Shown: piece after piece, positions 1 to 64,000 of the stretch | How positions within the stretch are numbered: the stretch's first letter is position 1 | How the letters are laid out: each line of letters opens with the position of its first letter | Origin: Candidatus Nanoarchaeia archaeon | GTDB lineage: Archaea > Nanobdellota > Nanobdellia > Woesearchaeales > ARS49 | DNA length: 64,000 nucleotides | Assembly: GCA_041484255.1 (NCBI GenBank) | Contig: JBGPHE010000001.1 | Span: 6,240-70,239 of the forward strand | Direction: 5' to 3' | The notes under the pieces: generated by a model | Databases searched by the model: none | What the model saw: the letters and a program-made list of their open reading frames with translations, nothing else | What the model was told of the DNA's origin: nothing | Program-made: the position numbers and the translations under genes

Positions 1-482
1 CACTCATCTTTTTGATCCCTGTCGCGCTCGCGCTGGCGGTCGTGCTGGGCTACATTGTCGCTCCGGCGCTGTACAAGAAGATGTACAACGCGCAGCCGTT
101 GAAAGGAACGCGTTATCGTCAGCTTGCGCAGTACGCAGGTGTCGCGAATGCGCGTTTCTTCCTATTGGACACGGCAAAGCCGCTCGCGTTTTCCTTTGGC
201 CGCGATGTGTTGATGAGCGTCGGCATGTTTGAGGTCTTGAAGCAGAAGGAGCAGGACGCTGTTTTGTTCCACGAGCTGGGCCATGTCAAGCAGCAGTCGT
301 CTGTTTCCAAGTTCTCGCTGTGGCTTGCGCGCTTGTTTTCGCCGCTTGCATACTTTTCTTCGGTGAGCGCGGCGATTTCCGCGGAAGAGAAGTCCGCGGA
401 CGCGTTTGCCGCGCAGCTGCAGGGCACGATGAAGCACGTGCAGGCTGCGAAGCAGGCGATGCGCGCGTTTGCGCGCCTGTAA
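1..482 (+). CDS. M48-family zinc metallopeptidase (HtpX-like), C-terminal part; 5' end lies outside the window. The ORF track start at 12 is a TTG; the frame is open back to position 3.
   Basis: HExxH motif (FHELGHVKQ) in the translated frame, with no stop upstream in frame. Family assignment from motif only. Confidence 0.5.
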   Translation, partial: LIFLIPVALALAVVLGYIVAPALYKKMYNAQPLKGTRYRQLAQYAGVANARFFLLDTAKPLAFSFGRDVLMSVGMFEVLKQKEQDAVLFHELGHVKQQSSVSKFSLWLARLFSPLAYFSSVSAAISAEEKSADAFAAQLQGTMKHVQAAKQAMRAFARL

Positions 483-484
483 AC

Positions 485-492
485 TTTATATA
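485..492 (+). promoter_or_regulatory. Archaeal TATA box (TTTATATA) for gltX
   Basis: 23 bp upstream of the ATG at 515; implies a leaderless or short-leader transcript. Confidence 0.5.
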
Positions 493-514
493 GTACGCTC
501 CTTCTCGCACGTGT

Positions 515-2221
515 ATGGAAAAAGAGCTTGAGTCCCAGATTCGCAAGTGGGCATTGCAGAATGCGTTCCGCTACGAAGGAAAGGCGAATCCGGGAACGGT
601 TATTGGGAAATTGCTGGCTGAGAAGCCTGAGCTGCGCGACCAGCTGAAGACGATTGCAAAGGATGTTTCTGTCATTGTTGCCGCAGTAAACGGCATGACT
701 CCCGAAGACCAGAAGAAAGAGCTTGAGGCGACCGCTCCTGAATTGCTGATTGTGAAGCACGAGAAGCAGGAGCACGTGCTGAAAGAGCTTCCGAACGCCG
801 TGCAGGGCAAGGTTGTAATGCGCATGGCGCCTTCGCCGTCTGGTCCGCTGCACATCGGCCACGCGTTCGTGACGAATCTGAACTCCGAATACTGCCGCAA
901 GTACGACGGCGCGATGATCCTGCGCATCGAAGACACGAATCCTGAGAACATTTACGCTCCCGCATACAAGATGCTTGAGGATGACGCGCAGTGGCTGACC
1001 AAGAACAATGTCAAGAAGGTCGTCGTGCAGTCTGACCGGTTGCATTCCTATTATGATTACGGCGAAAAGCTGGTCGGCATGGGCAAGGCGTACATTTGCA
1101 CGTGCAATCCTGACATTTTCCGCGAATTGATGCAACGCAAGACCGCGTGCCCGTGCCGCGAACTGCCGCTCAAAGAGCACCAGTCGCGCTGGGACAAGAT
1201 GTTCAATGGCTTCGAGCCAGGACAGGCAGTAATGCGCATCAAGACCGATGTCGCTGACCCGAATCCTGCGATGCGCGATTGGCCTGCGATGCGCATCAAC
1301 CATCACACGCACCCGAAGACCGGCACGACCGAAAAAGTCTGGCCGCTGATGAACTTCTCTGTCGCGATTGACGACCACGAATTGGGCGTCACGCACACGA
1401 TCCGCGGTAAAGATCACAAGGACAACGAGAAGCGCCAAAGACACATCTTTGACGCGATGGGCTGGAAGACGCCCACGCACTTGTATGTCGGTCGCATTAA
1501 CTTCGAGGACTTTGAAGTCAGCACCACGCAGACGCGCTTGGCGATCGAGCAGGGCAAGTACTCAGGATGGGACGATATCCGGTTGCCGTTCCTGCTTGCG
1601 CTTCGCCGCCGCGGCTACCAGCCCGAGACGTTTATTCAATGGGCTTTGGATATGGGCCTCGGAGAGAACGACAAGACTGTTTCCCGTGAAGAGTTTTTCA
1701 AAAGCATTGATGCGCACAATCGCAAACTGCTTGAGCCTATCGCGAACAGGTACTTTTTCATCTGCAATCCGGTTGAAGTGCGTGTGATTGGCGCGCCGAA
1801 GCAGACGGTTGAGCTTGAATTGCACCCTGACCATCACGATCGCGGCAAACGAAAGCTGGAAGTTGGAGAAACGTTCTATTTCGCAAAGGACGACGTTGAA
1901 GCAATCAAGGACGGTATGGTGAATCGCCTCATGGAGTGCGGCAACTTTGTCAAGACAGGAAATGATTTCACGTTCCATTCGCGCGAAGTCGAGAAGTTCC
2001 GCGAGAAGCCGGGCGGAAGGATCATGCACTGGCTGCCGATCTCTGACGATTTGGTGAAAGTCGAAGTGCTGATGCCAGACAATTCCAAGAGATTGGGCTT
2101 CGGCGAGCCTGCGATGAAGCAATTGAAGGAAGGCGACATGGTTCAGCTCGAGCGCTTCGGCTTTGTCAGGCTTGACGCGAAGCGCGGCGACAAGCTGAGC
2201 TTCTGGTTTACGCACAAGTGA
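515..2221 (+). CDS. gltX: Glutamyl-tRNA synthetase, archaeal/eukaryal-type class I aaRS
   Basis: 568 aa with HIGH signature PSPSGPLHIGHA near residue 105 and a length typical of archaeal GluRS. TATA TTTATATA at 485-492, 23 bp upstream. Confidence 0.88.
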   Translation: MEKELESQIRKWALQNAFRYEGKANPGTVIGKLLAEKPELRDQLKTIAKDVSVIVAAVNGMTPEDQKKELEATAPELLIVKHEKQEHVLKELPNAVQGKVVMRMAPSPSGPLHIGHAFVTNLNSEYCRKYDGAMILRIEDTNPENIYAPAYKMLEDDAQWLTKNNVKKVVVQSDRLHSYYDYGEKLVGMGKAYICTCNPDIFRELMQRKTACPCRELPLKEHQSRWDKMFNGFEPGQAVMRIKTDVADPNPAMRDWPAMRINHHTHPKTGTTEKVWPLMNFSVAIDDHELGVTHTIRGKDHKDNEKRQRHIFDAMGWKTPTHLYVGRINFEDFEVSTTQTRLAIEQGKYSGWDDIRLPFLLALRRRGYQPETFIQWALDMGLGENDKTVSREEFFKSIDAHNRKLLEPIANRYFFICNPVEVRVIGAPKQTVELELHPDHHDRGKRKLEVGETFYFAKDDVEAIKDGMVNRLMECGNFVKTGNDFTFHSREVEKFREKPGGRIMHWLPISDDLVKVEVLMPDNSKRLGFGEPAMKQLKEGDMVQLERFGFVRLDAKRGDKLSFWFTHK

Positions 2222-2225
2222 TCTC

Positions 2226-3107
2226 ATGCAAAAGATAGTCCCGTATCTCTGGTTCGATAGAAATGCCGAAGAGGCTGTGAACTTTTACGTTTCTGTGTTC
2301 AAGAACTCGAAAGTCCTGAACACGAGTAGGTATGGCGACGCAGGACCGGGGCCGAAGGGCGAAATCATGGTCATGACGTTCTCGCTCAATGGCCAGGAGT
2401 TCGGCGCATTGAACGGCGGACCGATGTTCACGTTCTCGCCAGGAATCTCGTTCATGGTGCACTGCAAGACCGAGGGCGACCTTGATGCATTGTTCAAGAA
2501 GCTCTCGCCGGGCGGCAAAATCATGATGCCGCTGGACAAATACCCGTTCGCAGAACGCTACGCATTCTTCTCGGACAAGTTCGGCGTGTCGTGGCAGCTG
2601 ATGCTGTCGCCGCCGAAGGAGCACATCACTCCTTGTTTGCTCTTTGTCGGCAAGGATTTGGGCAAAGCCGAGGAAGCGGTGAAGTTTTACACGTCGGTGT
2701 TCAAGAACGCGAAGATCGACCACGTGCTCAAGTACGGGAAAGGCGAGCCGGGCAAGGAAGGAACGGTCAAGCACTCGTCGTTCTTCCTGGAAGGCCAGGA
2801 ATTCATGGCAATGGACGGCACCGGACCGCACAAGTTTGACTTCAAGCAGTCTATCTCGTTCCTCATCAACTGCGATACGCAGGAAGAAGTGGATTATTTC
2901 TGGGAAAATCTTTCGAAAGGCGGAAACACCTACCCGTGCGGCTGGCTTGGCGACAAGTTCGGCGTGCCGTGGCAGGTTGTTCCGACCGCGTTCAGCAAGA
3001 TGATGTCGGACAAGGACCCTGCGAAAGTAAAACGCGTCATGGAAGCCATGCTCAAAATGAAGAAGCTGGACATTCCGACATTCGAGCGCGCGTACAAAGG
3101 CGTCTAG
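2226..3107 (+). CDS. Tandem two-domain VOC-fold protein (PhnB/3-demethylubiquinone methyltransferase-like, glyoxalase/bleomycin-resistance superfamily)
   Basis: Two internal repeats of about 140 aa (VPYLWFD...FYVSVFKN and ITPCLLFVG...FYTSVFKN), each ending ...KFGVSWQ/KFGVPWQ. Start is 4 nt after the gltX stop, so probably co-transcribed. Confidence 0.65.
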   Translation: MQKIVPYLWFDRNAEEAVNFYVSVFKNSKVLNTSRYGDAGPGPKGEIMVMTFSLNGQEFGALNGGPMFTFSPGISFMVHCKTEGDLDALFKKLSPGGKIMMPLDKYPFAERYAFFSDKFGVSWQLMLSPPKEHITPCLLFVGKDLGKAEEAVKFYTSVFKNAKIDHVLKYGKGEPGKEGTVKHSSFFLEGQEFMAMDGTGPHKFDFKQSISFLINCDTQEEVDYFWENLSKGGNTYPCGWLGDKFGVPWQVVPTAFSKMMSDKDPAKVKRVMEAMLKMKKLDIPTFERAYKGV

Positions 3108-3114
3108 AAGTAAT

Positions 3115-3124
3115 CTTTATATAC
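3115..3124 (+). promoter_or_regulatory. TATA box CTTTATATAC for the small histone-fold-like gene
   Basis: 24 bp upstream of the ATG at 3147. Confidence 0.45.
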
Positions 3125-3146
3125 TCGGTGAACACATATTCTCTCT

Positions 3147-3311
3147 ATGTCTATCGTTGTGAAAGCGAAAATCAAGGAGATTGCGGGCACGTTTAACGTG
3201 TCCGGAGACTTCGCTGACGCGCTGGCCAAGAAGGTCGAGCAGATGGTCAAAGACGCTATCGAACGCGCGAAGTCGAACAATCGAAGAACGGTTATGCCGA
3301 AGGATATCTAG
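3147..3311 (+). CDS. Small (54 aa) histone-fold-like protein, DUF1931-like; not in the ORF track because it is under 60 aa
   Basis: ATG at 3147 is preceded by an in-frame stop at 3129. TATA CTTTATATAC at 3115-3124, 24 bp upstream. Translation MSIVVKAKIKEIAGTFNVSGDFADALAKKVEQMVKDAIERAKSNNRRTVMPKDI ends in an RRTV..DI motif resembling archaeal histone alpha3 (GRKTI..DI). Confidence 0.35.
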   Translation: MSIVVKAKIKEIAGTFNVSGDFADALAKKVEQMVKDAIERAKSNNRRTVMPKDI

Positions 3312-3838
3312 AGTTTCTTTTCCGCTTTCCTGACTTTTTCCTTGATCTTGTCGATGACTTTCTTGATTTTGGCGAGCTGCTTCTTCGGGTGCTTCTTGTT
3401 TTTCGCCAAACTCTTGTGGATGCGCTCGATTTTGTTCAAAGATTGGCGAATCGCGCCCAATTGCTCGGCCTTGCTTTCGGTTTCGGTCGTGAGCGCGGTT
3501 TCTAAGAGCTTGACGCGCTCGGCGCGGGCTTCGTGGATCGTCATGTAATGCGCGAGGCGCGCTTCAAGCTCCTGGATTTGCGCGCGGACGTCGCCGTGGA
3601 AGATGTCGTCCTTGGACTGGTGCTTGAGAATGCGCTGTTCTTTGTTGATGGCTTCGGTGATGGAATGCTCGAGCTTCTGCATGTAGCCCTTCATCGAGTG
3701 CGTGCTGATTTTCTTTAAGCGGGAGAGCTCGATCTTGAGTTTTTTTCTCGCGTGCTGGCGTTCTTCCCAGTGCTGCGTGGCTCTGCCAAGGAAAGAAAGC
3801 ATGGTCCTTGCGCTGCCGATGTCGTAGCCTTTGCTCAT
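3308..3838 (-). CDS. Hypothetical coiled-coil, Lys-rich protein (176 aa)
   Basis: Long ORF in genome-like composition with heptad-like charged repeats. Overlaps the upstream minus-strand gene by 4 nt. Confidence 0.45.
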   Translation of the reverse strand: MSKGYDIGSARTMLSFLGRATQHWEERQHARKKLKIELSRLKKISTHSMKGYMQKLEHSITEAINKEQRILKHQSKDDIFHGDVRAQIQELEARLAHYMTIHEARAERVKLLETALTTETESKAEQLGAIRQSLNKIERIHKSLAKNKKHPKKQLAKIKKVIDKIKEKVRKAEKKL

Positions 3839-4380
3839 GGTCCAAAGCGTCTGCGTCTTGCGGGCGGCGGAGGCGGCGGCATTCCGGGCATCGGGCGCAT
3901 GCCCTGCATGGGCTGCGGCATCGTGCGCTGCGGCATCATCGGCTGGCTGAATTGGCCAGCAGGATACGATGCAGGCGCAGGCGGCGCGATTTCCGACTCG
4001 CGGATGTTGACGCCCTTGCCGAGGTCTTCGCGCAAATCCTTGACGAGGTCAGCGACCGCGACAATGCCCTGCGCGATTTCCGAGTTTTGCTCGAGAATCT
4101 TGTTCATTTTCTCGGCGAGCGGCTTCATCTTGTCTTTGAAGCTGAGTCCGCCTTCTTCCATCTGCAACGCGGTCGTCGCTTCTTCGAAGATAGAGAGTAA
4201 CTTGTCGAGCTTGGTGTTCAATTCAACGAGCTGCACGCCCATTTTCTTGCTGGGCATGATCTCAAAGTCCTTGAGCTTCTGCAGTTCGCTCTTCAAATCC
4301 TGAATTTCGCGTTCAGGAAGAATTTCGTATTCGTCCCCCTCGTCCGAAGGAGAACTGGTCATCTTGTTAGCGTCTGGCAT
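3835..4380 (-). CDS. Hypothetical coiled-coil protein with Pro/Met/Gln-rich C-terminal tail (181 aa)
   Basis: Long ORF. C-terminus is PMMPQRTMPQPMQGMRPMPGMPPPPPPARRRRFGP. Overlaps the downstream partner by 4 nt. Confidence 0.45.
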   Translation of the reverse strand: MPDANKMTSSPSDEGDEYEILPEREIQDLKSELQKLKDFEIMPSKKMGVQLVELNTKLDKLLSIFEEATTALQMEEGGLSFKDKMKPLAEKMNKILEQNSEIAQGIVAVADLVKDLREDLGKGVNIRESEIAPPAPASYPAGQFSQPMMPQRTMPQPMQGMRPMPGMPPPPPPARRRRFGP

Positions 4381-4532
4381 AGTATCACCACTTTTTGGAG
4401 TCGTACGACTTCCACCCTTAAGACGACAAAGAGCAGAATGGGTATATAAACATTTCGTCCGAGGGCGGTGGTTACTTCACTAGACATACAGACGTAACGT
4501 TTAATAGCGAAATCAGCAAACTTGTAAACTAA

Positions 4533-5393
4533 ATGAGCAAAGACAAAAAAGAAGAAATGGAAGAGTTTAATGCAGAGAACCCAGTATGGCGTTACAGATT
4601 AATAGAACTATTGAACAAAAGCGGGTTTATTCTAGAACAAAGAGTGAAGACCATCCTTGAAAGAATTCTGCCATCGATGCAAGTCAGTCGTTGTCCATGG
4701 CAGTTAGAATTGAGGTTACCTAATGAACCAATAGTAAAAGTAGATATTGACGCGTATGCCGCAACCAAAAATATAGAGGCCGTAATTGAATGCAAACGGG
4801 CAAATAATTATTGGTTGTTTACTCGAAACATAGGAAACCCTAACATCTTGCATCTTCTTTATGAAAACGAAGGTTACAAACTTAGAACAATGAGTTCTGA
4901 CCTTGATTCAATCCCAATAAACTCATCAATTCACTCAATGGGGTTTGACGAAGACTTGTTATCAAATCCCAACACCGGCAAAAACAAAATAGAAGATTCT
5001 TCGCGATCACAAGAAAAAGGGATATACCAACTACTAAATCTAGAAATTGCAGCAGTCTTACAACAAAAGAATCCATTGCGCAAAAGAGTAGTGCTACCAG
5101 TTCTCGTAACAAATGCACCATTGTTCTTTGCAGAAATTGGAGATAACGCTATCGACGGCACTGGAAATTTATTAGAGTTTAAGTCTATCAAAAATGTTAA
5201 TTGGATCGCATTAAATTTTAACCAACAATTACGATGGGACAACTTAAGCAACCAAATCGTTAAGAATGTTAACGATCAAACTTGTAAAAGTGTGAGCGTT
5301 TTCGTTGTTAATATTGTGTACCTTGCAGAATTTCTAACAGCAATGGACGAATGGGTCGAGAAACATCAAGTGAAAATTGGAATTGAGAACTAG
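4533..5393 (+). CDS. Hypothetical PD-(D/E)xK-like nuclease-fold protein encoded in an AT-rich island
   Basis: Candidate nuclease motif VDIDAYAATKNIEAVIECKR (D...ExK). About 38% GC versus about 60% in flanks, estimated by eye. Possible TATA GTATATAAAC at 4441-4450. Confidence 0.4.
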   Translation: MSKDKKEEMEEFNAENPVWRYRLIELLNKSGFILEQRVKTILERILPSMQVSRCPWQLELRLPNEPIVKVDIDAYAATKNIEAVIECKRANNYWLFTRNIGNPNILHLLYENEGYKLRTMSSDLDSIPINSSIHSMGFDEDLLSNPNTGKNKIEDSSRSQEKGIYQLLNLEIAAVLQQKNPLRKRVVLPVLVTNAPLFFAEIGDNAIDGTGNLLEFKSIKNVNWIALNFNQQLRWDNLSNQIVKNVNDQTCKSVSVFVVNIVYLAEFLTAMDEWVEKHQVKIGIEN

Positions 5394-5395
5394 AA

Positions 5396-7024
5396 TCAAT
5401 CCATTCCGCCCATTCCGGGAGGCATTCCGCCGCCGCGTGAGGGTTTGCCGCCGGCGATGACGTCGTCGATGCGGAGAATCATCTGCGCGACTTCGGATGC
5501 CGACGAGATGGCTTGCGTCTTGATCTTGAGGGGCTCGAGCACGCCTGCTGCCCAGGCGTCCATGACTTTGCCCTTGAAGACGTCCACGCCTGCCCACTTC
5601 TGCTTCTTGTCGTGCGCGGCCTTCAATTCGGTGAGAATGTCGATCGGGTCGATGCCTGAGTTCTCGGCGAGCGTGCGCGGGATGACTTCGATGGCATCGG
5701 CGAACGCGAGAACTGCGAGCTGTTCGCGGCCGGAAAGCGAGTCTGCGTATTTGCGCAGACCCTTGGCGACTTCGATTTCAGGCGCTCCTGCGCCGGCAAC
5801 GATCTTGCCGTTCTTCAAAGCGGCTGCGACGTCGCCGATGGCGTCGGTCATCGACCGCTTCAGCTCGTCAACGACGTGATTCGTGCCGCCGCGGCACAGA
5901 ATGGTGACTGATTTCGGGTTTTTGCAGTTCGTGACAAAGGTCATTTCTTCGTCGCCGAGCTTCTTCTCGGCAACGTGGCCTGCCTTGCCGAGTTCTTTTG
6001 CGGACAATGAGTCCAAGTTCGTGATGATGGTCGCGCCGGTTGCGCGCGCCAATGCTTCCATATCGCTCTTCTTGACGCGTCGCGCGGCATAGATGCCCTT
6101 TTGCGCGAGGAAGTGCTGGGCGAGGTCGTCGATGCCCTTCTGGCAGAACACGACGTTCGCGCCGGAAGCGGCAATCTTGTCGACCATGTCGCGGATCATC
6201 TTTTCTTCCTGCTCGATGAATTCCTGCATTTGCAGCGGATTGGTAATTTGAATCTTGGCGTCGATTTCCGTGTCTTTAATCTCGATAGCGGAATCAATCA
6301 GCGCGATCTTTGCGTCGTGGACGTCGTGCGGCATGCCCGGGTGCACGGCTTCTTTCTCGAGCACGATGCCTTCGATGAGTTCGGTGTCTTCAACTGCGCC
6401 GCCAACGCGCTTTTCGAGCTTGATGTTTTCCTTGTCAAAGACTGCCTTGCCGTCCTGCTCGTCCATCACGCGCTTGACTGCCTTGACCGAGATGTCTGCG
6501 AGCTTTTCTTTCGCGATTTCGGCGTTCTTGCCCGTGACCGCGGTCATCGCGATCTTGCGGAGCAGGCCGTCGTCTTTGAACGTGATATCTTCTGCGATGC
6601 TGTTCAGGATTTCCATGGCTTTTTCTTCAGCCATGCGGTAGCCGCGCGCGACCATGGTCGGGTGCACTTGCTGGTCCAGGAGCGTTTCTGCCTGCTTGAG
6701 CAGTTCGCCGGCAATCACGACCGCGGTCGTGGTGCCGTCGCCGACTTCGGCTTCCTGCGTCTTGGCAACTTCGACAATCATCTTTGCCGCAGGGTGCTCG
6801 ATCTGCATTTCTTCGAGAATCGTGACGCCGTCGTTCGTGACTGTGATGTCGCCCATGGAGTCGACAATCATCTTGTCCATTCCTTTCGGGCCGAGCGTGG
6901 TGCGGACGGTTTCAGCAACCAGCTTGGCTGCCATGATGTTGTTGCGCTGGGCATTCTTGCCCGTGGTGCGCTGCGTGCCTTCCGGCAAGATGAAGATCGG
7001 TTGGATTTGGTTATTGTTACTCAT
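5396..7024 (-). CDS. ths: Thermosome subunit (group II chaperonin)
   Basis: 542 aa with ...[29 protein letters not shown]...[17 protein letters not shown]... and a C-terminal GGM repeat tail. Confidence 0.95.
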
Positions 7025-7061
7025 GAACTCACCCCACTATGAAGGAAAACCCTTGACGGCG

Positions 7062-7071
7062 CTTTATAAAG
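7062..7071. promoter_or_regulatory. Palindromic TATA element CTTTATAAAG in the thermosome upstream region (divergent intergenic 7025-7126)
   Basis: About 40 bp upstream of the ths start (minus strand), with GGGGTGAG SD-like sequence between. Reads identically on both strands. Confidence 0.4.
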
Positions 7072-7126
7072 ATTATGAACGTTCAACCGCTATGTCACAA
7101 GCTTAATAAAAAGCATCATTTCACCG

Positions 7127-7456
7127 TTGTTCATGAGTGAAGCGACCCAAGTGAAGACTCAGTCAATGCGCTTGCTGTACAAGCAGTTTGACGACGCGCT
7201 GGTTTCTTATTTCACGACGCAGGCAATGGCGCAGGGCCCTGCGGACGAGCGCGTGTTCGGTCTCGCGCAGCGCGTGATGGCCGCTGTCGACCGCCTGCCG
7301 CAGTCGCTGCAAAAGCAGTTCGAGCGCAGGCGCGACGTCGCTGATTCGTTTATGCGAGTATACGCGCGGCCCATCCGCTGCGTTGCTACCTCACCTGAAA
7401 CCGTGCAGCGCATTGCCGACCAGGTGTGCTGCGTCGGAGCATACGCTCCGTTTTAA
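7127..7456 (+). CDS. Hypothetical protein (109 aa)
   Basis: ORF only; no recognisable motif. Confidence 0.3.
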   Translation: MFMSEATQVKTQSMRLLYKQFDDALVSYFTTQAMAQGPADERVFGLAQRVMAAVDRLPQSLQKQFERRRDVADSFMRVYARPIRCVATSPETVQRIADQVCCVGAYAPF

Positions 7457-7466
7457 TGGTGTTCTC

Positions 7467-7958
7467 ATGGATTTGACGTTTACGTATCTCCGCGACCATG
7501 ACCGCACGGAGCCGTTCTATAAGGCGGCGACGAAAGGTTTGGAATGGCACCTCAATAATCCTGATCCTGGCTCGGAGTTTGAGACGACCGTGCAGAAGCT
7601 GGGGAATATTCCCGTGCAGCAGAAAATAACTCGCCTGCTCGCGCACGGCTATGACGTGCTGTTCAGCCTGGACGGCGCGACCATGGCTAATTTTCTCGCG
7701 CTCAGGCATCGCACCGAGCACAAGCCGACGAGCGTGTTCCGCGTGTATACACACGAGAACTACCGCGGCAATGGCATCGGCGCGCAGGCCGTGCAGAAGC
7801 TGATGCACGACTGCTTCGCGCAGGGCCACACGTCGTTGCGCGTGGGCGAAGGCAAGAGCGAAGGCGTTATCGGCGTGCTGAATCAGCTCAAGACGATGTA
7901 TCAGGGCCCGTACACGATTGACGTCACGCCTGACACCGGATGGATCAAGCGCATCTGA
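7467..7958 (+). CDS. GNAT-family N-acetyltransferase
   Basis: Motif A-like VYTHENYRGNGIGAQAVQKLM. The ATG at 7467 (MDLTF...) is taken as start rather than the 7383 start in the ORF track. Confidence 0.55.
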   Translation: MDLTFTYLRDHDRTEPFYKAATKGLEWHLNNPDPGSEFETTVQKLGNIPVQQKITRLLAHGYDVLFSLDGATMANFLALRHRTEHKPTSVFRVYTHENYRGNGIGAQAVQKLMHDCFAQGHTSLRVGEGKSEGVIGVLNQLKTMYQGPYTIDVTPDTGWIKRI

Positions 7959-7969
7959 CGCCGCTAGAT

Positions 7970-7977
7970 TTTTATAA
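7970..7977 (+). promoter_or_regulatory. TATA box TTTTATAA for cmk
   Basis: 22 bp upstream of the ATG at 7999. Confidence 0.45.
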
Positions 7978-7998
7978 CCGCACGACACTGTTCTCGGA

Positions 7999-8544
7999 AT
8001 GATTATCACGATTTCTGGCACGCCGGGCTCGGGCAAGAGCACGATCGCGAAGCTGCTCGCGCAAACGCTCGGCTTTCGGCATTATTCTGCGGGCGACTTT
8101 ATGCGCGCGATGGCAACCGAACGCAAGACCACGCTCGCCAAGCTGACGCAGGACGCACTGAAAGACCGCACGATTGACGAGGAAATCGACCGCAGGACGC
8201 AGGAGCTGGGCGTATTCGAGGACGATTTCGTCATCGATTCGCGGCTTGGCTGGAAGTTTATCCCGCGCGCGATCAAGATTTTGCTCACGATTTCGCCCGA
8301 TGTTGCCGCAAAGCGCATTTTCGCGAATCACCGACCGGACGAAAAGGAAAACACGACGCTCGCGAAGACGAAAAAGAACATCGCGACGCGCTTGGCCGCG
8401 GAAATCGAGCGCTACAAAACCATGTACGGCACGGATTACACGGACAGGAAGCACCACGACCTCGTCATCGACACCACAGACTTGACGGCAGAGAAGGTCG
8501 TGGACAAAATCGTGGATTTCCTGAAAGAGAAGAGAAAGCTTTAA
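7999..8544 (+). CDS. cmk: Cytidylate kinase, archaeal type
   Basis: P-loop MIITISGTPGSGKSTIAK...FRHYSAGDFMR, similar in organisation to archaeal CMP kinases. TATA TTTTATAA at 7970-7977. Confidence 0.72.
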   Translation: MIITISGTPGSGKSTIAKLLAQTLGFRHYSAGDFMRAMATERKTTLAKLTQDALKDRTIDEEIDRRTQELGVFEDDFVIDSRLGWKFIPRAIKILLTISPDVAAKRIFANHRPDEKENTTLAKTKKNIATRLAAEIERYKTMYGTDYTDRKHHDLVIDTTDLTAEKVVDKIVDFLKEKRKL

Positions 8545-8569
8545 GAATAATCACGATGGAAGTTCTTCT

Positions 8570-9283
8570 ATGCCTATCAAACTCAACGACTTCATCGAGA
8601 TTGAATATACCGGCAGGATCAAGGACGGCAATATCATTTTCGACACGACGGACGAAGCCATCGCCAAGGCAAACGACTTGCCCAAGGCGATGTACGGTCC
8701 GGTTGTCGTGGTTGTCGGCCAGGGCCAATTGCTGAAGGGCTTGGAAGAGAAGCTCGTCGGCAAGGAGCCGGGCAAGTACACTATTGACGTTCCCACGGAG
8801 CAGGCGTTCGGCAAGAAGAACGCCAAGCTCATTCAGATGATTCCGACGAAGAAGTTCCACGAGCAGAAAATCCAGCCCGTTCCCGGTTTGCAGTTGAACA
8901 TCGACGGAATGGTGTGCACGGTCCGCCAAGTCACGGGCGGCCGCGCGATGGTGGACTTCAACCACCCGCTCTCCGGCAAGGACGTTGTCTACGAAATCAA
9001 AATCATCAAGCTCGTCACGGACAAGAAAGAGCAGCTCAAGGCAGTGTTCGCGATGCTGCTGAACATCAGCGACGAAACCATCACGATTGACGGAACCAAG
9101 GCGAAGATTACGCTCAAGCAGCAGCTGCCTGAGCAGATTGTTCCCGAACTCCAGAAAAAAATCAAGGAGCTCACCGCGATTGACGCGGAAATAACTTTGC
9201 CTCTGAAGAAGGAAGGCGAAAAGGACGAGCACGCAGGCCACAATCACGGCCCGGGCGAGCACGCGCACGAGAAGAAAGCATAG
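8570..9283 (+). CDS. FKBP-type peptidyl-prolyl cis-trans isomerase (SlyD-like) with His-rich C-terminal tail
   Basis: FKBP core with insert-in-flap region; the C-terminus HAGHNHGPGEHAHEKKA is a typical metal-binding tail. Confidence 0.78.
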   Translation: MPIKLNDFIEIEYTGRIKDGNIIFDTTDEAIAKANDLPKAMYGPVVVVVGQGQLLKGLEEKLVGKEPGKYTIDVPTEQAFGKKNAKLIQMIPTKKFHEQKIQPVPGLQLNIDGMVCTVRQVTGGRAMVDFNHPLSGKDVVYEIKIIKLVTDKKEQLKAVFAMLLNISDETITIDGTKAKITLKQQLPEQIVPELQKKIKELTAIDAEITLPLKKEGEKDEHAGHNHGPGEHAHEKKA

Positions 9284-9314
9284 TTTTCCGACCACGTTCT
9301 CCAGCACAATAATA

Positions 9315-9322
9315 CTTATATA
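9315..9322 (+). promoter_or_regulatory. TATA box CTTATATA for ftsZ
   Basis: About 45 bp upstream of the ATG at 9368, with GGGTGA SD-like sequence at 9355-9360. Confidence 0.4.
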
Positions 9323-9367
9323 GTTCTTTCGACGATGAAGCGGTCATAGAGAAAAGGGTGACTACAC

Positions 9368-10483
9368 ATGGACTTTGCACGACCGAATGCTCCGACGAAC
9401 GATCCTAAGCTGATGCAGCGCAGGCCGCAGACGCAGCACAGCGCTGATGCTGAATTGGAAGAATTGCTTTCGAAGCAGCGCGCCACCATCAAGGTGGTGG
9501 GCTGCGGCGGCGGCGGTAACAACACGATCAACCGAATCACCGAAGTCGGCATTCAGGGCGCGGAAACCATCGCCGTGAACACGGACGCGCAGGACCTGCT
9601 GTACACGACGGCGGACAAGAAAATTCTCATCGGGCGCGAGGTCACGAAAGGGCTCGGCGCTGGCGCTGACCCCAAGGTCGGCGAGGAAGCCGCGCGCGAG
9701 AACGAGCACGATATCAAGACCGCGCTGCAGGGCGCGGACATGGTCTTTATCACCGCAGGCCTCGGCGGCGGCACGGGCACTGGCTCAGCGCCGGTCGTTG
9801 CCGATATCGCGAAGCGCATGGGCGCATTGACCGTCGGCGTCGTCACCATGCCGTTCGTGATGGAAGGAAACAGGCGTTATGATAACGCAGTCATCGGTCT
9901 GGAGAAATTGGAGCAGATCGTGGACACGCTCATCGTCATTCCGAACGACAAGTTGCTTGAATTGGCTCCTGATTTGCCGTTGCACACCGCGTTCAAGGTC
10001 GCGGACGAGATTCTGACGAATGCCGTCAAAGGCATCGCAGAGCTTGTCACGCGCGCAGGTCTCGTAAACCTGGACTTCGCAGACATCCGCGCAGTGATGC
10101 GCAATGGCGGCGTCGCATTGATCGGCGTCGGCGAAAGCGATTCTGAGAATCGCGCGACCGAAGCGGTCGAGAAAGCCATCAACAACCCGTTGCTCAATGT
10201 CGACATCACCGGAGCGTCTGGCGCGCTGATCAACATCGCAGGCTCCAAGGACTTGACGCTGAACGAAGCGCGCAAAGTCGTGGAAACCATCTCGTCGAAG
10301 CTCTCCGAGGATGCCAAAATCATCTGGGGCGCGCAAATCTACGAGGACCTCGGCAGCTCATTGCGTTGCATGCTCATCGTGACCGGCGTGAAGAGCCCGC
10401 AAATCTTCGGCCAGGGCAAGACGATTTCCAGCGCAGAGAAGAAGGAAATCGAAAACGAGCTCGGCATCGAGTTTGTGGATTAA
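9368..10483 (+). CDS. ftsZ: Cell division GTPase FtsZ
   Basis: Tubulin/FtsZ GTP-binding signatures GCGGGGNN and [23 protein letters not shown] at 9315-9322. Oligo-T run at 10484-10494 after the stop. Confidence 0.95.
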
Positions 10484-10494
10484 TTTTTTCTTTT
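10484..10494 (+). terminator. Oligo-T archaeal-type terminator after ftsZ (TTTTTTCTTTT)
   Basis: T-run immediately after the TAA. Confidence 0.4.
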
Positions 10495-10503
10495 ACTCGA
10501 AAT

Positions 10504-10512
10504 CTATATAAA
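10504..10512 (+). promoter_or_regulatory. TATA box CTATATAAA for the AT-rich island gene
   Basis: 22 bp upstream of the ATG at 10534. Confidence 0.45.
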
Positions 10513-10533
10513 GCCGCTTTTATTAAGAGCGTC

Positions 10534-11298
10534 ATGAAAAAGCAGTTATGCCTTATCTGGCTCGTTTTACTCTTGACCCCTTTAGTGCTTGCAGATGATT
10601 TTCCAGTAGACGTCAACGCAAACATTAGCACAAAGGAGATTAAAGATGCGTATGTTGTGGGCGACTTTTTCTATTACGACATCACGTTATCGTATAGAGG
10701 GGAGAAACCAGTAAACAACACATTCACAGTCAACATTCTCAAACCGAATAACGCAATAGTAAGCACAATCAACTACCCGTTTGAGCTTCAACCGAACACA
10801 AGCGTAGAAATAATCACGAAAGGTGCAACAAAAGGGAACGAAACAAACTGGTATTACCCATTTGACATTGAAGGAGACTACGAGATAGAAATAGTATCCG
10901 CAATTCCTGTCGACTTTTATCGATGGTTCCCAATAAGTAATGATGCCAACACCAAATCGGCAATTAGACAAACGAAGTTTACACAATTCTTTGATGTAAT
11001 GCCTCGCTGGCAATACACATTATGGAAGCGAACTGAAAAAACGAATGAAGATGCGCAAAAGGCGAATGACGAGATGCTTAAATTAAACAAAGACGCTAAT
11101 AAGACAAATTTGATTATGCTTGTCATTACGTTTTTTGCTTTGTTTATCTCAGGTGCAGATCTTATACGGCAAATTCGTAAAGATAATGAGAAAACCAAGC
11201 TTGGATGTTTCTTACAAGCCGTCGAGATTGCGTTTTGGCTTGTTGGTTTTTACTTTTTGATTCACGTGCTTCTAATTTTTATTAATAACGGAATTTAA
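10534..11298 (+). CDS. Secreted/membrane protein of unknown function encoded in an AT-rich island
   Basis: N-terminal signal peptide MKKQLCLIWLVLLLTPLVLA and C-terminal TM helices. TATA CTATATAAA at 10504-10512, 22 bp upstream. The ORF-track TTG start at 10366 would overlap ftsZ and is rejected. Confidence 0.5.
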   Translation: MKKQLCLIWLVLLLTPLVLADDFPVDVNANISTKEIKDAYVVGDFFYYDITLSYRGEKPVNNTFTVNILKPNNAIVSTINYPFELQPNTSVEIITKGATKGNETNWYYPFDIEGDYEIEIVSAIPVDFYRWFPISNDANTKSAIRQTKFTQFFDVMPRWQYTLWKRTEKTNEDAQKANDEMLKLNKDANKTNLIMLVITFFALFISGADLIRQIRKDNEKTKLGCFLQAVEIAFWLVGFYFLIHVLLIFINNGI

Positions 11299-11325
11299 AC
11301 TGACTAACACACAATTGCTCGAAAT

Positions 11326-11333
11326 CTATATAA
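11326..11333 (+). promoter_or_regulatory. TATA box CTATATAA for secE
   Basis: 24 bp upstream of the ATG at 11357. Confidence 0.45.
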
Positions 11334-11356
11334 ACTGACTATTAGTTTTGAACTCT

Positions 11357-11710
11357 ATGAGCAACGAAAAGAAGCTTCCTGAATCAGAAGCGCAGATTCC
11401 GACGGTTCCCGAGCCCAAGCTCGACCCGTCCGAAGTCTCTGCCGAGCTCGAGAACGAGCCTCAGGAAATCGCCAAGCCCACTTCGTCGCAAGTCTATGTC
11501 CCGAAGAGCGCTGGCGCAGTGGAAGTCAAGCCTTCCAAGATCCAGAAACTCAAGGACTTCTGGGTCGAGTGCGTCCGCGTCATCCGCGTGACCAAGAAGC
11601 CCGACAAAGGAGAATACAAGACCATCGTCAAGATCTCCGGCATCGGCATGGCTGTCATCGGCTTTATCGGGTTCTTCATCCACTTCCTCAAGGAACTCTT
11701 CTTCCACTGA
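11357..11710 (+). CDS. secE: Preprotein translocase subunit SecE (Sec61 gamma)
   Basis: C-terminal ...KLKDFWVECVRVIRVTKKPDKGEYKTIVKISGIGMAVIGFIGFFIHF matches the archaeal SecE amphipathic plus TM region. Sits just upstream of spt5-rpl11. TATA at 11326-11333. Confidence 0.7.
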   Translation: MSNEKKLPESEAQIPTVPEPKLDPSEVSAELENEPQEIAKPTSSQVYVPKSAGAVEVKPSKIQKLKDFWVECVRVIRVTKKPDKGEYKTIVKISGIGMAVIGFIGFFIHFLKELFFH

Positions 11711-11793
11711 GCCCGTACGAAAGCTTTTTAAACACCCCTTCGATTTCAAGAGTATTCTTCTGGCTTGAACGTTTCGAGCTAGGGTCCGGAAAC

Positions 11794-12366
11794 ATGGCTG
11801 ACGAACAACCTGCAAAGGCAATCGGAACGCTTATTTTTGCGCTGCGCACGACGGCAAACCGCGAAGACCAGGTCATGGACTTCGTGGCGAGCAATGTCAA
11901 GAAGCGCAACCTGGACGTTTTCGCAGTCATCAGGCCGCACGGCATGCGCGGCTATATCTTCCTCGAGGCTCTCGATCGCCAGGCCGCTGAGCAGGCGGCA
12001 TTCAACGTCCCGTACGCGCGCGGCATCCTGCCGAAGGAAATCGAATACAAGGAAATCGAGCACATGCTCGAGCAGGTCAAGCGCGAAGTCGACATCCGCG
12101 TCAATGACATCGTCGAAATCATCACCGGCCCGTTCAAGCGCGAACAGGCCAAGATCAAGCGCCTCGACAAGGCAAAGGAAGAAGTCGTCGTCGAGCTTCT
12201 CGGCGCGGCGGTTCCGATTCCGATCACCGTCAAGATGGACGCAGTCAAGGTCATCCGCCGCGACACCGCGGGCGGAGAGTCCAAGCCGGAAGAGACGTCC
12301 GAAGAGGACGAGATGCCCGAGGCGCCGTCGGGTGGCGGCGGACCCCTGGGCCCGCTCGGACCGTAA
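11794..12366 (+). CDS. spt5: Transcription elongation factor Spt5 (NusG homolog) with acidic Gly/Pro-rich C-terminal tail
   Basis: NGN domain (IFALRTTANREDQVMDFV...) followed by a KOW motif (DIVEIITGPFKREQAKIKRLD). Position between secE and rpl11 fits the conserved cluster. Confidence 0.85.
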   Translation: MADEQPAKAIGTLIFALRTTANREDQVMDFVASNVKKRNLDVFAVIRPHGMRGYIFLEALDRQAAEQAAFNVPYARGILPKEIEYKEIEHMLEQVKREVDIRVNDIVEIITGPFKREQAKIKRLDKAKEEVVVELLGAAVPIPITVKMDAVKVIRRDTAGGESKPEETSEEDEMPEAPSGGGGPLGPLGP

Positions 12367-12368
12367 GC

Positions 12369-12376
12369 TTTATAAC
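12369..12376 (+). promoter_or_regulatory. TATA box TTTATAAC for rpl11
   Basis: 23 bp upstream of the ATG at 12399, immediately after the spt5 stop. Confidence 0.4.
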
Positions 12377-12398
12377 ACGTTCATAGGTTTTCAAAAAC

Positions 12399-13187
12399 AT
12401 GGCCAAGCAAAGCATCGAGCAACTCGTGGAAGGCGGAAAAGCGTCAGCTGCGCCTCCGCTCGGTCCGGCGCTCGGCCCGATGGGCGTCAATATCGGCCAG
12501 GTTATCCAGGAAATCAACAAGAAGACCGCGGCATTCAAGGGAATGCAGGTTCCCGTCAAGATCACCGTCGACACCGATGACAAGTCGTTCACCATCGAAG
12601 TCGGCACTCCTCCTGTTTCTGCATTGATCAAGAAAGAAGCCAACATCGAGAAGGGCTCGGGCGCACCGAACGTCGACAAGGTCGCCGACCTCAAGATCGA
12701 GCAAATCATCAAGATCGCAAAGATGAAGGCCGACGCATTGCTCGGCAAGGACATGTTCGCAAAGGTCAAGGAAGTCATCGGCACGTGCACGTCCATGGGC
12801 GTGCTTGTCGAGGGCAAGGAGCCCCGCGCAATCATCGCCGAAATCAACGACGGCGGATTTTCCGTGGAAATCAAGTCCGAGAAGACCGAATTGTCGGCCG
12901 AAGAGCTCAAGCAGCTCGATGAAGAGCGCAAGAAGCTCCAGGAAGACATCACCAAGCGTCGCGCGGAATTGGAAGCGCTCGCCAAGAAGATCATCGCCGA
13001 GTTCACGGGCAAGCCGCGTGGAGAAATCAAGGCCAAGCTCATCGAAGCCAAGATCCCCACCCTTATCATCGACGAATTGCTGCCCGTGGAAAGCGCTGCT
13101 GCGCCTGGCGGAGCTGCTGCTGCAGGCGGCGCGAAGGGCGCTGCTCCGGCGGCTGGCGGCGAGAAGAAGGAAGCCGCGAAGAAGTAA
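12399..13187 (+). CDS. rpl11: Ribosomal protein L11 (uL11) with an unusual C-terminal extension of about 100 aa
   Basis: L11 signature [16 protein letters not shown]. At 262 aa it is far longer than the usual about 160 aa. TATA at 12369-12376. T-run 13188-13200 after the stop. Confidence 0.85.
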
Positions 13188-13200
13188 TTTTTGTTCTTTT
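13188..13200 (+). terminator. Oligo-T terminator after rpl11 (TTTTTGTTCTTTT)
   Basis: T-run immediately after the TAA. Confidence 0.4.
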
Positions 13201-13237
13201 CTCGGAAGTAAATGTTTAAATAGGAGAACATTCGTTC

Positions 13238-13801
13238 TTGCACGCTATGGCAGTCAACTGGAAGCGCATACTCACATGGGTTATCGCGCTCGCCGTTCTG
13301 ACCGCGATCATTTACGCGCTCATTATAGCATTCAGCACGCCTCCGTCTCCGACCGAGCTAATGCTGGACACGATCGTCCTGCACGAGACCAACGAAACGG
13401 TCCAGCGCGCCCAGCTCATCACCGAGATGGACGATATCGTCCGCGAGCTGAAGGACCCTGCGATCTCCGCGCAGTGGGCAGGGCTGACGAACTGCGTTTC
13501 GGGCAATGTCTGCACGCAGGACGACTACTTTGACTTCCTCCTGATGGTCGCCATCGAGAAGCAGAAGGAAGTGCCGCACGCGGAACTGATCGCGAATGCC
13601 ATCACTGTGAACCGCTACTGGGGCAATTCCGAGAAGATCATCGACTTCTCCAAGGCATTGAGCGACGCGAACACCGAAGTGGAGCAGCTCGGCCTGAAGA
13701 CGATCGCCAACAAGTGGCGCGACATCGTCGCCTGCGACGGCAAGTGCCCGCAATATCACGATTTGTTCTTTGACTTCAACCGGCTGTTGCTGTCAGTGTG
13801 A
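13238..13801 (+). CDS. Hypothetical membrane-anchored protein (N-terminal TM, Cys-containing ectodomain)
   Basis: ORF with one N-terminal hydrophobic helix (ILTWVIALAVLTAIIYALIIAF). TATA-like TTTAAATA at 13215-13222. Confidence 0.4.
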   Translation: MHAMAVNWKRILTWVIALAVLTAIIYALIIAFSTPPSPTELMLDTIVLHETNETVQRAQLITEMDDIVRELKDPAISAQWAGLTNCVSGNVCTQDDYFDFLLMVAIEKQKEVPHAELIANAITVNRYWGNSEKIIDFSKALSDANTEVEQLGLKTIANKWRDIVACDGKCPQYHDLFFDFNRLLLSV

Positions 13802-13839
13802 GCCGAAGCTTTTTATAGAGCGGAATGCTTCTCAGAACC

Positions 13840-14157
13840 ATGTCCAAGGAATTTTATAACGGCGAAGAAACTGGAATGTATGCGCGTTCTGAGTTTTCTA
13901 AAGTGATGCAATCATACAAAGCAGAATTGGTTGCGGAACAACAACCAATTGAGCCATACTTGCAATCAGCAAGTATTTGGCATCTCAAAGGCGTGACGCT
14001 CCACTACCGCGCAGGCTTCGGTTTTGACGCGCGTCAGCAAGTCGTACCCAACTGCGCAGAGCTCATCGCCCATGGCACGCCTGAAGGCATCGCAACAATC
14101 GAGGGCATCATTAAATCAGAAGAACAGAAGCACGCCCCGGTTGCCAAATCCTTATAA
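13840..14157 (+). CDS. Hypothetical protein (about 105 aa)
   Basis: ORF. Start moved to the ATG at 13840 because a TATA-like TTTTTATAG at 13810-13818 lies too close to the 13825 ATG. Confidence 0.3.
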   Translation: MSKEFYNGEETGMYARSEFSKVMQSYKAELVAEQQPIEPYLQSASIWHLKGVTLHYRAGFGFDARQQVVPNCAELIAHGTPEGIATIEGIIKSEEQKHAPVAKSL

Positions 14158-14180
14158 ACCGTTCTTTTCTTCTTGTAGTC

Positions 14181-15128
14181 ATGTTCGAGCTGAAGCCTAT
14201 TCCGAATACGGAAACCATCGAGTTCAAGCCCAAGTTCATTGAGCGCTATAGCAAGCTGACCAACTGGGACGAGTACAAGAAGTTCTCGCTGAGCTTTCTG
14301 AGGAAGAGTATCCGCATCAACACGCTCAAGAAGCCGGTGCAAGAAGTGATTGGCCGCCTGGAGAAGGACTGGAACTTTGAGCAGGTGCCGTGGTGCAAGG
14401 AAGGGTTCTGGATTGAGCACAAGCGCGGCCGTCTCGACGTGGGCAACACCGTGGAGCACACGCTCGGCTATTACTACGTGCAGGAAGCTGCCTCGATGAT
14501 TCCTCCGCTCGTGCTTGACCCGCAGCCCGGCGAACGTGTATTAGACATGGCTGCGGCTCCGGGAAGCAAAGCGTCGCAGATGGCGCAGATGATGAAGAAC
14601 GAAGGCATCCTGATCGCAAACGACGTCGCGGGAATCCGCCTGGCGGCGCTCGGCATCAACCTCCAGCGCTGCGGCGTGCTCAATGCAATCACGACGCAGA
14701 TGATGGGTGAGCAGATGAAGGACGCGCAGTATGACAAAATCCTGTTGGACGCGCCGTGCTCGGGCTCGGGCACCATCCGCAAGAGCCTCAAGACCATCAG
14801 AATGTGGAATCCTGAAATGATCAAGCGCATCGCGGCCATGCAGCGCAAGCTGATTCTGGTCGCGTACAAGCTCCTCGCGCCGGGCGGAACGCTCGTGTAC
14901 AGCACGTGCTCGACCGAGCCTGAGGAAGACGAGGCGATTGTCAGTTTCCTGCTGGACAACACGGACGCGCAGGCGGTTCCGATCGAGCTGAACCTCAAGC
15001 ACGGCCCTGCGGTCGCGGAATTCGAAGGCAATGTCTACCGAAAAGAAGTTAAACACTGCCTGCGTCTGTGGCCTCAGGATAATGACACCGAAGGGTTTTT
15101 CGTCGCAAAGATTGTGAAGCCACAATGA
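14181..15128 (+). CDS. RNA (cytosine-C5)-methyltransferase, NOL1/NOP2/Sun family (RsmB/Trm4-like)
   Basis: SAM-binding DMAAAPGSK, catalytic DAPCSGSG and TCS motifs. TATA CTTATAAA at 14151-14158. Confidence 0.85.
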   Translation: MFELKPIPNTETIEFKPKFIERYSKLTNWDEYKKFSLSFLRKSIRINTLKKPVQEVIGRLEKDWNFEQVPWCKEGFWIEHKRGRLDVGNTVEHTLGYYYVQEAASMIPPLVLDPQPGERVLDMAAAPGSKASQMAQMMKNEGILIANDVAGIRLAALGINLQRCGVLNAITTQMMGEQMKDAQYDKILLDAPCSGSGTIRKSLKTIRMWNPEMIKRIAAMQRKLILVAYKLLAPGGTLVYSTCSTEPEEDEAIVSFLLDNTDAQAVPIELNLKHGPAVAEFEGNVYRKEVKHCLRLWPQDNDTEGFFVAKIVKPQ

Positions 15129-15319
15129 AAACGATGCATCATTTGCTGACGCGGTACACGATTATGGTCGTGTTATTCGTCATTCTGTTCACGTTCGTCA
15201 TCTATTCGACCAATCCGAGCGCAGGAGAAGTGTTCAATATGGCATTGTCCATCGCGATGTTTGCGCTCATCCCGTTCGGATTGATTTATCTCATCTGGCG
15301 CCACCAGAAGCACCACTGA
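15125..15319 (+). CDS. Small hydrophobic membrane protein (64 aa)
   Basis: ATGA overlap with the upstream stop; two predicted TM helices. Weak support. Confidence 0.3.
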   Translation: MKTMHHLLTRYTIMVVLFVILFTFVIYSTNPSAGEVFNMALSIAMFALIPFGLIYLIWRHQKHH

Positions 15320-15393
15320 ATTCTGCAGTCTCCAGACGATAAAAGCTTATTAATCCGTCACTATTCGCGAATAGTACTAGTGGGGGTACACTG

Positions 15394-17175
15394 ATGACAA
15401 GCAATCCTATCATCGCGGCGCATTTGAAGAGAACCGGCGGCTATCAGGACGTCAATCCCGTCATTCTTACATCCGGCGAGATCGGCATCTATTACGTCAA
15501 CACCGAGAAGCTCATCGAAGACAATGGCGAGTTCATCGACTACGGCGACAATGCCGGCGATATGTACAAACACGCCATCAGCATGATGGACAAGAACAAG
15601 AACTTCCGCCAAATCATCGAGATTCTCGCAGACACGGCAAAGACCCTGCTGCCGCACGATAACGCGGCCATTTCCGGCGGCCAGCGCCGCGACTGGCTGT
15701 TTTCAGCGCCCGTGGCAAAGCTGCTCGGCGTGCCGCACATCTCACTCTACAAGCAGGAAGACGGAAAGGAAGACCGCATCGAGGTGCACGCGAACGGCGG
15801 AACCCGCCAGCACATCTCCATCAAGGACTTCCACGTGGTCCACGTCGCAGACCTCATCACTGAGGGCTCGAGCTACTACACTGGCAAGGACGGCAAAGTG
15901 AGCGGCTGGCTGCCGATGCTCGCGCAGGCAGGTGCGAAGGTCAAGGACTCGCTCATCGTCGCGACCCGCCTGCAGGGCGGCGAGGAAATGCTCCGCGAGC
16001 GCGGCGTTACCGCGCACACGTTTGTCTCGATCGATGACACGTTCTTGCAGGAGCACTCGAACAATCCTGAGCGCGCAGTCGCGTACTTCAAGGATCCGGA
16101 GAAGTGGAGCAAGGAATACTTGAGCACGAACGGCGCTCGCGCGCTGGCCAAGAACTTTGACCCGTGCGGCAAGAATGTTGACCGCGCCAGCAAGTTCATG
16201 TCGCGCTACATCGGTCACCTCCTGGACGTCGGCAAGCTGCACGAGCTCGATGACTTGGTCGCCGAGCACTACGGTATATCTGCGCGAAAGATTGCCACCG
16301 GCGTCACGCGCTACGCAAAGGGCGACACGTTCGCAGACAAGTGGGACCGCGCCGTGCAGGAAAAGAATTCCAATCTCTGCATCGGTTTGGACCCGGTTGA
16401 ATACTGGCAGCGCCAGGACAAGACGCTTCCGGAAGGCGCGAACAAGCTCGAATGGTGCCTCGCATACATTGACAAGGTCGCGGAGTTCGCTGCCGCAGTC
16501 AAGCCCAACCGCAAATTCATGGCAGACTTGTCGCGCGAGGACCGCAAGGTGCTGACAGACCACATCCGCGCGCGCGGCTTGGTCTCGATTGACGACGAAA
16601 AGCTCGCGGACATCGGCGACACGAACGATTCAGGCCTCTACCACACGTGGAACGAAGGCTATGACGCCGTGACGTACTCGCCGTTCCCGGGCAACGTGCA
16701 GGAAGCAGCAGTGCAGGCGCACAAGCGCGGCCTCGGCCTCATCGGCATGTGCATCATGAGCAATCCTGAGCACAAGCGGGAGAAGAACAAGTGGGTCGAG
16801 GTTGCTGCAGACGAAGAGAGCGAGTACAACTTCACCGACCTTCATCTGATGGAAGGCACCCAGCACGTCCGCCAGTATGTCCAGCTCGCGAAGGACGCGG
16901 CAAAGTACAACTGGGACGGCATCGTCATCGGCGCGCCGAGCAAGAAGAACCACATCACCGAGGACGAAGTGCGCAGGATCAACCGCTATGTCGGACCGCG
17001 GATGAAGGTCCTGATGCCCGGCATCGGCACCCAGCAGGGCGAAGCCCAGCTGATCGTGGACATTTTCGGCTGGAAGAACGTCATCGCGAACGTGGGCTCG
17101 GCAGTGATGTATGCCAAGGACCCGGTCAGCGAAGCCGCGAAGTACCGCGACATGCTGAACTCGCTGAGAAAATAG
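15394..17175 (+). CDS. pyrEF: Bifunctional orotate phosphoribosyltransferase / orotidine-5'-phosphate decarboxylase (PyrE-PyrF fusion, UMP-synthase-like)
   Basis: N-terminal half carries PRTase elements (ILTSGEIGIYYVN; PRPP loop VVHVADLITEGSS). C-terminal half carries OMP-decarboxylase signatures (NLCIGLDP; DEKLADIGDT). 593 aa in one frame. Confidence 0.7.
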   Translation: MTSNPIIAAHLKRTGGYQDVNPVILTSGEIGIYYVNTEKLIEDNGEFIDYGDNAGDMYKHAISMMDKNKNFRQIIEILADTAKTLLPHDNAAISGGQRRDWLFSAPVAKLLGVPHISLYKQEDGKEDRIEVHANGGTRQHISIKDFHVVHVADLITEGSSYYTGKDGKVSGWLPMLAQAGAKVKDSLIVATRLQGGEEMLRERGVTAHTFVSIDDTFLQEHSNNPERAVAYFKDPEKWSKEYLSTNGARALAKNFDPCGKNVDRASKFMSRYIGHLLDVGKLHELDDLVAEHYGISARKIATGVTRYAKGDTFADKWDRAVQEKNSNLCIGLDPVEYWQRQDKTLPEGANKLEWCLAYIDKVAEFAAAVKPNRKFMADLSREDRKVLTDHIRARGLVSIDDEKLADIGDTNDSGLYHTWNEGYDAVTYSPFPGNVQEAAVQAHKRGLGLIGMCIMSNPEHKREKNKWVEVAADEESEYNFTDLHLMEGTQHVRQYVQLAKDAAKYNWDGIVIGAPSKKNHITEDEVRRINRYVGPRMKVLMPGIGTQQGEAQLIVDIFGWKNVIANVGSAVMYAKDPVSEAAKYRDMLNSLRK

Positions 17176-17190
17176 TTTTTTCTTTTATTT
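17176..17190. terminator. T-rich run (TTTTTTCTTTTATTT) shared by convergent pyrEF and the 2-hydroxyacid dehydrogenase gene
   Basis: Lies between or over the two stop codons at 17173-17175 (plus) and 17185-17187 (minus). Confidence 0.4.
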
Positions 17191-18150
17191 GACCGTATTC
17201 GCCGGCTTGCCGGCGAGGAACGCGTTGATATTGTCGACCGTGGTGTCGAGGATGCGCTGCAGCGCTTCGCGGCTGTAGAACGCAGAGTGCGGCGTGATGT
17301 ACGCGCGCGGGTCGCTGAGCAGGATGGAGCACGTCTTGCTGGTCGTTCCTTCTTTGATGTCGCATTCTTCCTCGAGCACGTCGGTTCCGACGCCGCGCAG
17401 GATGCCTTTGTTCAGCCCTTCCACGAGCGCGGCGGTTTCCACGACCGCGCCGCGCGCGGTGTTGATGACGATTGCTCCTTTCTTGACCTTGGAAATGTTC
17501 TTGCGGTTGAGCATGTGGGTTGTTTCAGGCAGCAGCGGAACATGGAACGTGATGACGTCGGACTGCGCGAGCAGTTTTTCGAACGGAACGTACTCGATGC
17601 CGCATTCCTTGGCCCATTCTTTGTTCGGGAAGGCGTCGTACGCGAGGACTTTCATGCCGAAGCCTTCGCCGCCGATGTGCGCGACGTTTCTCCCGATCTT
17701 TCCTGTGCCGACCACACCGAGCGTCTTGCCGTGGATGTCGGTGCCGAGCAGGCCTTCGAAGTCAAAGCGGCCTTCGCGCGTGCGCTGCACGCTTTCCACG
17801 ATGCGGCGCGTGACCGAAAGCAGCAATGCGAACGTGTGCTCGGCGACCGTGTGCTCGCCGTAGCTGGGCACATTGCACACCGTGATCTTCTTTTTGGCGC
17901 AGAACGGCAGGTCGATGTGGTCAAAGCCCGTGCTCATCGTGGTGATGAGCTTGACCTTGGGCATTTTCGCGATGAGGTCTTTGCCGACTTTGGAATAGAT
18001 GAACGTGGCAAAGATGTCTGCGGCTTTCGCCTGAGAGACATTCTTGTCCGAGAGCGAGCCGTCGATGAAGACGAGCGTGTGCTTGGGCAGTTTTTTCTTG
18101 ACGTAGTCTTCCTGCCACGGCTCCAGCTGGTCGAACGCGATGGTTGCCAT
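17185..18150 (-). CDS. D-isomer-specific 2-hydroxyacid dehydrogenase (D-lactate/glycerate/phosphoglycerate dehydrogenase family)
   Basis: Rossmann motif GVVGTGKIGRNVA and the conserved catalytic region ...ARGAVVET..L. Convergent with pyrEF. Confidence 0.85.
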   Translation of the reverse strand: MATIAFDQLEPWQEDYVKKKLPKHTLVFIDGSLSDKNVSQAKAADIFATFIYSKVGKDLIAKMPKVKLITTMSTGFDHIDLPFCAKKKITVCNVPSYGEHTVAEHTFALLLSVTRRIVESVQRTREGRFDFEGLLGTDIHGKTLGVVGTGKIGRNVAHIGGEGFGMKVLAYDAFPNKEWAKECGIEYVPFEKLLAQSDVITFHVPLLPETTHMLNRKNISKVKKGAIVINTARGAVVETAALVEGLNKGILRGVGTDVLEEECDIKEGTTSKTCSILLSDPRAYITPHSAFYSREALQRILDTTVDNINAFLAGKPANTVK

Positions 18151-18186
18151 TGCTGCAACGGAAGAATGCGCGTATTTAAGCGTTTC

Positions 18187-18771
18187 TTACTTCTTCGGCC
18201 TGCCGAGAATGTCGTTCACGAGCTTCGTGCGGATGGAGGAGTAGTCCGCAATCTTCTGGTCGACGCGGTTCAGTTCTATATTGACCGGAATCGCGTAGCC
18301 CGAGTGCGCGGCAGTCAGGCTTACATAGCCCTTGAGCTGGATGTAGAATCCGCGCAGCGGGTGCAGTTCGTCAAGCGAGGAATCGACCAGATTGAGCCGG
18401 TCGGTCTTTGCCGTGAGCTGCGAGCGAAGCTGATCGTAATTGGCGACTTTCGCGAATATCCGGTCAGTCTTGTCCTTTGCGATAAAAGGCATGGAATTCT
18501 TGAGCATGCGGTCCATGTCGGTGTGGAACATCGGCTGGTAGGGCGGCGGATCGTAGTGCTCGATGTCGGCGAACAAGTCCTTGGGCGTGGGCTTTTCCGG
18601 CTCGGGCGGCACGATAATCGCGCGAGAAAGCATCAGGTTCGCGCGATCGCGGCTCATGCGCTCGGTCTCGCGCTGGAACGCGCCGATGAAGTCAAATCCC
18701 TCGGCAGAAACGCGGTCTTCGAGGCGCTTGCCATCCAACGGATTGCGCCAGTCGCTGTGTTTTTCACCCAT
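18187..18771 (-). CDS. Hypothetical protein
   Basis: ORF. The start at 18771 (MGEKHSDW...) is chosen over the longer ORF-track start. Confidence 0.35.
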   Translation of the reverse strand: MGEKHSDWRNPLDGKRLEDRVSAEGFDFIGAFQRETERMSRDRANLMLSRAIIVPPEPEKPTPKDLFADIEHYDPPPYQPMFHTDMDRMLKNSMPFIAKDKTDRIFAKVANYDQLRSQLTAKTDRLNLVDSSLDELHPLRGFYIQLKGYVSLTAAHSGYAIPVNIELNRVDQKIADYSSIRTKLVNDILGRPKK

Positions 18772-18962
18772 GTTGTCCCACTCACTCACCGTGCAGGCCC
18801 GCACGAATGGAAAAAGAGTGGGCAAAAATGGCTTTAAACATTATGACACATTATCCCATGAAGACTGCATTTACTCCTCATTTGTGTCAAATGTGACAAA
18901 TGACGAAAAGTATATATAGCACAATTCCTCACCGAATGCACAGCGATTGGGGGTGTACAGTG

Positions 18963-19607
18963 ATGCAGAAACCAAACATCAACCAGACCGTCTGGAAAAT
19001 CCTCGCGAGCGACCTCGCCGTGCAGAAAGGATTCAGCAAGAAAATCATCAACACGCGCGCGCTCGCCAAGCACATTCTGAAAACGTACGAGTTGCCGGCA
19101 TCGCTGGACTCGATCATCTCCGCAATCCGCAGATTCCAGGGAGCGGACCACTTCGAGGAGAACGAGAAAGACCTGCTCCACATTTTCCGCGACGCGGTCG
19201 TGAGCACCAAGAACAATGTCGCGTGCATCACGCTCGGCATCCGCTCGATGGACCTGTTCAACAAGATCTGCCGCGCAGGCGACCACCTCATCCCGTTCAA
19301 GGTCACGACCGGCAGCGAGGAAATCAAGGTCTTGGTGGAACAGCCGCACCTCGACGAAGTCAAGGCGTGGTTTGACAAGAAGGACGTCATCGATATCGAC
19401 AAAGACCTGAGCGAACTGCTCGTCGTGGTGTCGGACAAGTCCGTGCACACCAAGGGCGTGCTTTCGCGCATCGCGAACGAGCTGTCGCTCGCGAACATCA
19501 ACATCCACGAGCTCATCATGTGCCCGCCCGAGTTCGTCCTGTACGTCAAGGAGAAGGACATCGTCAAGGCGCACGAGGCCATCCTGAAGCTGTGCGAAGA
19601 GCGCTGA
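18963..19607 (+). CDS. ACT-domain-containing putative regulatory protein (COG2150-like)
   Basis: C-terminal ACT-like region (LLVVVSDKSVHTKGVLSRIANELSLANINIHEL). TATA TATATATA at 18911-18918. T-run after the stop. Confidence 0.45.
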   Translation: MQKPNINQTVWKILASDLAVQKGFSKKIINTRALAKHILKTYELPASLDSIISAIRRFQGADHFEENEKDLLHIFRDAVVSTKNNVACITLGIRSMDLFNKICRAGDHLIPFKVTTGSEEIKVLVEQPHLDEVKAWFDKKDVIDIDKDLSELLVVVSDKSVHTKGVLSRIANELSLANINIHELIMCPPEFVLYVKEKDIVKAHEAILKLCEER

Positions 19608-19618
19608 TTCTTTTCTTC
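19608..19618 (+). terminator. Oligo-T terminator after the ACT-domain gene (TTCTTTTCTTC)
   Basis: T-run after the TGA at 19605-19607. Confidence 0.3.
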
Positions 19619-19666
19619 AGGAGTAGTAACAAAGATTATTAGAGCGCAAGCGCTCGACGGAAGCAT

Positions 19667-20659
19667 ATGACCATCCGCGTCGCCATCAATGGCTTCGGCC
19701 GCATCGGCAGGCAGGTGCTTCAGGCAGGGCTGCACGACCCCAAGATCGAGTGGGTCGCGGTCAATGACCTCACCGACACCAAGACGCTCGCATACTTGCT
19801 CAAGCACGACTCGGTCTATGGCATGTCGCCGAACAAAATCGTCGCGAAAGATAAGAGCATCGTGATTGACGGCACCGAAGTCAAGGTCTTCGCGGAAAAA
19901 GATCCCGCTGCATTGCCGTGGGGCAAGCTCGACGTCGATGTCGTCGTGGAAAGCACTGGCTTTTTCACCAACAGAGAAGGCGCAGAATTGCACTTGAAGG
20001 CAGGCGCGGGCAAAGTGTTCATCTCTGCGCCGGCAAAGAATCCCGACATCACGGTCGTCAAGGGCGTGAACGAGCATATGTACAACAAGAAGAAGCACAA
20101 CATCATCAGCAATGGCAGTTGCACGACCAACTGCATCGCGTTGCTGTTCAAAGTCCTCAATGACAATTTCACGGTCGAGCGCGGATTTTTGCAGACCGTG
20201 CACGCGTACACGGCGACGCAGAAGCTTGTCGATACTCCTGATGCAAAAGACTGGAGACGCGGACGAGCGGCAGCGGTCAACATGGTTCCGACGTCGACAG
20301 GCGCGGCAACGACCGTAGAAGAAGTCATTCCTGAACTGAAAGGCAAGCTCAATGGCATCGCAGTCCGTGTTCCGGTCGTCTGCGGCAGCTTTGGCTCGGT
20401 ATTTGCCCAGCTCAAGAAGCCCGCGACCGTGGAAAAAATCAACTGGCTGTTCAAGGAAGTGAGCAAGTATCACTTGAAGGGCATCCTGGAATACAGCGAG
20501 GACGCATTGGTCAGCACAGACATTCTCAAGAACCCGCACTCGTGCGTCTTTGACTCGGCGATGACGCAGGTCATCGGCAACATGGTCACGGCAAGCGGCT
20601 GGTATGACAACGAGTGGGGCTTCTCGAACCGCATGATTGACATGCTCAAGCTGTTGTGA
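19667..20659 (+). CDS. gap: Glyceraldehyde-3-phosphate dehydrogenase, type I (bacterial/eukaryotic type)
   Basis: N-terminal NAD motif INGFGRIGR and active-site SNGSCTTNCIA (type I ASCTTNCLAP signature). Confidence 0.9.
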   Translation: MTIRVAINGFGRIGRQVLQAGLHDPKIEWVAVNDLTDTKTLAYLLKHDSVYGMSPNKIVAKDKSIVIDGTEVKVFAEKDPAALPWGKLDVDVVVESTGFFTNREGAELHLKAGAGKVFISAPAKNPDITVVKGVNEHMYNKKKHNIISNGSCTTNCIALLFKVLNDNFTVERGFLQTVHAYTATQKLVDTPDAKDWRRGRAAAVNMVPTSTGAATTVEEVIPELKGKLNGIAVRVPVVCGSFGSVFAQLKKPATVEKINWLFKEVSKYHLKGILEYSEDALVSTDILKNPHSCVFDSAMTQVIGNMVTASGWYDNEWGFSNRMIDMLKLL

Positions 20660-20669
20660 GTTCACAAAT

Positions 20670-20677
20670 CTTAAATA
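20670..20677 (+). promoter_or_regulatory. TATA-like CTTAAATA for pgk
   Basis: 23 bp upstream of the ATG at 20700. Confidence 0.35.
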
Positions 20678-20699
20678 GCCATAGTTCTCGTGCAAATGT

Positions 20700-21899
20700 A
20701 TGCCTGCCTTCGCGTCGCTGAAAGAGTTGCCGATTCGCGAAGGCAAGCGTGTTCTTGTGCGCGCTGATTTGAACGTTCCGCTGGACAAGCAGGGCAACAT
20801 CACAGACGACACGCGCATCCGCGAGTCCTTGCCGACGATTCAATTCCTTCTGAAAAAGAAAGCGATTGTGCTCCTCTTGTCGCATCTCGGCCGTCCGGAA
20901 GGCGTGGACGAGCATTTGCGCATGGACGCGGTCGCTGCGCGGCTGAGCAAGCTGCTGAAACAGCCGGTGCTGAAACTTGAGGACTGCATCGGCGCAGAAG
21001 TAGATGAAGAAATCGGCGAGATGCGCTCAGGCGAGGTCATGATGCTCGAAAACGTTCGCTTCCACCCTGAAGAAGAGGCGAACGACGACGCGTTTGCGCG
21101 CTCATTTGCAGAAATTGCGGATTTTTACGTTGATGATGCGTTCGGCAGCTGCCATCGCGCGCACGCGAGCGTTGTCGGCGTGCCGCAGTACCTGCCGAGC
21201 GCTGCGGGATTCCTGCTCGAGAAGGAAATCGCGATGCTGAGCAAGGCAGTGTCGCCGAAAAAACCGTTCGTGGTCGTGCTGGGCGGCGCGAAAGTGAGCG
21301 ACAAGATCGGCGTGATTGAGAATCTCGCCAAAAAGGCAGACCAAGTCTTGATCGGCGGCGCGATGATGTTCACGTTCCTGAAAGCGCAGGGCAAAAATGT
21401 CGGCAGCAGCAGGTTCGAGAGCGACAAAGTCGCGCTCGCGAAGAAATTGCTTGCGAAGTTCAAGGGCAAAATCATGCTTCCTGAGGACGTGGTCGTCGCA
21501 AAGAAGGCAGATGCCAAGTCAGCGACCAAGATTGTCGCGAGCAACAGCATTCCCGCGGGCTGGATGGGCTTGGACATCGGCCCGAAGACCGTCAAAAGCT
21601 ACACGATCTCGCTCAAGAAGGCAAAAACAGTGTTCTGGAACGGCCCGATGGGTATGTTTGAGCTCGCGCCGTTCGCAAAAGGCACAAAAGCCATCGCGCT
21701 CGCCGTCGGCAAGCTCAACGCAACAACAATCGTCGGTGGCGGCGACAGCGCGGCAGCCGTTCAGGAATGGAAGCTCGCGAACAAGTTTTCGCACGTCTCC
21801 ACTGGCGGCGGAGCATCGCTGGAATTCCTGGAAGGAAAGACATTGCCAGGCATTGCCGCGTTAGAAGCGAGCGCAAAGCGATTCGGTCTTAGAAAGTAA
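20700..21899 (+). CDS. pgk: Phosphoglycerate kinase (bacterial-like)
   Basis: [31 protein letters not shown]-terminal signature and hinge/ATP motifs. TATA-like at 20670-20677. Confidence 0.9.
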
Positions 21900-23145
21900 C
21901 CGTCACCGATGTTCCTGTCGCGCCTTTCAGTTTCTCTTCGAGCGCTTTCTTGAGCGATTCCACATTGATGCGCTCTATATCTTTCTTCAATTGCGCGCTG
22001 CGCTGCTCATTGAGCTGGGCATTGCGTCGCGTTTCCTCACGAAGCCGCTGGATGCGCGCAAGTGTCTTGGACGCTTCGCACGCTTCAACGGCAAGCTGGG
22101 CGTCTTTCTCTGCCTTTGCAACCTGGCCGTACTCGCGCATCCAGATGCCGAGATAGCTCTTGGTCAGAATCGCCATTGCCTCGTTCACCTGCGATTTCTT
22201 GTCGCCGAGCGCGAGGCGATCGAACGTGAGAAGCCGCTCGATGTCCGACAGCACTTCAAGCAAGTCGAGGTGCAGGTCTTCGGTGAGCGTCTTGACCGGG
22301 TCGCGGAGATACTTTTCGACGAGCGTGACGTGGCGCGTGGCCATGCGGTAGAATTTTCTGAGCGCGGGCTCGAGCAGGATGAACACATTGCGGACTTTTT
22401 GCTCGTGCGACTGGACGCGTTTCTGCGCTTCTGCGACTTTGCCGAGCGCTTCTTGTCGGAGAGCGTCTTTCAGCAGGCGTTCTTCTTCGGTGGCAAGGGC
22501 CTTGACCGAGTGCGCGGCTTCGGCGGTCTGTTTTTCCAGATCCGCGCGCTCGCGCTGCAGTCCGATGAACTGCTGCCGGCGGATGGCGATGAGCGCGATG
22601 TCGCGGCGTGCCGCTTCGTACACGACAGGGTTTGCTTGCGCGTGCAATGCCTTGAGCGCGATGATTTCCTGCTCCATTTGCGCGAGCAACGATGTTATTT
22701 CCTTGCTTTCGTGGGAAAAGAACTCTTGCAGAATCTGGAACGGGCGCAGGATGCCTTGGGTGAATTCCGCGGCGTCCTTGTGGTGCTGGTCAAAGAACGC
22801 GCCGAGCTGTTCGGTCGCGTTGGGAACAACGAGCTTGTCGAGATAGGTCGTGACCCTGCGCGAGTATTCCTCGCGGTTTCCCTGCATGAAGTCCTTGGCA
22901 CGCTCAGGAATGTCAGGATTGAGCAGCTGAGCGGACTGCAAGACTGAGACTTTCTCGCGCACGGTCGCGGCAAATTGGTCGATGCGCATGCGCGTCGCGG
23001 CCAATTGCTCGACGATGCGCGCGTTCAGCGGCGAACGGCTCTGCCGCAGCCAATCCTCAAGCTCGGCGAGCGGCACGGTCGCGACGCTCTGCGCTTCGGC
23101 GCGCGGCTTTCCGCCTCCGAACAGCGCCTTCAACAGCTTCAGCAT
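21889..23145 (-). CDS. Hypothetical coiled-coil protein (419 aa)
   Basis: Long ORF. Start chosen at MLKLLKALFGG (23145), with TATA-like (revcomp of GTTTTTATAG) at 23166-23175. Highly helical with charged repeats. Confidence 0.4.
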   Translation of the reverse strand: MLKLLKALFGGGKPRAEAQSVATVPLAELEDWLRQSRSPLNARIVEQLAATRMRIDQFAATVREKVSVLQSAQLLNPDIPERAKDFMQGNREEYSRRVTTYLDKLVVPNATEQLGAFFDQHHKDAAEFTQGILRPFQILQEFFSHESKEITSLLAQMEQEIIALKALHAQANPVVYEAARRDIALIAIRRQQFIGLQRERADLEKQTAEAAHSVKALATEEERLLKDALRQEALGKVAEAQKRVQSHEQKVRNVFILLEPALRKFYRMATRHVTLVEKYLRDPVKTLTEDLHLDLLEVLSDIERLLTFDRLALGDKKSQVNEAMAILTKSYLGIWMREYGQVAKAEKDAQLAVEACEASKTLARIQRLREETRRNAQLNEQRSAQLKKDIERINVESLKKALEEKLKGATGTSVTVTF

Positions 23146-23198
23146 ATGCACGGCAGAATGGCGAAAGGTTTTTATAGGTTCGTGACAGGCAGAAGGTA

Positions 23199-23513
23199 GT
23201 GAAAAAGGGGGAGTACGCAAAAGCGAAACAGCAGCAGCGCCAGAGCGCTCTCCAGCAAATTCACGTATTGTTCGACGCCGCGGCGCTGGCGTTCCCGTCC
23301 GATGCAGCAAAAGCAGACGCGATGGTGGCGAAAGCGCACAAATTGATGCAGCGGAGCAAGGTGAAGCTGCCTGTTCTGCTCAAAAAACGCTTTTGCAAGG
23401 AGTGCAAGGCGCTTTGGGTGCCCGGAAACACGGTGCGCGTGCGGCTGACCAAGGGAAGGCTCGTGTACACCTGCCTGAAATGCAAGCGTATCCAGCGCAT
23501 GCCACTCAGATAG
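23199..23513 (+). CDS. rnp4: Ribonuclease P protein component 4 (Rpp21/Rpr2 family)
   Basis: Rpr2 zinc ribbon RFCKECKALWVPGNTVRVRL...LVYTCLKCKRIQR (CxxC...CxxC) preceded by a basic helical region. Confidence 0.7.
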   Translation: MKKGEYAKAKQQQRQSALQQIHVLFDAAALAFPSDAAKADAMVAKAHKLMQRSKVKLPVLLKKRFCKECKALWVPGNTVRVRLTKGRLVYTCLKCKRIQRMPLR

Positions 23514-23570
23514 CCATTCTGTTAACCTATTTAACAAAAGAGCCTTTTCGTTCAAGGTAACACCACAAAC

Positions 23571-23578
23571 CTTATATA
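23571..23578 (+). promoter_or_regulatory. TATA box CTTATATA, candidate promoter of the giant-gene operon (small ORF 23627 plus genes 1-3)
   Basis: 49 bp upstream of the GTG at 23627. Followed by the inverted repeat 23584-23604. Confidence 0.45.
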
Positions 23579-23583
23579 CCTCT

Positions 23584-23604
23584 AATGTTAGTCTAACTAA
23601 CATT
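23584..23604. promoter_or_regulatory. Perfect 9-bp inverted repeat AATGTTAGT-cta-ACTAACATT at the predicted transcription start of the giant operon
   Basis: Seen directly in the sequence. Centred about 20 bp downstream of the TATA. Confidence 0.4.
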
Positions 23605-23626
23605 CGCATCGTCGGGGACAACAAGA

Positions 23627-23917
23627 GTGAAAAAAGAGGGTGTTGAGAGTAAAGAGTACGAGAAATTCATACCGAGAGTCATCTTCACCTACTCGACGGA
23701 GCATCTTCTCAAGAAAGACAAGGTCAGATTCTATTACGCGCTGAAGGGCCGCGACGGAAAAACCGGCATCGTCAAGCGCTGCGCCATCGAACAGCTCGGC
23801 CGCACCGTGCTTCTCGTCCCGACGAAACACGCGGCAGATGTCGATGAATTCCTGAAGTACTGGAAGTGCGAATTCCAGCAGCGCCGCGTGCTCGTCGAGC
23901 CGGGAGTGGGCAAATGA
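23627..23917 (+). CDS. Small basic protein (96 aa) heading the giant-gene operon; GTG start, no internal Met
   Basis: ORF with GTG start 49 bp after TATA 23571-23578. Its TGA overlaps the ATG of giant gene 1 (ATGA at 23914-23917). Confidence 0.4.
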   Translation: MKKEGVESKEYEKFIPRVIFTYSTEHLLKKDKVRFYYALKGRDGKTGIVKRCAIEQLGRTVLLVPTKHAADVDEFLKYWKCEFQQRRVLVEPGVGK

Positions 23918-26900
23918 CTCCTGAAAAGCGCGTCGCGTTCGCCGTGCTCCTCTGCGCGGCGATTATCGGCGCAGGCGTGATGCTGCGCGATGCGCACGTG
24001 ACCGGCGATGCGACGTTCGGCACAACAGACTTCACGACGCAGGCAGTCGTCGCGCCCAAGCAGGTCATCCTCATCATCGTCGACGGAATGCAGTACAACC
24101 ATTACGTCACCATGCTGGGCTTCGGCAACCTGTCGAACTTCACGCGGCTGCTGAGCCGCGGCGGCTTCAACACCACGCTGAACATCACAAAGCACACCAG
24201 CACGGTCACCGCGCCGGGCAACGCAGAAATCTACACCGGATTGGGCAGCAGCATCACCGGCGTGACCTCGGACAACTGCAGCACGCCGGTGCCGGTCAAC
24301 ACCACCATCTTTGAGCGGCTCAAACAGTTCAACGCAAGCATCGCGACCGGGACTGTCTACGGCAAGCAGACCTGCTACATTCCGAACGGCGTGCTCGGCA
24401 ATGCCATGTCCGCAATCGACTGGTTCCAGAACCGGTCGCTGTACACGAATACGAACTGGACCGACAACGGCGATATTTGCGCATACGCCCGCAATGCCTC
24501 CACCAAGGCACAGGAGTTCATCGTCAACAACACCAACCGGTCGTTCTTCCTGGTACCGTACTTCGGCAACCCCGACTGCTCAGGCCATGTCGGCACGGAC
24601 AACTCGGTCAATTACAATAACTCCTTCATCGAGGTTGACTACGCGCTCGGCATCCTGCTGGACACGCTGCGCGACCAGGGCATCGAGAACAACACGGCGA
24701 TCATCATCAGCACCGACCACGGCTGGAACGAGGGAACCACAGGCCACTCAACGTTCAATGCGGACACCGCAATCATCCCCCTCATCACCAACAACCGCAG
24801 TGTCATTGCGAACGCGACCATCCTGGGCGTGCGCCAGCAGTGCGACATCGCACCGACCGTGCTGAGCTATTTCGGCGTGCCCTCGGCGAATTACTCAGAC
24901 ATCATCGCCAATGGCTGCTACTCGATGTACGACTCGCTGTTTGACACGCTCACCGGCTGCGCGACTATCAACGCGAGCACGACGCTCGGCCAGAACATCC
25001 AGGCGCCGGGCTCGGGAAGCTGCATCATCGTGAACGCGGACAATATCACGCTCAGCTGCGCAGGGTTCAGCATCGGCGGCAATGCGGCCGGCACCGGCAT
25101 CAATGTCACGAACCGCGCGAATGTCACCATCAAGGACTGCGTTCTTGAGAATTTCACCAACAACATTGTCCTCAACAGCACCAATGCAAGCGTCATCGTC
25201 AACACCACCGCCCGAAAGTCGACGTCCACAAGCATTCTTGTCAGGCAGGGCTTGCGCAACCTCCTCGCAAACAACACAGTCTCCGGCGATTTCATCGGCA
25301 TTCTGCTCTTCAACGGATCCAATAACACCCTGCGCAGCAACAACGTCAGCGGAATCTCGACCGGAATCACGCTGTTTTTCACGCAGAACAACACACTGAT
25401 CAATGATACCGGCGCGAGCACGTCAGGCACCGGCATTTTCCTCACCGCGTCTATCAACAACACGCTGAACAGCGTGCTCGCAACAAGCGTCAGCGGCAAC
25501 GGCCTGATGTTTTCCAGCATGGGTTTGGGAAACAACGTCATCGCGAATACGACCGGCCGCAGCAGCAGCGGCATCGGTGTGTACCTTACGAGCGGCGCGA
25601 ATCTCAATACCCTGCTGAACGTCACTGCCGCAAGCGACAGCAATGCGGCGCTCGCGTTTGACTTTTCCAGCGGAAGCAACCTGTTCAATGACACCACGCT
25701 CCTCAGCAACAGCACGTGGCTGTCGGCAGACAGCGACAGCTACTTCAATACCCTCACCAATGCCAGCTTCGTGTCCCAGTTTGGCGGCATCGCCGTCCTG
25801 AGAAACTTCACCCTTCCGAACGCGACGACCGTCACCCTCGCATCACTGAACATCACGAGCAACCGCGCGTTCCTGAACAGCACGAACCTGTCGTTCCTGA
25901 ACCAGACCGCAGTCATCACGCTGAACGGCGTCACGTCCGTCGACCCGAAGCCGCAGGTGGCCTTGGTCGATGGCGGGGCGTTCTCGGACTGCCTGCCGAC
26001 CGCAGACCCGTTCTGCACCGAACTGAGCTTCAGCGGCGGCGTGTTTGTCTTCAATGTCTCGCATTTCACGACCTTTGCGTCGTTTGAGAGCGCGGACGTG
26101 AATGTGACGCTGACCAAGTCAGACTCGCCCGACCCGGTGAACGCGAGCGGCTATCTGACCTACACTATTACAGTCAATGTCTCAGTGGGCAACGCAAGCA
26201 ATGTAACGCTTACCGATGTCTACCCTGCGCAAGTCATCTTCAATGGCTCCCAGCCCGCGCCGCTTGCCGGAACGAACAACACGTTTGTCCTGGGCAACCT
26301 GTCGCTGAACACCAGCACCGTCGTCAATATCACTGTGCTCGTGCTGAACGTGAGCAACAACACCATCATCAACAATACCGCGAACATCTCGTTCCAGAAC
26401 TCGACCGGCGGCATCGGACGGCTGAACGTGACTGAGAACACTACGGTCATCAACCTCACGTTCCCCGCGCCCTCGCCTTCGCCGACAAGCAGCGGCGGAA
26501 CCAGTGGCGGAGGCGGCTACAGCGTCAGGCCCACACCGAACGCTCCGTCAGTCGCTGCGTCGCAGAACTGCTTCGAAGGCTGGGCGTGCGAAGGCTGGAG
26601 CAGGTGCGAGAATGGCGCGCAGGAGCGCGCGTGCGTTGACCTGAATCACTGCGGCACCGAATCGCTCAAGCCCGCGACGACGCAGTCGTGCGCGAGCCCG
26701 CACGTGCAGGAGCTGGTGCAGGAAGAAGTCGTGGAGCAGCCCGCCGAGCTGCCCCCGCAGCAACCGCAACAGCCTATCCAGTTGCAGATGCAGGGTACAG
26801 AAACGTCTGCCGTGAAGACCGCGTTCTTCACATCCGGAAGCGCGCTGCTCTGGCTGCTCTTGTTCATCATCCTCGGCGGAATCATCGTCACGATCGCATA

Positions 26901-27228
26901 CGCGAAGTTCATGCACCGCGCTCCCGAAGCGCCCGAACCCGACCTTCCGCCCGCGCCGGGACGCGAAGAGCCGCTGCCCGCGCCTGAGCTTGACAATGGC
27001 CTTGCGCAAGAGCACGAAACGCCCTTTACTGAGGAGCTTGAGCTGCAGCCCGCGATAAGCAAGCCCGAACCAGAAGTGCAACGCGCGCTTCCCAAGCCTC
27101 GCGTGGCACGCAGCCGCGAAGAATTGGAGCAGATTGAACGCAAGCTCGCAAGCATTGAGAGTTCATTATCACGCAGCCGGCGCGCCGCACCAAAGCGCAG
27201 CAGCGCACGCAGGAGGACGCGCAAATGA
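23914..27228 (+). CDS. Giant surface protein 1 (1104 aa): signal anchor, nucleotide pyrophosphatase/phosphodiesterase (AlkP-superfamily) domain, parallel beta-helix repeats, DUF11 domain, six-Cys stalk module, TM helix, basic tail
   Basis: Single open frame; domain motifs described in findings; N-x-S/T-rich; C-terminal TM about 26830-26905. Stop overlaps the gene 2 ATG. Confidence 0.8.
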   Translation: MTPEKRVAFAVLLCAAIIGAGVMLRDAHVTGDATFGTTDFTTQAVVAPKQVILIIVDGMQYNHYVTMLGFGNLSNFTRLLSRGGFNTTLNITKHTSTVTAPGNAEIYTGLGSSITGVTSDNCSTPVPVNTTIFERLKQFNASIATGTVYGKQTCYIPNGVLGNAMSAIDWFQNRSLYTNTNWTDNGDICAYARNASTKAQEFIVNNTNRSFFLVPYFGNPDCSGHVGTDNSVNYNNSFIEVDYALGILLDTLRDQGIENNTAIIISTDHGWNEGTTGHSTFNADTAIIPLITNNRSVIANATILGVRQQCDIAPTVLSYFGVPSANYSDIIANGCYSMYDSLFDTLTGCATINASTTLGQNIQAPGSGSCIIVNADNITLSCAGFSIGGNAAGTGINVTNRANVTIKDCVLENFTNNIVLNSTNASVIVNTTARKSTSTSILVRQGLRNLLANNTVSGDFIGILLFNGSNNTLRSNNVSGISTGITLFFTQNNTLINDTGASTSGTGIFLTASINNTLNSVLATSVSGNGLMFSSMGLGNNVIANTTGRSSSGIGVYLTSGANLNTLLNVTAASDSNAALAFDFSSGSNLFNDTTLLSNSTWLSADSDSYFNTLTNASFVSQFGGIAVLRNFTLPNATTVTLASLNITSNRAFLNSTNLSFLNQTAVITLNGVTSVDPKPQVALVDGGAFSDCLPTADPFCTELSFSGGVFVFNVSHFTTFASFESADVNVTLTKSDSPDPVNASGYLTYTITVNVSVGNASNVTLTDVYPAQVIFNGSQPAPLAGTNNTFVLGNLSLNTSTVVNITVLVLNVSNNTIINNTANISFQNSTGGIGRLNVTENTTVINLTFPAPSPSPTSSGGTSGGGGYSVRPTPNAPSVAASQNCFEGWACEGWSRCENGAQERACVDLNHCGTESLKPATTQSCASPHVQELVQEEVVEQPAELPPQQPQQPIQLQMQGTETSAVKTAFFTSGSALLWLLLFIILGGIIVTIAYAKFMHRAPEAPEPDLPPAPGREEPLPAPELDNGLAQEHETPFTEELELQPAISKPEPEVQRALPKPRVARSREELEQIERKLASIESSLSRSRRAAPKRSSARRRTRK
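24052..24900 (+). other. Nucleotide pyrophosphatase/phosphodiesterase (type I phosphodiesterase, AlkP-superfamily) domain of giant protein 1
   Basis: Motifs in NPP-like order: IIVDG (24079-24093), KHTSTVTAPG...YTG (Thr nucleophile context, about 24205-24240), PYFGNPDCSGHVG (24571-24594), STDHGW (24707-24724). Confidence 0.6.
26569..26691 (+). other. Six-Cys membrane-proximal module, copy in gene 1 (CFEGWACEGWSRCENGAQERACVDLNHCGTESLKPATTQSC)
   Basis: Conserved pattern shared with 35943-36065 and 52951-53073. Confidence 0.7.
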
Positions 27229-30200
27229 GCGGCAACGCACAGAAGCGGACCGTGATGCTGCTCGTGCTTGCCTTGGGCCTGCTCGGCGTAGGTACTATGA
27301 TATTCGGCTCGACGCACAGCCCTGCCGCGCTGACCGGACTTGTTACTGACAATGCAAGCGTTCAGCCGGAAGCGCCTGCTGAGCAGCAGCCGATTCCCGA
27401 ATTGCAGGCAGAAGCGACGCCAGAACCGTCATTCTCCACCGAAGCGGCCGCTCCGCGGCTCGTCGATCCTGCGGTGGAACGAGCGCTTGCGGAGAACGGC
27501 ACCGCAGACATCATCATCATCCTCAAAGAAGACGCCGCGTCGCTGTTCGAAACCGAAACGAGCCAAGCAGATGCGCTCGCGCAGCGAAAGGCGTCTGTCG
27601 CGGCCGTGCGCACGGCGTTCGCCGCGGAAATGGGCGGCGGATTCGGAACTGCGAGCAACGCGTTCGAAGTCACGCGCGAGTATGATACGCTCAATGCCAT
27701 CGCGGCAACCATCACCAGCGTCGGCCTGGAAATCTTGAAGACGCGCCAGTCGGTCGAACAGATCGTGCTGGACCGCAGGCTCACGGTCGACCTTACCGTG
27801 AGCGTGCCGCTCATCGATGCGGACGACGTCTGGAACCTCACCGTCAACGGAAGCAACCTCACCGGCAAGGGCGAGGTCATCTGCATCATCGACACAGGCA
27901 TCGACGCCACGCACGTCGCGTTCACCAACAAGATTTTGCCCGGCCAGGACTATGTCAATGAAGACAGCAATCCCGCCGACGACGCGGGCCACGGCACGCA
28001 CGTCTCGGGCATCGCCGCGGGCAACAGCAGCCCGGTGCTCGGCGTCGCAAAGGACGCGAAGATCCTGCCCGTCAAGGTGTGCGACAGCGGCGGCACGTGC
28101 CAGGACACGGATATCCTTGCAGGCATCGACTTCTGCAACAACAACTCGGCGACCTACAACATCAGCGCGATTTCCGGCTCGCTCGGCGACAACAGCCAGT
28201 ACAACTCGACGACCTGCCCGACCACGTACGACAGCATCTTCGCGACGTCGAACTCCTTGGGGCTTATTCCGGTCTTCGCGTCGGGCAACAATGCGTTCAC
28301 GAACGGCATCAGCCACCCTGCCTGCTCGCCGTACGCCATCAGCGTGGGCTCCACGACCAAGGCAGACGCGATGAGCTCGTTCACAAACAGAGGGGGCGAC
28401 CGCCTGGACGTTCTCGCGCCCGGCAGCAGCATTGTTTCCGCGCTCATCACTGGCGGAACCGTCTCCGCATCGGGAACATCGATGGCCACGCCGCACGTCT
28501 CGGGAGCGATCGCGCTCATCCAGCAGAACCAGCGCGCGCTGAACCGCGCCATTGTCAACATCACCGACATGCGCACATTGCTCCAGCAGACCGGCGTGAA
28601 TGTCACGAGCTGGCAGCGCATCGACGTGTACAACGCGATCGCCAAGCTCAACCAGAACTACACCATCAACATCACGGACAACTCTATCGCGAACGGAACG
28701 ACACGCGGCGCAAAGGTGCGGTTCAGCAACTTCACCGATATGAGCAGGTTCGTGGATTGCGGCGTAGTCAGACCCAACTTTGTAGGCATCGACTCCGCAG
28801 CATGCCCGCAGCTGAACAAGAGCGCGCACATCACGTTCGCGAACATCACTGGCATCGGCGCCAGGCCGCTGCGCAACGGCGTGCCCTGCCCGCCCAGCAT
28901 CTGCCAGAACTTCACGTTCGGCAACGGCACGGTCGACTTCGACGTCACGGAGTTTTCAAACTACAGCAGCTTCAACCTGACGAACCTCACCGGCTGCGCG
29001 AACGTGAACGTCAGCTCGGTGCTGACGCAGAACGTCTCCAGCACGAGCAACTGCATCAACATTACTGGAAACAATGTCATCCTGTTCTGCAACGGATTCA
29101 CAATTGCGTTCGACACGGCAGGCGGCGGGCTTGACAACGGCATCAGGGCCAACCAGCGCCGCAATATCACGGTCGACAGCTGCATCATCAGAGATACCAA
29201 TGCAGGAGGCGCGGGCGCTGTGGGAATCGTCGTCAATGGGACGAACAACAGCATCTTCATCAACAACTTTATCCAAGTCAACGGAACGGCGAACAACAAC
29301 GGCTTCATCCTGGACTTGTTTGCGAATAATGTCACCATCGCCAACAACACCGTCAACTCGCGCGGAACGCTCGCGTTCGATTTCCCCATCCAAGTCAGGA
29401 ACCCCGTCAGCAATATCACCATCGCCAACAACACGCTCGTGACGGTGGGCTTGGGCAACAGCGAATGGGGCATTGACGACAGCGGGCTCCAGGACACAGT
29501 CGTCACCAATAATATAATCATTGCACTTTCGGACGGCGGCCTCAACTTCGGCTTTCGCGTGAATGCAGTGCCCCTCAATCTTCAGGTAAGCGACAACAAC
29601 ATCAGCGTGAACGGGAGCGGAAGCTATGCGCTCGTGTTCCCCGACTCTTTAGGGAGCACGCCCAATACCACATTCTCCAACAACGTACTGGGCACGACCA
29701 GCGGCTGGATTACCGTGGGCGCCTTCGCGCGAGTCAACATCACCAACACCACGTTCCGCATGCCGAACGGCAGCATCACCATCCCCGGAACGGTGCAGCT
29801 CAACGAATCGACGGACGTGCTGATTTCCAAGCTGAACATTTCTGCAAATCAGGCGTACCTGAACAGCACAAACCTGACCGCGCTCAACACGACCGCGATC
29901 ATCGCGCTGAACAGTGTCGGCTTCAATGATCCCAAGCCGCAGTTCAGGTTCGGCGAGACCGGCGCGTTCACCGACTGCACACCCACCGTCAACCCGTTCT
30001 GCACCGAGCTGGGCTTCAGCGGCGGCGTCTTCACGTTCAATGTCTCGCACTTCACCGGCTACATCAGCGCGGAAGGCGGCAGCGTCAACCTCACCGGCTG
30101 CGCGACCGTCAACGCGAGCACGGTGCTGACGCAGAACATCGCGTCCAATGACACGTGCCTCTTCACGAACGCGAGCAATATCGTCATCTCCTGCGCAGGG

Positions 30201-33200
30201 CACACCATCACGTACAATGCCAACGGAAGCGGCGCCCTGAGCGATTTCGGAATCAATGTCACGCGCTCATCCAACCTGACCATCACTGACTGCATCGTCC
30301 GCAACGGCAACCTGTCGAGCACCATCGGCGACGCGATGAGCGTGTTCTTCACGAATTACAGCACCTTCAACAACATCTCGCTTGCGGACAACGGCTCCAA
30401 CATCGGGCTGTTCATCATGACGTCGCACAATAACACGTTCGGAAACGATACTGTCCTGACAGGATCTGTTGAGCTGAACGCCATCGCGGAGAACAACTTC
30501 ACCGGCAATGCGTTCAATGGCTCCATTGACAATAGCAACAGCAGGCGGGACATCTTCACGTTCAACACGATGAACGCATCCGTCTCCCTCCAGTCAGGCG
30601 ACGCACGCCTGCGCTTCAACAACATCACCGTCTCCGGCGCGGGTCCGGGCATCAACACCGATCCCGCCGGACCGTTCGAGTTCACCGGCAACCGCGTCGA
30701 GGTGAACGGCGTGAACCCGACCGCGTTCCGCCTTGCCGCGAGCAACGGCAACTTCACCAACAACACGTTCCTTGCGAACGCGTCCGGCACGTCTGTCGCA
30801 ATCAGCATCGAGGCGAGCTCGTCAGGGAACTTCACCGGCAACAATTTCACCGCGCGCGGGACCGCCTCGACCGCGATCCGCTGGCAGTTCTCAGTCCCCA
30901 ACACGACGAGCTTCAGGGACACCGTCATCTCTTCAGACGCAAGCTGGATTGACATGAATCCGAGCGGCGCGGTCACGCCGTCCATCAATTACACGAACAC
31001 GACGTTCGTTTCGGGCAACGGCAGCATTAACATCATCGGCTTCGCGCAGCTGAACAACACCCAGAACGTCACGCTTGCCCGGCTCAATATCTCATCCAAC
31101 CGCGCGTTCCTGAACACTACGAACATCTCCGCATTCAACCAGACCGCAGTCATCGCGCTGACCGGCATCGGCTTCACTGACCCGAAGCCACAGGTCGCCT
31201 TTGTGGATGGCGGCGCGTTCTCGGACTGCTCGCCGACCGCGAACCCATTCTGCACTGAGATAAGTTATACGGGCGGCGTGTTCACGTTCAACACGTCGCA
31301 CTTTACCAGCTTTGACAGCGCGGAAAGCACCGTGACAAACTGCACGCTCGGACCTGTGCTGGTCAACAGCAGCCTCACGCTCGCGCAGGACCTTACCGGC
31401 AACGGCACCTGCCTCATCGCGAACACGAACAACATCGCCATTGACTGCGCAGGATTCGCCATCAACTTCGACCGCGGCGGAGGATTCGGCCCCATATTCG
31501 GCATCGCCGCGCAGAGAAAGACGAACATCAGCATCACCAGCTGCATCATCAGAAGCATCAACGCTTCGGGCCAGAACGGATACTCCATCAACTTCTCGAA
31601 CGTAACACAGTCGGTCATCACCAACAACACGCTCATCGCGAACGGGTCGAACTCGATCGGCATCTACATCGGGGTGAGCTCAGTCGGCGTCAATGTCACC
31701 AACAACACCATCGGCGCATCGCCTATCGGGTTCGTGGTCGGCGTCTCTATCGACAACTCGTCGTTCATCAACGTCAGGAACAGCATACTTATCGCCAACA
31801 GCAGCACCGGCCCTGCCGAGGGCATCCAAGCGACCTCCAACGCGCAATTCATCGCGGTGAGCAACAACAGCATCCGCGTGCTGCAGACTTCAGGCTCCCA
31901 GCCGACAGGATTTGTCATCAATGGCGGCAACGCCACATTCGCAGGCAATACTGTTGTAGTAAATCTGTCCGACACGAGCGACGCGACGGGAATCAGCGTG
32001 GGCGGCGGCGCGGACTTCGTGGTCGAGAACAACACCATTATCCTCGCAATCAACACGACAGACACCATCAACACCAAGCGGGCGTTCCAGCTCGCGTCGC
32101 TGAGCAACGCGGTCGTACGCAACAACACAATCGTCCTGCTTGGCTCTGCCAAGTTCTTCATGGGCATGCTGCTCTCCATCCTGAGCAACGTGACCATCGC
32201 GAATACGAACATCACGTCATTGGCAGAGACGAACACTTCGCTGATAGTCATCGACGGCGTCTTTGGCACAACAACCGTGACGCTGACGAACACAACCCTT
32301 TCCGCGCTCAATGACCCTTGGATCCAGCAAGAAGGAACCGCCGCAACCTCCTCGAACTTCACCAACACAACATTCATCGCGCAGAACGGCTCGGTCCAGT
32401 TCCCTGGATTGGTCCAGATAAACGGCACCAACAACGTGAGCGCGCAGCGGCTCAATATCACCGCGAACCTCGCCTTCCTCAACAGCACCAACCTGACGTT
32501 CCTCAACCAGACTGCAATCATCGCGCTGAAAGGCATCGTATCGGTCAGCCCGAAAGCGCAGGTCGCGTTCGTTGACGGCGGCGCATTCAGCGACTGCATC
32601 AGCACGGCGAACCCGTTCTGCACCAACCTCAGCTACGCAGGGGGCGTCTTCACGTTCAACACGTCGCACTTCACCAGCTACCAGAGCGCGGAGAGCGGGA
32701 CGAACATCACCGGATGCCCCATCACCATTAATGTGAGCACGACGCTGACGCAGAACTTGCAAAGCAACAGCAGCTGCATCACGTTCGGCAATGACAGCAT
32801 CGCGCTCGACTGCGGCGGATTCGCCCTCAACGGCACGCAGAACGGCACCGGCATCAATGCGACCGCAAGGAACAACATCTCCATCGTCAACTGCTTCGTC
32901 AATAACTTCACGCAGGATATCGTGCTCGACCGCGTCAACAACAGCGTGATGCGCAATGACACCGCGCGCAGCGCGGCGCAGGAAGGCGTCCTGCTCTACT
33001 CGGCCGTCAACGACCTCCTCGTGAACGTCTCGGGCGAGGGCGCGGTCAACCGGGACGGAATCCAGCTGGTCAATTCCACCACTGCAGGCACCAACAACAC
33101 GCTCATCGGCGTGAACGGCACGAGCAACAGCTCGTCAGGCGTGGGGCTGAATATCCAAATTGACAATACGACCGTCAATGACAGCAGGGGCGTAAGCCTC

Positions 33201-36200
33201 AACCACCGCGGCATCCAAATCCTCAGTTCGGGCAACCGCGCGACCAACCTCACCGGCATCGGCGTAGACGTCGGAATGCTGGTCACCACCGGCAGCTTCA
33301 ACAACGTGACGGGAAGCACCGGCATCGGCGTCCCCGGCCTCTCATTCAGCAGCGCAAGGAGCACGTACGCCAACAACCTCGGCATCAGCACGAATGGCAT
33401 CGCAATCAGCGTCGCGGGCGGCAACCTCACGCTCGTCAATAACACTGGCAGGAGCAATGCGACCTCAGGCATCAGAATCGACGGGGCAGACTTTAACCTG
33501 ACCGGCAACACCGGCGTCAGCAACACATCGGTCGGCATCCACTCGCCATTGAGTTTCGTCAACAGCATCGTTGTGGGCAACAACGGAACCGGTCCCGCCG
33601 GCATCTCCATCGGCGCAGGCGGCGGCGCGTTCAATGACACGTTCCTCAATAACGTCGGAACGGGCGTTGCAAGCGTGGGATTCGCGATCGGCGGCGACAA
33701 TCAGACTGCCATCAACAACACCGGAACAAGCAACGGCTCGTTCGGCATGCAATTCCTTACCGGCGGCGATAACCTTGCAGTGAACAACACAGGAATCAGT
33801 ACGGCAAGCAGCGGTATCGACGTGCGCGTCTACAGCAGGTCGCGGTTCCTGAATAATACCGCCAGCAGCGGGAGCGCCACGGCACTGGCAATCCTGGTCT
33901 TAAGCACTAATAACACCTTTGCCAACACCACACTCTTCACCAATGCGACTTGGATTATTACCGACGGGACAAGCCCCGACAACAACATCACGAACACGCT
34001 CTTCCAGGGCAGCGCAGGCAGCATCCGCGTCTTCGGCCTCGCGAACATCCCGGGAAGCGCCAACGTGAGCATTGCGCGGCTGAACACGAGCGCGAACCGC
34101 GCGTTCCTGAACAGCACGAACCTGACGTTCCTCAACCAGACCGGACAAGTCACGTTCACCGGCGCGACGAGCAACCAGGTGCTGGTGGACTTTGACGACG
34201 ACAACTCGTTCTCGTTCTGCGACGCGAGCATCTGTTCAGTCGTCAGCTTCGCGGGCGGCACGCTGGTTGTCAATGTCACGCACTTCACGACGTTCTCGTC
34301 GACCACCGGCAACTCGAACATCACGCTGACCAAGACCGACTCGCCCGACCCGGTCAATGCCAGCAGTAATCTGAGCTACCAGATTTCGGTCAATGTCACG
34401 TCCGACAGCCCGAGTAATATTACGCTGACCGACCAATACCCTGCGCAAGTCATCTTCCTCACGGCGCAGCCGTCGCCCATCGGCGGAACGAACAATACGT
34501 TCATTGTCGGCAATCTGACCGCGAATATGTCGTTCACGGTAAACGTCACCGTGCTCGTGCTGAACATCACCAACGGCACCGTCATCAACAACACTGCAAA
34601 CATCTCGTTCCAGAACAGCACGGGCAGCGTCATCGCGCTGAGCGTGACCGAGAACACCACCGTCAGCAATCCGCCGCAGATTAACGACAGCACGATCAGC
34701 GTGACCAAGACCGACACCCCCGACCCGGTCGAGAACGGCACGCAGCTCAACTATACTATCACGGTGACGGTCATCAGCGGCGTTTCCGCGTTCAATGTCA
34801 CGGTCAATGACACGTATCCGTCGCAGGTCATCTTCAACAGCGGCCAGCCGTCTCCGGTGCCGGGAACGAACACCACGTTCATCCTCGGCAACCTGTCTGC
34901 GGGCGCGGTCGTCGTGCTCAATATCACTGTGAATGTCTCGGCAGGCGTCATCAACGGCACCGTCATCAACAACACCGTCAATGTCACATTCCAGAACACG
35001 ACCGGCGGCCTGCTGAGCGCGCTCGCGAACGCGAGTACGACTGTGCAGAACGTGACGGTCAATGTCACAACGTTGTTCAACCTGAGCAACATCAGTGTCA
35101 TCAAGACCGACACGCCCGACCCGGTGACTGCAGGCGACATACTGACCTACCAAATCAATGTCACGAGTAACGGCAACGGCACCGCGTTCAACGTGATTGT
35201 CAATGACACGTACCCTGCGGAAGTTATCGCGTTCATGTCCTCCCCTCCGCTCGTTCCGGGAACGAACAACACGTACACGCTCGGCAACCTGACGCCCGGC
35301 ACGCTCTTCACCATCAACTTCAGCGTCGCGGTCAGGAACATCACGAACGGCACGGTCATCAACAACACCGTCAATGTCACGTTCCAGAACGAGACCGGTG
35401 GATTGTTCAGCAGAGTCACCACGCAGAACACCACCGTCCTGAACCCGCCAGTCTTCAACCTCAGCAATGTCAGCGTGACGAAGAGCGACACGCCCGACCC
35501 GGTCGAGAACGGCACGCAGCTCAACTATACTATTACGGTCACGAGCACGGGCAACGGCACGGCGTTCAATACAACCGTCATCGACACGTACCCTGCTGAA
35601 GTCGTCTTTAACACCGCCCAGCCGACGCCGAGTTCGGGCAATAACACGTTCATCATCGGCAACTTGACCGCGGGAACGGTTGTCGTGCTGAACATCACGG
35701 TCAATGTGACGCAGGTCGCAAACGGAACCGTCATCAACAACACCGTCAATGTCACGTTCCAGAACGAGTCGAGTGACTTGCTGAGCGCGCTTGCGAACAC
35801 GAGCACGCTGGTGCAGAACGTCACGCCGACGCCCACGCCTCCGACGCCGCAAGGCAGCAGCGGCGGAAGCGGTGGCGGCGGAGGATTCAGCATCAGACGC
35901 AATGAGACTGTCGCGGCAGGAGTTCCCGCCCCGTCAGGACCGTGCGTCGAAAGCTGGGCGTGCGAGCAGTGGGGCCAGTGCCAGGACGCCAGCCAGGCAA
36001 GAATCTGCGTCGACTTGAGCCAGTGCGGCACGGCGACATTGAAGCCGGCGACCGAGCAGCGCTGCGCGATTACGCCGCTGCGCGAGCAGCCGATACCTGT
36101 GGAGCCTGAACAGCCTGCGCCCGTGCAAGTGAGCGCGCCCGTTCCGGTTGTTGTGCAGGAGAAATCAAAGAGCTGGACGCTTGTAGGCATCCTGCCGGTC

Positions 36201-36731
36201 GCGATTGACGTATTGCTCATCCTCTTCGCGCTTATCGCAATGACGCACATGCTGCGTTACCGCAGCGATCGCGCGAGCGGGCACTGGCTGGCGGCAGTGG
36301 ACATCATCGGAGGAATCACACTCATCGCGCTTGTCGCACACTACATCATCAGCAGGGCATTCCTGCCGGTCGAGTACATCACCTTTGTCGTATTGCTGCT
36401 GTTTGTCGCAGTGCTGCGGCTTGCCGAGCGCGGCAGGGACTTCGGAGGAGCGCCGCGCGTTCCGCGCATCCCTGCATTGCCTGATGCGCCTGAGGAAATA
36501 GTCCTTGAAGACGAGCCCGCGCCGAAGAAAGCAGCAATCAAGGCTCCGAAGGCAGAGCACAAGCACGCGGGCCCGAAGAAGCCCTTGTTCAGCTTCTTCC
36601 AGCCCAAACCGAAGGTCGAGGACGACATGAAGGACGTCTTTGACTCGCTCGACCGCATCAGCACGCTGCTGGAGAGGAACAAAGTCACGATCAGAGCTCC
36701 GAAAAAGAAGAGCCGGGTGAGAAAAAAGTAA
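27225..36731 (+). CDS. Giant surface protein 2 (3168 aa): signal anchor, I9 propeptide, subtilisin S8 protease, four beta-helix blocks separated by two-Cys junction modules, 4 DUF11 units, six-Cys stalk module, 3 C-terminal TM helices, basic tail
   Basis: Single open frame of 9.5 kb. Catalytic triad motifs IIDTGID / HGTHVSG / GTSMATPHVSG. Confidence 0.8.
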   Translation: MSGNAQKRTVMLLVLALGLLGVGTMIFGSTHSPAALTGLVTDNASVQPEAPAEQQPIPELQAEATPEPSFSTEAAAPRLVDPAVERALAENGTADIIIILKEDAASLFETETSQADALAQRKASVAAVRTAFAAEMGGGFGTASNAFEVTREYDTLNAIAATITSVGLEILKTRQSVEQIVLDRRLTVDLTVSVPLIDADDVWNLTVNGSNLTGKGEVICIIDTGIDATHVAFTNKILPGQDYVNEDSNPADDAGHGTHVSGIAAGNSSPVLGVAKDAKILPVKVCDSGGTCQDTDILAGIDFCNNNSATYNISAISGSLGDNSQYNSTTCPTTYDSIFATSNSLGLIPVFASGNNAFTNGISHPACSPYAISVGSTTKADAMSSFTNRGGDRLDVLAPGSSIVSALITGGTVSASGTSMATPHVSGAIALIQQNQRALNRAIVNITDMRTLLQQTGVNVTSWQRIDVYNAIAKLNQNYTINITDNSIANGTTRGAKVRFSNFTDMSRFVDCGVVRPNFVGIDSAACPQLNKSAHITFANITGIGARPLRNGVPCPPSICQNFTFGNGTVDFDVTEFSNYSSFNLTNLTGCANVNVSSVLTQNVSSTSNCINITGNNVILFCNGFTIAFDTAGGGLDNGIRANQRRNITVDSCIIRDTNAGGAGAVGIVVNGTNNSIFINNFIQVNGTANNNGFILDLFANNVTIANNTVNSRGTLAFDFPIQVRNPVSNITIANNTLVTVGLGNSEWGIDDSGLQDTVVTNNIIIALSDGGLNFGFRVNAVPLNLQVSDNNISVNGSGSYALVFPDSLGSTPNTTFSNNVLGTTSGWITVGAFARVNITNTTFRMPNGSITIPGTVQLNESTDVLISKLNISANQAYLNSTNLTALNTTAIIALNSVGFNDPKPQFRFGETGAFTDCTPTVNPFCTELGFSGGVFTFNVSHFTGYISAEGGSVNLTGCATVNASTVLTQNIASNDTCLFTNASNIVISCAGHTITYNANGSGALSDFGINVTRSSNLTITDCIVRNGNLSSTIGDAMSVFFTNYSTFNNISLADNGSNIGLFIMTSHNNTFGNDTVLTGSVELNAIAENNFTGNAFNGSIDNSNSRRDIFTFNTMNASVSLQSGDARLRFNNITVSGAGPGINTDPAGPFEFTGNRVEVNGVNPTAFRLAASNGNFTNNTFLANASGTSVAISIEASSSGNFTGNNFTARGTASTAIRWQFSVPNTTSFRDTVISSDASWIDMNPSGAVTPSINYTNTTFVSGNGSINIIGFAQLNNTQNVTLARLNISSNRAFLNTTNISAFNQTAVIALTGIGFTDPKPQVAFVDGGAFSDCSPTANPFCTEISYTGGVFTFNTSHFTSFDSAESTVTNCTLGPVLVNSSLTLAQDLTGNGTCLIANTNNIAIDCAGFAINFDRGGGFGPIFGIAAQRKTNISITSCIIRSINASGQNGYSINFSNVTQSVITNNTLIANGSNSIGIYIGVSSVGVNVTNNTIGASPIGFVVGVSIDNSSFINVRNSILIANSSTGPAEGIQATSNAQFIAVSNNSIRVLQTSGSQPTGFVINGGNATFAGNTVVVNLSDTSDATGISVGGGADFVVENNTIILAINTTDTINTKRAFQLASLSNAVVRNNTIVLLGSAKFFMGMLLSILSNVTIANTNITSLAETNTSLIVIDGVFGTTTVTLTNTTLSALNDPWIQQEGTAATSSNFTNTTFIAQNGSVQFPGLVQINGTNNVSAQRLNITANLAFLNSTNLTFLNQTAIIALKGIVSVSPKAQVAFVDGGAFSDCISTANPFCTNLSYAGGVFTFNTSHFTSYQSAESGTNITGCPITINVSTTLTQNLQSNSSCITFGNDSIALDCGGFALNGTQNGTGINATARNNISIVNCFVNNFTQDIVLDRVNNSVMRNDTARSAAQEGVLLYSAVNDLLVNVSGEGAVNRDGIQLVNSTTAGTNNTLIGVNGTSNSSSGVGLNIQIDNTTVNDSRGVSLNHRGIQILSSGNRATNLTGIGVDVGMLVTTGSFNNVTGSTGIGVPGLSFSSARSTYANNLGISTNGIAISVAGGNLTLVNNTGRSNATSGIRIDGADFNLTGNTGVSNTSVGIHSPLSFVNSIVVGNNGTGPAGISIGAGGGAFNDTFLNNVGTGVASVGFAIGGDNQTAINNTGTSNGSFGMQFLTGGDNLAVNNTGISTASSGIDVRVYSRSRFLNNTASSGSATALAILVLSTNNTFANTTLFTNATWIITDGTSPDNNITNTLFQGSAGSIRVFGLANIPGSANVSIARLNTSANRAFLNSTNLTFLNQTGQVTFTGATSNQVLVDFDDDNSFSFCDASICSVVSFAGGTLVVNVTHFTTFSSTTGNSNITLTKTDSPDPVNASSNLSYQISVNVTSDSPSNITLTDQYPAQVIFLTAQPSPIGGTNNTFIVGNLTANMSFTVNVTVLVLNITNGTVINNTANISFQNSTGSVIALSVTENTTVSNPPQINDSTISVTKTDTPDPVENGTQLNYTITVTVISGVSAFNVTVNDTYPSQVIFNSGQPSPVPGTNTTFILGNLSAGAVVVLNITVNVSAGVINGTVINNTVNVTFQNTTGGLLSALANASTTVQNVTVNVTTLFNLSNISVIKTDTPDPVTAGDILTYQINVTSNGNGTAFNVIVNDTYPAEVIAFMSSPPLVPGTNNTYTLGNLTPGTLFTINFSVAVRNITNGTVINNTVNVTFQNETGGLFSRVTTQNTTVLNPPVFNLSNVSVTKSDTPDPVENGTQLNYTITVTSTGNGTAFNTTVIDTYPAEVVFNTAQPTPSSGNNTFIIGNLTAGTVVVLNITVNVTQVANGTVINNTVNVTFQNESSDLLSALANTSTLVQNVTPTPTPPTPQGSSGGSGGGGGFSIRRNETVAAGVPAPSGPCVESWACEQWGQCQDASQARICVDLSQCGTATLKPATEQRCAITPLREQPIPVEPEQPAPVQVSAPVPVVVQEKSKSWTLVGILPVAIDVLLILFALIAMTHMLRYRSDRASGHWLAAVDIIGGITLIALVAHYIISRAFLPVEYITFVVLLLFVAVLRLAERGRDFGGAPRVPRIPALPDAPEEIVLEDEPAPKKAAIKAPKAEHKHAGPKKPLFSFFQPKPKVEDDMKDVFDSLDRISTLLERNKVTIRAPKKKSRVRKK
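27462..27798 (+). other. Subtilase propeptide (inhibitor I9-like) of giant protein 2
   Basis: IIIILKEDAASLFE...FEVTREYDTLNAIAATITSVGLEILKTRQSVEQIVLDRRL precedes the catalytic domain. Confidence 0.55.
27850..28630 (+). other. Subtilisin-like serine protease (S8) catalytic domain of giant protein 2
   Basis: Asp at about 27888-27906 (IIDTGID), His at 27990-28010 (HGTHVSG), Asn at about 28279-28296 (ASGNN), Ser at 28471-28498 (GTSMATPHVSG). Confidence 0.8.
34310..35830 (+). repeat. Array of 4 DUF11-type (TIGR01451 conserved repeat domain) units in gene 2, about 380 nt each
   Basis: Each unit: [IV]T[KL]TD.PDPV......L.Y.I.V.......NVT..D.YP..V.F...QP.P..GTNNTFI.GNLT.....V.NITV.V.N.....VINNT.N..FQN. 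Confidence 0.65.
35943..36065 (+). other. Six-Cys membrane-proximal module, copy in gene 2 (CVESWACEQWGQCQDASQARICVDLSQCGTATLKPATEQRC)
   Basis: Same Cys/Trp spacing as the gene 1 and gene 3 copies. Confidence 0.7.
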
Positions 36732-36738
36732 TCAATTG

Positions 36739-39700
36739 ATGGGGGACATGGGCAGAAACAGACGAGGGGTGGTGTCTGAACGGACGCTTATTGGCATTGT
36801 GCTACTTGCAGGGCTGCTCGGCATCGGCGTGATGCTCTGGGCGACGGGAATCGTCTCCTTTGCGCAGCAGCACGGCGTCACCGGCAGCGCGGTCGCGTCC
36901 ATCACCGGCCTCGCAGCGGATGATCTCGAAACGCAGCCGTCATTCACGGCCACGCCCGCTCCGAACACGGCGCCTATCTATAGAGGCCCTGCCAGCTTCA
37001 GCACGCCGCAGGACACAGCACTCACGATTGACTTGTCGCAGTACTTCTCCGATGCGGAAAACGACGAACTCACCTTCATCGCGTCGTCCGAAGACGTCAT
37101 CGCAGTCGCCATCGACGGCAACGCGCTCACGCTGACGCCTGCGGCAGGCTTCGCGGGCGAGCGTTCGCTGACCGTCATCGCGTCAGACGGCGTCAACCTC
37201 GCGCGCACGCCGGTCAAGATTGTCGTGGAAGGCACGCAGGCCACGCCGCCTGCACCGCAGCAGGAAGCTCCTGCGCCTGTGGAGCAGCCGCCCGCGACCA
37301 ACGAGTCCGCAGCGAACGAGACGCCGTTCAATACGCAGGAAGAAGAATTCACCAATCCTGTATTCAACACGCAAGTCACGAGCATCAGCGCCTGCACGAA
37401 CATCAGCACGCCGGGCGAGTACGCGCTCAGCACCGACCTCTCGCGGAACATCACCTGCATCGTCATCCAGACAGACAACGTGAGCTTCAGCTGCGCAGGC
37501 CACACTATCACCTGGGACACGCAAGGTCTGCGAAACATCTCAGGCTTCACGAGCTTCATCTCCGCGATCAACATCAACAAATCAGGCAGGACGCTCTTCA
37601 ATGTCACAGTCAGGGACTGCCGCCTGATCGACGGCACTGTCGGCGGATTCAACGACCACGCGATCGTGCTGCAGGACACGAACGATTCGCTCATTTTCAA
37701 CAACACCCTCGTTGCATCCGGCGAGACGTCGCTGGGAATTGAGATTGTTCGGACGGGAAACATCAACATCTCAAGCAACCGCATCAATGCGTCGTCGTTC
37801 GGAGGCGCTCAGGCGATCGCCAACGCGATCCAGTTCAATCTTTTCAGCAATAATGTCAGCATCTCCGACAATGACATCCGCGGATTCCTTTCCGGCAGCG
37901 GAATCAGGACGGTCGGCGTGATGGTTGACGCGACCTCGAATCCCCACGATGTGGAAGTCGTCGGGAACAGTATCACCGTCAACTCGACCGGTGGAAGCGC
38001 AACCTCAACAGGGATGAACGGCGTCACCGGCTTCGGCACATTCCTCAACGCGACCAACAATGACGTGCAGGCGTTCGGCTCAGGACCGAGCGGCGTGCTG
38101 GCAAATGGGGCGTTCTTCAACCGCATCCTCGCGCGGGGTTCCACCGCAGAGGGTCTGCGTGTCGGAGAGCTTGCAGACTCCAATAATATCACTGTGAATG
38201 GCAGCACCACTGGCGCGCTCGTGGGGTTTAACGGCAACTCGACATACAGCAACAACCGGCTCATCGCGACCGGCAGCTGGATATATACTTCCTTGAACGG
38301 GAACACTACTTTCATCAACACCACGTTTGTCAACGCAAATGGCACCCTCCTGTTCTACAATTTCTACATTGATGATGTCGTCATTGTCCAGCAGAGCGAC
38401 CTCAATACCACCATCAACCACGCCTATGTGAACAGCGTCGACTTCCCGTTCCTGAACACGAGCGCGGAGATCTTCCTGCAAGGATTCAATCTCACGAACA
38501 ACAAGCCCGTGGTCGACTACACGGACACCAACCACTTCCAGGGCTGCCCGGACACCTGCACGCTGCTCGAGACGGGCGACAACTTCATCCGCTTCACCGT
38601 CACGCACTTCACGACCTACTCGTCTTCGGACCTGGTCCTGCTGCTCGAAAAGTCCGACAGCACCGACCCGGTGCGCATCGGCTCGCTGTTCAATTACAGC
38701 GTCGCCGTGAGCGTGCTGAACGGCAACGCGAACAATGTCACGCTCACCGACCTGTACCCGCTTGAAGTTGTCTTCAATTCCTCGCAGCCTGACCCGATCG
38801 ACGGCACGAACGACACGTTCATCCTGGGCAACCTGACCGAGAACACGACGTTCATAGTGAACATCACGGTGCAGTCGCTGACGAACGATTCAGGCATCGT
38901 CAACGTCACCAACGGCACCGTCATCAACAACACCGTGAACATCACGTTCCAGAACGACACGAGCGACGTGTTCACGCTGAACGACACCGAGGAGACGACG
39001 CTCGTTGAGGCGACCGAGAACTTCGAGCCGCTCTCGGACTGCGCAGTCATCAATACCAGCTCGTTCCTGACGACGAGCGTTTCGGGCACGGGCACGTGCA
39101 TCACCATCGGCAATAACAGCATCACGCTGGAATGCGCAGGGAACACGATAACGTATGCGACAACAGGCCCGGGAAGCGCTATTTTCGCGGAAGACAAGTA
39201 TAATTTCACGGTGCGGAACTGCACGCTCGTGCTCGGCGACCTCAACAGGCTCTCCCTGTATGACTCGCCAGCCATCAACGCGACGAACACCACGAGCGGA
39301 GTCAACAACCGTATCGACGGCTCCTCGTTCCGCCTGCTCAATTACTTCTACCAGGACGGTTTGCCGCAGCAGAACTGCGGCGACCTCTCATTGAATGACT
39401 CAGCCTTCACCGGCAACGCCACGTGCACGAACATCACCTTTGTTGCGCGGGCGCGTATCAGGGTGAACTCGACCGCGGTCTCCAACAACTCAATCGCGTT
39501 TATCACGGACAACTTCCTGCTCGGGGTGCGCGCGTTCATCAACGCGAACGGCACCGGATACCCTGGAGGCGCGGATGGTAATGCGAACGGCTCCGGCCCC
39601 GGAGGCGGCATCGACCCGGTCAGTATCAATCGCGGCGGCGGCGGCGCAGGACACGGCGGAATCGGCGGCCAGAGCAATGTGCCGCAGGGCGCAGGCGGAA

Positions 39701-42700
39701 GGCCGTACGGCAGCTCCCTGAGCCCGATGACGCCCGGCAGCGGCGGCGCAACCGGTGACGGCGGCACCCACACCGGCGGAAACGGCGGCGGCGCGGTCTC
39801 CATCTTCGGCCAGAACGTCGTGCTGAACGGTGTCATCAGTGCGAGCGCAGGCAATGGGTCTGACGGCACCAATTCCGGCGGCGGCGGCTCGGGAGGAAGC
39901 ATCCTCGTGGTCGCAAATACGCTCTTCGGAAACGGCAGCTTCACTGCGCGCGGCGGCTTCGGCGGCAATGACCAAAGCACAGGAATCCAGTCCGGCGGCT
40001 CGGGCTCGGGTGGCCACATCGCAGTGAAGTTCAACACGAGCACGATGAATATCACGAGCGCGCACGCGCCCGGAGCGGAGAACGTGACCGCATTGGTCAA
40101 TCTCGGACAGCCGGGAACGGTCGGTTTCCTGGACATGGACGACAGCATCCTGTCCATCACTGAAGGCTGGAGATGGTCCAGCGAGGACGCGGCAGTCTGG
40201 AACTACACCGTCATCAACCTCACGAACGCGTACACGCACACGAACGAGAGCACGGTGAACATCACCGCAGTCCTGATTGTCCTGCACAACGCGAGCATCA
40301 GCAAAGAGAACGTGACCACCGGCATCGACGTCAATGTCTCCCTCACCATAAGCGCGGAGAATTTCGTGATGGACCCCTCGGAGATTGACGGAGCAGTCAT
40401 CAATATCACCGCAGGGAACTTCACGCTGGGCGCAGACTCGCTCATCAATGCGACCGGCACGGGCTTTGAAGGCGGTTTCAATGGCAATTCGAATGGTTCC
40501 GGTCCCGGAGGCGGCATCGATCCGGTCAACTTCAACCGCGGCGGCGGTGGAGCGGGCCACGGCGGCATCGGCGGCCAGAGCAATGTCGTCCAGGGCGCGG
40601 GCGGCAGGCCGTACGGCAGCGCGCTCAACCCGTTCACCTTTGGAAGCGGCGGGGGAACCGGCGAAAGCGGCAACCACCCAGGCGGAAACGGAGGCGGCAT
40701 CGTCATTATCAGCGCGAGCCACATCATTCTCAATGGCACCATTAATGCAGACGGCGGCAATGGGTCTGACGGCACCAATTCCGGCGGAGGCGGCTCGGGC
40801 GGCTCCATCAATATCATCACCGATGCGCTTGAGGGCAGCGGCAACCTGAGCGCGCGCGGCGGCTATGGCGGATGGGACCAGAGCACAGGCATCCAAGCCG
40901 GCGGCTCGGGAGCGGGCGGCCACATCATCGCGCGGTTCAATGCCAGTACGTTCCCGGTGACCAACGCGCACGTCGAACAAACAGAGAACGTCTCCGGGCT
41001 GGGCTTCTTCAGCCAGCCGGGAACGCTCGGCTTCATCGACATCGACGACGACATCCTCACGATTGTAGAAGGCTGGCGATGGACAAGCGAGGACACGGAC
41101 GTCTGGAACTTCACCGTCATCAACCTGAGCAATGCGTACACGCGCACGAACGAAAGCGCCGTGAGCGTCGATGCGCTGCGGTTCACGCTGGAGAACTCGT
41201 CGATCACCCAGGAAAACCTGACCTTCGGCATCCACGTGAACACGACATTCAGCGTCAATGCGAGCGTGGTGCTGATGAACCGCTCGCTCATCGTCAACCT
41301 GACGGTTGTGAACATCACCGCGGCGGACGTCACCATCCTCGAAGACGCAGCCATCAACCTGACCGGCACGGGCTTTGAGGGTGGCTTCAACGGCAACTCC
41401 AACGGCTCAGGTCCCGGTGGAGGCATCGACCCGGTTAACTTCAACCGCGGCGGCGGTGGAGCGGGCCACGGAGGCATCGGCGGCCGGAGCAATGTCGTCC
41501 AGGGCGCAGGCGGCAGGCCGTATGGAAGCTCGCTCAACCCGCTCACCTTGGGCAGCGGCGGGGGAACCGGCGAAAACGGCAACCACCCTGCAGGAAACGG
41601 CGGCGGCCTCGCCATCATCAGCGGCACACGCGTGAATATCAGCGGAACGGTAAGCGTGGACGGCGGCAATGGAACTGACGGCACCGATTCCGGCGGCGGC
41701 GGCTCAGGAGGAAGCATTTTCATCACCGCAGACTCCTTTGACGGCACCGGCGGATTGCTCTCGAGCGGCGGCTTCGGCGGCTGGGACCAGAGCACAGGCA
41801 TCCAGTCCGGCGGTTCGGGCGCGGGCGGACACATCATCGCGCAGTTCAACACCAGCACGTTCCCCATCGCCAACGCGCACGTCACCGGAACGGAAAACGT
41901 CAGCGCGCTGGTCTTTTACAGCCAGCCCGGAACGCTCGGATTCATTGATATCGATGACGATACGCTCACGATTTCAGAAGGCTGGCGCTGGACAAGCGAG
42001 GACACAGACGTCTGGAACTTCACCGTCATCAATGTGACCGACGCGTTCACCCGTTCGAATGACAGCAGCGTGACTATCTCCTCAGGCACGCTCACGTTCA
42101 CCAATGCGTCGTTCACGCAGGAGAACCTGACGGTCGACTACCAGCTCAACCTGACGCTCAGCGCCGCCGCAGACACCATCGCGCTGAACAATTCGCTCAT
42201 CACCAACCTCACACAGGTGAACCTCAGCGCAGGCAACCTGAGCGTGCAGGATGATGCAGTCATCGCCGTCGTCGGGACAGGATTTGCCGGCGGCGCAATC
42301 AGCCAGAACGGTTCCGGACCGGGCGGTGGCGTCATCAATGACGGCTTCACGCGCGGCACCGGCGCAGCACACGGCGGCAAGGGAGGACAGCCGGCAGGAG
42401 GAATCATCACGGTCGCGCGCGGCCCGTACGGAAGCACACTGAATCCTGACACGCTCGGTTCGGGAGGCTCGGGAAGCGCGCAGACGCCCGGCGGCTCAGG
42501 CGGCGGCGTCATCTTCATCAGCGCGGCGCGCGCAAGCATCAACGGCACGCTCAACGCGGACGGCGCGAACGGCACGGACGGATCAAGCGTCAACACCGGC
42601 GGAGGAGGCTCGGGAGGCAGCATCGCCATCGTCGCAGGAATCTTTGAAGGCACCGGCACCATCACTGCCCGCGGAGGAAACGCAGGAACGTCGTTCTTCG

Positions 42701-45700
42701 CGGACGCGTCAAGCGGCGGAGCAGGTGGAGGACGCATCATCGTGCGGTTCAATACCAGCACGTTCCCCGTCGCGCAGGCGTCCGTGGCCGGCGGCCAGAA
42801 CGGAAGCGGATCATCGTCAACGGGCGAGCCCGGAACGCTCGGCTTCCTCGACATCGACAACGACATCCTCACCGTTGTGGAAGGCTGGCGCTGGCAGAGC
42901 GACGACAAGAGCATTTGGAACTTTACCATCATCAATATCACCGACGCGCTCACGCGCGCAAATGACACCACGCTGAACTTCTCCGTGGGAACGCTCGTGA
43001 TGAGCAACGCCACCCTGCGCGCGGACAACGCGAGCGGCAACATCACACTCTTCATCAACATCTCCGCGGCCAATGTCTCGCTCCTGGATGGCGCGTTCAT
43101 CCTGCTGAACGGCTCGGGCTTTATGGGCGGCGCAATCAGCCAGAACGGTTCCGGACCGGGCGGCGGCGTCATCAATGACGGCTTCACGCGCGGCACGGGC
43201 GCATCCCATGCAGGCAAGGGAGGACAGGCGGCAGCAGGAATCATCTCGGTCGTGCGCGGCCCGTACGGCAGCTCATTGAATCCTGACACGCTCGGAAGCG
43301 GAGGCTCGGGAAGCGCGCAGACGCCCGGCGGCTCGGGCGGCGGAACGATCGCAATCAGCGCCGCGCGCGTGAGCGTCAACGGATCCATCATTGCCGATGG
43401 CGTGAACGGCACATCTGGCTCGAGCGTCAACACCGGCGGAGGAGGCTCGGGCGGCTCCATCAACATCATCACCGGCATCTTCGAGGGCAATGGCACGCTC
43501 AGCGCGCGCGGAGGCGATGCGGGAGTGTCGTTCTTCGCGGACGCGTCCAGCGGCGGAGCAGGCGGCGGACGCATCATCGTGCGCTTCAACACCAGCGCAT
43601 ATTTCCTTTCGCGCGCGGCAGTGACCGGCGGGGAGAACGGAAGCGGGAGCTCCTACCGGGGCCAGCCGGGAACGCTCGGATTCTATGACGTTGACGATAA
43701 CGTGCTCACCCTGCAGGAGGGCTGGAGATGGGAGCAGGAGGACGAGCCGATGAGCTTCGGCAATGTCACGACAAACCACACGCTCATCTTCAGCAACGCG
43801 ACCGTGCTCGTGACGGACACGTTCCGCGCAAACCGCATCAACTGGAGCGCGGACGAGAACCAGACGACGGTGTTCAACACGTCGCGCCTCATCATCGGCA
43901 ACTCGAGCGTGAACGCAACGGGAAGGCTCGTGTTCATTTACAGCAGCCAATTCAACGACAGCAACACGCTGTATCTCCAGGGCGCAAACTTCTCGCTGGA
44001 AAACCAGACCGTCGCGCGCGTCTCGTGGACCGAGTTCAGCGCGAACGTCGGCAACATCAGCGCGCGGACGCGGCTGCAGACGCGCAGGGCCTTCGTGAAC
44101 GCGACCGGCATGCAAGGCATGAACACGACGGCGAACATCACGTTCTTCGGTGTGAACTTCGGCACGCCCAAGGCGCAGGTCGACCTCGCGGACACCGGAA
44201 CGTTCGTGAACTGCGTGCCGTTCATCAACCCGTTCTGCACCACGCAGAGCTATGCGGACAATGTCTTCACGTTCAACACCTCGCACTTCACCACCTATAC
44301 TGTCGTGGAAGGAGGCGTTTCGCTTGCCCTGACCAAGACCGATACCCCTGACCCTGTGTTTGCAGGCAACACGCTGAGCTATGCAATACTGCTCAACCTC
44401 ACCGCGCAGGACGCGTTCAATGTCACGCTCACCGACATCTATCCCAACCAGACTATTTTCGTGAGCGCAGAGCCGTCGCCCATCAGCGGAACGAACAACA
44501 CATTCATCGTGGGCAACCTGACTGAGAACGATACGTTCATCATCAACATCACCGTCATGGTGCGTTCGGATACGTCGAACGGCATCGACATCAACAACAC
44601 GGCAAACATCAGCTTCCAGAACAGCACCGGCGCGATGTTCACGGCAAATGTCACGGAAAGCACGCACGTGGTGACGTCCAACAGGCCCGTCATCGCGCAG
44701 GTCATCCTGAACACGACAGATGTCACGCTGAACGACACCAACCAGAACCTGACCCTGTTCATCATCAACGCGACCGACGCGGACGATAACACCGTCTGGA
44801 ACATCACCGACTTCCGCAGGAACAACATCAGCATCGCGGTCGTGAACTACGCGTTCGAGACCAATATCAGCACGGTCTCGGCAAGCGTCCGCGACTACAG
44901 CACGTACAGCGCGAACGGCACGCTGGGCACTGCAGGCCAGAATCCCACGTGGAACCTCTCGGGACCGCTGGGCGGCGCGTACTACTTTGACGGCAATGAC
45001 TTCATCACCGCACCTGCGACCGCGCCGACCCTCCCGCTGACGTTCGAATTCTGGGTGAAGCCAGCGACGAGCAGCCCTGTCGGCATCTTCGACACTGCGC
45101 CTGGCTCGGGCGGCGTGCTGCGCAACTTCCCCGGTGGAGTGATTGAATGGCACGGCGGCGACCCCACGCTCGCCCTTGACGTGGTCGGCGGCAACTGGTA
45201 CCACATCGTGCTTATCTTCAGCTTTGACGGCGCACGGCACATCACGTATTACCGCAACGGCACGTTCATCGCGACCGCCAATGGCAGCGCGAGCAGCGGC
45301 TTCGCGTGGACGACGATGCGGCTGGGCGACATCAACAACGGCGGCGCAGGAACGTATACTGGCGAGATGAGCGAATTCCGCGTCTACAACCGCTCGCTCA
45401 CCGCATCAGAGATCGAACAGCTGTACATCGAGGGCGTCGCAGGAAGGCACCCGCAGATCATCACCCGCGGCAACACCGTCGCAGGCGATGTCTGGCAGGC
45501 CTGCGCCACGCCGAACGACAACAACCTCACCGGAAGCAGCGGCGATGGCACGACTGTCTGCAGCAACAACGTCACCATCAACAGCGTGCAGACGGTCGCG
45601 CCGGTCATCGCGCAGGTCATCCTCAACTCGACCGACCCGAGCAAGAACGACACCAGCCAGAATCTCACCTTGTTCGTCATCAACGCGACCAGCGCCAGCA

Positions 45701-48700
45701 ATGCTGCGGTGCGGAACATCACCGACTTCCGCAGGAACAACGTGAGCATCGCAGTCGTGAACATGCCGTTCGAGACCAATGTCACCAGCGTCGCGACCGG
45801 ACTCATTCGCGACTACGGGACCTGGGGCAACAACGGCACGCTGGGCGGCGGCACCGCGGCGAACGCCCCGCTCTGGAACAACTCCGGCAAGGTCGGCGGA
45901 GACTATGTCTTTGACGGAAGCAACGACTTCATCTCACTCACCGAGCCGCCTGCGGGCTCCACCAACCTCGCCAACGGCAGCGTCTTTGCGTGGATACGCA
46001 CGGCAAACGCGGGCGCGAGCTACCGCGGCATCGTGATCAAGCAGGACGCCTATGGTATGTTCCTGCTGGACAATGTGTTCATCATCCACGACTGGAACGC
46101 CGCGGCCGACCGCACCACGGGCATCAATGTCGCGGACGGCGAATGGCACCTGGTCGGCTTCACGTTCCAAAGCGGGGTCGCGGGCGGCACCAAGCTGTCC
46201 ATCGACGGCCAGATCAACCTGACCACAACACTCACCATCAACTCGCAGAGCGAGGGAATCGTCATCGGCGCAGGAGACAACCCCGGCACCCTCCAGTTCT
46301 TCGGCGGCCAGATTGACGAAGTGATGGTCTTCAATGGCACGCTCACCCCGACGCAGATAAGCCAGCTCTACCAGGACGGCATCCAGAACAAGAGCCTGGA
46401 CGTGATCACCGCGGACGAGCTCGCGGCAGGCGATGTCTGGCAGGGCTGCGCAACTCCGAACGACAACATCAGCGACGGCAACACCACCTGTAGCAACAAC
46501 GTGACCATCCTTGCGGTACAGAACGGCACGAATGTCGCGCCAACCATTGCGCAAGTCATCCTGAACACGACGAACCCGTTGCTGAATGACACGAACCAGA
46601 ACCTGACCGTCTTCATCATCAACGCGACGGACGCGAATGGCGATGCAGTGCAAAACATCACGGACTTCCGCACGAACAACTTCAGCATTGCCTTGCTGAA
46701 CATGCCGTTCGAGACGAACGTCAGCTCCGTGAGCGCGCGCGCGATCAGGGACTACTCCACCGATGAGGCAAATGGAACGCTCGGCAATGGCGCCGCAGGA
46801 CAAGCGCCCGTCTGGGACACGCAGTGCAAGGTTGGCGGATGCTACCAGTTCGACGGAACCGACGACTATATTGATGTCGGCAACGAAAGCCTCTTCGACA
46901 TCGAATTCAATCAGCCATTCACGCTTTCCTCCTGGATAAACACCACGAACAGCGCGAACGACGACTTCATCATCGCAAAGGAAGAGAACAGCGGAAACTT
47001 CAGGGGATACTACTATTTGATTGACAACGGAGCGGGCGGTGTTATCAACTGCCTCATTGAGAGCAGTGCCGCCAATCTCATTCAAGTGCGAGGCTCCACC
47101 GTCGTGCGCGACGGCAGCTGGCACAATGTCGTCTGCGCATATAACGGCTCAGGGACCGCGGCAGGAGTGACTCTCTACGTTGACGGCAACCTCGAGTCGA
47201 TGACGACCGTGAGCGACAACCTTGCAGGCAACACCATTCTGAACAATGTCGATGTCACCATCGGCTCACGGGCTTCGGCAGGAGTGCCGCTCCAGGGACG
47301 CGTCGACGAGGCATACATCTTCAACCATTCGCTCTCTGCCGCGCAGGTCAAGCAGCTCTACCTCGACGGCAACGCGAGCAAGCACGTGATGACGATCGTG
47401 CAGCCGGAAACGCAGGCAGGCGACATCTGGCAGGCCTGCGCCACACCTAATGACAACCTCACGGACGGCAACACGACGTGCAGCAACAACGTGACCATCT
47501 TCGCGCAGCAGAACTCGACCTACAGCCCGCCGACCATCGCGCAGGTCATCCTCAACACCACGAATGTCTCCCTCAATGACACCAACCAGAACCTGACCGT
47601 CTTCATCATCAACGCGACCAGCGCCCAGAATTACTCCGTGCAGAACATCACGGACTTCCGCCGCAATGCGACAAGCATCGCAGTCATCAACCTGCCGTTC
47701 GAGACGAACGTCACGAACGCGACGCTGGGGAACGGCATCCGCGACTACAGCTCGTTCAACAACAGCGGCACGCTTGGCGGCGGAACGCAGGCGAACGCGC
47801 CGGTCTGGAACGCGACAGGCCAGATTGGCGGCTACTATGACTTTGACGGCACGAACGATTTCATCCAGTTCAACGACTCGCCCTCGCTGAGCATCGCAGG
47901 AAGCGCGCTGACCATGGAAGCATGGGTGCAGACGCCGGAATCGGCGCCGGCATTGTTCGACAGGATCGTGGTGAAAGAGGTCAACACAAACGCAGATCCG
48001 TTCATCAGGTATGCACTGTATCGCACCGGCGGCACAAACACAGTGAAATTCGGCGTTTCCACCGGCGGCGCAGGAACGATAGGCCAAGTCACAAGCAACT
48101 TCAGCATCCCGCTGAACACGTGGTTCCATATGGTGGGAACGTACGATGGCGCGAACCTGCGGCTGTACCTCAACGGCGAGCTGAACAACACCGTGGCAAA
48201 TACCGGCGCAATCGCCACGAGCACGACGCCGCTCGTCATCGGCGGCAACACGGAAATCAGCGACGAGTTCTTCAACGGCTTCATCGACGAAGTGCGCGTC
48301 TACAACCGCACGCTGACGCCCGACCAGATCAGGCAGGACTACCAGGCAGGCGTCGCGCACCACCAGCCGCTCATCATCGCGAGCAACGAGACCATTGCAG
48401 GAGATATCTGGTCTGCGTGCGCCACGCCGAACGACAACATCAGCGACGGCAACACGACGTGCAGCAACAACGTGACCATCACTGCGGTGCAGAACAACAC
48501 CGTGTTCAACCTGAGCAATGTCACGCTCACGAAGCTGGACAGCCCTGACCCGGTGAACGCGAGCAGCAACCTCAGCTATACTATTATTATCAACGCGACC
48601 GCTGACTCGCCGGCGAACATCACGCTGACCGACACTTACCCTGCGCAAGTCATCTTCCTGGACTCGCAGCCCAGCCCGCTGGCAGGAACCAACAACACGT

Positions 48701-51700
48701 TCATAGTGGGCAATCTGACCGAGAACAACACATTCATTGTCAATATCACTGTGTTGGTGCTGAATGTGACGAACGGCACCGTCATCAACAACACGGCGAA
48801 CATCAGCTTCCACAACCAGACCGGCTCACAGGTCGCCGTGACTGCGACACAGAGCACGACCGTGCTCGCTGCCCCGAACGCCACGTTCAACTCGAGCAAT
48901 ATCAGCGTCGTCAAGACCGACTTCCCCGATCCGGTCGAAAACGGCTCGCAATTGAGCTACACGATCGCGGTCGCGAGCAATGGCAACGGCACGGCGTACA
49001 ATGTGACCGTGAACGACACGTATCCGCCGCAGGTCGTCTTTGATAGTGCCCAGCCAAGCCCGCTCGCAGGAACGAACAACACATTCATCCTGGGCAACCT
49101 CACCGCGGGAACGAACATCCTCATCAATATCACGGTAAACGTCTCCGGCAGCGTGCCGAACAACACACTCATCAATAACACGGTGAATGTGACGTTCCAG
49201 AACGAGACCAGCGACGTCCTGAGCCGCATTTCGACGGCAAGCACGCAAGTCATCGTAATCATCAGCACGCTGACCGGCTGCCCCGTGACCATCAATGAGA
49301 CCACGACACTGACGCAAAGACTGCAGAGCAATAGCTCGTGCATCACGTTCGGCACGGACAACATCTCGCTGGACTGCTCGGGCTTCAGCATCGGCGGCAA
49401 TTACTCCGGCAACGGCATCTCCGCAACGAACCGGCTGAACATCAGCATCAGGAACTGCTTCATCGAGAACTTCACGACCAACATCATCCTCCAGGGAACG
49501 AACCGGAGCACGGTCGCCAGCAACATCGCGCGCAACTCCAGCCAGCAGAGCATGGAAATCCAAACCAGCGCGCACGACTCCATCGAAAATAACACTGCAC
49601 AGAGCAGGACGAACGTCGGCATCAATGTCACGACGGGAATAAACGTCACGCTGGCGAACAACAACGGGACGTCTGTCTCGGGCGTGGGCATCAGCATCGA
49701 CACGGGAAGCGTCAACAATACGCTCACCAACAACAACGGAACCAGCACGTCAGGACAGGGCATCTTCCTGTCGTCAGCGTTCAACAACACGCTCAGGAAC
49801 AACAAGGCAACCACTGCAGGCGCGCCTTCTGCGCTCCAGCTGTCAAGCAGCAACGGCAATCTGCTGGTGAACAACAGCGGAATCCATACGGGCTCAGGCG
49901 CGGGAATCGCAATCTCTGTCAGCGACTACAACGTGCTGGTGAACAACACCGGAATCGGCAACCAAGGCATTGCGCTTGGGGACATAAACTCAGACTGGAA
50001 CAATTTCACGAACAACATCGGCCAAGGAACGAGCTTGGGCGCGAGTGTCAGCGCGAGCCAGAACAACACGTTCGTCAATAACACGTTCGCGACAAACACG
50101 GGAACAAGCATTACGCTGGCAGGCCTTGCAGGCACTGCCGCACTCAACAACACGTTTACGAATACGACGCTGTTGACTAATGGGACGTGGTTCTCTACGA
50201 ACGGCGACGGCCTGAACAATTCGTTCACCAACACTGTGTTTGTCAGCTTCAACGGCACCATCCGCATCCTGCCGACCGTGCAGCTGCCCAACGCGACCAC
50301 GGTGGACGTCCGACAGCTGAATGTCTCGTTCAACCGTGCGCACCTGAACTCGAGCAACCTGTCCTTCCTCAATACGACCGGCCAGATCACGCTCACGGGC
50401 GCCGTGAGCAACCAGCCGCTCGTTGACTTCGAGGACGACAACACGTTCACGCTCTGCGACGCAAGCATCTGCACCGTGCAAAGCTTCGCAGGCGGCGCGC
50501 TCATCTTCAACGTGACGCACTTCACGACGTACTCGTCGACCGCGGGCAACTCCAACTTGACGCTCACGAAGACTGACTCGCCAGACCCGGTCAATGCGAG
50601 TAGCAACCTGAGCTACCAGATTTCGGTCAATGTCACGTCCGACAGTCCGAGCAACATCACGCTGACTGACCAGTATCCTGCGCAGGTGATCTTCCTGACC
50701 GCGCAGCCGTCGCCCATCACGGGAACGAACGACACGTTCATCATCGGTAACCTGACGAACGGAAGCTCGTTCAGCGTCAACATCACTGTGCTCGTGCTGA
50801 ACGTGACGAACGGCACCGTCATCAATAACACGGCGAACATCAGCTTCCAGAACGCGTCCGGAGTCACGTTCTTCGCGACCGTGACCGAGAACACAACGGT
50901 GCGCGCACAGGTAATCCAATTCAACCTCACGAATGTCACGCTGACCAAGACCGACTCGCCCGACCCGGTCAACGCGAGCGGCATCCTGAACTATACTGTA
51001 ACGGTGAATGCGACCGCGGACTCGCCTGCGAACATCACGCTGACTGACCAGTACCCTGCACAAGTCATCTTCTTGAGCGCCCAGCCTTCACCGCTTGCAG
51101 GAACGAACAACACGTTCATTGTGGGCAACTTGACCGCGGGCCAGGCGTTCATCGTGAACATCAGCGTGCTCGTGCTGAACGTGACCAATGGCACGATTAT
51201 CAATAACACTGCCAATATCACCTTCACCAACCAGACCGGAAGCGTGCTGACGCTCAACGCGACACAGTCGACGACTGTGCTTGCGGCCGGCAACGCCACG
51301 TTCAACAACAGCAACATCTCGGTCACGAAGATTGACGCTCCTGACCCGGTGAACACGAGCGCGCAGCTGAACTACACCATCAACGTGACGAGCAATGGCA
51401 ACGGAACCTCGTACAATGTGACTGCGAACGACACATACCCTGCGCAAGTCATCTTCTTGAGCGCCCAGCCGACGCCGCTGGCAGGAACCAACAACACCTT
51501 CATCCTAGGCAACCTGACCGCAGGCCAGAGTGTCCTGATTAACGTGACCGTGCTGGTGCTCAACATCAGCAACGGCACGCTCATCAACAACACCGTGAAC
51601 GTGACATTCCAGAACGAGACCAGCGCAGTGCTCAGCAGGATTGCGAGCACGAGCACGCTGGTCATCAACCTCACCTTCACGCCGCTCTTCAACGCGAGCA

Positions 51701-53535
51701 ATGTCTCAATCACGAAGACGGACACGCCTGACCCCGTCAACACCAGCCAAAACCTGACGTATCAAATTAACGTGACGAGCACGGGCAACGGCACGGCGTT
51801 CAATGTGACCGTGAACGACACGTATCCGAATGAAGTCATCTTCCTGACTGCCCAGCCGTCGCCGAGCGTTGGCAACAACACGTTCACCCTGGGCAATTTG
51901 ACGCCGGGAACGGTCCGCAGCATCAACATCACCCTGCTGGTGCTCAACATCAGCAACAGCACGCTCATCAACAACACTGCGAATGTGACCTTCCAGAACG
52001 AATCCAGCGGATTGTTCAGCAGAATCGCGAACACCAGCACGACAGTGCAGAACATCACCATCATCCCGCTGTTCAACCTGAGCAATGTCAGCATTACGAA
52101 GACTGACTCACCAGACCCTGTGAACACGAGCCAGAACCTCACTTACCAGATCAACATCACGACCTCAGGCAATGGCACGTCGTTCAATATCACTGTCAAT
52201 GACACCTACCCCAACGAAGTCATTTTTGTGAGCGCACAGCCGTCGCCGACCGTCGGCAACAACACATTCCTGCTCGGCAACCTGACTGCGGGAATCACAC
52301 GCAGCATCAACATCACTGTGATGGTGCTGAATATCAGCAACAGCACCGTCATCAACAACACCGCAAATGTGACCTTCCAGAACGAGACGAGCGGATTGTT
52401 CAGCAGAATCGCGACCGCGAGCACGACGGTGCAGAACTTCAGCATCTTCCAGCTCTTCAACACAAGCAACATCAACATCACCAAGACCGACACACCCGAC
52501 CCGGTTGAGAACGGCACGCAACTGAACTACACCATTGTCGTCAATGTCACGGGCAATGGCACGTCGTTCAATACGACAGTGGTAGACACCTATCCTAATG
52601 AAATTGTCTTCACCAGCGCTCAGCCCACGCCGAGTTCAGGTAATAACACGTTCATCCTGGGCAATTTGACGCCAGGAACAGTCATCCGCATCAACATCAC
52701 GGTGAATGTGATGCAAGTAGTCAACGGAACAGTCATCAACAACACTGCGAATGTCACATTCCAGAACGAATCCAGCGGACTGTTCAGCAGGATTGCGAAC
52801 ACGAGCACAACCGTGCAGAACGTAAGCCCTGCGCCAGTGCAGAACATCCAGGTCGGAGGCGGCGGCTACCGCACGCCTACAATTGGCGGAGTGATCCCTG
52901 CGCAGCCAGTACCACCCGCAGTACCTCCTGCAGTTCAGTCGCCGCAGGCCTGCATTGAGAACTGGGTGTGCGAAGGCTGGGGACCGTGCACGGACGGCAA
53001 GCAGACGCGCCTGTGCGAAGACCAGAGCTCCTGCGGAACCGTAGCGCGCAAGCCTTCAACAGAGTTTGACTGCGGTGAAACGCCGCAGCCGGCTTCAGTT
53101 GCTGTAGAAACGCCAGCAGAAGTGCCTGCTTCCGAGCAGCCGATCTCGCTGCCGACAGTCGCAGGCACAAGTCAGGCAATAACGCAGCGTTTGCAGTCAG
53201 TCAGCGCGCTGCCGTGGACGTGGATACTCATCGGTTTCATTGTCCTAGGCGTGCTTGTCACGCTGGGCTTCTCCTATCCGCGCGGACGAAGCGACGAGCC
53301 GCCGCAAATGCCCAAGCCAGTGATGGAAGTGCGCGCTCCGCCGCGTCGGGAAGCGCCAAAAGCGCAGCCAAAGCCTGTTGAAAAGCCCTTGCCGAAGCTT
53401 CCCGTCATCGCGCCTGCCAAGATGGACCACGAACAGCTCCACGAGACTGACGTGCAGGCCAAGCAGCGCATGAAGGAGCTCGACGAGCGCCTGAAGAAGC
53501 TCGAACGCACGCTCAGCAGGCACAGAAAGCGCTGA
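36739..53535 (+). CDS. Giant surface protein 3 (5598 aa): signal anchor, He_PIG/cadherin-like Ig domain, beta-helix, DUF11, 5 Gly-rich 300-aa repeats, 4 LamG-like repeat units, 8 more DUF11 units, six-Cys stalk module, TM, coiled basic tail
   Basis: Single 16.8 kb open frame. First ATG at 36739, 7 nt after the gene 2 stop (the ORF-track start at 36736 is a TTG). Confidence 0.8.
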   Translation: MGDMGRNRRGVVSERTLIGIVLLAGLLGIGVMLWATGIVSFAQQHGVTGSAVASITGLAADDLETQPSFTATPAPNTAPIYRGPASFSTPQDTALTIDLSQYFSDAENDELTFIASSEDVIAVAIDGNALTLTPAAGFAGERSLTVIASDGVNLARTPVKIVVEGTQATPPAPQQEAPAPVEQPPATNESAANETPFNTQEEEFTNPVFNTQVTSISACTNISTPGEYALSTDLSRNITCIVIQTDNVSFSCAGHTITWDTQGLRNISGFTSFISAININKSGRTLFNVTVRDCRLIDGTVGGFNDHAIVLQDTNDSLIFNNTLVASGETSLGIEIVRTGNINISSNRINASSFGGAQAIANAIQFNLFSNNVSISDNDIRGFLSGSGIRTVGVMVDATSNPHDVEVVGNSITVNSTGGSATSTGMNGVTGFGTFLNATNNDVQAFGSGPSGVLANGAFFNRILARGSTAEGLRVGELADSNNITVNGSTTGALVGFNGNSTYSNNRLIATGSWIYTSLNGNTTFINTTFVNANGTLLFYNFYIDDVVIVQQSDLNTTINHAYVNSVDFPFLNTSAEIFLQGFNLTNNKPVVDYTDTNHFQGCPDTCTLLETGDNFIRFTVTHFTTYSSSDLVLLLEKSDSTDPVRIGSLFNYSVAVSVLNGNANNVTLTDLYPLEVVFNSSQPDPIDGTNDTFILGNLTENTTFIVNITVQSLTNDSGIVNVTNGTVINNTVNITFQNDTSDVFTLNDTEETTLVEATENFEPLSDCAVINTSSFLTTSVSGTGTCITIGNNSITLECAGNTITYATTGPGSAIFAEDKYNFTVRNCTLVLGDLNRLSLYDSPAINATNTTSGVNNRIDGSSFRLLNYFYQDGLPQQNCGDLSLNDSAFTGNATCTNITFVARARIRVNSTAVSNNSIAFITDNFLLGVRAFINANGTGYPGGADGNANGSGPGGGIDPVSINRGGGGAGHGGIGGQSNVPQGAGGRPYGSSLSPMTPGSGGATGDGGTHTGGNGGGAVSIFGQNVVLNGVISASAGNGSDGTNSGGGGSGGSILVVANTLFGNGSFTARGGFGGNDQSTGIQSGGSGSGGHIAVKFNTSTMNITSAHAPGAENVTALVNLGQPGTVGFLDMDDSILSITEGWRWSSEDAAVWNYTVINLTNAYTHTNESTVNITAVLIVLHNASISKENVTTGIDVNVSLTISAENFVMDPSEIDGAVINITAGNFTLGADSLINATGTGFEGGFNGNSNGSGPGGGIDPVNFNRGGGGAGHGGIGGQSNVVQGAGGRPYGSALNPFTFGSGGGTGESGNHPGGNGGGIVIISASHIILNGTINADGGNGSDGTNSGGGGSGGSINIITDALEGSGNLSARGGYGGWDQSTGIQAGGSGAGGHIIARFNASTFPVTNAHVEQTENVSGLGFFSQPGTLGFIDIDDDILTIVEGWRWTSEDTDVWNFTVINLSNAYTRTNESAVSVDALRFTLENSSITQENLTFGIHVNTTFSVNASVVLMNRSLIVNLTVVNITAADVTILEDAAINLTGTGFEGGFNGNSNGSGPGGGIDPVNFNRGGGGAGHGGIGGRSNVVQGAGGRPYGSSLNPLTLGSGGGTGENGNHPAGNGGGLAIISGTRVNISGTVSVDGGNGTDGTDSGGGGSGGSIFITADSFDGTGGLLSSGGFGGWDQSTGIQSGGSGAGGHIIAQFNTSTFPIANAHVTGTENVSALVFYSQPGTLGFIDIDDDTLTISEGWRWTSEDTDVWNFTVINVTDAFTRSNDSSVTISSGTLTFTNASFTQENLTVDYQLNLTLSAAADTIALNNSLITNLTQVNLSAGNLSVQDDAVIAVVGTGFAGGAISQNGSGPGGGVINDGFTRGTGAAHGGKGGQPAGGIITVARGPYGSTLNPDTLGSGGSGSAQTPGGSGGGVIFISAARASINGTLNADGANGTDGSSVNTGGGGSGGSIAIVAGIFEGTGTITARGGNAGTSFFADASSGGAGGGRIIVRFNTSTFPVAQASVAGGQNGSGSSSTGEPGTLGFLDIDNDILTVVEGWRWQSDDKSIWNFTIINITDALTRANDTTLNFSVGTLVMSNATLRADNASGNITLFINISAANVSLLDGAFILLNGSGFMGGAISQNGSGPGGGVINDGFTRGTGASHAGKGGQAAAGIISVVRGPYGSSLNPDTLGSGGSGSAQTPGGSGGGTIAISAARVSVNGSIIADGVNGTSGSSVNTGGGGSGGSINIITGIFEGNGTLSARGGDAGVSFFADASSGGAGGGRIIVRFNTSAYFLSRAAVTGGENGSGSSYRGQPGTLGFYDVDDNVLTLQEGWRWEQEDEPMSFGNVTTNHTLIFSNATVLVTDTFRANRINWSADENQTTVFNTSRLIIGNSSVNATGRLVFIYSSQFNDSNTLYLQGANFSLENQTVARVSWTEFSANVGNISARTRLQTRRAFVNATGMQGMNTTANITFFGVNFGTPKAQVDLADTGTFVNCVPFINPFCTTQSYADNVFTFNTSHFTTYTVVEGGVSLALTKTDTPDPVFAGNTLSYAILLNLTAQDAFNVTLTDIYPNQTIFVSAEPSPISGTNNTFIVGNLTENDTFIINITVMVRSDTSNGIDINNTANISFQNSTGAMFTANVTESTHVVTSNRPVIAQVILNTTDVTLNDTNQNLTLFIINATDADDNTVWNITDFRRNNISIAVVNYAFETNISTVSASVRDYSTYSANGTLGTAGQNPTWNLSGPLGGAYYFDGNDFITAPATAPTLPLTFEFWVKPATSSPVGIFDTAPGSGGVLRNFPGGVIEWHGGDPTLALDVVGGNWYHIVLIFSFDGARHITYYRNGTFIATANGSASSGFAWTTMRLGDINNGGAGTYTGEMSEFRVYNRSLTASEIEQLYIEGVAGRHPQIITRGNTVAGDVWQACATPNDNNLTGSSGDGTTVCSNNVTINSVQTVAPVIAQVILNSTDPSKNDTSQNLTLFVINATSASNAAVRNITDFRRNNVSIAVVNMPFETNVTSVATGLIRDYGTWGNNGTLGGGTAANAPLWNNSGKVGGDYVFDGSNDFISLTEPPAGSTNLANGSVFAWIRTANAGASYRGIVIKQDAYGMFLLDNVFIIHDWNAAADRTTGINVADGEWHLVGFTFQSGVAGGTKLSIDGQINLTTTLTINSQSEGIVIGAGDNPGTLQFFGGQIDEVMVFNGTLTPTQISQLYQDGIQNKSLDVITADELAAGDVWQGCATPNDNISDGNTTCSNNVTILAVQNGTNVAPTIAQVILNTTNPLLNDTNQNLTVFIINATDANGDAVQNITDFRTNNFSIALLNMPFETNVSSVSARAIRDYSTDEANGTLGNGAAGQAPVWDTQCKVGGCYQFDGTDDYIDVGNESLFDIEFNQPFTLSSWINTTNSANDDFIIAKEENSGNFRGYYYLIDNGAGGVINCLIESSAANLIQVRGSTVVRDGSWHNVVCAYNGSGTAAGVTLYVDGNLESMTTVSDNLAGNTILNNVDVTIGSRASAGVPLQGRVDEAYIFNHSLSAAQVKQLYLDGNASKHVMTIVQPETQAGDIWQACATPNDNLTDGNTTCSNNVTIFAQQNSTYSPPTIAQVILNTTNVSLNDTNQNLTVFIINATSAQNYSVQNITDFRRNATSIAVINLPFETNVTNATLGNGIRDYSSFNNSGTLGGGTQANAPVWNATGQIGGYYDFDGTNDFIQFNDSPSLSIAGSALTMEAWVQTPESAPALFDRIVVKEVNTNADPFIRYALYRTGGTNTVKFGVSTGGAGTIGQVTSNFSIPLNTWFHMVGTYDGANLRLYLNGELNNTVANTGAIATSTTPLVIGGNTEISDEFFNGFIDEVRVYNRTLTPDQIRQDYQAGVAHHQPLIIASNETIAGDIWSACATPNDNISDGNTTCSNNVTITAVQNNTVFNLSNVTLTKLDSPDPVNASSNLSYTIIINATADSPANITLTDTYPAQVIFLDSQPSPLAGTNNTFIVGNLTENNTFIVNITVLVLNVTNGTVINNTANISFHNQTGSQVAVTATQSTTVLAAPNATFNSSNISVVKTDFPDPVENGSQLSYTIAVASNGNGTAYNVTVNDTYPPQVVFDSAQPSPLAGTNNTFILGNLTAGTNILINITVNVSGSVPNNTLINNTVNVTFQNETSDVLSRISTASTQVIVIISTLTGCPVTINETTTLTQRLQSNSSCITFGTDNISLDCSGFSIGGNYSGNGISATNRLNISIRNCFIENFTTNIILQGTNRSTVASNIARNSSQQSMEIQTSAHDSIENNTAQSRTNVGINVTTGINVTLANNNGTSVSGVGISIDTGSVNNTLTNNNGTSTSGQGIFLSSAFNNTLRNNKATTAGAPSALQLSSSNGNLLVNNSGIHTGSGAGIAISVSDYNVLVNNTGIGNQGIALGDINSDWNNFTNNIGQGTSLGASVSASQNNTFVNNTFATNTGTSITLAGLAGTAALNNTFTNTTLLTNGTWFSTNGDGLNNSFTNTVFVSFNGTIRILPTVQLPNATTVDVRQLNVSFNRAHLNSSNLSFLNTTGQITLTGAVSNQPLVDFEDDNTFTLCDASICTVQSFAGGALIFNVTHFTTYSSTAGNSNLTLTKTDSPDPVNASSNLSYQISVNVTSDSPSNITLTDQYPAQVIFLTAQPSPITGTNDTFIIGNLTNGSSFSVNITVLVLNVTNGTVINNTANISFQNASGVTFFATVTENTTVRAQVIQFNLTNVTLTKTDSPDPVNASGILNYTVTVNATADSPANITLTDQYPAQVIFLSAQPSPLAGTNNTFIVGNLTAGQAFIVNISVLVLNVTNGTIINNTANITFTNQTGSVLTLNATQSTTVLAAGNATFNNSNISVTKIDAPDPVNTSAQLNYTINVTSNGNGTSYNVTANDTYPAQVIFLSAQPTPLAGTNNTFILGNLTAGQSVLINVTVLVLNISNGTLINNTVNVTFQNETSAVLSRIASTSTLVINLTFTPLFNASNVSITKTDTPDPVNTSQNLTYQINVTSTGNGTAFNVTVNDTYPNEVIFLTAQPSPSVGNNTFTLGNLTPGTVRSINITLLVLNISNSTLINNTANVTFQNESSGLFSRIANTSTTVQNITIIPLFNLSNVSITKTDSPDPVNTSQNLTYQINITTSGNGTSFNITVNDTYPNEVIFVSAQPSPTVGNNTFLLGNLTAGITRSINITVMVLNISNSTVINNTANVTFQNETSGLFSRIATASTTVQNFSIFQLFNTSNINITKTDTPDPVENGTQLNYTIVVNVTGNGTSFNTTVVDTYPNEIVFTSAQPTPSSGNNTFILGNLTPGTVIRINITVNVMQVVNGTVINNTANVTFQNESSGLFSRIANTSTTVQNVSPAPVQNIQVGGGGYRTPTIGGVIPAQPVPPAVPPAVQSPQACIENWVCEGWGPCTDGKQTRLCEDQSSCGTVARKPSTEFDCGETPQPASVAVETPAEVPASEQPISLPTVAGTSQAITQRLQSVSALPWTWILIGFIVLGVLVTLGFSYPRGRSDEPPQMPKPVMEVRAPPRREAPKAQPKPVEKPLPKLPVIAPAKMDHEQLHETDVQAKQRMKELDERLKKLERTLSRHRKR
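36967..37235 (+). other. He_PIG/cadherin-like Ig domain at the N-terminus of giant protein 3
   Basis: PIYRGPASFSTPQDTALTIDLSQYFSDAENDELTF...LTLTPAAGFAGERSLTVIASDG; paralogous to 54166-54435 in gene 4. Confidence 0.55.
39540..43700 (+). repeat. Five tandem Gly-rich repeats of about 300 aa in gene 3 (periods 906, 909, 906, 837 nt)
   Basis: The anchor NGSGPGGG recurs at 39586, 40492, 41401, 42307, 43144. Each unit is a Gly-rich half (GGGGAGHGGIGGQSNV...GGGGSGGSI...) plus an FNTSTFP...WRWTSEDTDVWNFTVINL half. Confidence 0.75.
44690..48490 (+). repeat. Four LamG-like (Laminin_G_3 / concanavalin-A-like jellyroll) repeat units of about 300 aa in gene 3
   Basis: Unit starts (IAQVILNTT...) at about 44691, 45603, 46546, 47533. 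Core ...YYFDGNDFI....FEFWVKP.......G.WYH......G....YRNG......G.......FRVYNRSLTA.EI.QLY. Confidence 0.65.
50545..52850 (+). repeat. Array of 6 consecutive DUF11-type units in gene 3 (8 after 48.5 kb counting two at about 48510-49260)
   Basis: Same unit consensus as gene 2. Unit starts at about 50560, 50935, 51310, 51700, 52090, 52475. Confidence 0.65.
52951..53073 (+). other. Six-Cys membrane-proximal module, copy in gene 3 (CIENWVCEGWGPCTDGKQTRLCEDQSSCGTVARKPSTEFDC)
   Basis: Same Cys/Trp spacing; followed by a Pro-rich stalk, a TM helix (about 53207-53272) and a coiled basic tail. Confidence 0.7.
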
Positions 53536-53570
53536 TTCTGCCCGTATTCCCCCTATTATATAGTGCGGGC

Positions 53571-53728
53571 ATTCATGAACAATCGTTCATATGAATAGCC
53601 AGATGGAAAAATTCTTAAACTAAACTCCACCTACGACGCGCGGGGTGAGTAAATTGAAGGGGATAGACCACTGTCTACGCTTTACTTCTTTTTGCTCCAC
53701 GATACGTTCATATGAATTTTCATATGAA
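53571..53728. promoter_or_regulatory. Cluster of palindromic motifs in the AT-rich region upstream of the AbrB-like gene and giant gene 4
   Basis: CGTTCATATGAA at 53584-53595 and 53705-53716, TTCATATGAA at 53719-53728, TTCATGAA at 53573-53580. TATA-like TATTATATA at 53555-53563 and TTTATCAAAA at 53759-53768. Confidence 0.45.
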
Positions 53729-53785
53729 AAATCATATTGATTATGTAGGAAATCAGTCGTTTATCAAAAAAGGGGAGAATTAGGG

Positions 53786-53965
53786 GTGGGTTTAACCAGA
53801 AAGCTTCAGCGGACGAAGAAAGATCAGTATACGCTGACGATTCCAAAAGCATTAGTGGAACTGCTCAACCTCAAGGAGCAGGACGAGATCGAGTTTAACC
53901 TTGTTGACGGCAATATCACGCTGAAGAAGTCGGCGCGCAAGCGGGGTGAGAAGGATGCGAAGTAA
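53786..53965 (+). CDS. AbrB/MazE (SpoVT-AbrB, swapped-hairpin) family small DNA-binding protein (59 aa), GTG start
   Basis: Translation VGLTRKLQRTKKDQYTLTIPKALVELLNLKEQDEIEFNLVDGNITLKK... matches the AbrB-type pattern (..tiPk.l.e.l.l..gd.v....dg..i.L.k). GGGGAG lies 8 nt upstream. Under 60 aa, so absent from the ORF track. Overlaps the giant gene 4 start by 11 nt. Confidence 0.5.
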   Translation: MGLTRKLQRTKKDQYTLTIPKALVELLNLKEQDEIEFNLVDGNITLKKSARKRGEKDAK

Positions 53966-56900
53966 GCGCGCAGCCCTCTCGGACAGGCTTCTTATCGGGC
54001 TTGTCCTCCTTGCAGGCGTTTTCGGCATCGCAGTGATGCTCTGGGGCACGGGAATCATTACCGCTCCGCAGTTCGGCAGCGGCGCAGTCACGGGAAGCGT
54101 CGTTGCAACGCCTGCAGCGTCGCCTATCACTGGAATGGACGCAGCAGCAGTCGTCAATGAAGCGCCAATCTATACAGGACCTGCAAGCTTCAGCACGCCG
54201 CAAGATACGGCGCTCACCATTGATTTGTCGCAGTACTTCTCTGACCCCGAGCACGATGAGCTTTCGTTCAGCGCGGCAGAGGAAGACCAGATTGCGGCCG
54301 CGGTTGACGGCAGCCTGCTCACGCTCACGCCCGCAGCAGGCTTCGCAGGCGAACGCACGCTCACTATTGTTGCGTCTGACGGCGTCAATGTCCTGCGCGC
54401 GCCGGTCAAGATTGTCGTGGAAGGCACGGCAGCGCCTGAACAGCCGCCCGCGCCTGCACCGAGCGCGCCGCAGCCAGAACCGCAGCCGCCTGCGCCAGTG
54501 ACGCAAAACGCGACACAGCCGCCTGAAATCACCACAAGCGACTTCACCAATCCAGGATTCACCTCGCAGGACGTCATCACGTCCTGCCCGGCGACGATGA
54601 ACACCAGCACGGTGCTGACGCAGAGCATTACGTCGACGACCACGTGCATCACGTTCGGCGCGGACAACATCGCGCTGGACTGCGCGGGATTCAATATCAC
54701 GTTCGGCACCGGCGGCGGCTCGGCAAACGGCATTGTCGCGCGCAATCGCACCAATGTCACAATCACCGGCTGCACCATCCGCGACACGAACGCGGCAGGA
54801 ACGTTCGGCATCGGCATCAACTTCACGAACGTCAACAACAGCCTTATCGTCAACACCAGCGTATTCACCAACGGCACCAACGACGACTACGGCATCTACT
54901 TTGTCTCGAACGACAGCAACAACACCGTCACCAATGTGAGCGTCTTCGCGCGCGGCACCTCCATCAACAACATCGGCATCTACTTCATCACCAACGCGAA
55001 CAACAATACCGTCGACAACAGCACCATCAGCGGGTTAAGCACGGCGAACGTCAACAACCACGGCGTCAGGATTGAGGCTGCCTCGTCCAACAACCTTTTC
55101 ACGAACAACACGGTCAGGACAAACGGAAGCAGCAGCGACTTCGGCTTCTACCTCTTCAACAACGTCACGCTGAACACTATCGCGAACAACAATATCACCG
55201 CGGACGGCACGAGCGGCACGAATATCGGCATCCGCCTGGAGGGCTCGGGCAACGGCGGCGTCAACAGCAATTTCATCGCGAACAACACGATCCAGACCTT
55301 CCCGCCCGGCGCGAGCAACAACTACGGCATCTACCTCTTCACGTCGGTCTCGAACAACATTGTCACGAACAATACCGTCCGGACGAACGGCACGTCGACG
55401 AATGTCGGCATCCGGCTCGAGAGCACGGCCAGCAACAACACGGTCGCGAACAACAACATCACGGTGCGCGGCACGGGCTCCAACAATAATGGCGTCCTCC
55501 TGACCACCACTGCGAACAACAACACCGTCGCCAACAACACGATTGACATGAGGGCGGGAACCACCACGAACGACGGCATCCTGCTGCAGACCACTGCCAA
55601 CAACAACACCATCAGCAATAACAGCATCATGATTGCGCAGATGTCGTCAACCGACAACCGCGGAATCGTATTGTTTAGCACCGCGTTCAACAACATCCTC
55701 GTCAACAACACCATCAACACGACGGGAACAATCAATAATTACGGCATCGTCCTGAGCACGAACGTCGGCAACACGACCATCGCGAACAACAGCATCCAGA
55801 CGAACGGCAGCAGCATCAATTACGGCATCTGGCTGACGGCGGTTTCAGACAATACCACCATCGCAAACAACCTCATCACGACCGCGGGAGCCGACAGCTA
55901 CGGCATCCGCCTGGACAACAGCCGCGGAAACAACATCACAGGCAACAACATCACCAGCGCGCAGTATGACGGCTTGTTCATCGAAGGAACCGACATCACG
56001 CACTTCACGAACAACACGATCACCAGCTCAAACACCATCAACGGCTCGCCCATCTTCTACTATGGCGGCGCGTACGACTCGCCGGCCTGCCCGAACAACC
56101 AGCTGCTGCCGGTTAACGGAACGGCATCGCACATTGACTTCCTGGGCTGCAACAACGTGACGCTGACCAATTACACTAGTATCGAGGTGCTCACGCTGGT
56201 GAACACCAGCAACATGACCATCACCCAAATCCAGCAGCGCAGCAGCAAGTACGGCATCCGCGTGTTCTTCACGACCGGCCCGAACAACATTTCATTCAGC
56301 AACATCACTGCGTCGAACACGACGGTCTCGGACAATTACGGAGTGTACCTGCTGGTCGCGGGCAACACGACCATCGCAAACAACAACGTCACGACCATAA
56401 GCGCTCTGGCGAACAACCACGGCATCTACCTGCTCACGAACGCGACCAACAATACGGTTGCGAACAACATCGTGAACACGACCGGCACGAGCAACAACAA
56501 CGGCATCCGCGTCGAAGGCAATGGCAACAACAACACCATCGTAAACAATACAGTCAGCACCAAGGGCTCGAGCACGAACAACTACGGCATCGTCCTGTTC
56601 AATACCGCGTCCGGCAACCTGGTGCTGAACAACACGGTCAGGGCGAACGGAAGCAGCAGCGATTACGGCATCTATGTCATCACTGCTGCGAGCAACAACA
56701 CGGTCGCGAACAACAGCATCACCACGGACGGCACGAGCGGCACGAACATCGGCATCCGCATTGAGGGCGCGAACAACGTTCCGGTCGTCAACAACCTCGT
56801 GGCGAACAACCTGATCCAGACCTTCCCACCGGGCGCGAACAGCAACTACGGAATCCAGCTGGTTACGGTCGTATCGAACAATATCATCACGAACAACACC

Positions 56901-59900
56901 ATCCGCACGAACGGCACATCCATAACCCAAGGCATCCGGCTGGAAAGCGTCGTCGGCAACAACACGGTCGCGAACAATAATATCACGGTGAGGGCTTCGG
57001 GAACGCTCAACCACGGCATCTATATGCTCTCCACGGCGAACAACAACACCATCGCCAACAACACGATCGACATCAGGGGCGGCACGACCACCAACAACGG
57101 CATCCGCGTGGAGGCAATCGCCAACAACAACACGCTCAACAACAATACCATCACCATCGCGATGATGTCCGGCAGCGACAACTACGGCATCTATTTGTTT
57201 AACGCCGCGTTCAACAACATCGTCATCAACAATACGGTGAATACCAGCGGAACCACCAGCAACATCGGCATCTTCCTCTTCACCAATGTCGGCAACGCGA
57301 TCATCGCGAACAACAGCATCCAGACCAATGGCAGCAGCATCAATTACGGCATCTATATGGTCACGCAGGCGGACAACACCACCATCGACAACAACATCAT
57401 CACGACTGCGGGCGCCGACAGCTACGGCATCAGGATGGACAACAGCCGCGGCAACAACATCACGCGCAACAATATCACCGGCGCGCAGTATGACGGCTTG
57501 TTCATCGAAGGAACCGACATCACGCACTTCACGAACAACACGATCACCAGCTCAAACACCATCAACGGCTCGCCCATCTTCTATTACGGCGGCGCATACG
57601 ACTCGCCCGCGTGCCCGAACAACCAGCAATTGCTCGTCAACAACACCGCGTCGCACATCGACTTCCTGCGATGCAACAACGTCACGCTGACAAACTACAC
57701 CAGCATGGAGGTCTTGTCGCTCATCAACACGAGCAACATGACGATTACCCAAATCCAGCAGCGCAGCAGCAAGTACGGCATCCGCGTGTTCTTCACGACC
57801 GGCCCGAACACTATCAGCAACAGCAACATCACCGCGTCGAACACGACGGTCACGGACAACTACGGCATCTTCGTGTCGGTCGCAGGCAACACGACCATCA
57901 TCGGCAACAACGTCACCACGATGAGCGCACTGGCGAACAACCACGGCATCTACCTCGTCACCAATGTCACCAACAACACGGTCGCGAACAACATCGTGAA
58001 CACGACCGGCACGAGCAACAACAACGGCATCCGCGTGGAAGGCAATGGCAACAACAACACGATTGTGAATAACTCAGTCAACACGAAGGGCTCGGGCGCG
58101 AGCAACTACGGCATCGTCCTGTTCAACACCGCGTCCGGCAACATGGTGCTGAACAACACCGTCAGGGTGAACGGAAGCAGCAGCAACTTCGCAGTCTATG
58201 TCATCACCCAAGCGAGCAACAACACCATCGCCAACAACAACATCACCGCCGACGGCCCGAGCGGCAGCAACATAGGCATCCGCCTCGAGGGCGCGGGTGG
58301 CAACGTGCCGCCGATCACGAACAACCTCATCGCGAACAACACGATTGCGGTGCTTCCGCAGAGTGCCAGCACCAACTTCGGCATCTATCTTATTACGGTT
58401 GTCTCGAATAATGTTATCACCAACAACACTATCCGCATAAACGGCACGAGCAACGACAGGGGCGTTCAGCTGGATAACACCGTCAGCAACAACACCATCG
58501 CAAACAACAATATCACCATGCGCACGACCGGCAGCGGCAACATCGCAGTCTATATCGTCACCGCCTCGCACAACAACACCGTCGCGAACAACAGCATCAC
58601 GATGTCGGGCTACGCGAACAGCAATCAGGGCATCCGCCTCGAGAGCACAGTCACCAACACCACCATCGCGAACAACACCATCTTCATGAACCAGTCGACG
58701 TCGAGCGACAACTACGGCATCCACTTCTTCAACACCGTCTTCAACAACAGCGTCACCGGCAACACCATCTTTGTCAACGCGACGACGAACGTGTACGGCA
58801 TCCTGCTCCAAAACACTGTCGGCAGCAGCTTCTTCGACAACAACAACCTCGCCACGCAAGGCACGACGCCCGGCTACGGCGTCTTCCTCTTAACCACGTC
58901 CACGGGGTCGTTCTTCAACCGCACAGTCCTGAACAACCCGACAGACTGGCTTGACGCAGACTCCACGTCGGCAGGAAACTTCACCAACACGACATTCCAG
59001 CAGCCGAACGGCAGCATCGCCATCCCCGGCAGGTTCCAATTCAACAACTCGGTGCTCCTGAAGAACAAGCTCAACATCAGCGCGAACAAGGCGTTCCTCA
59101 ACAGCACTGCCTTCGCCATCCTGAACCAGACGGGCATCATCACGCTGAACGGCGTGAACTCCAGCCAGCCGCGGCCCACCGCGGACTTCGATACCGGAAC
59201 GTTCGTCGACTGCCCCGCGACGCAGTGCACCGTCCTGAACTTCGCCAATAACGTCCTCACGTACAACACGACCGGCTTCACGACCTATTCCTGGGCGGAG
59301 AACGGGCTCAATATCTCGTTCACGAAGACCGACAATCCCGACCCCGTGAGCCCGGGCACGACGCTGAATTACACCATCACGTTCATGGTCAACACGGGCA
59401 ACGCGAGCAATGTCACGGTGACCGACCAGTATCCTGCACAAGTTATCTTCCTCAGCGCGCAGCCGTCGCCGCTCGCGGGAACGAACGACACGTTCATCGT
59501 CGGCAACCTCACGAACGGGACGAGCTTCAGCGTCAACATCAGCACGCAGGTGCTCGGCAATGCCGCGGGCCTGCGCCTCAACAACACCGCGAATGCCTCA
59601 TTCCAGAACGAGACCGGCGCGGCGCGCACGGTGAACGTGACCGAGGCCACCACCGTCCTCTCCATACCGACCATTGCGCAGGTCATCCTGAACACCACCA
59701 ACCCGCTCACGAACGACACCAACCAGAACCTGACCCTGTTCATCATCAACTCCTCCGATCCGGATAATGACATCACCAGGAACATCACCGACTGGCGCAG
59801 GAACGGCACGAGCATCGCGGTGACGAACTTCCCGTTCGAGACCAACACGAGCAGCACCGCCTCGAGCGCCATCCGCGACTACAGCACGTACCGGGCGAAC

Positions 59901-62900
59901 GCCACGCTGGGCTCGGGCGCGCAGACGCCGACCTGGAACCTCTCCGGACCGCTGGGCGGCGCGTACAGCTTTGACGGCAATGACTTCCTGACCTCTCCGA
60001 CTCCCACGCCCACCCTGCCGCTGACGTTCGAGTTCTGGGTGAAGCCCGCCACGAGCACGCCGGTCGGCATCTTCGACACCGCGCCGAACGTGGCTGCCGT
60101 GCTCCGCAACTTCCCCGGCGGCTCGGTCGAATGGCACAGCGGCGACCCGTCGGTCAGCCTCGGCCTGACCGCAGGCGCGTGGCAGCACTTGGTCCTGATT
60201 TTCAGCTTCGACACCAACCGCCACATCACGTACTACCGCAACGGCGTGCTGAACCTGACCGCGAACGGCAGCGCGAGCAGCGGCTTTGCGTGGAGCAACC
60301 CCATCCGCTTCGGCGACATCAACAACGGCGGCGCGGGAACGTACACCGGCGAAATAAGCGAGATCCGCATCTACAACCGCTCGCTCACGGCGTCGGAAGT
60401 GCAGAAACTCTACGTGGAAGGCAATGCGAGCATCTACCCGCTCACGATAACGGGCGGCAACACCATCGCCGGCGACAACTGGAGCGCGTGCGCGACGCCG
60501 AACGACAACAACCTCACCGGCTCATTCGGCGATGGCACGACCGTGTGCAGCGGCACCGTGACCATCAATGCCGTGCAGAACGCGAGCTACAGCTCGCCGG
60601 TCATCGCGCAGGTCATCCTGAACACGACCACTGTCGCGCTGAACGACACCAACCAGAACCTGACGCTGTTCATCATCAATGAGACCAGCGCGACCAACCT
60701 CGCGGTGCAGAACATCACGGACTGGCGGCTGTTCAACAGCAGCGTTTATACAAACAATGGCAGCATCGCATTCCTGAACCTGCCCTTTGAGACCAACCAG
60801 AGCGGCAACGTGACCGCAGGAGCCATCCGCGACTACAGCACGTTCGGCAGCAACGCGACGCTGGGCGACGGAAGCGCAGCCGCGGCCCCTGTCTGGAACA
60901 ACACCGACCGCATTGGCGGCGCGTACCGCTTTGACGGCAGCAACGACTTCATCACCGTTCCGGACAGCCCGCTCTGGGCATACGGCACGAGGAACTTCAC
61001 CATTGACCTGTGGGTGAACTTCAACGCGGTCAACGGCGGCGGCTTCTCGAGCATCCCGAACGTGTTTATCGCGCAGGATGACGGCGGCGGAGCCACCAAC
61101 AAGTGGATTTTCTCGCTCGGCGGCGGCGTGCTCAACCTACACATCAACAACCCAGGCCAAGGCGTGAGCGTCTTCCTCGCGCAGGCGCCGTTCTCGCCCG
61201 TGCTCAACCAATGGTACCACATCGCAATCCGCAGGGACGCGACGAATTTCACCACGTTCATCAACGGCACGGCTGCCGCGTCGGAAGTGAACACCGTCGC
61301 AGTACCTGACGCGAGCGCCAAGGTCACCATCGGCGAGTCCGAGGGCACCGGCTTCATCAACGCCGAGCTGGACGAAGTCCACATCTGGAACCGCTCGCTC
61401 ACCGACGCCCAGATCGCGGACATTTTCCGCGAGGGCAATGCCACGAACAAGCACCGCATCCAGACATTCATCAGCAACGAGACGCGCGCCGGCGACATAT
61501 GGCAGTCCTGCGTGACGCCGAATGACAACATCACGGACGGCAACACGACGTGCAGCAACAACGTGACCGTCAACGCAGTACAGAACGCGAGCAATGTCGC
61601 CCCTGCTATCGCGCAGGTCATCCTGAACACGACAAATGTCACGCTGAACGACACCAATCAGAACCTGACCTTATTCATCATCAACGAGACTGCGGGAAGC
61701 AACCCTGCAATTACGAACATCACTGCATGGAGCGTCAACAATAGGTCGTACTTCCTGCTGAACACGCCGTTCGAGGCGACTATCAGCAACAGCACGTTCA
61801 TCAAGGACTACGCGCTGGGCAACAACGGAACGAACTACAGCGGCACGACGCCCACGCTCAACGCAACCACTGGCCCGGACGGCTTTGGCGCGGTCAACTT
61901 CAGCGGCACGACCAACCAGTTCTACAACTTCGGAAGCAATGACGCGTTCCGCCCGCCCGCCAAGATTTCGCTCGAGGCGTGGGTAAATGTCACCACGTTT
62001 GTCGAATTCGCAGGCATCGTGAGCACGGTCTTTGACAGCGGCGCGGTCGAGAGCGGCTACGGCCTGCTGACGCACAGCGGCGGTTCCATTTACTTTGTGC
62101 TCGCTCCCGAAGGCTCAGGCATCGTCTACCTCACCGCACCTGCATCGTCGCTGACCGCGAACCGATGGGCGCACGTGGTCGGCACGTATGACGGCCTCAC
62201 GATGCGTCTCTATGTGGACGGCGTGCAGGTTGCGACCCAGGCGACGAACACGAAGATCGACTACAATCCGCTCAACAACCTGACCATCGGCGCGTACAAG
62301 GACGACGACGAGTTCTACGGATTCAATGGCGTCATCGCGCAGGTGCGCGTCTGGAACGCCACGCTGAACGATTCGCAGGTCGCGCTGCTTAACAACACGC
62401 GGCTGGATAACGCGCGTGTCGACACGCTGGTGGGTGCACAGCTCCTGCAGGGACAGGTCTGGCAGTCGTGCGTCACGCCCAATGACCGCAGCGCGGACGG
62501 CAACGCGACGTGCAGCAACAACCTGACCGTCGCGACGCACACGCTGAACTACACGCAAGTCATCCTCAACACGACCAATGTCGCGACGAACGACACCAAT
62601 CAGAACCTGACGCTCTTCGTCATCAACGCGAGCGATTCCAGCGCGAGCCCCATCCAGAACATCTCGGACTTCCGCCGCAATGGCACGAGCATCGCGTTCG
62701 TGAACCTGCCGTTCGAGACCAACACCAACCTGACGCAGGGCGGCAATATCCGCGACTACAGCTCGTTCAACAACCCCATCTCGCTGGGCAATAGCTCAGT
62801 CTTCGCGACGCCGTTCTGGAACAGCACCGCGAAAGTCGGCGGCGGCTACCGGTTTGACGGAGCGAACGATTTCCTCGAGACAGACAACCTCGACATCGGC

Positions 62901-64000
62901 AACAACTTCACGGTCGAACTGTGGATCTTGCCGCAGAGTGCGGGCGCGTTCCAGCACCTCGTGTCCAATGCGTTCGGCGCATCAAATTACGGCGCGCTCT
63001 ATTTCAATGCAGACCACTTAGATTACTACCAAGGCAGCTCCTCACGAGTGACCACTGCAGGAGGAACCATCGGCCAGAACGCCTGGACGCACGTCGCGCT
63101 TGTGTACAACGGAAGCATAGCAACTCTTTATCTGAACGGAACAACAGCCGGAACGAGCGCGGCGTTCACCACGACGTTCAACAACTCCGTGCGCATCGGC
63201 CAGGCAATCCCCTTCGAGTCCGCATACTTCACCGGCTTCATGGACGAGGTGAAGATCTACAACCGCGCATTGAGCGTCGAGCAGATCCGTCAGGACTTCG
63301 TGCTCGGCAACGCGAGCCTGCGCTCGACCGTCATCGCGCGCAATGAGACCATCGCAGGGGACATCTGGACTGCGTGCGCGACGCCGAACGACAACTTTAC
63401 CGATGGCGGCACGTTCTGCAGCAATAACGTGACCATCAATCCAGTGCAGAACGTGACCGTGAACAATAGCGCCCCATCCATCGCGCAGGTCATCCTGAAC
63501 ACGACGAACGTCTCAAGCAATGACACCAACCAGAACCTGACTGTCTTCATCATCAACGCGACCGATGTGGACAATGACGTCGTGCAGAATATCACGGACT
63601 TCCGCAGGAACAACCTCAGCATCGCCATCATCAACTTCCCGTTCGAGACCAACACGAGCAACATAACCAATGCGTCGCTCCGCGACTACAGCACGTTCAA
63701 CAACAACGGCACGCTCGGCGGAGGAGCTGCGGCGTTCGTGCCGCGCTGGAACAACTCCGGCAGGCCGGGCGGCGCGTACGTCTTCGACGGCGTGGACGAT
63801 TATATCAACGTCTCCGACAGCACGTCGCTGGACAGCCTGCAGAACTTCACGCTTGAGTTCTGGCTGAGCCCGTCGCCGACCCAAGCTGCGTCCGCAAACA
63901 TCCTCAGAAAAGAAAGCAGCCCGTTCACGAACGGCTTCGGCATCGAGATGGACGGAACGCCGAACAGCAATACGTACATCGCGGGCTGGAAGGACGGCTC
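53955..64000 (+). CDS. Giant surface protein 4 (more than 3348 aa, 3' end outside window): signal anchor, He_PIG-like domain, about 1400 aa of PbH1 beta-helix coils including a 508-aa tandem duplication, junction module, DUF11, at least 5 LamG-like units
   Basis: Open frame from the ATG at 53955 to the window end with no stop. Absent from the ORF track, presumably because it lacks a stop. N-terminus paralogous to gene 3. Confidence 0.75.
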   Translation, partial: MRSKRAALSDRLLIGLVLLAGVFGIAVMLWGTGIITAPQFGSGAVTGSVVATPAASPITGMDAAAVVNEAPIYTGPASFSTPQDTALTIDLSQYFSDPEHDELSFSAAEEDQIAAAVDGSLLTLTPAAGFAGERTLTIVASDGVNVLRAPVKIVVEGTAAPEQPPAPAPSAPQPEPQPPAPVTQNATQPPEITTSDFTNPGFTSQDVITSCPATMNTSTVLTQSITSTTTCITFGADNIALDCAGFNITFGTGGGSANGIVARNRTNVTITGCTIRDTNAAGTFGIGINFTNVNNSLIVNTSVFTNGTNDDYGIYFVSNDSNNTVTNVSVFARGTSINNIGIYFITNANNNTVDNSTISGLSTANVNNHGVRIEAASSNNLFTNNTVRTNGSSSDFGFYLFNNVTLNTIANNNITADGTSGTNIGIRLEGSGNGGVNSNFIANNTIQTFPPGASNNYGIYLFTSVSNNIVTNNTVRTNGTSTNVGIRLESTASNNTVANNNITVRGTGSNNNGVLLTTTANNNTVANNTIDMRAGTTTNDGILLQTTANNNTISNNSIMIAQMSSTDNRGIVLFSTAFNNILVNNTINTTGTINNYGIVLSTNVGNTTIANNSIQTNGSSINYGIWLTAVSDNTTIANNLITTAGADSYGIRLDNSRGNNITGNNITSAQYDGLFIEGTDITHFTNNTITSSNTINGSPIFYYGGAYDSPACPNNQLLPVNGTASHIDFLGCNNVTLTNYTSIEVLTLVNTSNMTITQIQQRSSKYGIRVFFTTGPNNISFSNITASNTTVSDNYGVYLLVAGNTTIANNNVTTISALANNHGIYLLTNATNNTVANNIVNTTGTSNNNGIRVEGNGNNNTIVNNTVSTKGSSTNNYGIVLFNTASGNLVLNNTVRANGSSSDYGIYVITAASNNTVANNSITTDGTSGTNIGIRIEGANNVPVVNNLVANNLIQTFPPGANSNYGIQLVTVVSNNIITNNTIRTNGTSITQGIRLESVVGNNTVANNNITVRASGTLNHGIYMLSTANNNTIANNTIDIRGGTTTNNGIRVEAIANNNTLNNNTITIAMMSGSDNYGIYLFNAAFNNIVINNTVNTSGTTSNIGIFLFTNVGNAIIANNSIQTNGSSINYGIYMVTQADNTTIDNNIITTAGADSYGIRMDNSRGNNITRNNITGAQYDGLFIEGTDITHFTNNTITSSNTINGSPIFYYGGAYDSPACPNNQQLLVNNTASHIDFLRCNNVTLTNYTSMEVLSLINTSNMTITQIQQRSSKYGIRVFFTTGPNTISNSNITASNTTVTDNYGIFVSVAGNTTIIGNNVTTMSALANNHGIYLVTNVTNNTVANNIVNTTGTSNNNGIRVEGNGNNNTIVNNSVNTKGSGASNYGIVLFNTASGNMVLNNTVRVNGSSSNFAVYVITQASNNTIANNNITADGPSGSNIGIRLEGAGGNVPPITNNLIANNTIAVLPQSASTNFGIYLITVVSNNVITNNTIRINGTSNDRGVQLDNTVSNNTIANNNITMRTTGSGNIAVYIVTASHNNTVANNSITMSGYANSNQGIRLESTVTNTTIANNTIFMNQSTSSDNYGIHFFNTVFNNSVTGNTIFVNATTNVYGILLQNTVGSSFFDNNNLATQGTTPGYGVFLLTTSTGSFFNRTVLNNPTDWLDADSTSAGNFTNTTFQQPNGSIAIPGRFQFNNSVLLKNKLNISANKAFLNSTAFAILNQTGIITLNGVNSSQPRPTADFDTGTFVDCPATQCTVLNFANNVLTYNTTGFTTYSWAENGLNISFTKTDNPDPVSPGTTLNYTITFMVNTGNASNVTVTDQYPAQVIFLSAQPSPLAGTNDTFIVGNLTNGTSFSVNISTQVLGNAAGLRLNNTANASFQNETGAARTVNVTEATTVLSIPTIAQVILNTTNPLTNDTNQNLTLFIINSSDPDNDITRNITDWRRNGTSIAVTNFPFETNTSSTASSAIRDYSTYRANATLGSGAQTPTWNLSGPLGGAYSFDGNDFLTSPTPTPTLPLTFEFWVKPATSTPVGIFDTAPNVAAVLRNFPGGSVEWHSGDPSVSLGLTAGAWQHLVLIFSFDTNRHITYYRNGVLNLTANGSASSGFAWSNPIRFGDINNGGAGTYTGEISEIRIYNRSLTASEVQKLYVEGNASIYPLTITGGNTIAGDNWSACATPNDNNLTGSFGDGTTVCSGTVTINAVQNASYSSPVIAQVILNTTTVALNDTNQNLTLFIINETSATNLAVQNITDWRLFNSSVYTNNGSIAFLNLPFETNQSGNVTAGAIRDYSTFGSNATLGDGSAAAAPVWNNTDRIGGAYRFDGSNDFITVPDSPLWAYGTRNFTIDLWVNFNAVNGGGFSSIPNVFIAQDDGGGATNKWIFSLGGGVLNLHINNPGQGVSVFLAQAPFSPVLNQWYHIAIRRDATNFTTFINGTAAASEVNTVAVPDASAKVTIGESEGTGFINAELDEVHIWNRSLTDAQIADIFREGNATNKHRIQTFISNETRAGDIWQSCVTPNDNITDGNTTCSNNVTVNAVQNASNVAPAIAQVILNTTNVTLNDTNQNLTLFIINETAGSNPAITNITAWSVNNRSYFLLNTPFEATISNSTFIKDYALGNNGTNYSGTTPTLNATTGPDGFGAVNFSGTTNQFYNFGSNDAFRPPAKISLEAWVNVTTFVEFAGIVSTVFDSGAVESGYGLLTHSGGSIYFVLAPEGSGIVYLTAPASSLTANRWAHVVGTYDGLTMRLYVDGVQVATQATNTKIDYNPLNNLTIGAYKDDDEFYGFNGVIAQVRVWNATLNDSQVALLNNTRLDNARVDTLVGAQLLQGQVWQSCVTPNDRSADGNATCSNNLTVATHTLNYTQVILNTTNVATNDTNQNLTLFVINASDSSASPIQNISDFRRNGTSIAFVNLPFETNTNLTQGGNIRDYSSFNNPISLGNSSVFATPFWNSTAKVGGGYRFDGANDFLETDNLDIGNNFTVELWILPQSAGAFQHLVSNAFGASNYGALYFNADHLDYYQGSSSRVTTAGGTIGQNAWTHVALVYNGSIATLYLNGTTAGTSAAFTTTFNNSVRIGQAIPFESAYFTGFMDEVKIYNRALSVEQIRQDFVLGNASLRSTVIARNETIAGDIWTACATPNDNFTDGGTFCSNNVTINPVQNVTVNNSAPSIAQVILNTTNVSSNDTNQNLTVFIINATDVDNDVVQNITDFRRNNLSIAIINFPFETNTSNITNASLRDYSTFNNNGTLGGGAAAFVPRWNNSGRPGGAYVFDGVDDYINVSDSTSLDSLQNFTLEFWLSPSPTQAASANILRKESSPFTNGFGIEMDGTPNSNTYIAGWKDG
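54166..54435 (+). other. He_PIG/cadherin-like Ig domain at the N-terminus of giant protein 4
   Basis: PIYTGPASFSTPQDTALTIDLSQYFSDPEHDELSF...LTLTPAAGFAGERTLTIVASDG. Confidence 0.55.
55115..58830 (+). repeat. Tandem duplication of a 1524-nt (508-aa) PbH1 beta-helix unit in gene 4: two full copies (55115-56638, 56639-58162) and a diverged third (58163 to about 58830)
   Basis: Near-identical stretch GCGCAGTATGACGGCTTGTTCATCGAAGGAACCGACATCACGCACTTCACGAACAACACG... at 55959 and 57483 (period 1524 nt, in frame), about 95% nt identity over about 680 nt by eye. Unit starts RTNGSSSDFG / RANGSSSDYG / RVNGSSSNFA. Confidence 0.8.
59672..64000 (+). repeat. At least five LamG-like repeat units in gene 4, continuing past the window end
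   Basis: Unit starts at about 59683, 60601, 61607, 62563, 63480, with the same VILNTT...NDTNQNLT.FIIN leader and W..C.TPNDN..DG.T.CSNNVT linker. Confidence 0.65.

Follow-up and report, generated by a model that had tools for sequence, protein, structure and literature searches.

A cell-surface subtilase on a very long stalk encoded by a giant gene of a Woesearchaeota archaeon

Tethered proteases and giant surface proteins

Subtilases tethered to the cell surface are well known, and so are giant proteins resembling adhesins. The cell-envelope proteinases of Gram-positive bacteria, among them lactococcal PrtP, the streptococcal C5a peptidase ScpA, and the SGO_0316-type LPXTG peptidases, are multi-domain S8 enzymes that carry a propeptide and a C-terminal surface anchor and act in nutrition or host interaction. 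To our knowledge, little has been learned about how DPANN archaea make contact with other cells and feed on them, and SPEARE is the only class of their giant surface proteins to have received a name. Found in Nanohaloarchaeota, SPEARE proteins have an extracytoplasmic bulk and a C-terminal anchor; their most conserved part is a cytoplasmic 'type III restriction enzyme'-like P-loop domain, and a laminin-G domain occurs in every member (PMC6642349). Their protease is disputed, and a re-analysis recognized neither a serine protease nor an endonuclease but a VirB4/TraG-like ATPase instead (PMC10266531). In Staphylothermus marinus, the subtilisin-family protease STABLE sits on tetrabrachion, a long, glycosylated, and very stable surface stalk, as a separate protein bound non-covalently part-way along the 70-nm coiled coil, and either peptide supply or precursor processing has been proposed as its role (PMC5744192). 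The Omnitrophota giants (Archaeovorins) are bacterial proteins of >30,000 aa, partly beta-helical, with an S8 or C39 domain at the N-terminus, many TM segments, and cytoplasmic enzyme domains (glycosyltransferases, SecA-like), and have been implicated in cell-cell attack (bioRxiv 10.1101/2023.11.21.568195). Moreover, in fibrillar adhesins, tandem CLIPPER (DUF11) domains, described as isopeptide-bond domains, form a proteolysis-resistant stalk between the anchor and a functional tip, which is a binding domain (PMC12617251).

The window considered here (the whole stretch of 64,000 nucleotides that was analysed) comes from an archaeon of the Woesearchaeota (DPANN), whose thermosome shares 77-86% identity with proteins of named Ca. 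Woesearchaeota. The cytoplasmic proteins of this host are neither acidic nor halophilic in composition, and tRNA and Rfam scans detected no RNA genes in the window. Its gene B encodes an intact cell-surface subtilase on a very long stalk. ORF analysis yielded one uninterrupted frame for a product of 3,168 aa (329 kDa before glycosylation), annotated in IMG as 'subtilisin family serine protease'; the exact product is present on two assemblies (NCBI GCA_041493925.1 and JGI 3300052987), in which it sits on contigs differing in length. From the N- to the C-terminus, the protein comprises a signal sequence, an acidic Pro/Glu-rich linker, an I9-type propeptide, an S8A domain, and a beta-sandwich, and then four beta-helix modules, four CLIPPER (DUF11) domains, a 6-Cys knot, three membrane helices, and a basic tail, as follows:

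27225..36731, plus strand: giant gene B, S8-headed membrane-anchored surface protein (single ORF)
27225..27329, plus strand: predicted N-terminal signal peptide or signal anchor, aa 1-35 (K7/R8, then hydrophobic aa 10-28, hydropathy peak 2.42)
27513..27785, plus strand: I9-type propeptide, aa 97-187 (sub-cut-off Inhibitor_I9 match, AF2 fold, relatives)
27864..28595, plus strand: Peptidase S8 catalytic domain, aa 214-457 (Pfam E 2e-42; D223, H256, N355, S419)
28650..28979, plus strand: post-catalytic beta-sandwich, aa 476-585 (all-beta in the AF2 model, pLDDT mostly 73-91)
28980..34310, plus strand: four beta-helix modules, aa 586-950, 951-1368, 1369-1824, and 1825-2362 (repeats, paralogous modules, AF2 model)
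34311..35840, plus strand: four DUF11/CLIPPER Ig-like domains, aa 2363-2872 (Pfam DUF11 E 1e-21, four stretches)
35943..36089, plus strand: juxtamembrane 6-Cys motif, aa 2907-2955 (C.E.W.C..W..C...R.C.D...C.T...P.T...C)
36180..36422, plus strand: three hydrophobic helices, aa 2986-3008, 3024-3042, and 3048-3066, predicted to span the membrane (hydropathy peaks 2.86, 2.05, and 2.51)
36423..36731, plus strand: predicted cytoplasmic tail, 102 aa, pI 10 (helical stretch, then basic C-terminus)

An earlier note on this DNA had already drawn much of this anatomy, and its outline holds: a giant of 3168 aa in one frame, a protease at the N-terminal end of a very long beta-helix/DUF11 ectodomain, DUF11 repeats, which Pfam places in four stretches, and three C-terminal TM helices (36165-36425 in that note), which coincide with the hydrophobic segments at aa 2986-3066.

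The catalytic head and its propeptide

The search for Peptidase_S8 (PF00082) that the earlier note had suggested located the domain at 145.9 bits against a cut-off of 21.8, and every catalytic motif that the note had quoted is present, namely IIDTGID (aa 221-227; catalytic D223 at nt 27891), HGTHVSG (aa 256-262; catalytic H256 at nt 27990), ASGNNAF (aa 352-358; oxyanion N355 at nt 28287), and GTSMATPHVSG (aa 417-427; S419 at nt 28479). The oxyanion-hole Asn corresponds to N155 in subtilisin BPN'. In the alignment to the PDB sequence of Tk-SP from Thermococcus kodakarensis (3afg; E 1e-31), these motifs match residue for residue, N355 being aligned to AAGNS of Tk-SP, and subtilisins align too. 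Among the 71 relatives of the head over which conservation was counted, D223, H256, and S419 are invariant (71/71) and N355 is conserved in 70/71; the motifs are also retained in most of the giant relatives checked. These alignments thus show an intact triad, and a pseudo-protease with substituted catalytic residues, which the note had named as a refutation, is rejected. The order Asp-His-Ser, the D[TS]G, HGTH, and GTS[MF]A.P motifs, the oxyanion Asn, the profile, and the fold all place the head in subfamily S8A. Its AF2 model has a pLDDT of 84 and a pTM of 0.77, with pLDDT >90 across most of the S8 domain, and resembles thermitase and savinase in Foldseek with TMt of 0.85-0.89 (subtilisin alpha/beta fold). 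In both sequence and fold, the protease is unambiguous; it is not a new enzyme class and is predicted to be catalytically competent. A mycosin identity was rejected (TIGR03921, 109 bits against a cut-off of 279).

Tk-SP and the pyrolysin-type archaeal subtilases are the best match to the head in both sequence and structure, sharing the propeptide, the S8A domain, and a C-terminal beta-sandwich or jelly-roll. The Foldseek alignment with Tk-SP (E 3e-29, about 565 columns) extends into the C-terminal beta-jelly-roll domain of 3afg (561-568 columns). However, Tk-SP is soluble, with a deposited ProN construct of 539 residues, whereas the head of gene B is fused to a stalk of about 2,400 aa and a membrane anchor and contains family-specific conserved cysteines. 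The stretches that bear cysteines had been described as Cys-rich inserts; they are not inserts, as they align to the canonical subtilisin core with a gap of about 3 residues, but their cysteines are indeed conserved in the family. C220, C304, C331, and C367 are present in 71/71 relatives, and both C286 and C292 in 57/71. Downstream of the catalytic domain, aa 555-630 match aa 918-998 and the beta-sandwich is thus related to the cap that closes each stalk module.

The I9-like propeptide claimed in the earlier note failed the profile cut-off in gene B itself, but it was confirmed by fold and by giant relatives. Inhibitor_I9 (PF05922) reached 16.9 bits on the N-terminal fragment, along profile positions 3-80 of 82 and under the cut-off of 21.2, and gave no Pfam match at E<=0.01 with the full ORF, whereas two giant relatives exceed the cut-off, P0250 with 24.6 bits and P0248 with 21.8 bits. 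The AF2 model contains a beta-alpha-beta-beta-alpha-beta unit at aa 79-184, with mostly high pLDDT, and the top Foldseek matches to the head are the unprocessed pro-forms 3afg, 3whi (TMt 0.83), and 2e1p (400-568 columns), whose alignments span the propeptide and the catalytic domain. As modelled, the propeptide folds and docks as in unprocessed pro-subtilisins. Its cleavage would presumably take place near S193-V-P-L, by analogy with AQSVPYG of subtilisin.

Stalk, anchor, and the family of giants

The earlier note's beta-helix repeats received only sub-cut-off support from Pfam in gene B (Beta_helix, a marginal 17.3 bits), but the profile is significant in the paralogous modules of the neighbouring genes A and D, and a model of module 2 supports the assignment as well. 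The AF2 model of this module is of moderate confidence (pLDDT 66) and consists entirely of short strands; its fold matches are all right-handed beta-helices, although weak (E about 1e-4, TM 0.3-0.4). Repeats within the stalk and between genes are 30-67% identical in chunked BLAST, and each module closes with a Cys-containing cap bearing '...FNVSHFT'. In the CLIPPER region, the match to PF01345 (DUF11) reaches 77.7 bits, the cut-off being 24.6. Across the 13 CLIPPER repeats of the window, K7 and D40, spaced by 33 residues, are invariant, and so are the Asn residues at positions 92, 93, and 96, which makes them candidates for a Lys-Asp-Asn isopeptide triad. Compared as distances along the sequence, the K7-D40 spacing equals that of K715-D748 in the solved CLIPPER domain 9IFR (33), and sequence and profile searches of the repeats against the PDB gave nothing significant. 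Isopeptide bonds are described for CLIPPER domains (PMC12617251), and such cross-links are predicted for gene B from conserved residues.

In the product of gene B there are 216 N-x-S/T sequons, where its composition would predict 75; cytoplasmic proteins have 0-2. The propeptide contains none, and the density rises from 2.3 per 100 aa in the S8 domain to 6.6-12 in the stalk, with 12 in the CLIPPER region; neither the TM region nor the tail has any. With very dense sequons and CLIPPER domains, the stalk looks, judging from its sequence, designed against proteolysis.

Both the membrane topology and the signal sequence are predicted from hydropathy and charge. Helices 1 and 2 are joined by an Arg-rich loop, which fits an out-in-out-in topology. 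The preceding 6-Cys motif has no Pfam match in its region and is common to genes A and C and to the remote giants P0248, P0250, P0253, P0260, and P0314. In the tail, 25 of the 102 residues are Lys or Arg, and comparable basic tails occur in genes A and C and in the giants of the family. The last 293 aa of gene B gave no Pfam match at E<=10 beyond noise, and no P-loop or nuclease domain.

Gene B lies in an operon-like row of four giants, A-D, with a common stalk and anchor and differing heads, preceded by a small ORF:

23627..23917, plus strand: conserved 96-aa ORF directly preceding the giants and overlapping gene A by 4 nt
23914..27228, plus strand: gene A, 1,104 aa, phosphodiesterase/sulfatase-like head on a beta-helix/CLIPPER/6-Cys/TM chassis (Pfam; modules in common with gene B)
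36739..53535, plus strand: gene C, 5,598 aa (Big_9, beta-helix-type repeats, four Laminin_G_3, eight CLIPPER, the 6-Cys motif, one TM)
53955..64000, plus strand: gene D, >3,348 aa, running off the window (Big_9, ten Beta_helix, five Laminin_G_3, CLIPPER)

The stop codon of gene A (Pfam: Phosphodiest 1e-13, Sulfatase 4e-11, Beta_helix 1.6e-8) overlaps the start codon of gene B (ATGA), and genes B and C are separated by 7 nt, which together suggest a single operon. The 96-aa ORF has no Pfam match and shares 77% identity with its positional counterpart in L008, a syntenic locus of a relative, where an S8-headed giant likewise comes after PGK and the small ORF. In this relative, the S8 giant is present with different partner genes. 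The locus of the giant cluster is conserved and fast-evolving.

Beyond this locus, gene B belongs to a recurrent, undescribed family of S8-headed giants in Woesearchaeota-like archaea; a literature search on Woesearchaeota or DPANN and subtilases found no description of it. Many of the proteins nearest to the head are 2,000-6,600 aa long and have the same layout, and the fusion of head and stalk recurs in other organisms, in P0250 (3,299 aa), P0248 (4,535 aa), P0253 (3,027 aa), P0260 (4,527 aa), P0249 (6,581 aa), and a 1,989-aa ORF of locus L003. The full domain order, scored as signal, I9-type propeptide, Cys-bearing S8 domain, beta-sandwich, beta-helix, with or without CLIPPER, C-terminal TM, and short basic tail, is found in P0250 and P0248, and subsets of it in P0253, P0260, P0255, and P0247. 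Relatives whose alignment runs along the full 561-aa head query also conserve the junction between head and stalk (aa 476-600). The distant members P0302 and P0352 have long cytoplasmic tails that look by eye like low-complexity coiled coils and not like ATPases.

Compared with the described systems, gene B shares with the Gram-positive cell-envelope proteinases a multi-domain S8 enzyme with a propeptide, tethered via a C-terminal anchor, and gives a weak NCBIfam match to SGO_0316_fam. However, it has no PA-domain insert, Fn3-type A/B domains, or LPXTG signal, but a three-TM anchor and a stalk of beta-helix and CLIPPER modules, and is 2-3 times longer. As in STABLE/tetrabrachion, an archaeal subtilisin-family protease is carried on a long, glycosylated stalk; in gene B, though, the protease is joined covalently to a beta-helix/Ig-domain stalk as its tip, and the organism is a DPANN archaeon. 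The Omnitrophota giants likewise place S8 beside the signal peptide and are partly beta-helical, but gene B encodes an archaeal protein with a single ectodomain. With the fibrillar adhesins, it has in common tandem CLIPPER domains between tip and anchor, its tip being an enzyme instead of a binding domain.

Proposed role and its alternatives

The best explanation of gene B, and one that we consider rather likely, is a stalk-mounted, tethered protease that acts on proteins outside the cell. Most likely, as we infer, its function would be that of an active protease held tens of nanometres off the cell, with external or host-surface proteins as targets. The protein would be exported N-terminus first, and the propeptide would act as a folding chaperone and temporary inhibitor of the protease, which would then excise it autocatalytically, the cut probably falling just before S193-V-P-L. 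Once mature, the protease would remain covalently joined via its C-terminus to the stalk, which, if extended, would hold it some 50-70 nm off the membrane, while dense N-glycosylation, and probably CLIPPER isopeptide cross-links too, would shield the stalk from the cell's own protease. The tethered enzyme could then digest proteins of the environment, or the surface layer of another cell, be it a neighbour or a host, and this digestion might feed the metabolically reduced archaeon and/or open a contact site, to which the sister giants may contribute phosphodiesterase-type activity and lectin-type binding. Host association is generally held for the Woesearchaeote lineage and is assumed for this organism, and action on another cell's envelope may reasonably be inferred.

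The same anatomy would also be compatible with self-processing or the processing of neighbours, so that the S8 head might mainly cut the giants themselves, either its own stalk or the products of genes A, C, and D, in their maturation or shedding. The likely co-transcription with three other giants speaks for such a role, and there are precedents in STABLE, proposed to cleave the tetrabrachion precursor (PMC5744192), and in the Omnitrophota giants, for which autoprocessing by their S8 or C39 domains, with the N-terminal S8 cutting the giant itself, has been proposed (bioRxiv 10.1101/2023.11.21.568195). We regard it as unlikely, since the stalk looks resistant to proteolysis, the S8 giant is kept in the syntenic relative while its partners differ, and the S8 giant of L003 is followed by ribonucleotide reductase genes and not by other giants. 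It is quite improbable that the protein is a structural fibre, adhesin-like or surface-layer-like, with S8 as a binding module or barely active relic. A repeated Ig-like/beta-helix stalk with an anchor is indeed the architecture of fibrillar adhesins (PMC12617251), and the beta-helix modules resemble glycan-binding tailspikes, but the invariance of D223, H256, and S419, the conservation of N355 in 70/71 relatives, and the presence of the motifs in most giants checked argue against a relic. So does the retained propeptide, because only an active subtilase needs one.

The earlier note had taken a protease held on a stalk as the defining feature of SPEARE-like proteins. This does not stand, as the conserved part of SPEARE is the cytoplasmic domain (PMC6642349), which is missing in gene B. 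A device of this type, i.e., a nanohaloarchaeal-style giant that binds the host and breaches its envelope with a protease coupled to a cytoplasmic enzymatic domain, would accord with the DPANN lineage, with the great length, mainly extracytoplasmic nature, and C-terminal membrane anchor described for SPEARE (PMC6642349), and with the laminin-G-rich giants C and D next to gene B; adhesion domains are a further likeness between SPEARE and giants of the gene B type. It is nevertheless very unlikely. The P-loop 'type III RE' or VirB4/TraG-like hallmark is missing from gene B, whose 102-aa tail is domain-free; no Laminin_G match was found in it by Pfam, such domains being confined to its neighbours C and D; the host is not a Nanohaloarchaeote and its cytoplasmic proteins are not acidic or halophilic; and the serine protease of SPEARE was itself rejected on re-analysis (PMC10266531), whereas gene B has a canonical S8 domain. 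Membership of gene B among SPEARE proteins is thus not supported, the domain content setting it apart from the published descriptions. The region is highly repetitive and known from metagenome assemblies, and head and stalk might have been joined by repeat misassembly or a missed frameshift. However, the DNA repeats involving gene B are at most about 77% identical, so the risk of misassembly is low, and the identical 3,168-aa product on two contigs of unequal length and the conservation of both the junction (aa 476-600) and the domain order in relatives make such an artefact extremely unlikely.

A bolder reading, doubtful but conceivable, is that the locus downstream of PGK is a hypervariable 'enzyme-on-a-stalk' arsenal of Woesearchaeota, serving as a host-range and feeding system. 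Interchangeable heads (subtilase, phosphodiesterase/sulfatase-like enzyme, lectins) would be mounted on a common self-protected chassis of beta-helix, isopeptide-type CLIPPER, glycan coat, 6-Cys knot, TM anchor, and basic tail, and a conserved upstream protein of ~90 aa would accompany the cluster. If true, the swapping of heads and modules between strains would set which neighbouring cells are contacted and digested, and the system would be distinct, among DPANN archaea, from SPEARE and from the type-IV-secretion-like giants.

The head, of about 560 residues, offers a clean construct for biochemistry. Moreover, with its unambiguous protease, its distal position, its recurrence as a family, and its sister giants bearing other heads, gene B is a concrete and testable candidate for a means by which Woesearchaeota might digest material outside the cell or attack the surface of a host.

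Catalytic head and propeptide

Gene B, a single unbroken open reading frame of 3,168 codons (27225-36731, + strand), encodes a membrane-anchored protein whose ectodomain is dense in sequons and carries at its N-terminal end an S8A zymogen with all of its catalytic residues. Its Peptidase_S8 domain occupies aa 214-457 (Pfam, E 2e-42), and all of the S8 motifs quoted in the earlier note were found in the product, at verified positions:

aa 221-227, IIDTGID, with catalytic D223
aa 256-262, HGTHVSG, with catalytic H256, the first His of HGTH
aa 352-358, ASGNNAF, with N355
aa 417-427, GTSMATPHVSG, with S419

A sequence search of the PDB matched gene B to 165 subtilases, the top match being Tk-SP from Thermococcus kodakarensis (3afg, E 1e-31), whose Asp, His, Asn and Ser motifs line up with those of gene B position by position; together with the Pfam match, this bears out the S8 protease assignment. 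Moreover, in the careful alignment that the earlier note had proposed as the test for a pseudo-protease, here of gene B and 70 relatives, D223, H256 and S419 never vary and 70 of the 71 sequences keep N355, which rules out that reading. The stretch described previously as Cys-rich inserts aligns to the canonical Tk-SP core with a gap of only 3 residues and, thus, contains no inserts. Judged from the same alignment, the head cysteines are a family signature, C220, C304, C331 and C367 being invariant and C286 and C292 co-occurring in 57 of the 71 sequences, and this conservation suggests up to three disulfides.

The claim of an I9-like propeptide is weak by sequence, since PF05922 matches aa 97-187 over nearly its full profile at 16.9 bits, below the cut-off of 21.2. 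However, AlphaFold2, run on aa 60-620 with 71 sequences (pLDDT 84, pTM 0.77), predicts a beta-alpha-beta-beta-alpha-beta unit at aa 79-184, followed by the subtilisin fold and a beta-sandwich at aa 479-574. Searched against the PDB with Foldseek, this model finds as its best matches zymogens that have not been processed, and the alignments span propeptide and catalytic domain alike: ProN-Tk-SP (3afg, E 3e-29, about 565 columns), pro-subtilisin E (3whi, TMt 0.83) and pro-Tk-subtilisin (2e1p). In addition, two giant relatives, P0250 (24.6 bits) and P0248 (21.8 bits), exceed the Pfam I9 cut-off. The identity of the propeptide is settled by this predicted structure, and the head is an ordinary S8A member with an I9-type propeptide, nearest to Tk-SP.

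Stalk, sequons and membrane anchor

Chunked BLAST of gene B against itself and the neighbouring genes defined the layout that, with the anchor, is listed here:

aa 1-550, head, unique to gene B
aa 586-950, 951-1368, 1369-1824 and 1825-2362, four modules
aa 2363-2872, four DUF11 repeats
aa 2907-2955, juxtamembrane 6-Cys motif
aa 2986-3066, three hydrophobic helices
C-terminal 102 aa, tail of pI 10

An N-L-T-G-C-type motif opens each module, and a Cys-containing cap with '...FNVSHFT' closes it. The Pfam Beta_helix match is marginal in gene B (17.3 bits), and homologous modules in genes A and D reach 34.8 and 109.8 bits, respectively. Module 2, modelled at moderate confidence (pLDDT 66) with numerous short strands, finds right-handed parallel beta-helices without exception, among them phage tailspikes, depolymerases and polysaccharide lyases, although these matches are weak (E about 1e-4, TM 0.3-0.4). 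DUF11, renamed CLIPPER, has been shown to be a proteolysis-resistant stalk domain with an intramolecular isopeptide bond (PMC12617251). All 13 CLIPPER repeats of the window keep a Lys, an Asp that follows it at a distance of 33 residues, and Asn residues near position 93-96, the Lys-Asp spacing being that of K715-D748 in the solved domain; the isopeptide cross-links that we infer from these invariant residues are putative.

A Pro/Thr/Gly linker leads to the 6-Cys motif (C.E.W.C..W..C...R.C.D...C.T...P.T...C), which has no Pfam family and is conserved in genes A (26569-26715), B (35943-36089) and C (about 52951-53100), as well as in the remote relatives P0248, P0250, P0253, P0260 and P0314. The hydrophobic segments that follow agree in position with the three C-terminal membrane helices noticed earlier. 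The first loop is Arg-rich and the tail basic, which fits a predicted topology in which the ectodomain faces outward and the tail lies in the cytoplasm. The tails of genes A, B (36600-36731) and C end alike, as they do in relatives, with a short amphipathic helix-like stretch and then a Lys/Arg run (e.g. ...LDRISTLLERNKVTIRAPKKKSRVRKK), and this shared ending could be a common cytoplasmic docking signal.

Gene B contains 216 N-x-S/T sequons, compared with 75 predicted from composition, and the cytoplasmic proteins of the window contain 0-2 each. Their distribution supports the predicted topology and suggests a stalk armoured against proteolysis, with the disposable propeptide left bare.

Sequons per 100 residues of gene B
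Propeptide: 0
Catalytic domain: 2.3
Beta-helix modules: 6.6-7.9
CLIPPER region: 12
Membrane helices and tail: 0

Locus, host and family

Gene B is one of four consecutive large genes on the + strand, which together take up about 40 kb of the 64 kb. Its neighbours are:

23914-27228, +, gene A, phosphodiesterase/sulfatase-like head (Pfam Phosphodiest 1e-13, Sulfatase 4e-11)
36739-53535, +, gene C, 5,598 aa, N-terminal Big_9, numerous beta-helix repeats, four Laminin_G_3 and eight CLIPPER repeats
53955-64000, running off the window edge, +, gene D, >3,348 aa, N-terminal Big_9, ten Beta_helix, five Laminin_G_3 and CLIPPER repeats

The stop of gene A and the start of gene B overlap (ATGA), and gene C starts 7 nt past the stop of gene B. 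Stalk modules are common to all four giants (30-76% identity, chunked BLAST) and the anchor to genes A, B and C; gene A carries a putative alkaline-phosphatase-superfamily head on the beta-helix/CLIPPER/6-Cys/membrane-helix chassis of the protease. Directly upstream, overlapping gene A by 4 nt, lies a 96-aa ORF (23627-23917, +) without a Pfam match, whose product may serve the giants as an accessory factor or regulate them.

A related genome (locus L008, ENA ERZ27247320 k141_2016595; thermosome 91% identical) retains this neighbourhood, with Spt5 and L11 at one end, then GAPDH, PGK, a 416-aa gene and the small ORF (9672-9938), and directly after it come the 4,535-aa S8 giant P0248 (10001-23608) and then another giant; gene A is absent from this syntenic locus. 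Housekeeping proteins are 62-90% identical between the two loci and the S8 giants 40-48%. The small ORF, at 77%, exceeds GAPDH and PGK, which are 72% identical. Synteny and identities thus indicate a conserved site whose giants diverge fast and differ in their number of modules. The most attractive angle is a possible swapping of heads within the cluster, on one shared chassis that would protect itself.

Archaeal housekeeping genes (thermosome, FtsZ, GluRS, Spt5, L11, GAPDH, PGK, Rpr2) lie in the left half of the window, and the thermosome shares 77-86% identity with proteins that bear the name Ca. Woesearchaeota. The identical 3,168-aa product, named 'subtilisin family serine protease' in IMG, occurs on two contigs (NCBI GCA_041493925.1, 87.6 kb; JGI 3300052987, 53.6 kb) and the DNA repeats touching gene B are at most about 77% identical; judged from these assembled contigs, it is therefore unlikely that the gene was misjoined or that a frameshift was overlooked. 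Elsewhere, two low-GC patches (4001-6000 and 10001-12000; 0.47-0.48 versus about 0.56-0.60) hold one ORF each without a Pfam match (4533-5393; 10366-11298, the latter with hydrophobic stretches in translation) and may be acquired islands. Right at the edge of the window, a short ORF (12-482, +) matches Peptidase_M48 (E 6e-7) and, barely over the cut-off of 22, eCIS_core (23.4 bits).

A full scan of 1.84 billion representative proteins with the 561-aa head gave relatives that align over all of it and in which it lies close to the N-terminus of a very long chain.

Relatives of the gene B head (length, identity to head)
P0249: 6,581 aa, 61%
P0250: 3,299 aa, 57%
P0257: 2,859 aa, 50%
P0248: 4,535 aa, 47%
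P0255: 2,187 aa, 46%
P0253: 3,027 aa, 42%
P0256: 5,257 aa, 41%
P0260: 4,527 aa, 38%

The Pfam domain order of these giants is I9 (where detectable), S8, Beta_helix/NosD and DUF11. Many of them have 5-7 sequons per 100 residues, 1-3 membrane helices towards the C-terminus, and a short tail that ends in a helical stretch and a basic C-terminus; the 6-Cys motif is frequent among them. Named relatives of the head belong to Nanoarchaeia, Woesearchaeota, Pacearchaeota and Aenigmarchaeota. S8-headed giants are, thus, a family recurrent in many metagenomes and not a one-off. A further 1,989-aa S8-headed beta-helix protein (locus L003, CAYYLN010000004.1, 1032-7001; head 57% identical) adjoins two ribonucleotide reductase genes on a contig binned as Methanosarcinales, which suggests that either the contig is mis-binned or the family was transferred beyond DPANN.

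Known systems and proposed role

The earlier finding is real and was well described, but its SPEARE framing is wrong in detail: SPEARE proteins have a conserved cytoplasmic P-loop domain and a laminin-G domain, both absent from gene B by Pfam, and belong to another lineage, so that this identity is rejected. The protease of SPEARE itself was rejected on re-analysis (PMC10266531). Gene B falls among two known kinds of protein, subtilases tethered to the cell surface and the giant surface proteins of DPANN archaea; it would work like cell-envelope proteinases of the PrtP/ScpA type or like the STABLE-tetrabrachion complex, but differs from both in stalk and anchor domains. What was already known of it is the automatic annotation as a subtilisin-family protease, and no description of this Woesearchaeal family was found in the library of literature searched.

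The product would be exported and then undergo propeptide-assisted folding and autocleavage, probably just before S193-V-P-L, by analogy with subtilisin, whose AQSVPYG we take to be the corresponding site. The mature enzyme would stay attached via its C-terminus, on a stalk that, if extended, might span roughly 50-70 nm, an estimate based not on a model but on a length of about 0.48 nm for each beta-helix coil (about 23 residues) and about 4 nm for each Ig-like domain. The main rival explanation is that the S8 head processes the giants themselves, a role with precedents in the STABLE protease of tetrabrachion (PMC5744192) and the S8 domains of Omnitrophota giants (bioRxiv 10.1101/2023.11.21.568195). 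In the likelier reading, in which the head acts outward, glycans and possible isopeptide bonds would shield the stalk from the cell's own protease, and external proteins would be cut, for feeding and/or opening the surface layer of a neighbour.

Follow-up and report, generated by a model that had tools for sequence, protein, structure and literature searches.

The junction and DUF11 cassettes of the two giant genes g2 and g3 share a common ancestor that is younger than that of the sequences flanking them. The original prediction had singled out a block of ~600 nt at the start of these cassettes and had taken its high nucleotide identity as evidence of recombination between paralogs. The exchanged unit exceeds this block: it comprises the junction and the entire DUF11 array, spanning ~1.7 kb of g2 and ~2.5 kb of g3. 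The nucleotide identity of the block is not itself a recombination signal and is entirely a by-product of amino acid conservation. The most probable history is an old exchange or duplication of the cassette between g2 and g3, followed by purifying selection acting on the block at the protein level.

The 64,000-nt stretch of DNA that was analyzed (the window) contains a cluster of four tandem giant genes of a Woesearchaeota-like DPANN archaeon. Scans of the window for tRNA genes and Rfam families gave no matches. The four genes are as follows.

23866 to 27228, plus strand: g1, 1120 aa (ORF, Pfam matches, and TM prediction); in order, a phosphodiesterase/sulfatase-type domain, a β-helix, a junction, one DUF11, a Cys-rich domain, a TM segment, and a basic tail
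27225 to 36731, plus strand: g2, 3168 aa (ORF, Pfam, and TM segments); N-terminal part, in order, an N-terminal TM segment, an S8 subtilase, and four β-helix + junction super-modules; C-terminal part, in order, four DUF11 units, a Cys-rich domain, TM segments, and a basic tail
36736 to 53535, plus strand: g3, 5599 aa (ORF, Pfam, and TM segments); Gly-rich repeats, three junction + DUF11 modules, four Laminin-G domains, nine DUF11 domains, a C-terminal TM segment, and a basic tail
53955 to 63998, plus strand: g4, more than 3348 aa; the gene continues past the end of the window

The start of g2 overlaps the stop of g1 (ATGA), and both g2 and g3 are intact giant ORFs. Judging from their sequences, the products of g1 to g4 are predicted to be membrane-anchored, heavily N-glycosylated, adhesin-like surface proteins. 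The giant proteins contain 5.5 to 6.8 N-x-S/T sequons per 100 aa compared to 0 to 0.5 in cytoplasmic proteins; this density, together with the N- and C-terminal TM segments, points to an extracellular location. The proteins follow a common plan in which a super-module consists of an enzyme or β-helix head, a “junction” β-sandwich, and at least one DUF11 stalk domain. The modules relevant to the block are listed below.

34071 to 34310, plus strand: junction (J) module of g2, a small β-sandwich capping the β-helix, with CDASIC and VTHFTT motifs
34311 to 34670, plus strand: g2u1, the first DUF11/CLIPPER unit of g2, type A (PF01345, unit alignment, and AF2)
50308 to 50547, plus strand: junction module of g3, a paralog of g2 34071 to 34310 with 70% amino acid identity
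50548 to 50907, plus strand: g3c1, the first unit of the terminal DUF11 array of g3, with 83 to 84% amino acid identity to g2u1
25837 to 26460, plus strand: junction + DUF11 module of g1, an outgroup paralog with 57 to 60% amino acid identity to the g2 and g3 copies
59067 to 59690, plus strand: junction + DUF11 module of g4

The J module is supported by an alignment of 19 homologous modules, and in the AF2 model its strands occupy residues 24 to 70. Residues 82 to 199 of the model form an all-β Ig-like sandwich of the CnaA type (pLDDT of 80 to 89); Foldseek matches in the PDB were the isopeptide pilin BcpA, SdrE, and CLIPPER 9IFR. The PF01345 match scored 77.7 bits in g2 and 184.8 bits in the C-terminal half of g3, with a gathering cutoff of 24.6. 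In an alignment of nine sequences, the Lys residue K88 is invariant, as are N173 and N174. In the alignments of the DUF11 units and of the 19 modules, an Asp residue is found 33 residues past the Lys in g2u1 and in most other sequences. Antisense ORFs that run over the block (e.g., 34236 to 35852 on the minus strand) are, in our judgment, by-products of the GC3-rich coding strand.

The g2 sequence between 34071 and 34691 aligns in register with g3 50308 to 50928, at an offset of 16237 and with zero gaps, and the block as originally delimited in g2 (34075 to 34650) pairs gap-free with 50312 to 50887 in g3. The module order reported for both genes, a junction and then the first DUF11 unit, is therefore correct, and both peptides quoted in the original prediction are exact translations. 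BLASTN returned a colinear match between 34095–35824 and 50332–52058 (E = 0), far above chance. The extent of the similarity, in contrast, had been overestimated. Instead of ~90%, nucleotide identity is 77% over 34075 to 34650 (79% at the amino acid level) and 81% over 34221 to 34560; it reaches 88% only in a 159-nt core. Nor is this pair far above other paralogous modules, as had been supposed: the whole-unit nucleotide identity of g2u1 and g3c1 is 78.8% compared to 79.4% for g3c4 and g3c5. Values for other whole-unit pairs are 77.6% (g2u2 and g2u4) and 76.8% (g2u4 and g3c6), and a 609-nt pair within g3 (42289/43126) is 80 to 81% identical. Exact nucleotide matches in the block extend to at most 38 nt, similar to those of several other paralog pairs.

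The 159-nt core encodes the longest exact peptide match found anywhere among the four giant genes.

34323 to 34481, plus strand: g2 copy of the core, covering strands A to D of the first DUF11 unit
50560 to 50718, plus strand: g3 copy of the core, with all 53 residues identical to those of the g2 copy

The peptide includes the putative isopeptide Lys (in TKTD) and Asp (in TLTDQYP). Across DUF11 unit pairs, conservation of the core columns is not higher than that of the other columns (0.575 and 0.594, respectively), and the core columns vary freely in all the other DUF11 units of the locus and in homologs from other genomes. When g2u1 is compared to g3c1, the respective values are 1.00 and 0.71. 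The core is thus under a pair-specific constraint.

At the nucleotide level, the two copies of the core are far from identical. They are separated by 19 synonymous and 0 replacement differences in 53 codons (~38 synonymous sites), corresponding to a pS of 0.50 (with a wide interval of roughly 0.34 to 0.66), a dS of ~0.84, and a dN of 0. Similar pS values were obtained for the 34221–34560 part of the block (0.47), the junction (0.45), the rest of the array (0.56), and the last unit (0.54). The pS of the core thus resembles that of the rest of the DUF11 array, as well as the background level over the full set of 91 DUF11 unit pairs. At conserved residues, codon identity amounts to 0.64 to 0.66 in comparison with 0.60 ± 0.06 across all DUF11 unit pairs; at identical residues of g2u1 and g3c1, it equals 0.66, which ranks 14th among the 91 pairs. 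Fisher tests of codon identity in the block versus its flanks revealed no depression of synonymous divergence (P = 0.33 to 0.76). Identical silent codons formed runs of up to 12, which is not beyond chance in a permutation test (P = 0.38). Ordinary synonymous divergence and the outcome of the run test indicate that the block contains no recent gene conversion tract.

A tandem repeat in g4 served as a positive control for these tests.

55062 to 58264, plus strand: g4 tandem repeat with a period of 1524 nt

Here, exact runs of 103, 64, and 53 nt are present, tracts are 92 to 96% identical over defined stretches (100% in one 90-nt window), and codon identity within the tracts is 0.82 to 0.93, with near-identical synonymous sites. 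Truly recent homogenization therefore appears to have occurred in the 1524-nt repeat of g4 and not in the g2/g3 block, and it is this internal repeat that is the place to study ongoing homogenization in the locus.

Evidence for exchange comes from the ancestry of a longer segment, the limits of which are as follows.

34155 to 35830 (approximate), plus strand: g2 copy of the cassette, most of J and four DUF11 units
50392 to 52830 (approximate), plus strand: g3 copy of the cassette, most of J and six DUF11 units

The 5′ breakpoint was placed by maximum likelihood on informative sites (near g2 34155), and the 3′ end was placed where identity drops. In custom neighbor-joining bootstrap trees with outgroups from other genomes, g2 and g3 formed a clade in the junction + DUF11 (J-D) segment in 100% of replicates, and in the upstream segment (240 to 300 aa), in 0.7%. 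The upstream tree, which is weakly resolved, places g2 with L013_10001 (53%) and g3 with g1 (49%). In the C-terminal anchor, g2 and g3 are not sisters either, and when the four genes are compared, g3 groups in the flanks with g1 or with no particular gene. The numbers of informative sites supporting g2=g3, g1=g3, and g1=g2 are, respectively, 34, 55, and 21 upstream; 49, 8, and 14 in the junction and first DUF11 unit; and 11, 51, and 18 in the C-terminal part. Site patterns of the cassette differ from those of the flanks (chi-square, P of about 1e-7 and 1e-12), although part of this three-taxon contrast could be due to segment-specific rate shifts instead of exchange. The β-helix flanks are repetitive and only 30 to 40% identical, but the upstream rejection of a g2+g3 clade is still strong. 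Since three-way MAFFT aligns the C-terminal parts of g2 and g3 poorly (13% identity), evidence for this part was taken from a pairwise alignment (35% identity), BLASTP scores, and genafpair site counts.

The first and last units of the arrays are equally diverged (dN of 0.142 for g2u1–g3c1 and 0.147 for g2u4–g3c6), indicating that the entire array co-diverged. The arrays now differ in size, with 4 units in g2 and 6 in g3, where units c2 and c3 are related to another part of the same gene (48505 to 49254). This gain or loss of units and the near saturation of synonymous sites mark the exchange as old; all unit pairs are near synonymous saturation, so relative ages within this “old” class are not separable. 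A search for the compositional signature of a foreign cassette showed that GC3 is uniform across the joins (0.79 to 0.86).

The original prediction had left the choice between gene conversion and module exchange. Module exchange between the giant genes finds support, though solely in the conflict between cassette and flank trees; a recent conversion of ~600 nt does not, given the 19 synonymous differences in the core. That recent ectopic conversion homogenized the two copies of the block and offered a route to surface diversification might be argued from the presence in the block of the longest peptide match among the four genes, from the 100% bootstrap support for g2 and g3 J-D modules as sisters, and from the closeness of the claimed start coordinate to the real breakpoint at ~34155. 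We nevertheless consider it very unlikely: divergence at synonymous sites of the core (pS of 0.50, dS of ~0.84) is not reduced relative to the flanks or other unit pairs, silent-site runs do not exceed chance (P = 0.38), no exact run is longer than 38 nt compared to 103 nt in the recent g4 tract, and the range claimed is 77% and not 90% identical. At the block, nothing points to conversion as a source of ongoing diversification. Far less implausible, though still unlikely, is that no exchange took place and the whole tails of g2 and g3 descend from one duplication, with the junction and DUF11 domains evolving more slowly than the flanks and the core most slowly of all. The tails are indeed colinear from the β-helix to the C-terminal tail, J-D is the best-conserved part across genomes (45 to 61% compared to about 30 to 39% upstream), and unequal rates can distort three-taxon site counts. 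A single duplication would not, however, readily account for the upstream affinities of g2 and g3 to L013_10001 and g1, respectively, with g2+g3 in just 0.7% of bootstraps; for an upstream g2–g3 identity (33 to 36%) that is not above that of homologs in other genomes, when in J-D it is 76% compared to at most 61% to other genomes; or for the C-terminal sites (51 for g1=g3 and 11 for g2=g3).

An assembly artifact, i.e., a chimeric contig in which the g3 cassette was stitched from the g2 ortholog of a related organism, is about as improbable as recent conversion. The sequence appears to come from an uncultured archaeon, probably from a metagenome assembly, in which repeated modules favor mis-joins, and the low dN/dS of the cassette would also fit a comparison of orthologs. 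Yet, two in-frame mis-joins at domain boundaries would be required, the arrays differ (4 and 6 units, with c2 and c3 related to another part of g3), GC3 is uniform over the joins (0.80 to 0.86), and there is no bridge of identical sequence longer than 38 nt to drive a mis-join. We give virtually no credence to a further alternative, that one copy is the template repeat and the other the variable repeat of a diversity-generating retroelement (DGR). DGRs are present in DPANN archaea and are aimed at surface proteins (PMC5758913). We rejected such a pair since the mismatch spectrum is symmetric, with mostly third-position C/G and C/T differences, and not adenine-specific; the 19 differences in the core are synonymous without exception, contrary to what DGR mutagenesis produces; and each copy is a domain embedded in an intact gene.

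The mosaic ancestry, the synonymous divergence, and the lack of replacements are shown by the data; the direction and mechanism of transfer are inferences. Under the favored account of old exchange or duplication, one gene would have taken up the stalk cassette of the other via ectopic recombination or gene conversion, or by duplication of the cassette. The block is the 5′ end of this cassette, and its extra similarity is due to purifying selection on the protein. This selection is strongest in the first DUF11 (CLIPPER) domain, within its N-terminal half. A partner common to both proteins, or a common interface between the junction and the first stalk domain, may underlie the pair-specific constraint. 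It is possible, though on balance doubtful, that the core is a dedicated docking surface shown identically by two giant adhesins; the partner could be a host receptor common to both or a factor that both share for anchoring, processing, or glycosylation, or the adhesins could dock to each other. If true, host attachment in DPANN archaea would involve a defined interaction epitope that can be tested.

A search for close orthologs of g2 and g3 (protein search, GTDB genome scan, and metagenome scan) revealed none above 61% amino acid identity, the best outside matches being 58 to 61% identical. Since no close relative with such orthologs was found, the exchange is given here without date or direction, and concerted evolution is not separable from orthology across species.

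The finding is real but fairly ordinary. Its lesson is that paralogous modules can show high nucleotide identity without recombination. The giant surface proteins of this DPANN archaeon appear as assemblies of head, junction, and DUF11-stalk super-modules that were swapped between neighboring genes over long time scales, and some super-modules can be traced across genomes. The practical value is modest: experiments on DPANN cell surfaces could be guided by the domain boundaries and by a single 53-aa segment under unusual constraint.

Ectopic (nonallelic) gene conversion between tandem paralogs yields cassettes whose ancestry is unlike that of their flanks and whose breakpoints coincide with domain boundaries or lie close to them. 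The g2/g3 cassette is alike in both respects; it differs in that its synonymous divergence is not depressed, as in an old event overlain by purifying selection.

DUF11/CLIPPER domains are stalk domains of fibrillar adhesins (PMC12617251). The domains described here resemble them (PMC12617251; PDB 9IFR) in the Pfam match above the cutoff, the Ig-like fold, and the occurrence of tandem arrays in very long surface proteins. The spacing between Lys (TKTD) and Asp, 33 residues, equals that between Lys715 and Asp748 in 9IFR; the bond is putative. In contrast to the known adhesins, the host is a DPANN archaeon, the arrays are preceded by a conserved junction β-sandwich with no Pfam match, and the anchor is a C-terminal TM helix with a basic tail instead of a sortase or archaeosortase signal.

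The SPEARE proteins of Nanohaloarchaeota (PMC6642349) are likewise giant surface proteins of DPANN archaea; they lie largely outside the cytoplasm and contain a serine protease (as in g2), laminin-G (as in g3), other adhesion domains, and a TM helix near the C terminus. Their defining intracellular domain, which is similar to type III restriction enzymes, is absent from the giant proteins studied here: a Pfam search for a restriction endonuclease–like domain past the C-terminal TM segment gave no match, and the tail beyond the last hydrophobic segment is a basic stretch of ~84 to 103 aa.

The Giant1-5 genes of Apilactobacillus kunkeei (PMC12863079) are similar in that several consecutive genes encode extracellular proteins of 3000 to 8000 aa, tree topologies conflict between gene parts, and no recent conversion between paralogs within one genome is indicated (in our case, at the block examined). 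The proteins differ in composition, with β-solenoid and α-helical repeats there and β-helix, LamG, and DUF11 domains here. While the Giant1-5 study covered many strains and detected recombination between alleles, the cassettes of g2 and g3 point to an old exchange between paralogs in one genome.

From 23866 to its end, the window (GC content of 57.5%) is occupied by four tandem giant genes; its housekeeping genes encode a thermosome (5396-7024, minus strand), FtsZ, PGK, and GluRS.

23866-27228, plus strand: g1, 1120 aa; phosphodiesterase/sulfatase-type domain and beta-helix (Pfam)
27225-36731, plus strand: g2, 3168 aa; S8 subtilase, beta-helix, and DUF11 (Pfam)
36736-53535, plus strand: g3, 5599 aa; four Laminin-G domains and nine DUF11 stretches in the C-terminal half (Pfam)
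53955-63998, plus strand: g4, start at ~53955, >3348 aa, running off the window end

All four giant proteins have an N-terminal hydrophobic segment, and in g1, g2, and g3 a short basic tail comes after a C-terminal transmembrane segment. N-x-S/T sequons occur at 5.5 to 6.8 per 100 aa in the four proteins and at 0 to 0.5 in cytoplasmic proteins of the window. Because of these segments and the sequon density, we infer that the g1 to g4 products are likely membrane-anchored, heavily glycosylated surface proteins. Asn makes up 10 to 15% of their residues. In g1 (26527-26712), g2 (35910-36070), and g3 (52912-53100), the DUF11 array is separated from the C-terminal transmembrane segment by a small Cys-rich domain (C.E.W.CE.WG.C.....R.C.D.S.CGT); past it, there are three hydrophobic segments in g2 and one each in g1 and g3. 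The stop of g1 and the start of g2 overlap in the sequence ATGA (27225-27228), and the TTG start of g3 at 36736 is 4 nt past the g2 end (36731), with an ATG directly next at 36739. This tight packing suggests that the giant genes may be co-transcribed. Long antisense ORFs across these genes (e.g., 34236-35852, minus strand, 538 aa) appear to result from the high GC3 (0.8-0.86) of the coding strand. No tRNA genes, and no Rfam families at gathering score, were detected in the 64-kb window.

The original prediction was that a ~600-nt block is ~90% identical between g2 and g3, far above other paralogous modules, as a result of gene conversion or module exchange. Alignment of g2 34071-34691 with g3 50308-50928 is gapless and in register (offset of 16237) and displays the predicted shared order of a junction module (a small beta-sandwich capping a beta-helix) followed by the first DUF11 unit; the two peptides quoted as near-identical are exact. 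The identity itself had been overestimated.

Identity between g2 and g3 within the block (g2 coordinates)
34075-34650, range originally claimed: DNA 77%, amino acids 79%
34221-34560: DNA 81%, amino acids 86%
34323-34481, 53-codon core: DNA 88%, amino acids 100%

Whole-unit DNA identity of the first units of the two arrays (g2u1-g3c1) is 78.8%, which is equaled by other unit pairs (79.4% for g3c4-g3c5, 77.6% for g2u2-g2u4, and 76.8% for g2u4-g3c6). The longest exact peptide common to any of the four genes, 53 aa, lies inside the block. The block is therefore real, with similarity far beyond chance, yet not unique in DNA identity.

Recent conversion removes synonymous as well as replacement differences. 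In the core, 19 synonymous differences were found at ~38 synonymous sites (pS of 0.50, JC dS of 0.84), with 0 replacements at ~118 nonsynonymous sites. The junction part had a pS of 0.45 and the wider block one of 0.47, compared to 0.56 for the remaining array and 0.54 for the last unit pair; contrasts of the core or wider block with the rest of the array, and of the wider block with the last unit, were insignificant (Fisher p = 0.33-0.76). NG86 and JC distances are applied here near saturation. Saturation was calibrated empirically as the fraction of identical codons at identical residues. Codon usage predicts a fraction of 0.50-0.52; the values obtained are 0.60 ± 0.06 over all 91 DUF11 unit pairs and 0.66 for g2u1-g3c1 (rank 14 of 91). 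In a GENECONV-style silent-site permutation over the whole g2-g3 cassette (most of the junction module plus the DUF11 array), the longest identical silent-codon run was 12 (p = 0.38). The longest exact nucleotide match in the block, 38 nt, does not exceed those of several other paralogue pairs. A positive control for recent duplication or conversion is available within the locus:

55062-58264, plus strand: g4 tandem repeat, period of 1524 nt; 81% DNA identity overall, mosaic

This repeat contains exact runs of 103 nt (55957/57481), 64 nt (56223/57747), and 53 nt (56460/57984), with silent-codon identity of 0.82-0.93 in these tracts, making it the locus's genuine candidate for a recent conversion or duplication event. 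At the g2/g3 block, unlike in the g4 repeat, synonymous differences persist undiminished, and a recent conversion tract, as read from the block's identity, is rejected. A DGR repeat pair was also excluded; the mismatch spectrum is symmetric and synonymous.

At the pN of ~0.22 observed in the rest of the junction module and first unit, ~26 core replacements would be expected, and none was observed. Core columns are not generally conserved: over all unit pairs, conservation is 0.575 in core columns versus 0.594 in others, compared to 1.00 versus 0.71 in g2u1-g3c1, and core positions vary freely in homologues from other genomes. Because of these observations, the raised identity of the block is best ascribed to pair-specific purifying selection on the protein. 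This selection peaks across strands A-D in the first DUF11 domain. In an AF2 model, mean pLDDT is 73 overall and 77-89 per 10-residue block across the DUF11 part. The core holds a putative isopeptide Lys, with an Asp 33 residues after it, a spacing as in 9IFR. The constraint may reflect a shared partner or the interface between the junction and first domain. It is mildly curious that these 53 aa have stayed frozen in both paralogues despite synonymous saturation.

The relationship of g2 and g3 extends beyond the block.

25837, 29829, 31040, 32442, 34071, 38401, 44062, 50308, and 59067, plus strand: junction modules, each closing a beta-helix head
g1 25837; g2 34071; g3 38401, 44062, and 50308; g4 59067, plus strand: the six junction + DUF11 modules in the window

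The junction pattern, ...N[RK]AFLNS.NL.FLN...C....C...F.VTHFT.YS., is kept in Woesearchaeota MAGs, and whole-protein scans found no Pfam family over it. Junction + DUF11 modules also occur in related genomes; for the one genome analyzed, which lacks close relatives, the nearest homologues of the region are in MAGs labeled Woesearchaeota or Nanoarchaeia, and a few labeled Methanosarcinales. The source is most likely a DPANN archaeon. A tree built from 19 of these modules places g2_34071 and g3_50308 as sisters (100% bootstrap); this pair is about as far from other window paralogues (45-60% identity) as from homologues in other organisms (55-61%). First- and last-unit pairs have equal dN (0.142 and 0.147), and the relationship therefore spans the whole array, up to ~35830 (g2) and ~52830 (g3), where identity collapses.

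Informative sites supporting each pairing
300 aa upstream: g2=g3 34, g1=g3 55, g1=g2 21
Junction module and first DUF11 unit: g2=g3 49, g1=g3 8, g1=g2 14
C-terminal part: g2=g3 11, g1=g3 51, g1=g2 18

Both flanks differ from the junction module and first unit (chi-square p ~1e-7 upstream and ~1e-12 for the C-terminal part), and maximum likelihood places the change point near g2 34155, within the junction module and near the originally predicted start. Since rate shifts can confound three-taxon counts, outgroups were added. A tree was built for 21 junction modules from the 240 aa preceding each, flanking sequence that is repetitive and low in identity. A g2+g3 clade was recovered at a bootstrap frequency of 0.7%, with g2 tending to join L013_10001 (53%) and g3 tending to join g1 (49%). 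By BLASTP, the g3 upstream segment matches g1 best (154 bits), with its positional counterpart in g2 at 68 bits.

The most economical reading of these sequence comparisons is an exchange of the stalk cassette between g2 and g3. Module exchange thus finds support in the tree incongruence, although it would be larger and older than proposed. Plain duplication of the whole tail with very uneven constraint is unlikely and must explain away the outgroup trees. Chimeric assembly of the contig would require two in-frame joins even though no identical bridge exceeds 38 nt; GC3 is uniform, and unit content differs between the arrays. Under cassette exchange, the stalk would have been copied once the flanks had diverged, so long ago that synonymous sites have since come near saturation, and DUF11 units would afterwards have been gained or lost. 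In g3, units c4-c5 form a tandem pair, and c2-c3 (50920-51666) duplicate the two-unit DUF11 cassette b1-b2 (48505-49254; 73.9% DNA identity). This duplication explains some of the difference between four units in g2 and six in g3.

Other segments are also repeated. At the DNA level, the N termini of g4 (53991-54428) and g3 (36787-37236) share 72% identity, and g4 59322-60953 shares 72.6% with g3 44332-45933; these matches therefore represent super-modules common to g3 and g4. Certain super-modules seem to have orthologues in other genomes: L010_1407 and L013_15185 cluster with the segment upstream of g3_44062 (100% bootstrap), and L010_15454 clusters with g4_59067 (80%). Within g3 39533-43734, Gly-rich repeats (e.g., GGGAGHGGIGG) have a period of ~906 nt (39533-42093 versus 40439-42996, 71%); the segments 42289-42897 and 43126-43734, offset by 837 nt, form a further pair, for which identity is 80-81% and silent-codon identity 0.76. 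Pfam gave no match over either.

DUF11 was recently characterized as the CLIPPER domain (PMC12617251); by profile and fold, the domains studied here are ordinary members, their isopeptide bond being putative. The g1-g4 cluster resembles the SPEARE proteins of Nanohaloarchaeota: sizes are comparable, protease and LamG domains occur in both, and anchoring is C-terminal. It lacks the intracellular restriction-enzyme domain by which SPEARE proteins are defined (PMC6642349). Giant1-5 of Apilactobacillus kunkeei likewise form a tandem cluster of giant surface-protein genes, with incongruent trees between gene parts and no recent conversion among one genome's paralogues (PMC12863079). The g2-g3 cassette would be a new example of a mode of evolution already known, the modular exchange of cassettes in giant adhesin-like genes.

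Follow-up and report, generated by a model that had tools for sequence, protein, structure and literature searches.

Anatomy of the giant gene g3

The window (the whole 64,000-nt stretch of DNA analyzed here) harbors the giant gene g3, which encodes five glycine-rich tandem units followed by a laminin-G array and a DUF11 array. The thermosome encoded in the window was 86 to 98% identical to proteins of Woesearchaeota MAGs, and the DNA comes from a tiny Woesearchaeota (DPANN) archaeon. The features of g3 are listed with the evidence in parentheses.

36736..53535, + strand: giant ORF g3, 16.8 kb, 5,599 aa (ORF list and translation)
36787..36855, + strand: N-terminal hydrophobic segment LIGIVLLAGLLGIGVMLWATGIV, putative signal or anchor (Kyte-Doolittle, motif search)
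39511..40416, + strand: repeat unit 1, aa 926-1227, subtype A (471 bits against the unit profile)
40417..41325, + strand: repeat unit 2, aa 1228-1530, subtype A, the unit modeled (alignment, unit profile)
about 40417-40941, + strand: Gly-rich core of unit 2, residues 1-175
40942-41325, + strand: non-Gly half of unit 2, with FIDIDDDIL and EGWRW
41326..42231, + strand: repeat unit 3, aa 1531-1832, subtype A (anchor, alignment, profile)
42232..43068, + strand: repeat unit 4, aa 1833-2111, subtype B (anchor, alignment, profile)
43069..43923, + strand: repeat unit 5, aa 2112-2396, subtype B, terminal (anchor, alignment, profile)
44692..48528, + strand: second tandem array, four LamG (Laminin_G_3) repeats of ~305-330 aa each (Pfam, repeat starts, g4 paralogy)
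50566..52875, + strand: DUF11/CLIPPER domain array, period ~127 aa (Pfam, TIGR01451, motif starts)
53215..53271, + strand: putative C-terminal transmembrane anchor WTWILIGFIVLGVLVTLGF

The gene is listed with a TTG start codon; the ATG at 36739 is probably the real start. Only two hydrophobic segments were found in the protein, at aa 16-40 (Kyte-Doolittle window of >2.0 at aa 16-20) and at aa 5490-5515. The C-terminal transmembrane segment is followed by a basic tail of 87 aa, for which no Pfam or NCBIfam match was obtained. The protein contains 375 N-X-S/T sequons, compared to 128 ± 10 expected from shuffles; in housekeeping proteins encoded by the window, sequons are nearly absent. Judged by its sequence, the g3 product is likely to be a type-I-like membrane-anchored surface protein.

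Pfam analysis of the protein revealed four Laminin_G_3 domains, with repeat starts at aa 2653, 2958, 3271 and 3601, and nine DUF11 stretches. The LamG array shows paralogy with g4. CLIPPER is the DUF11 family that was treated in a survey of intramolecular isopeptide bonds (PMC12617251). The adjacent paralogue g2 carries a serine protease (subtilase), and the neighborhood of g3 also includes phosphodiesterase/sulfatase and PbH1/NosD beta-helices.

The anchor NGSGPGGG occurs five times in g3, at nt 39586, 40492, 41401, 42307 and 43144 (aa 951, 1253, 1556, 1858 and 2137), while ~4e-5 occurrences are expected by chance in 5,599 aa of this composition. These positions agree exactly with the in-frame periods of 906, 909, 906 and 837 nt given in the original prediction. 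A search of the six-frame translation of the whole window with the unit profile detected exactly five copies, all of them in g3, which bears out the five tandem repeats proposed before. The array had been placed at 39540-43700; it does lie there, but these limits are slightly too narrow, and its extent is nt 39511-43923 (aa 926-2396). The period is above the 500-nt limit of TRF, which accordingly did not report the array.

Over about 270 to 300 aa, MAFFT alignment gave identities between the five units of 42 to 71% at the protein level and 55 to 77% at the DNA level. Protein identity was 57 to 71% among units 1 to 3 and 68% between units 4 and 5, which confirms the proposed division into two subtypes. 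Unit 4 is shorter due to a shorter C-terminal spacer. Unit 5 has a diverged tail downstream of EGWRW, and in a neighbor-joining tree it clusters with the terminal units of related arrays. All units combine a Gly-rich half with a conserved non-Gly half, as had been noticed. However, the previous estimate of ~45% Gly in the Gly-rich half was too high, since we counted about 35%: glycine makes up 33% of residues 1-175, 35% of residues 26-175 and ~5% of the other half. The acidic/aromatic motif FIDIDDDIL...EGWRW does not vary among the five units.

It is exceedingly unlikely that the five copies are an assembly artefact caused by repeat collapse or expansion. Tandem repeats are classic trouble spots of assembly, and the window seems to originate from a metagenome assembly, given that its thermosome has no exact match on record; the closest thermosome homologues come from metagenomes and MAGs. 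However, the units differ by 23 to 45% at the DNA level. Exact runs common to two units reach 38 nt at most, and exact repeats of ≥40 nt are absent from g3, so that assembly collapse is improbable. Furthermore, the reading frame is open across 16.8 kb, and the independent assemblies of relatives carry arrays of 2 to 12 units.

Predicted fold and family of the repeat unit

AlphaFold2 with an alignment of 49 sequences yielded a confident model of unit 2 (mean pLDDT of 92.8 and pTM of 0.92; pLDDT of 91.9 to 92.8 for the five models), in which no segment had a pLDDT of <50. If only the five copies from the window were used, the pLDDT was 46, and residues 16-91 were below 50; with the 49-sequence alignment, the same residues reached 81 to 97. 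According to DSSP, beta strands are located at residues 95-105, 130-139 and 169-174, which correspond to the GGxGG-[IV]x[IV] positions. Residues 12-94 were predicted confidently, yet without DSSP-regular structure. Thus, the model speaks for order rather than disorder, as previously suggested. It strongly supports an ordered, beta-rich unit and is consistent with a beta-solenoid topology of the Gly-rich core.

Foldseek analysis against the PDB revealed no match at E ≤ 1e-3 (E ≥ 0.19, TM ≤ 0.25). The top nonsignificant matches were beta-helix proteins, including ice-binding proteins, tapirin, LpxD/GlmU and pectate lyase. In a search of PDB sequences with the family profile, no match was obtained at E ≤ 10. 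The only significant structural neighbors were BFVD models of giant-virus "collagen-like" and PA14 proteins (Bathycoccus virus A0A7S6NY19, Ostreococcus virus A0A6H1QWC9, Pandoravirus S4VX73 and Orpheovirus A0A2I2L380; E of 5e-7 to 8e-4, 24 to 29% identity over about 210 to 226 columns, TMq of 0.35 to 0.44). These are predicted models of uncharacterized proteins, and only the core is common to them and the module. Their "collagen" label does not suit the module, which lacks GXY runs: a collagen-like array was rejected, as neither a run of ≥4 G-nonG-nonG triplets nor one of ≥6 G-x-x was present.

An exhaustive HMMER search retrieved 6,593 representatives of clusters at 50% identity at E ≤ 1e-3, and 724 at E ≤ 1e-30. 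Most family members are proteins of 1,000 to 7,000 aa with 2 to 12 module copies. No Pfam model matched the units at E ≤ 0.1. The module family is very large and outside Pfam, and these searches found no solved structure for it. Among 49 diverse copies, the invariant columns comprised 15 Gly and 1 Pro. Among 853 copies, the conserved block spanned profile positions ~10-175, and the second half was present in only ~20%. Throughout the family, Gly, Pro and buried Ile are the sole conserved residues; in the alignments of 49 and 853 copies, no conserved residues of catalytic type were seen. The FIDIDDDIL...EGWRW motif was detected in 36 of 693 copies.

In a limited genome scan, in which two peptide patterns identified at least 33 loci, relatives were found in Woesearchaeota, Aenigmarchaeota, several CPR phyla, Bdellovibrio, Bradymonadales, Omnitrophota and PVC bacteria. 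Relatives have signal peptides and anchors, and the partner domains in the g3 protein and its relatives include LamG, DUF11/CLIPPER, parallel beta-helix and subtilase. Close relatives carry two to five copies, and on one syntenic contig three copies are located inside the subtilase gene. Such variation in copy number and host gene is typical of fast-evolving surface modules.

Comparison with known systems

The only curated model containing the module was NCBIfam NF047640, the N-terminal domain of AgmC from Myxococcus adventurous gliding motility. Unit residues 27-178 are colinear with positions 237-400 of the 412 model positions (E of 2e-10 and 40.1 bits for one unit; 3.9e-21 and 75.5 bits for the array), and 33 of the 49 diverse family members matched the model, with a best E of 3e-13. 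However, the scores are well below the 275-bit cutoff, model positions 1-236 are absent from the window protein, and the model lacks the spacer half, whereas the window protein is archaeal and has five tandem copies. For these reasons, the g3 product is not an AgmC orthologue. To our knowledge, the role of the Gly-rich segment of AgmC is uncharacterized, and a search of a collection of open-access papers revealed none mentioning AgmC.

In ALK/LTK, the extracellular glycine-rich domain (PF12810) is ordered and very Gly-rich; like the module, it seems to be of low complexity and yet folds. No kinship was detected: PF12810 matched neither the units at E ≤ 0.1 nor the 49 members at E ≤ 1, the profile search of the PDB gave no hit, and ALK/LTK entries were absent from the best 50 of 80 Foldseek PDB matches (E ≤ 10). 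As for a lattice of polyglycine-II helices, DSSP assigned no regular structure to residues 12-94, and Gly runs do not exceed 4 residues. An RTX beta-roll was also rejected: two isolated GGxGxD matches were found in the array, but no tandem GGxGxDxUx nonapeptides.

The module resembles PbH1/Beta_helix/NosD proteins and the beta-solenoid stalks of adhesins in its repetitive rungs with alternating inward Ile/Val and in its occurrence in secreted giant proteins, where it adjoins genuine PbH1 regions. In contrast to these, the rungs of the module comprise 33 to 39 aa and start with GGxGG. PbH1-type models matched g1, g4 and relatives, but within aa 926-2396 of the g3 protein no match to Beta_helix (PF13229), NosD or TIGR03804 (parallel beta-helix repeat, NCBIfam) was obtained. 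A single weak TIGR03804 match in g3 (17.5 bits; cutoff, 19.45 bits) falls outside this region.

The SPEARE proteins are giant surface proteins of the DPANN Nanohaloarchaeota (PMC6642349). Like the g3 protein, they comprise several thousand residues, are mostly extracytoplasmic, are anchored by a C-terminal TM segment and carry laminin-G along with further adhesion domains. The partner domains in g3 and its relatives (LamG, DUF11/CLIPPER, parallel beta-helix and subtilase) correspond to the repertoire described there. The serine protease is part of the SPEARE protein, whereas here it is encoded by the adjacent paralogue g2. The part described as most conserved in SPEARE, a cytoplasmic type III restriction-enzyme region, is absent from g3, and Gly-rich modules are not mentioned in the passages on SPEARE consulted.

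Proposed role of the module

We consider it reasonably probable that the five units are ordered, stacked beta-rich structural modules in the extracellular part of a giant anchored surface protein, which would be heavily N-glycosylated. Most likely, they are rigid stalk modules, structural or adhesive in nature, within a fibre for cell contact. The Gly-rich core of ~175 aa holds three homologous rungs of ~33-39 aa (GGxGGxIxIxAxxLxGxGxIxAxGGxG), preceded by a Gly/Pro-rich chain of ~70 residues that is confidently predicted without regular secondary structure. The second part of the unit is a sequon-rich beta spacer of ~100-130 aa. Since only Gly, Pro and buried Ile are conserved throughout the family, the core appears to be architectural, not catalytic, and it may act as a compact, protease-resistant building block. 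A linker-free, head-to-tail series of such units would give a stiff segment of a stalk or fibre; by a rough estimate, a five-unit stalk could be tens of nm long. It would hold the lectin-like LamG and other domains off the cell surface and may itself add to the contact with the host cell surface.

We regard as rather unlikely that the Gly-rich core is instead a binding surface, i.e., an adhesin for host envelope glycans or S-layers in which the repeats provide avidity. The family does occur in attaching or preying lineages (DPANN, CPR, Bdellovibrio, Bradymonadales and Omnitrophota), the sole curated model with the core comes from a gliding-motility protein, and the best structural neighbors are giant-virus proteins of surface type, one of them with a PA14 domain. 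Furthermore, the acidic/Trp motif invariant in the subfamily of the window may indicate a site for a ligand or a metal, for which a purely structural role would not account. However, this motif is restricted to a small fraction of the copies, conserved exposed polar or aromatic residues are absent family-wide, and bona fide lectin-like LamG domains are present elsewhere in the g3 protein. A catalytic beta-helix, such as a polysaccharide lyase or hydrolase degrading host envelopes, is very unlikely. Despite the enzymes and PbH1/NosD beta-helices encoded nearby, neither the units nor their relatives matched any enzyme or Beta_helix model of Pfam; no acidic or basic residues of catalytic type are conserved across the family, and the Foldseek matches that include pectate lyases are not significant.

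That the Gly-rich stretches are disordered or elastomeric linkers similar to silk or elastin is extremely unlikely. The glycine content of the core, the low pLDDT of residues 16-91 with five sequences and the missing DSSP-regular structure at residues 12-94 would fit such linkers, but the deeper alignment lifted the confidence of precisely this region. Moreover, Gly is invariant position by position over thousands of homologues and thus not merely compositional, the longest Gly run in the array is 4, and simple periodic GXY or nonapeptide repeats are absent.

Beyond the proposed stalk function, we tentatively suggest that the ~175-aa core may represent a large uncurated superfamily with a fold that has no solved relative, used as a signature building block of giant contact fibres by episymbionts and predators (DPANN, CPR, Bdellovibrio and Omnitrophota) and by some giant viruses. 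Residues 12-94 might then exhibit a noncanonical Gly-rich packing. If so, the module would define a new structural class and would be useful for recognizing attachment machinery in genomes. Few genomic features tell how DPANN archaea and CPR bacteria attach to their hosts; giant surface proteins belong to these few, and over most of their length they carry no annotation. Here, a seemingly low-complexity stretch corresponds to a confidently folded module that recurs thousands of times and lacks both a Pfam model and a significant structural neighbor in the PDB. With its function inferred, the module is of immediate use for annotation and structure rather than for mechanism. In practice, the analysis yields a seed alignment for a new domain family and a concrete target for structure determination.

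Four long ORFs were found antisense to the array region.

39490-41235, 40863-41885, 42138-43592 and 43273-45240, - strand: long antisense ORFs, non-genes (composition, codon-position divergence)

Their translations are of low complexity (21 to 23% Pro or rich in Ala/Val/Arg/Asp). In all 10 unit pairs, differences were more frequent at the third codon position of the sense frame than at the first and second, a pattern that fits the sense frame, which has thousands of homologues. These data support the earlier view that the antisense ORFs are spurious: they are low-complexity by-products, not genes, and long antisense ORFs above such GGN-rich genes should not be annotated as genes.

Five-unit array in the giant gene g3

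The glycine-rich array lies in g3, the third of four consecutive giant genes. The listed start of the g3 ORF is TTG, with an ATG one codon on.

23866-27228, + strand: g1, 1,120 aa; phosphodiesterase/sulfatase, beta-helix
27225-36731, + strand: g2, 3,168 aa; subtilase S8, DUF11
36736-53535, + strand: g3, 5,599 aa (5,599 codons); Gly-rich array, LamG, DUF11
44692-48528, + strand: second tandem array in g3; four ~305-330-aa repeats, each opening with ...IAQVILN and each with Laminin_G_3
50566-52875, + strand: DUF11/CLIPPER domain array in g3, period of ~127 aa
53925 to window end, + strand: g4, at least 3,358 aa, cut off by the window edge; LamG, beta-helix

The octapeptide NGSGPGGG was found at g3 residues 951, 1253, 1556, 1858, and 2137 (nt 39586, 40492, 41401, 42307, and 43144), in frame and with spacings of 906, 909, 906, and 837 nt, exactly as originally noted; from the composition of the protein, ~4e-5 occurrences would be expected by chance versus the 5 observed. 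For alignment, the array was cut at nt 39511, 40417, 41326, 42232, 43069, and 43923, giving five units with 42-71% protein and 55-77% DNA identity. The alignment confirmed the proposed subtypes, units 1-3 and units 4-5. A unit profile run against the six-frame translation of the window detected exactly five copies, all within g3. Glycine makes up ~35% of the first 175 residues of the unit (the core) and ~5% of the remainder, so the earlier value of about 45% for the Gly-rich half was an overestimate. Tandem Repeats Finder (TRF) reported nothing on 38000-45000, because the repeat period exceeds 500 nt.

The five copies could in principle reflect collapse or expansion during assembly. This is unlikely, since the longest exact DNA run common to any two units is 38 nt and exact repeats within g3 are all shorter than 40 nt; we therefore rejected an assembly artefact. 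The long antisense ORFs had been called spurious, and this was borne out. In all 10 unit pairs, third-codon-position differences in the sense frame exceed those at first and second positions. Furthermore, the four long antisense ORFs yield low-complexity translations (Pro-rich or Ala/Val/Arg/Asp-rich), and the sense frame has thousands of homologues. We conclude that these ORFs are side effects of a coding strand rich in GGN, AAC, and ACC. The giant-gene region as a whole (24000-64000) displays strong strand asymmetry, with GC skew as low as -0.21 and AT skew as high as +0.33. These skews fit Asn/Thr-rich (AAC/ACC) coding, which leaves the antisense strand open over long stretches.

Family and fold of the unit

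A word-indexed protein search with one unit returned only 36 weak, fragmentary matches, because Gly-rich words saturate the candidate list. The family was therefore counted with HMMER, run exhaustively over 1.84 billion cluster representatives. At E <= 1e-3 the count was 6,593 proteins, falling to 3,121 at E <= 1e-10 and to 724 at E <= 1e-30. The best 150 of the 6,593 matches are mostly 1,000-7,000 aa long, with 2-12 matched stretches. Reanalysis of 186 matches yielded 853 copies, in which the shared core spans profile positions ~10-175; only ~20% of them have the EGWRW-bearing non-Gly half.

In the window, EGWRW is encoded at 40162, 41068, 41977, 42880, and 43717, with FIDIDDDIL ~12 codons upstream. 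Neither the five units nor close relatives show any variation in this acidic/aromatic motif. Family-wide, it is carried by only 36 of 693 copies, and a function common to the whole family was rejected on this ground. FIDIDDDIL...EGWRW may form a metal or ligand site particular to this subfamily.

The periodic GGxG-[IV] rungs had been read as a beta-solenoid rather than disorder. AlphaFold2 reached a pLDDT of 46 when its alignment was limited to the five window copies, and this result was discarded. An alignment of 49 unit-length segments taken from the exhaustive-search matches raised the mean pLDDT to 92.8 and the pTM to 0.92 (five models, 91.9-92.8), and no segment fell under pLDDT 50. Beta strands were predicted at residues 95-105, 130-139, and 169-174, right after the GGNGGG, GGGGSGGS, and GGSGAGG runs, and across most of the non-Gly half (203-302). 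Confidence is also high for residues 12-94 (pLDDT of 81-97), yet the model shows no DSSP-regular structure there. The 853-copy consensus contains three homologous rungs of 33-39 aa each: GGAGGGAIRIVAGTLTLDGTISANGGNG; GGSGGSIWITAGTLSGSGTISANGGNG; GGGGGRIAVYYNTSTFTG... The confident model and the homologous rungs make disorder of the Gly-rich stretches unlikely, and we rejected it. Thus, the predicted order and the strands at the rungs stood; a solenoid-like stack is the natural, though putative, reading of the topology.

Foldseek detected no match to the unit model in the PDB at E <= 1e-3. The top nonsignificant matches (E >= 0.19, TM <= 0.25) were beta-helices: ice-binding proteins, tapirin, LpxD/GlmU, and pectate lyases. 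Against BFVD, four matches were significant (E of 5e-7 to 8e-4; 24-29% identity), all to uncharacterized giant-virus proteins: a prasinovirus PA14 protein, an Ostreococcus virus protein, and "collagen-like" proteins of Pandoravirus and Orpheovirus. PDB sequence searches with a single unit and with the 49-sequence profile gave zero matches at E <= 10, and Pfam had no model for the unit, for the 49 family members (even at E <= 1), or for eight further relatives. An ALK-type glycine-rich domain was rejected on the Pfam and PDB sequence results, an RTX beta-roll because the array has no tandem RTX nonapeptides, and collagen because it has no GXY runs; its longest Gly run is 4. The NCBIfam model AgmC_N, for the N-terminal domain of the Myxococcus gliding-motility protein AgmC, matched the unit with 40 bits (cutoff, 275) and only at model positions 237-400, so g3 is not an AgmC. 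The same model was matched by 33 of the 49 family members, and the confined match indicates that the Myxococcus protein holds one copy of the core. A literature search on AgmC, Gly-rich giant proteins in DPANN/Omnitrophota, and bacterial polyglycine-II found nothing on the module.

Host protein, neighbors, and lineages

Other genes in the window code for a thermosome, FtsZ, a class I Glu/Gln-tRNA synthetase, and PGK. Searches of 1-64000 for tRNAs and for Rfam families at the gathering threshold were negative. The thermosome, which matched no record in an exact-sequence search, is 86-98% identical to Woesearchaeota MAG proteins, identifying the organism as a DPANN archaeon. The consecutive genes g1-g4 occupy the last 40 kb (23866-64000) and are mosaic paralogues whose common blocks are 35-65% identical; the last 4 nt of g1 (27225-27228) are also the first 4 of g2.

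Outside the Gly-rich array, g3 contains four LamG repeats, nine DUF11 stretches, and a weak, below-cutoff match to the parallel beta-helix repeat. The LamG repeat array is also present in g4 (~47% identity over 1,500 aa). After the DUF11/CLIPPER array, just ahead of the membrane anchor, lies a stretch rich in Cys (CIENWVCEGWGPC...). Only two hydrophobic segments were found, one N-terminal and the other separated from the C terminus by 87 residues. N-X-S/T sequons number 375 in g3 versus 128 +/- 10 expected from shuffles; they are 2-3 times above shuffle expectation in each of g1-g4 and almost absent from the housekeeping proteins of the window. These features give g3 the build of a membrane-anchored, probably glycosylated surface fiber. 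DUF11 is now named CLIPPER and is discussed in a survey of intramolecular isopeptide bonds (PMC12617251), a placement that would suit a load-bearing stalk. The SPEARE proteins, giant surface proteins of Nanohaloarchaeota (PMC6642349), resemble g3, but their cytoplasmic nuclease region is absent from it.

Lineages were sampled by scanning GTDB species genomes with two peptide patterns made from the five-copy alignment. Among the matches listed, full units were found in Woesearchaeota, and cores in Aenigmarchaeota, six CPR lineages, Bdellovibrio, Bradymonadales, Omnitrophota, Planctomycetota, Verrucomicrobiota, Lentisphaerae, and a few others. This pattern among the listed matches hints at a possible link to cell-contact lifestyles. 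A Bdellovibrio locus is as follows.

L006 85-4779: two adjacent ORFs on the Bdellovibrio sp. HCB209 chromosome, with three Gly-rich cores each

The complete ORF (2008-4779) opens with a signal-like N terminus, and the other, as listed, begins inside a repeat. The two ORFs share the C-terminal sequence PW[LF]FRG[YH], which may be a sorting signal.

Role and evolution of the array

The repeat array is real, and the original interpretation was essentially right. We infer, with somewhat better than even confidence, that the units serve as a structural or adhesive stalk module of the giant surface fiber. The main rival, in which the core itself is the binding surface, seems to us rather improbable. 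Catalysis by the unit is unlikely: the invariant columns of the 49-sequence alignment are 15 Gly and 1 Pro, with no catalytic-type residues, and an enzyme was rejected. For the favored stalk module, what is new is modest but concrete: its fold is confidently predicted, it is both very abundant and uncurated, and the structure and sequence searches run found no solved structural relative. Its setting is a DPANN giant surface protein with a putative function.

Close multidomain relatives carry 4 (P0038), 3 (P0040 and P0044), and 2 (P0050) copies. In a neighbor-joining tree without support values, units cluster mostly by protein; among those of the window, units 4-5 join the terminal units of other arrays, and units 1-3 fall with internal ones. 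The tree suggests that an old split into internal and terminal unit types preceded lineage-specific duplication.

The syntenic relative locus L034 (contig k141_2016595) has a 91% identical thermosome and the same RsmB...PGK neighborhood. At 10001-23608, it carries a three-unit Gly-rich array inside the subtilase-bearing giant gene orthologous to g2. The window g2 has no Gly-rich units, and neither has the g3-like gene that follows in L034, over the 3,334 aa visible. With the array in the g2 orthologue there and in g3 here, it acts as a cassette moving between adjacent giant genes. Its copy number differs as well, with three units in L034 and five in the window.
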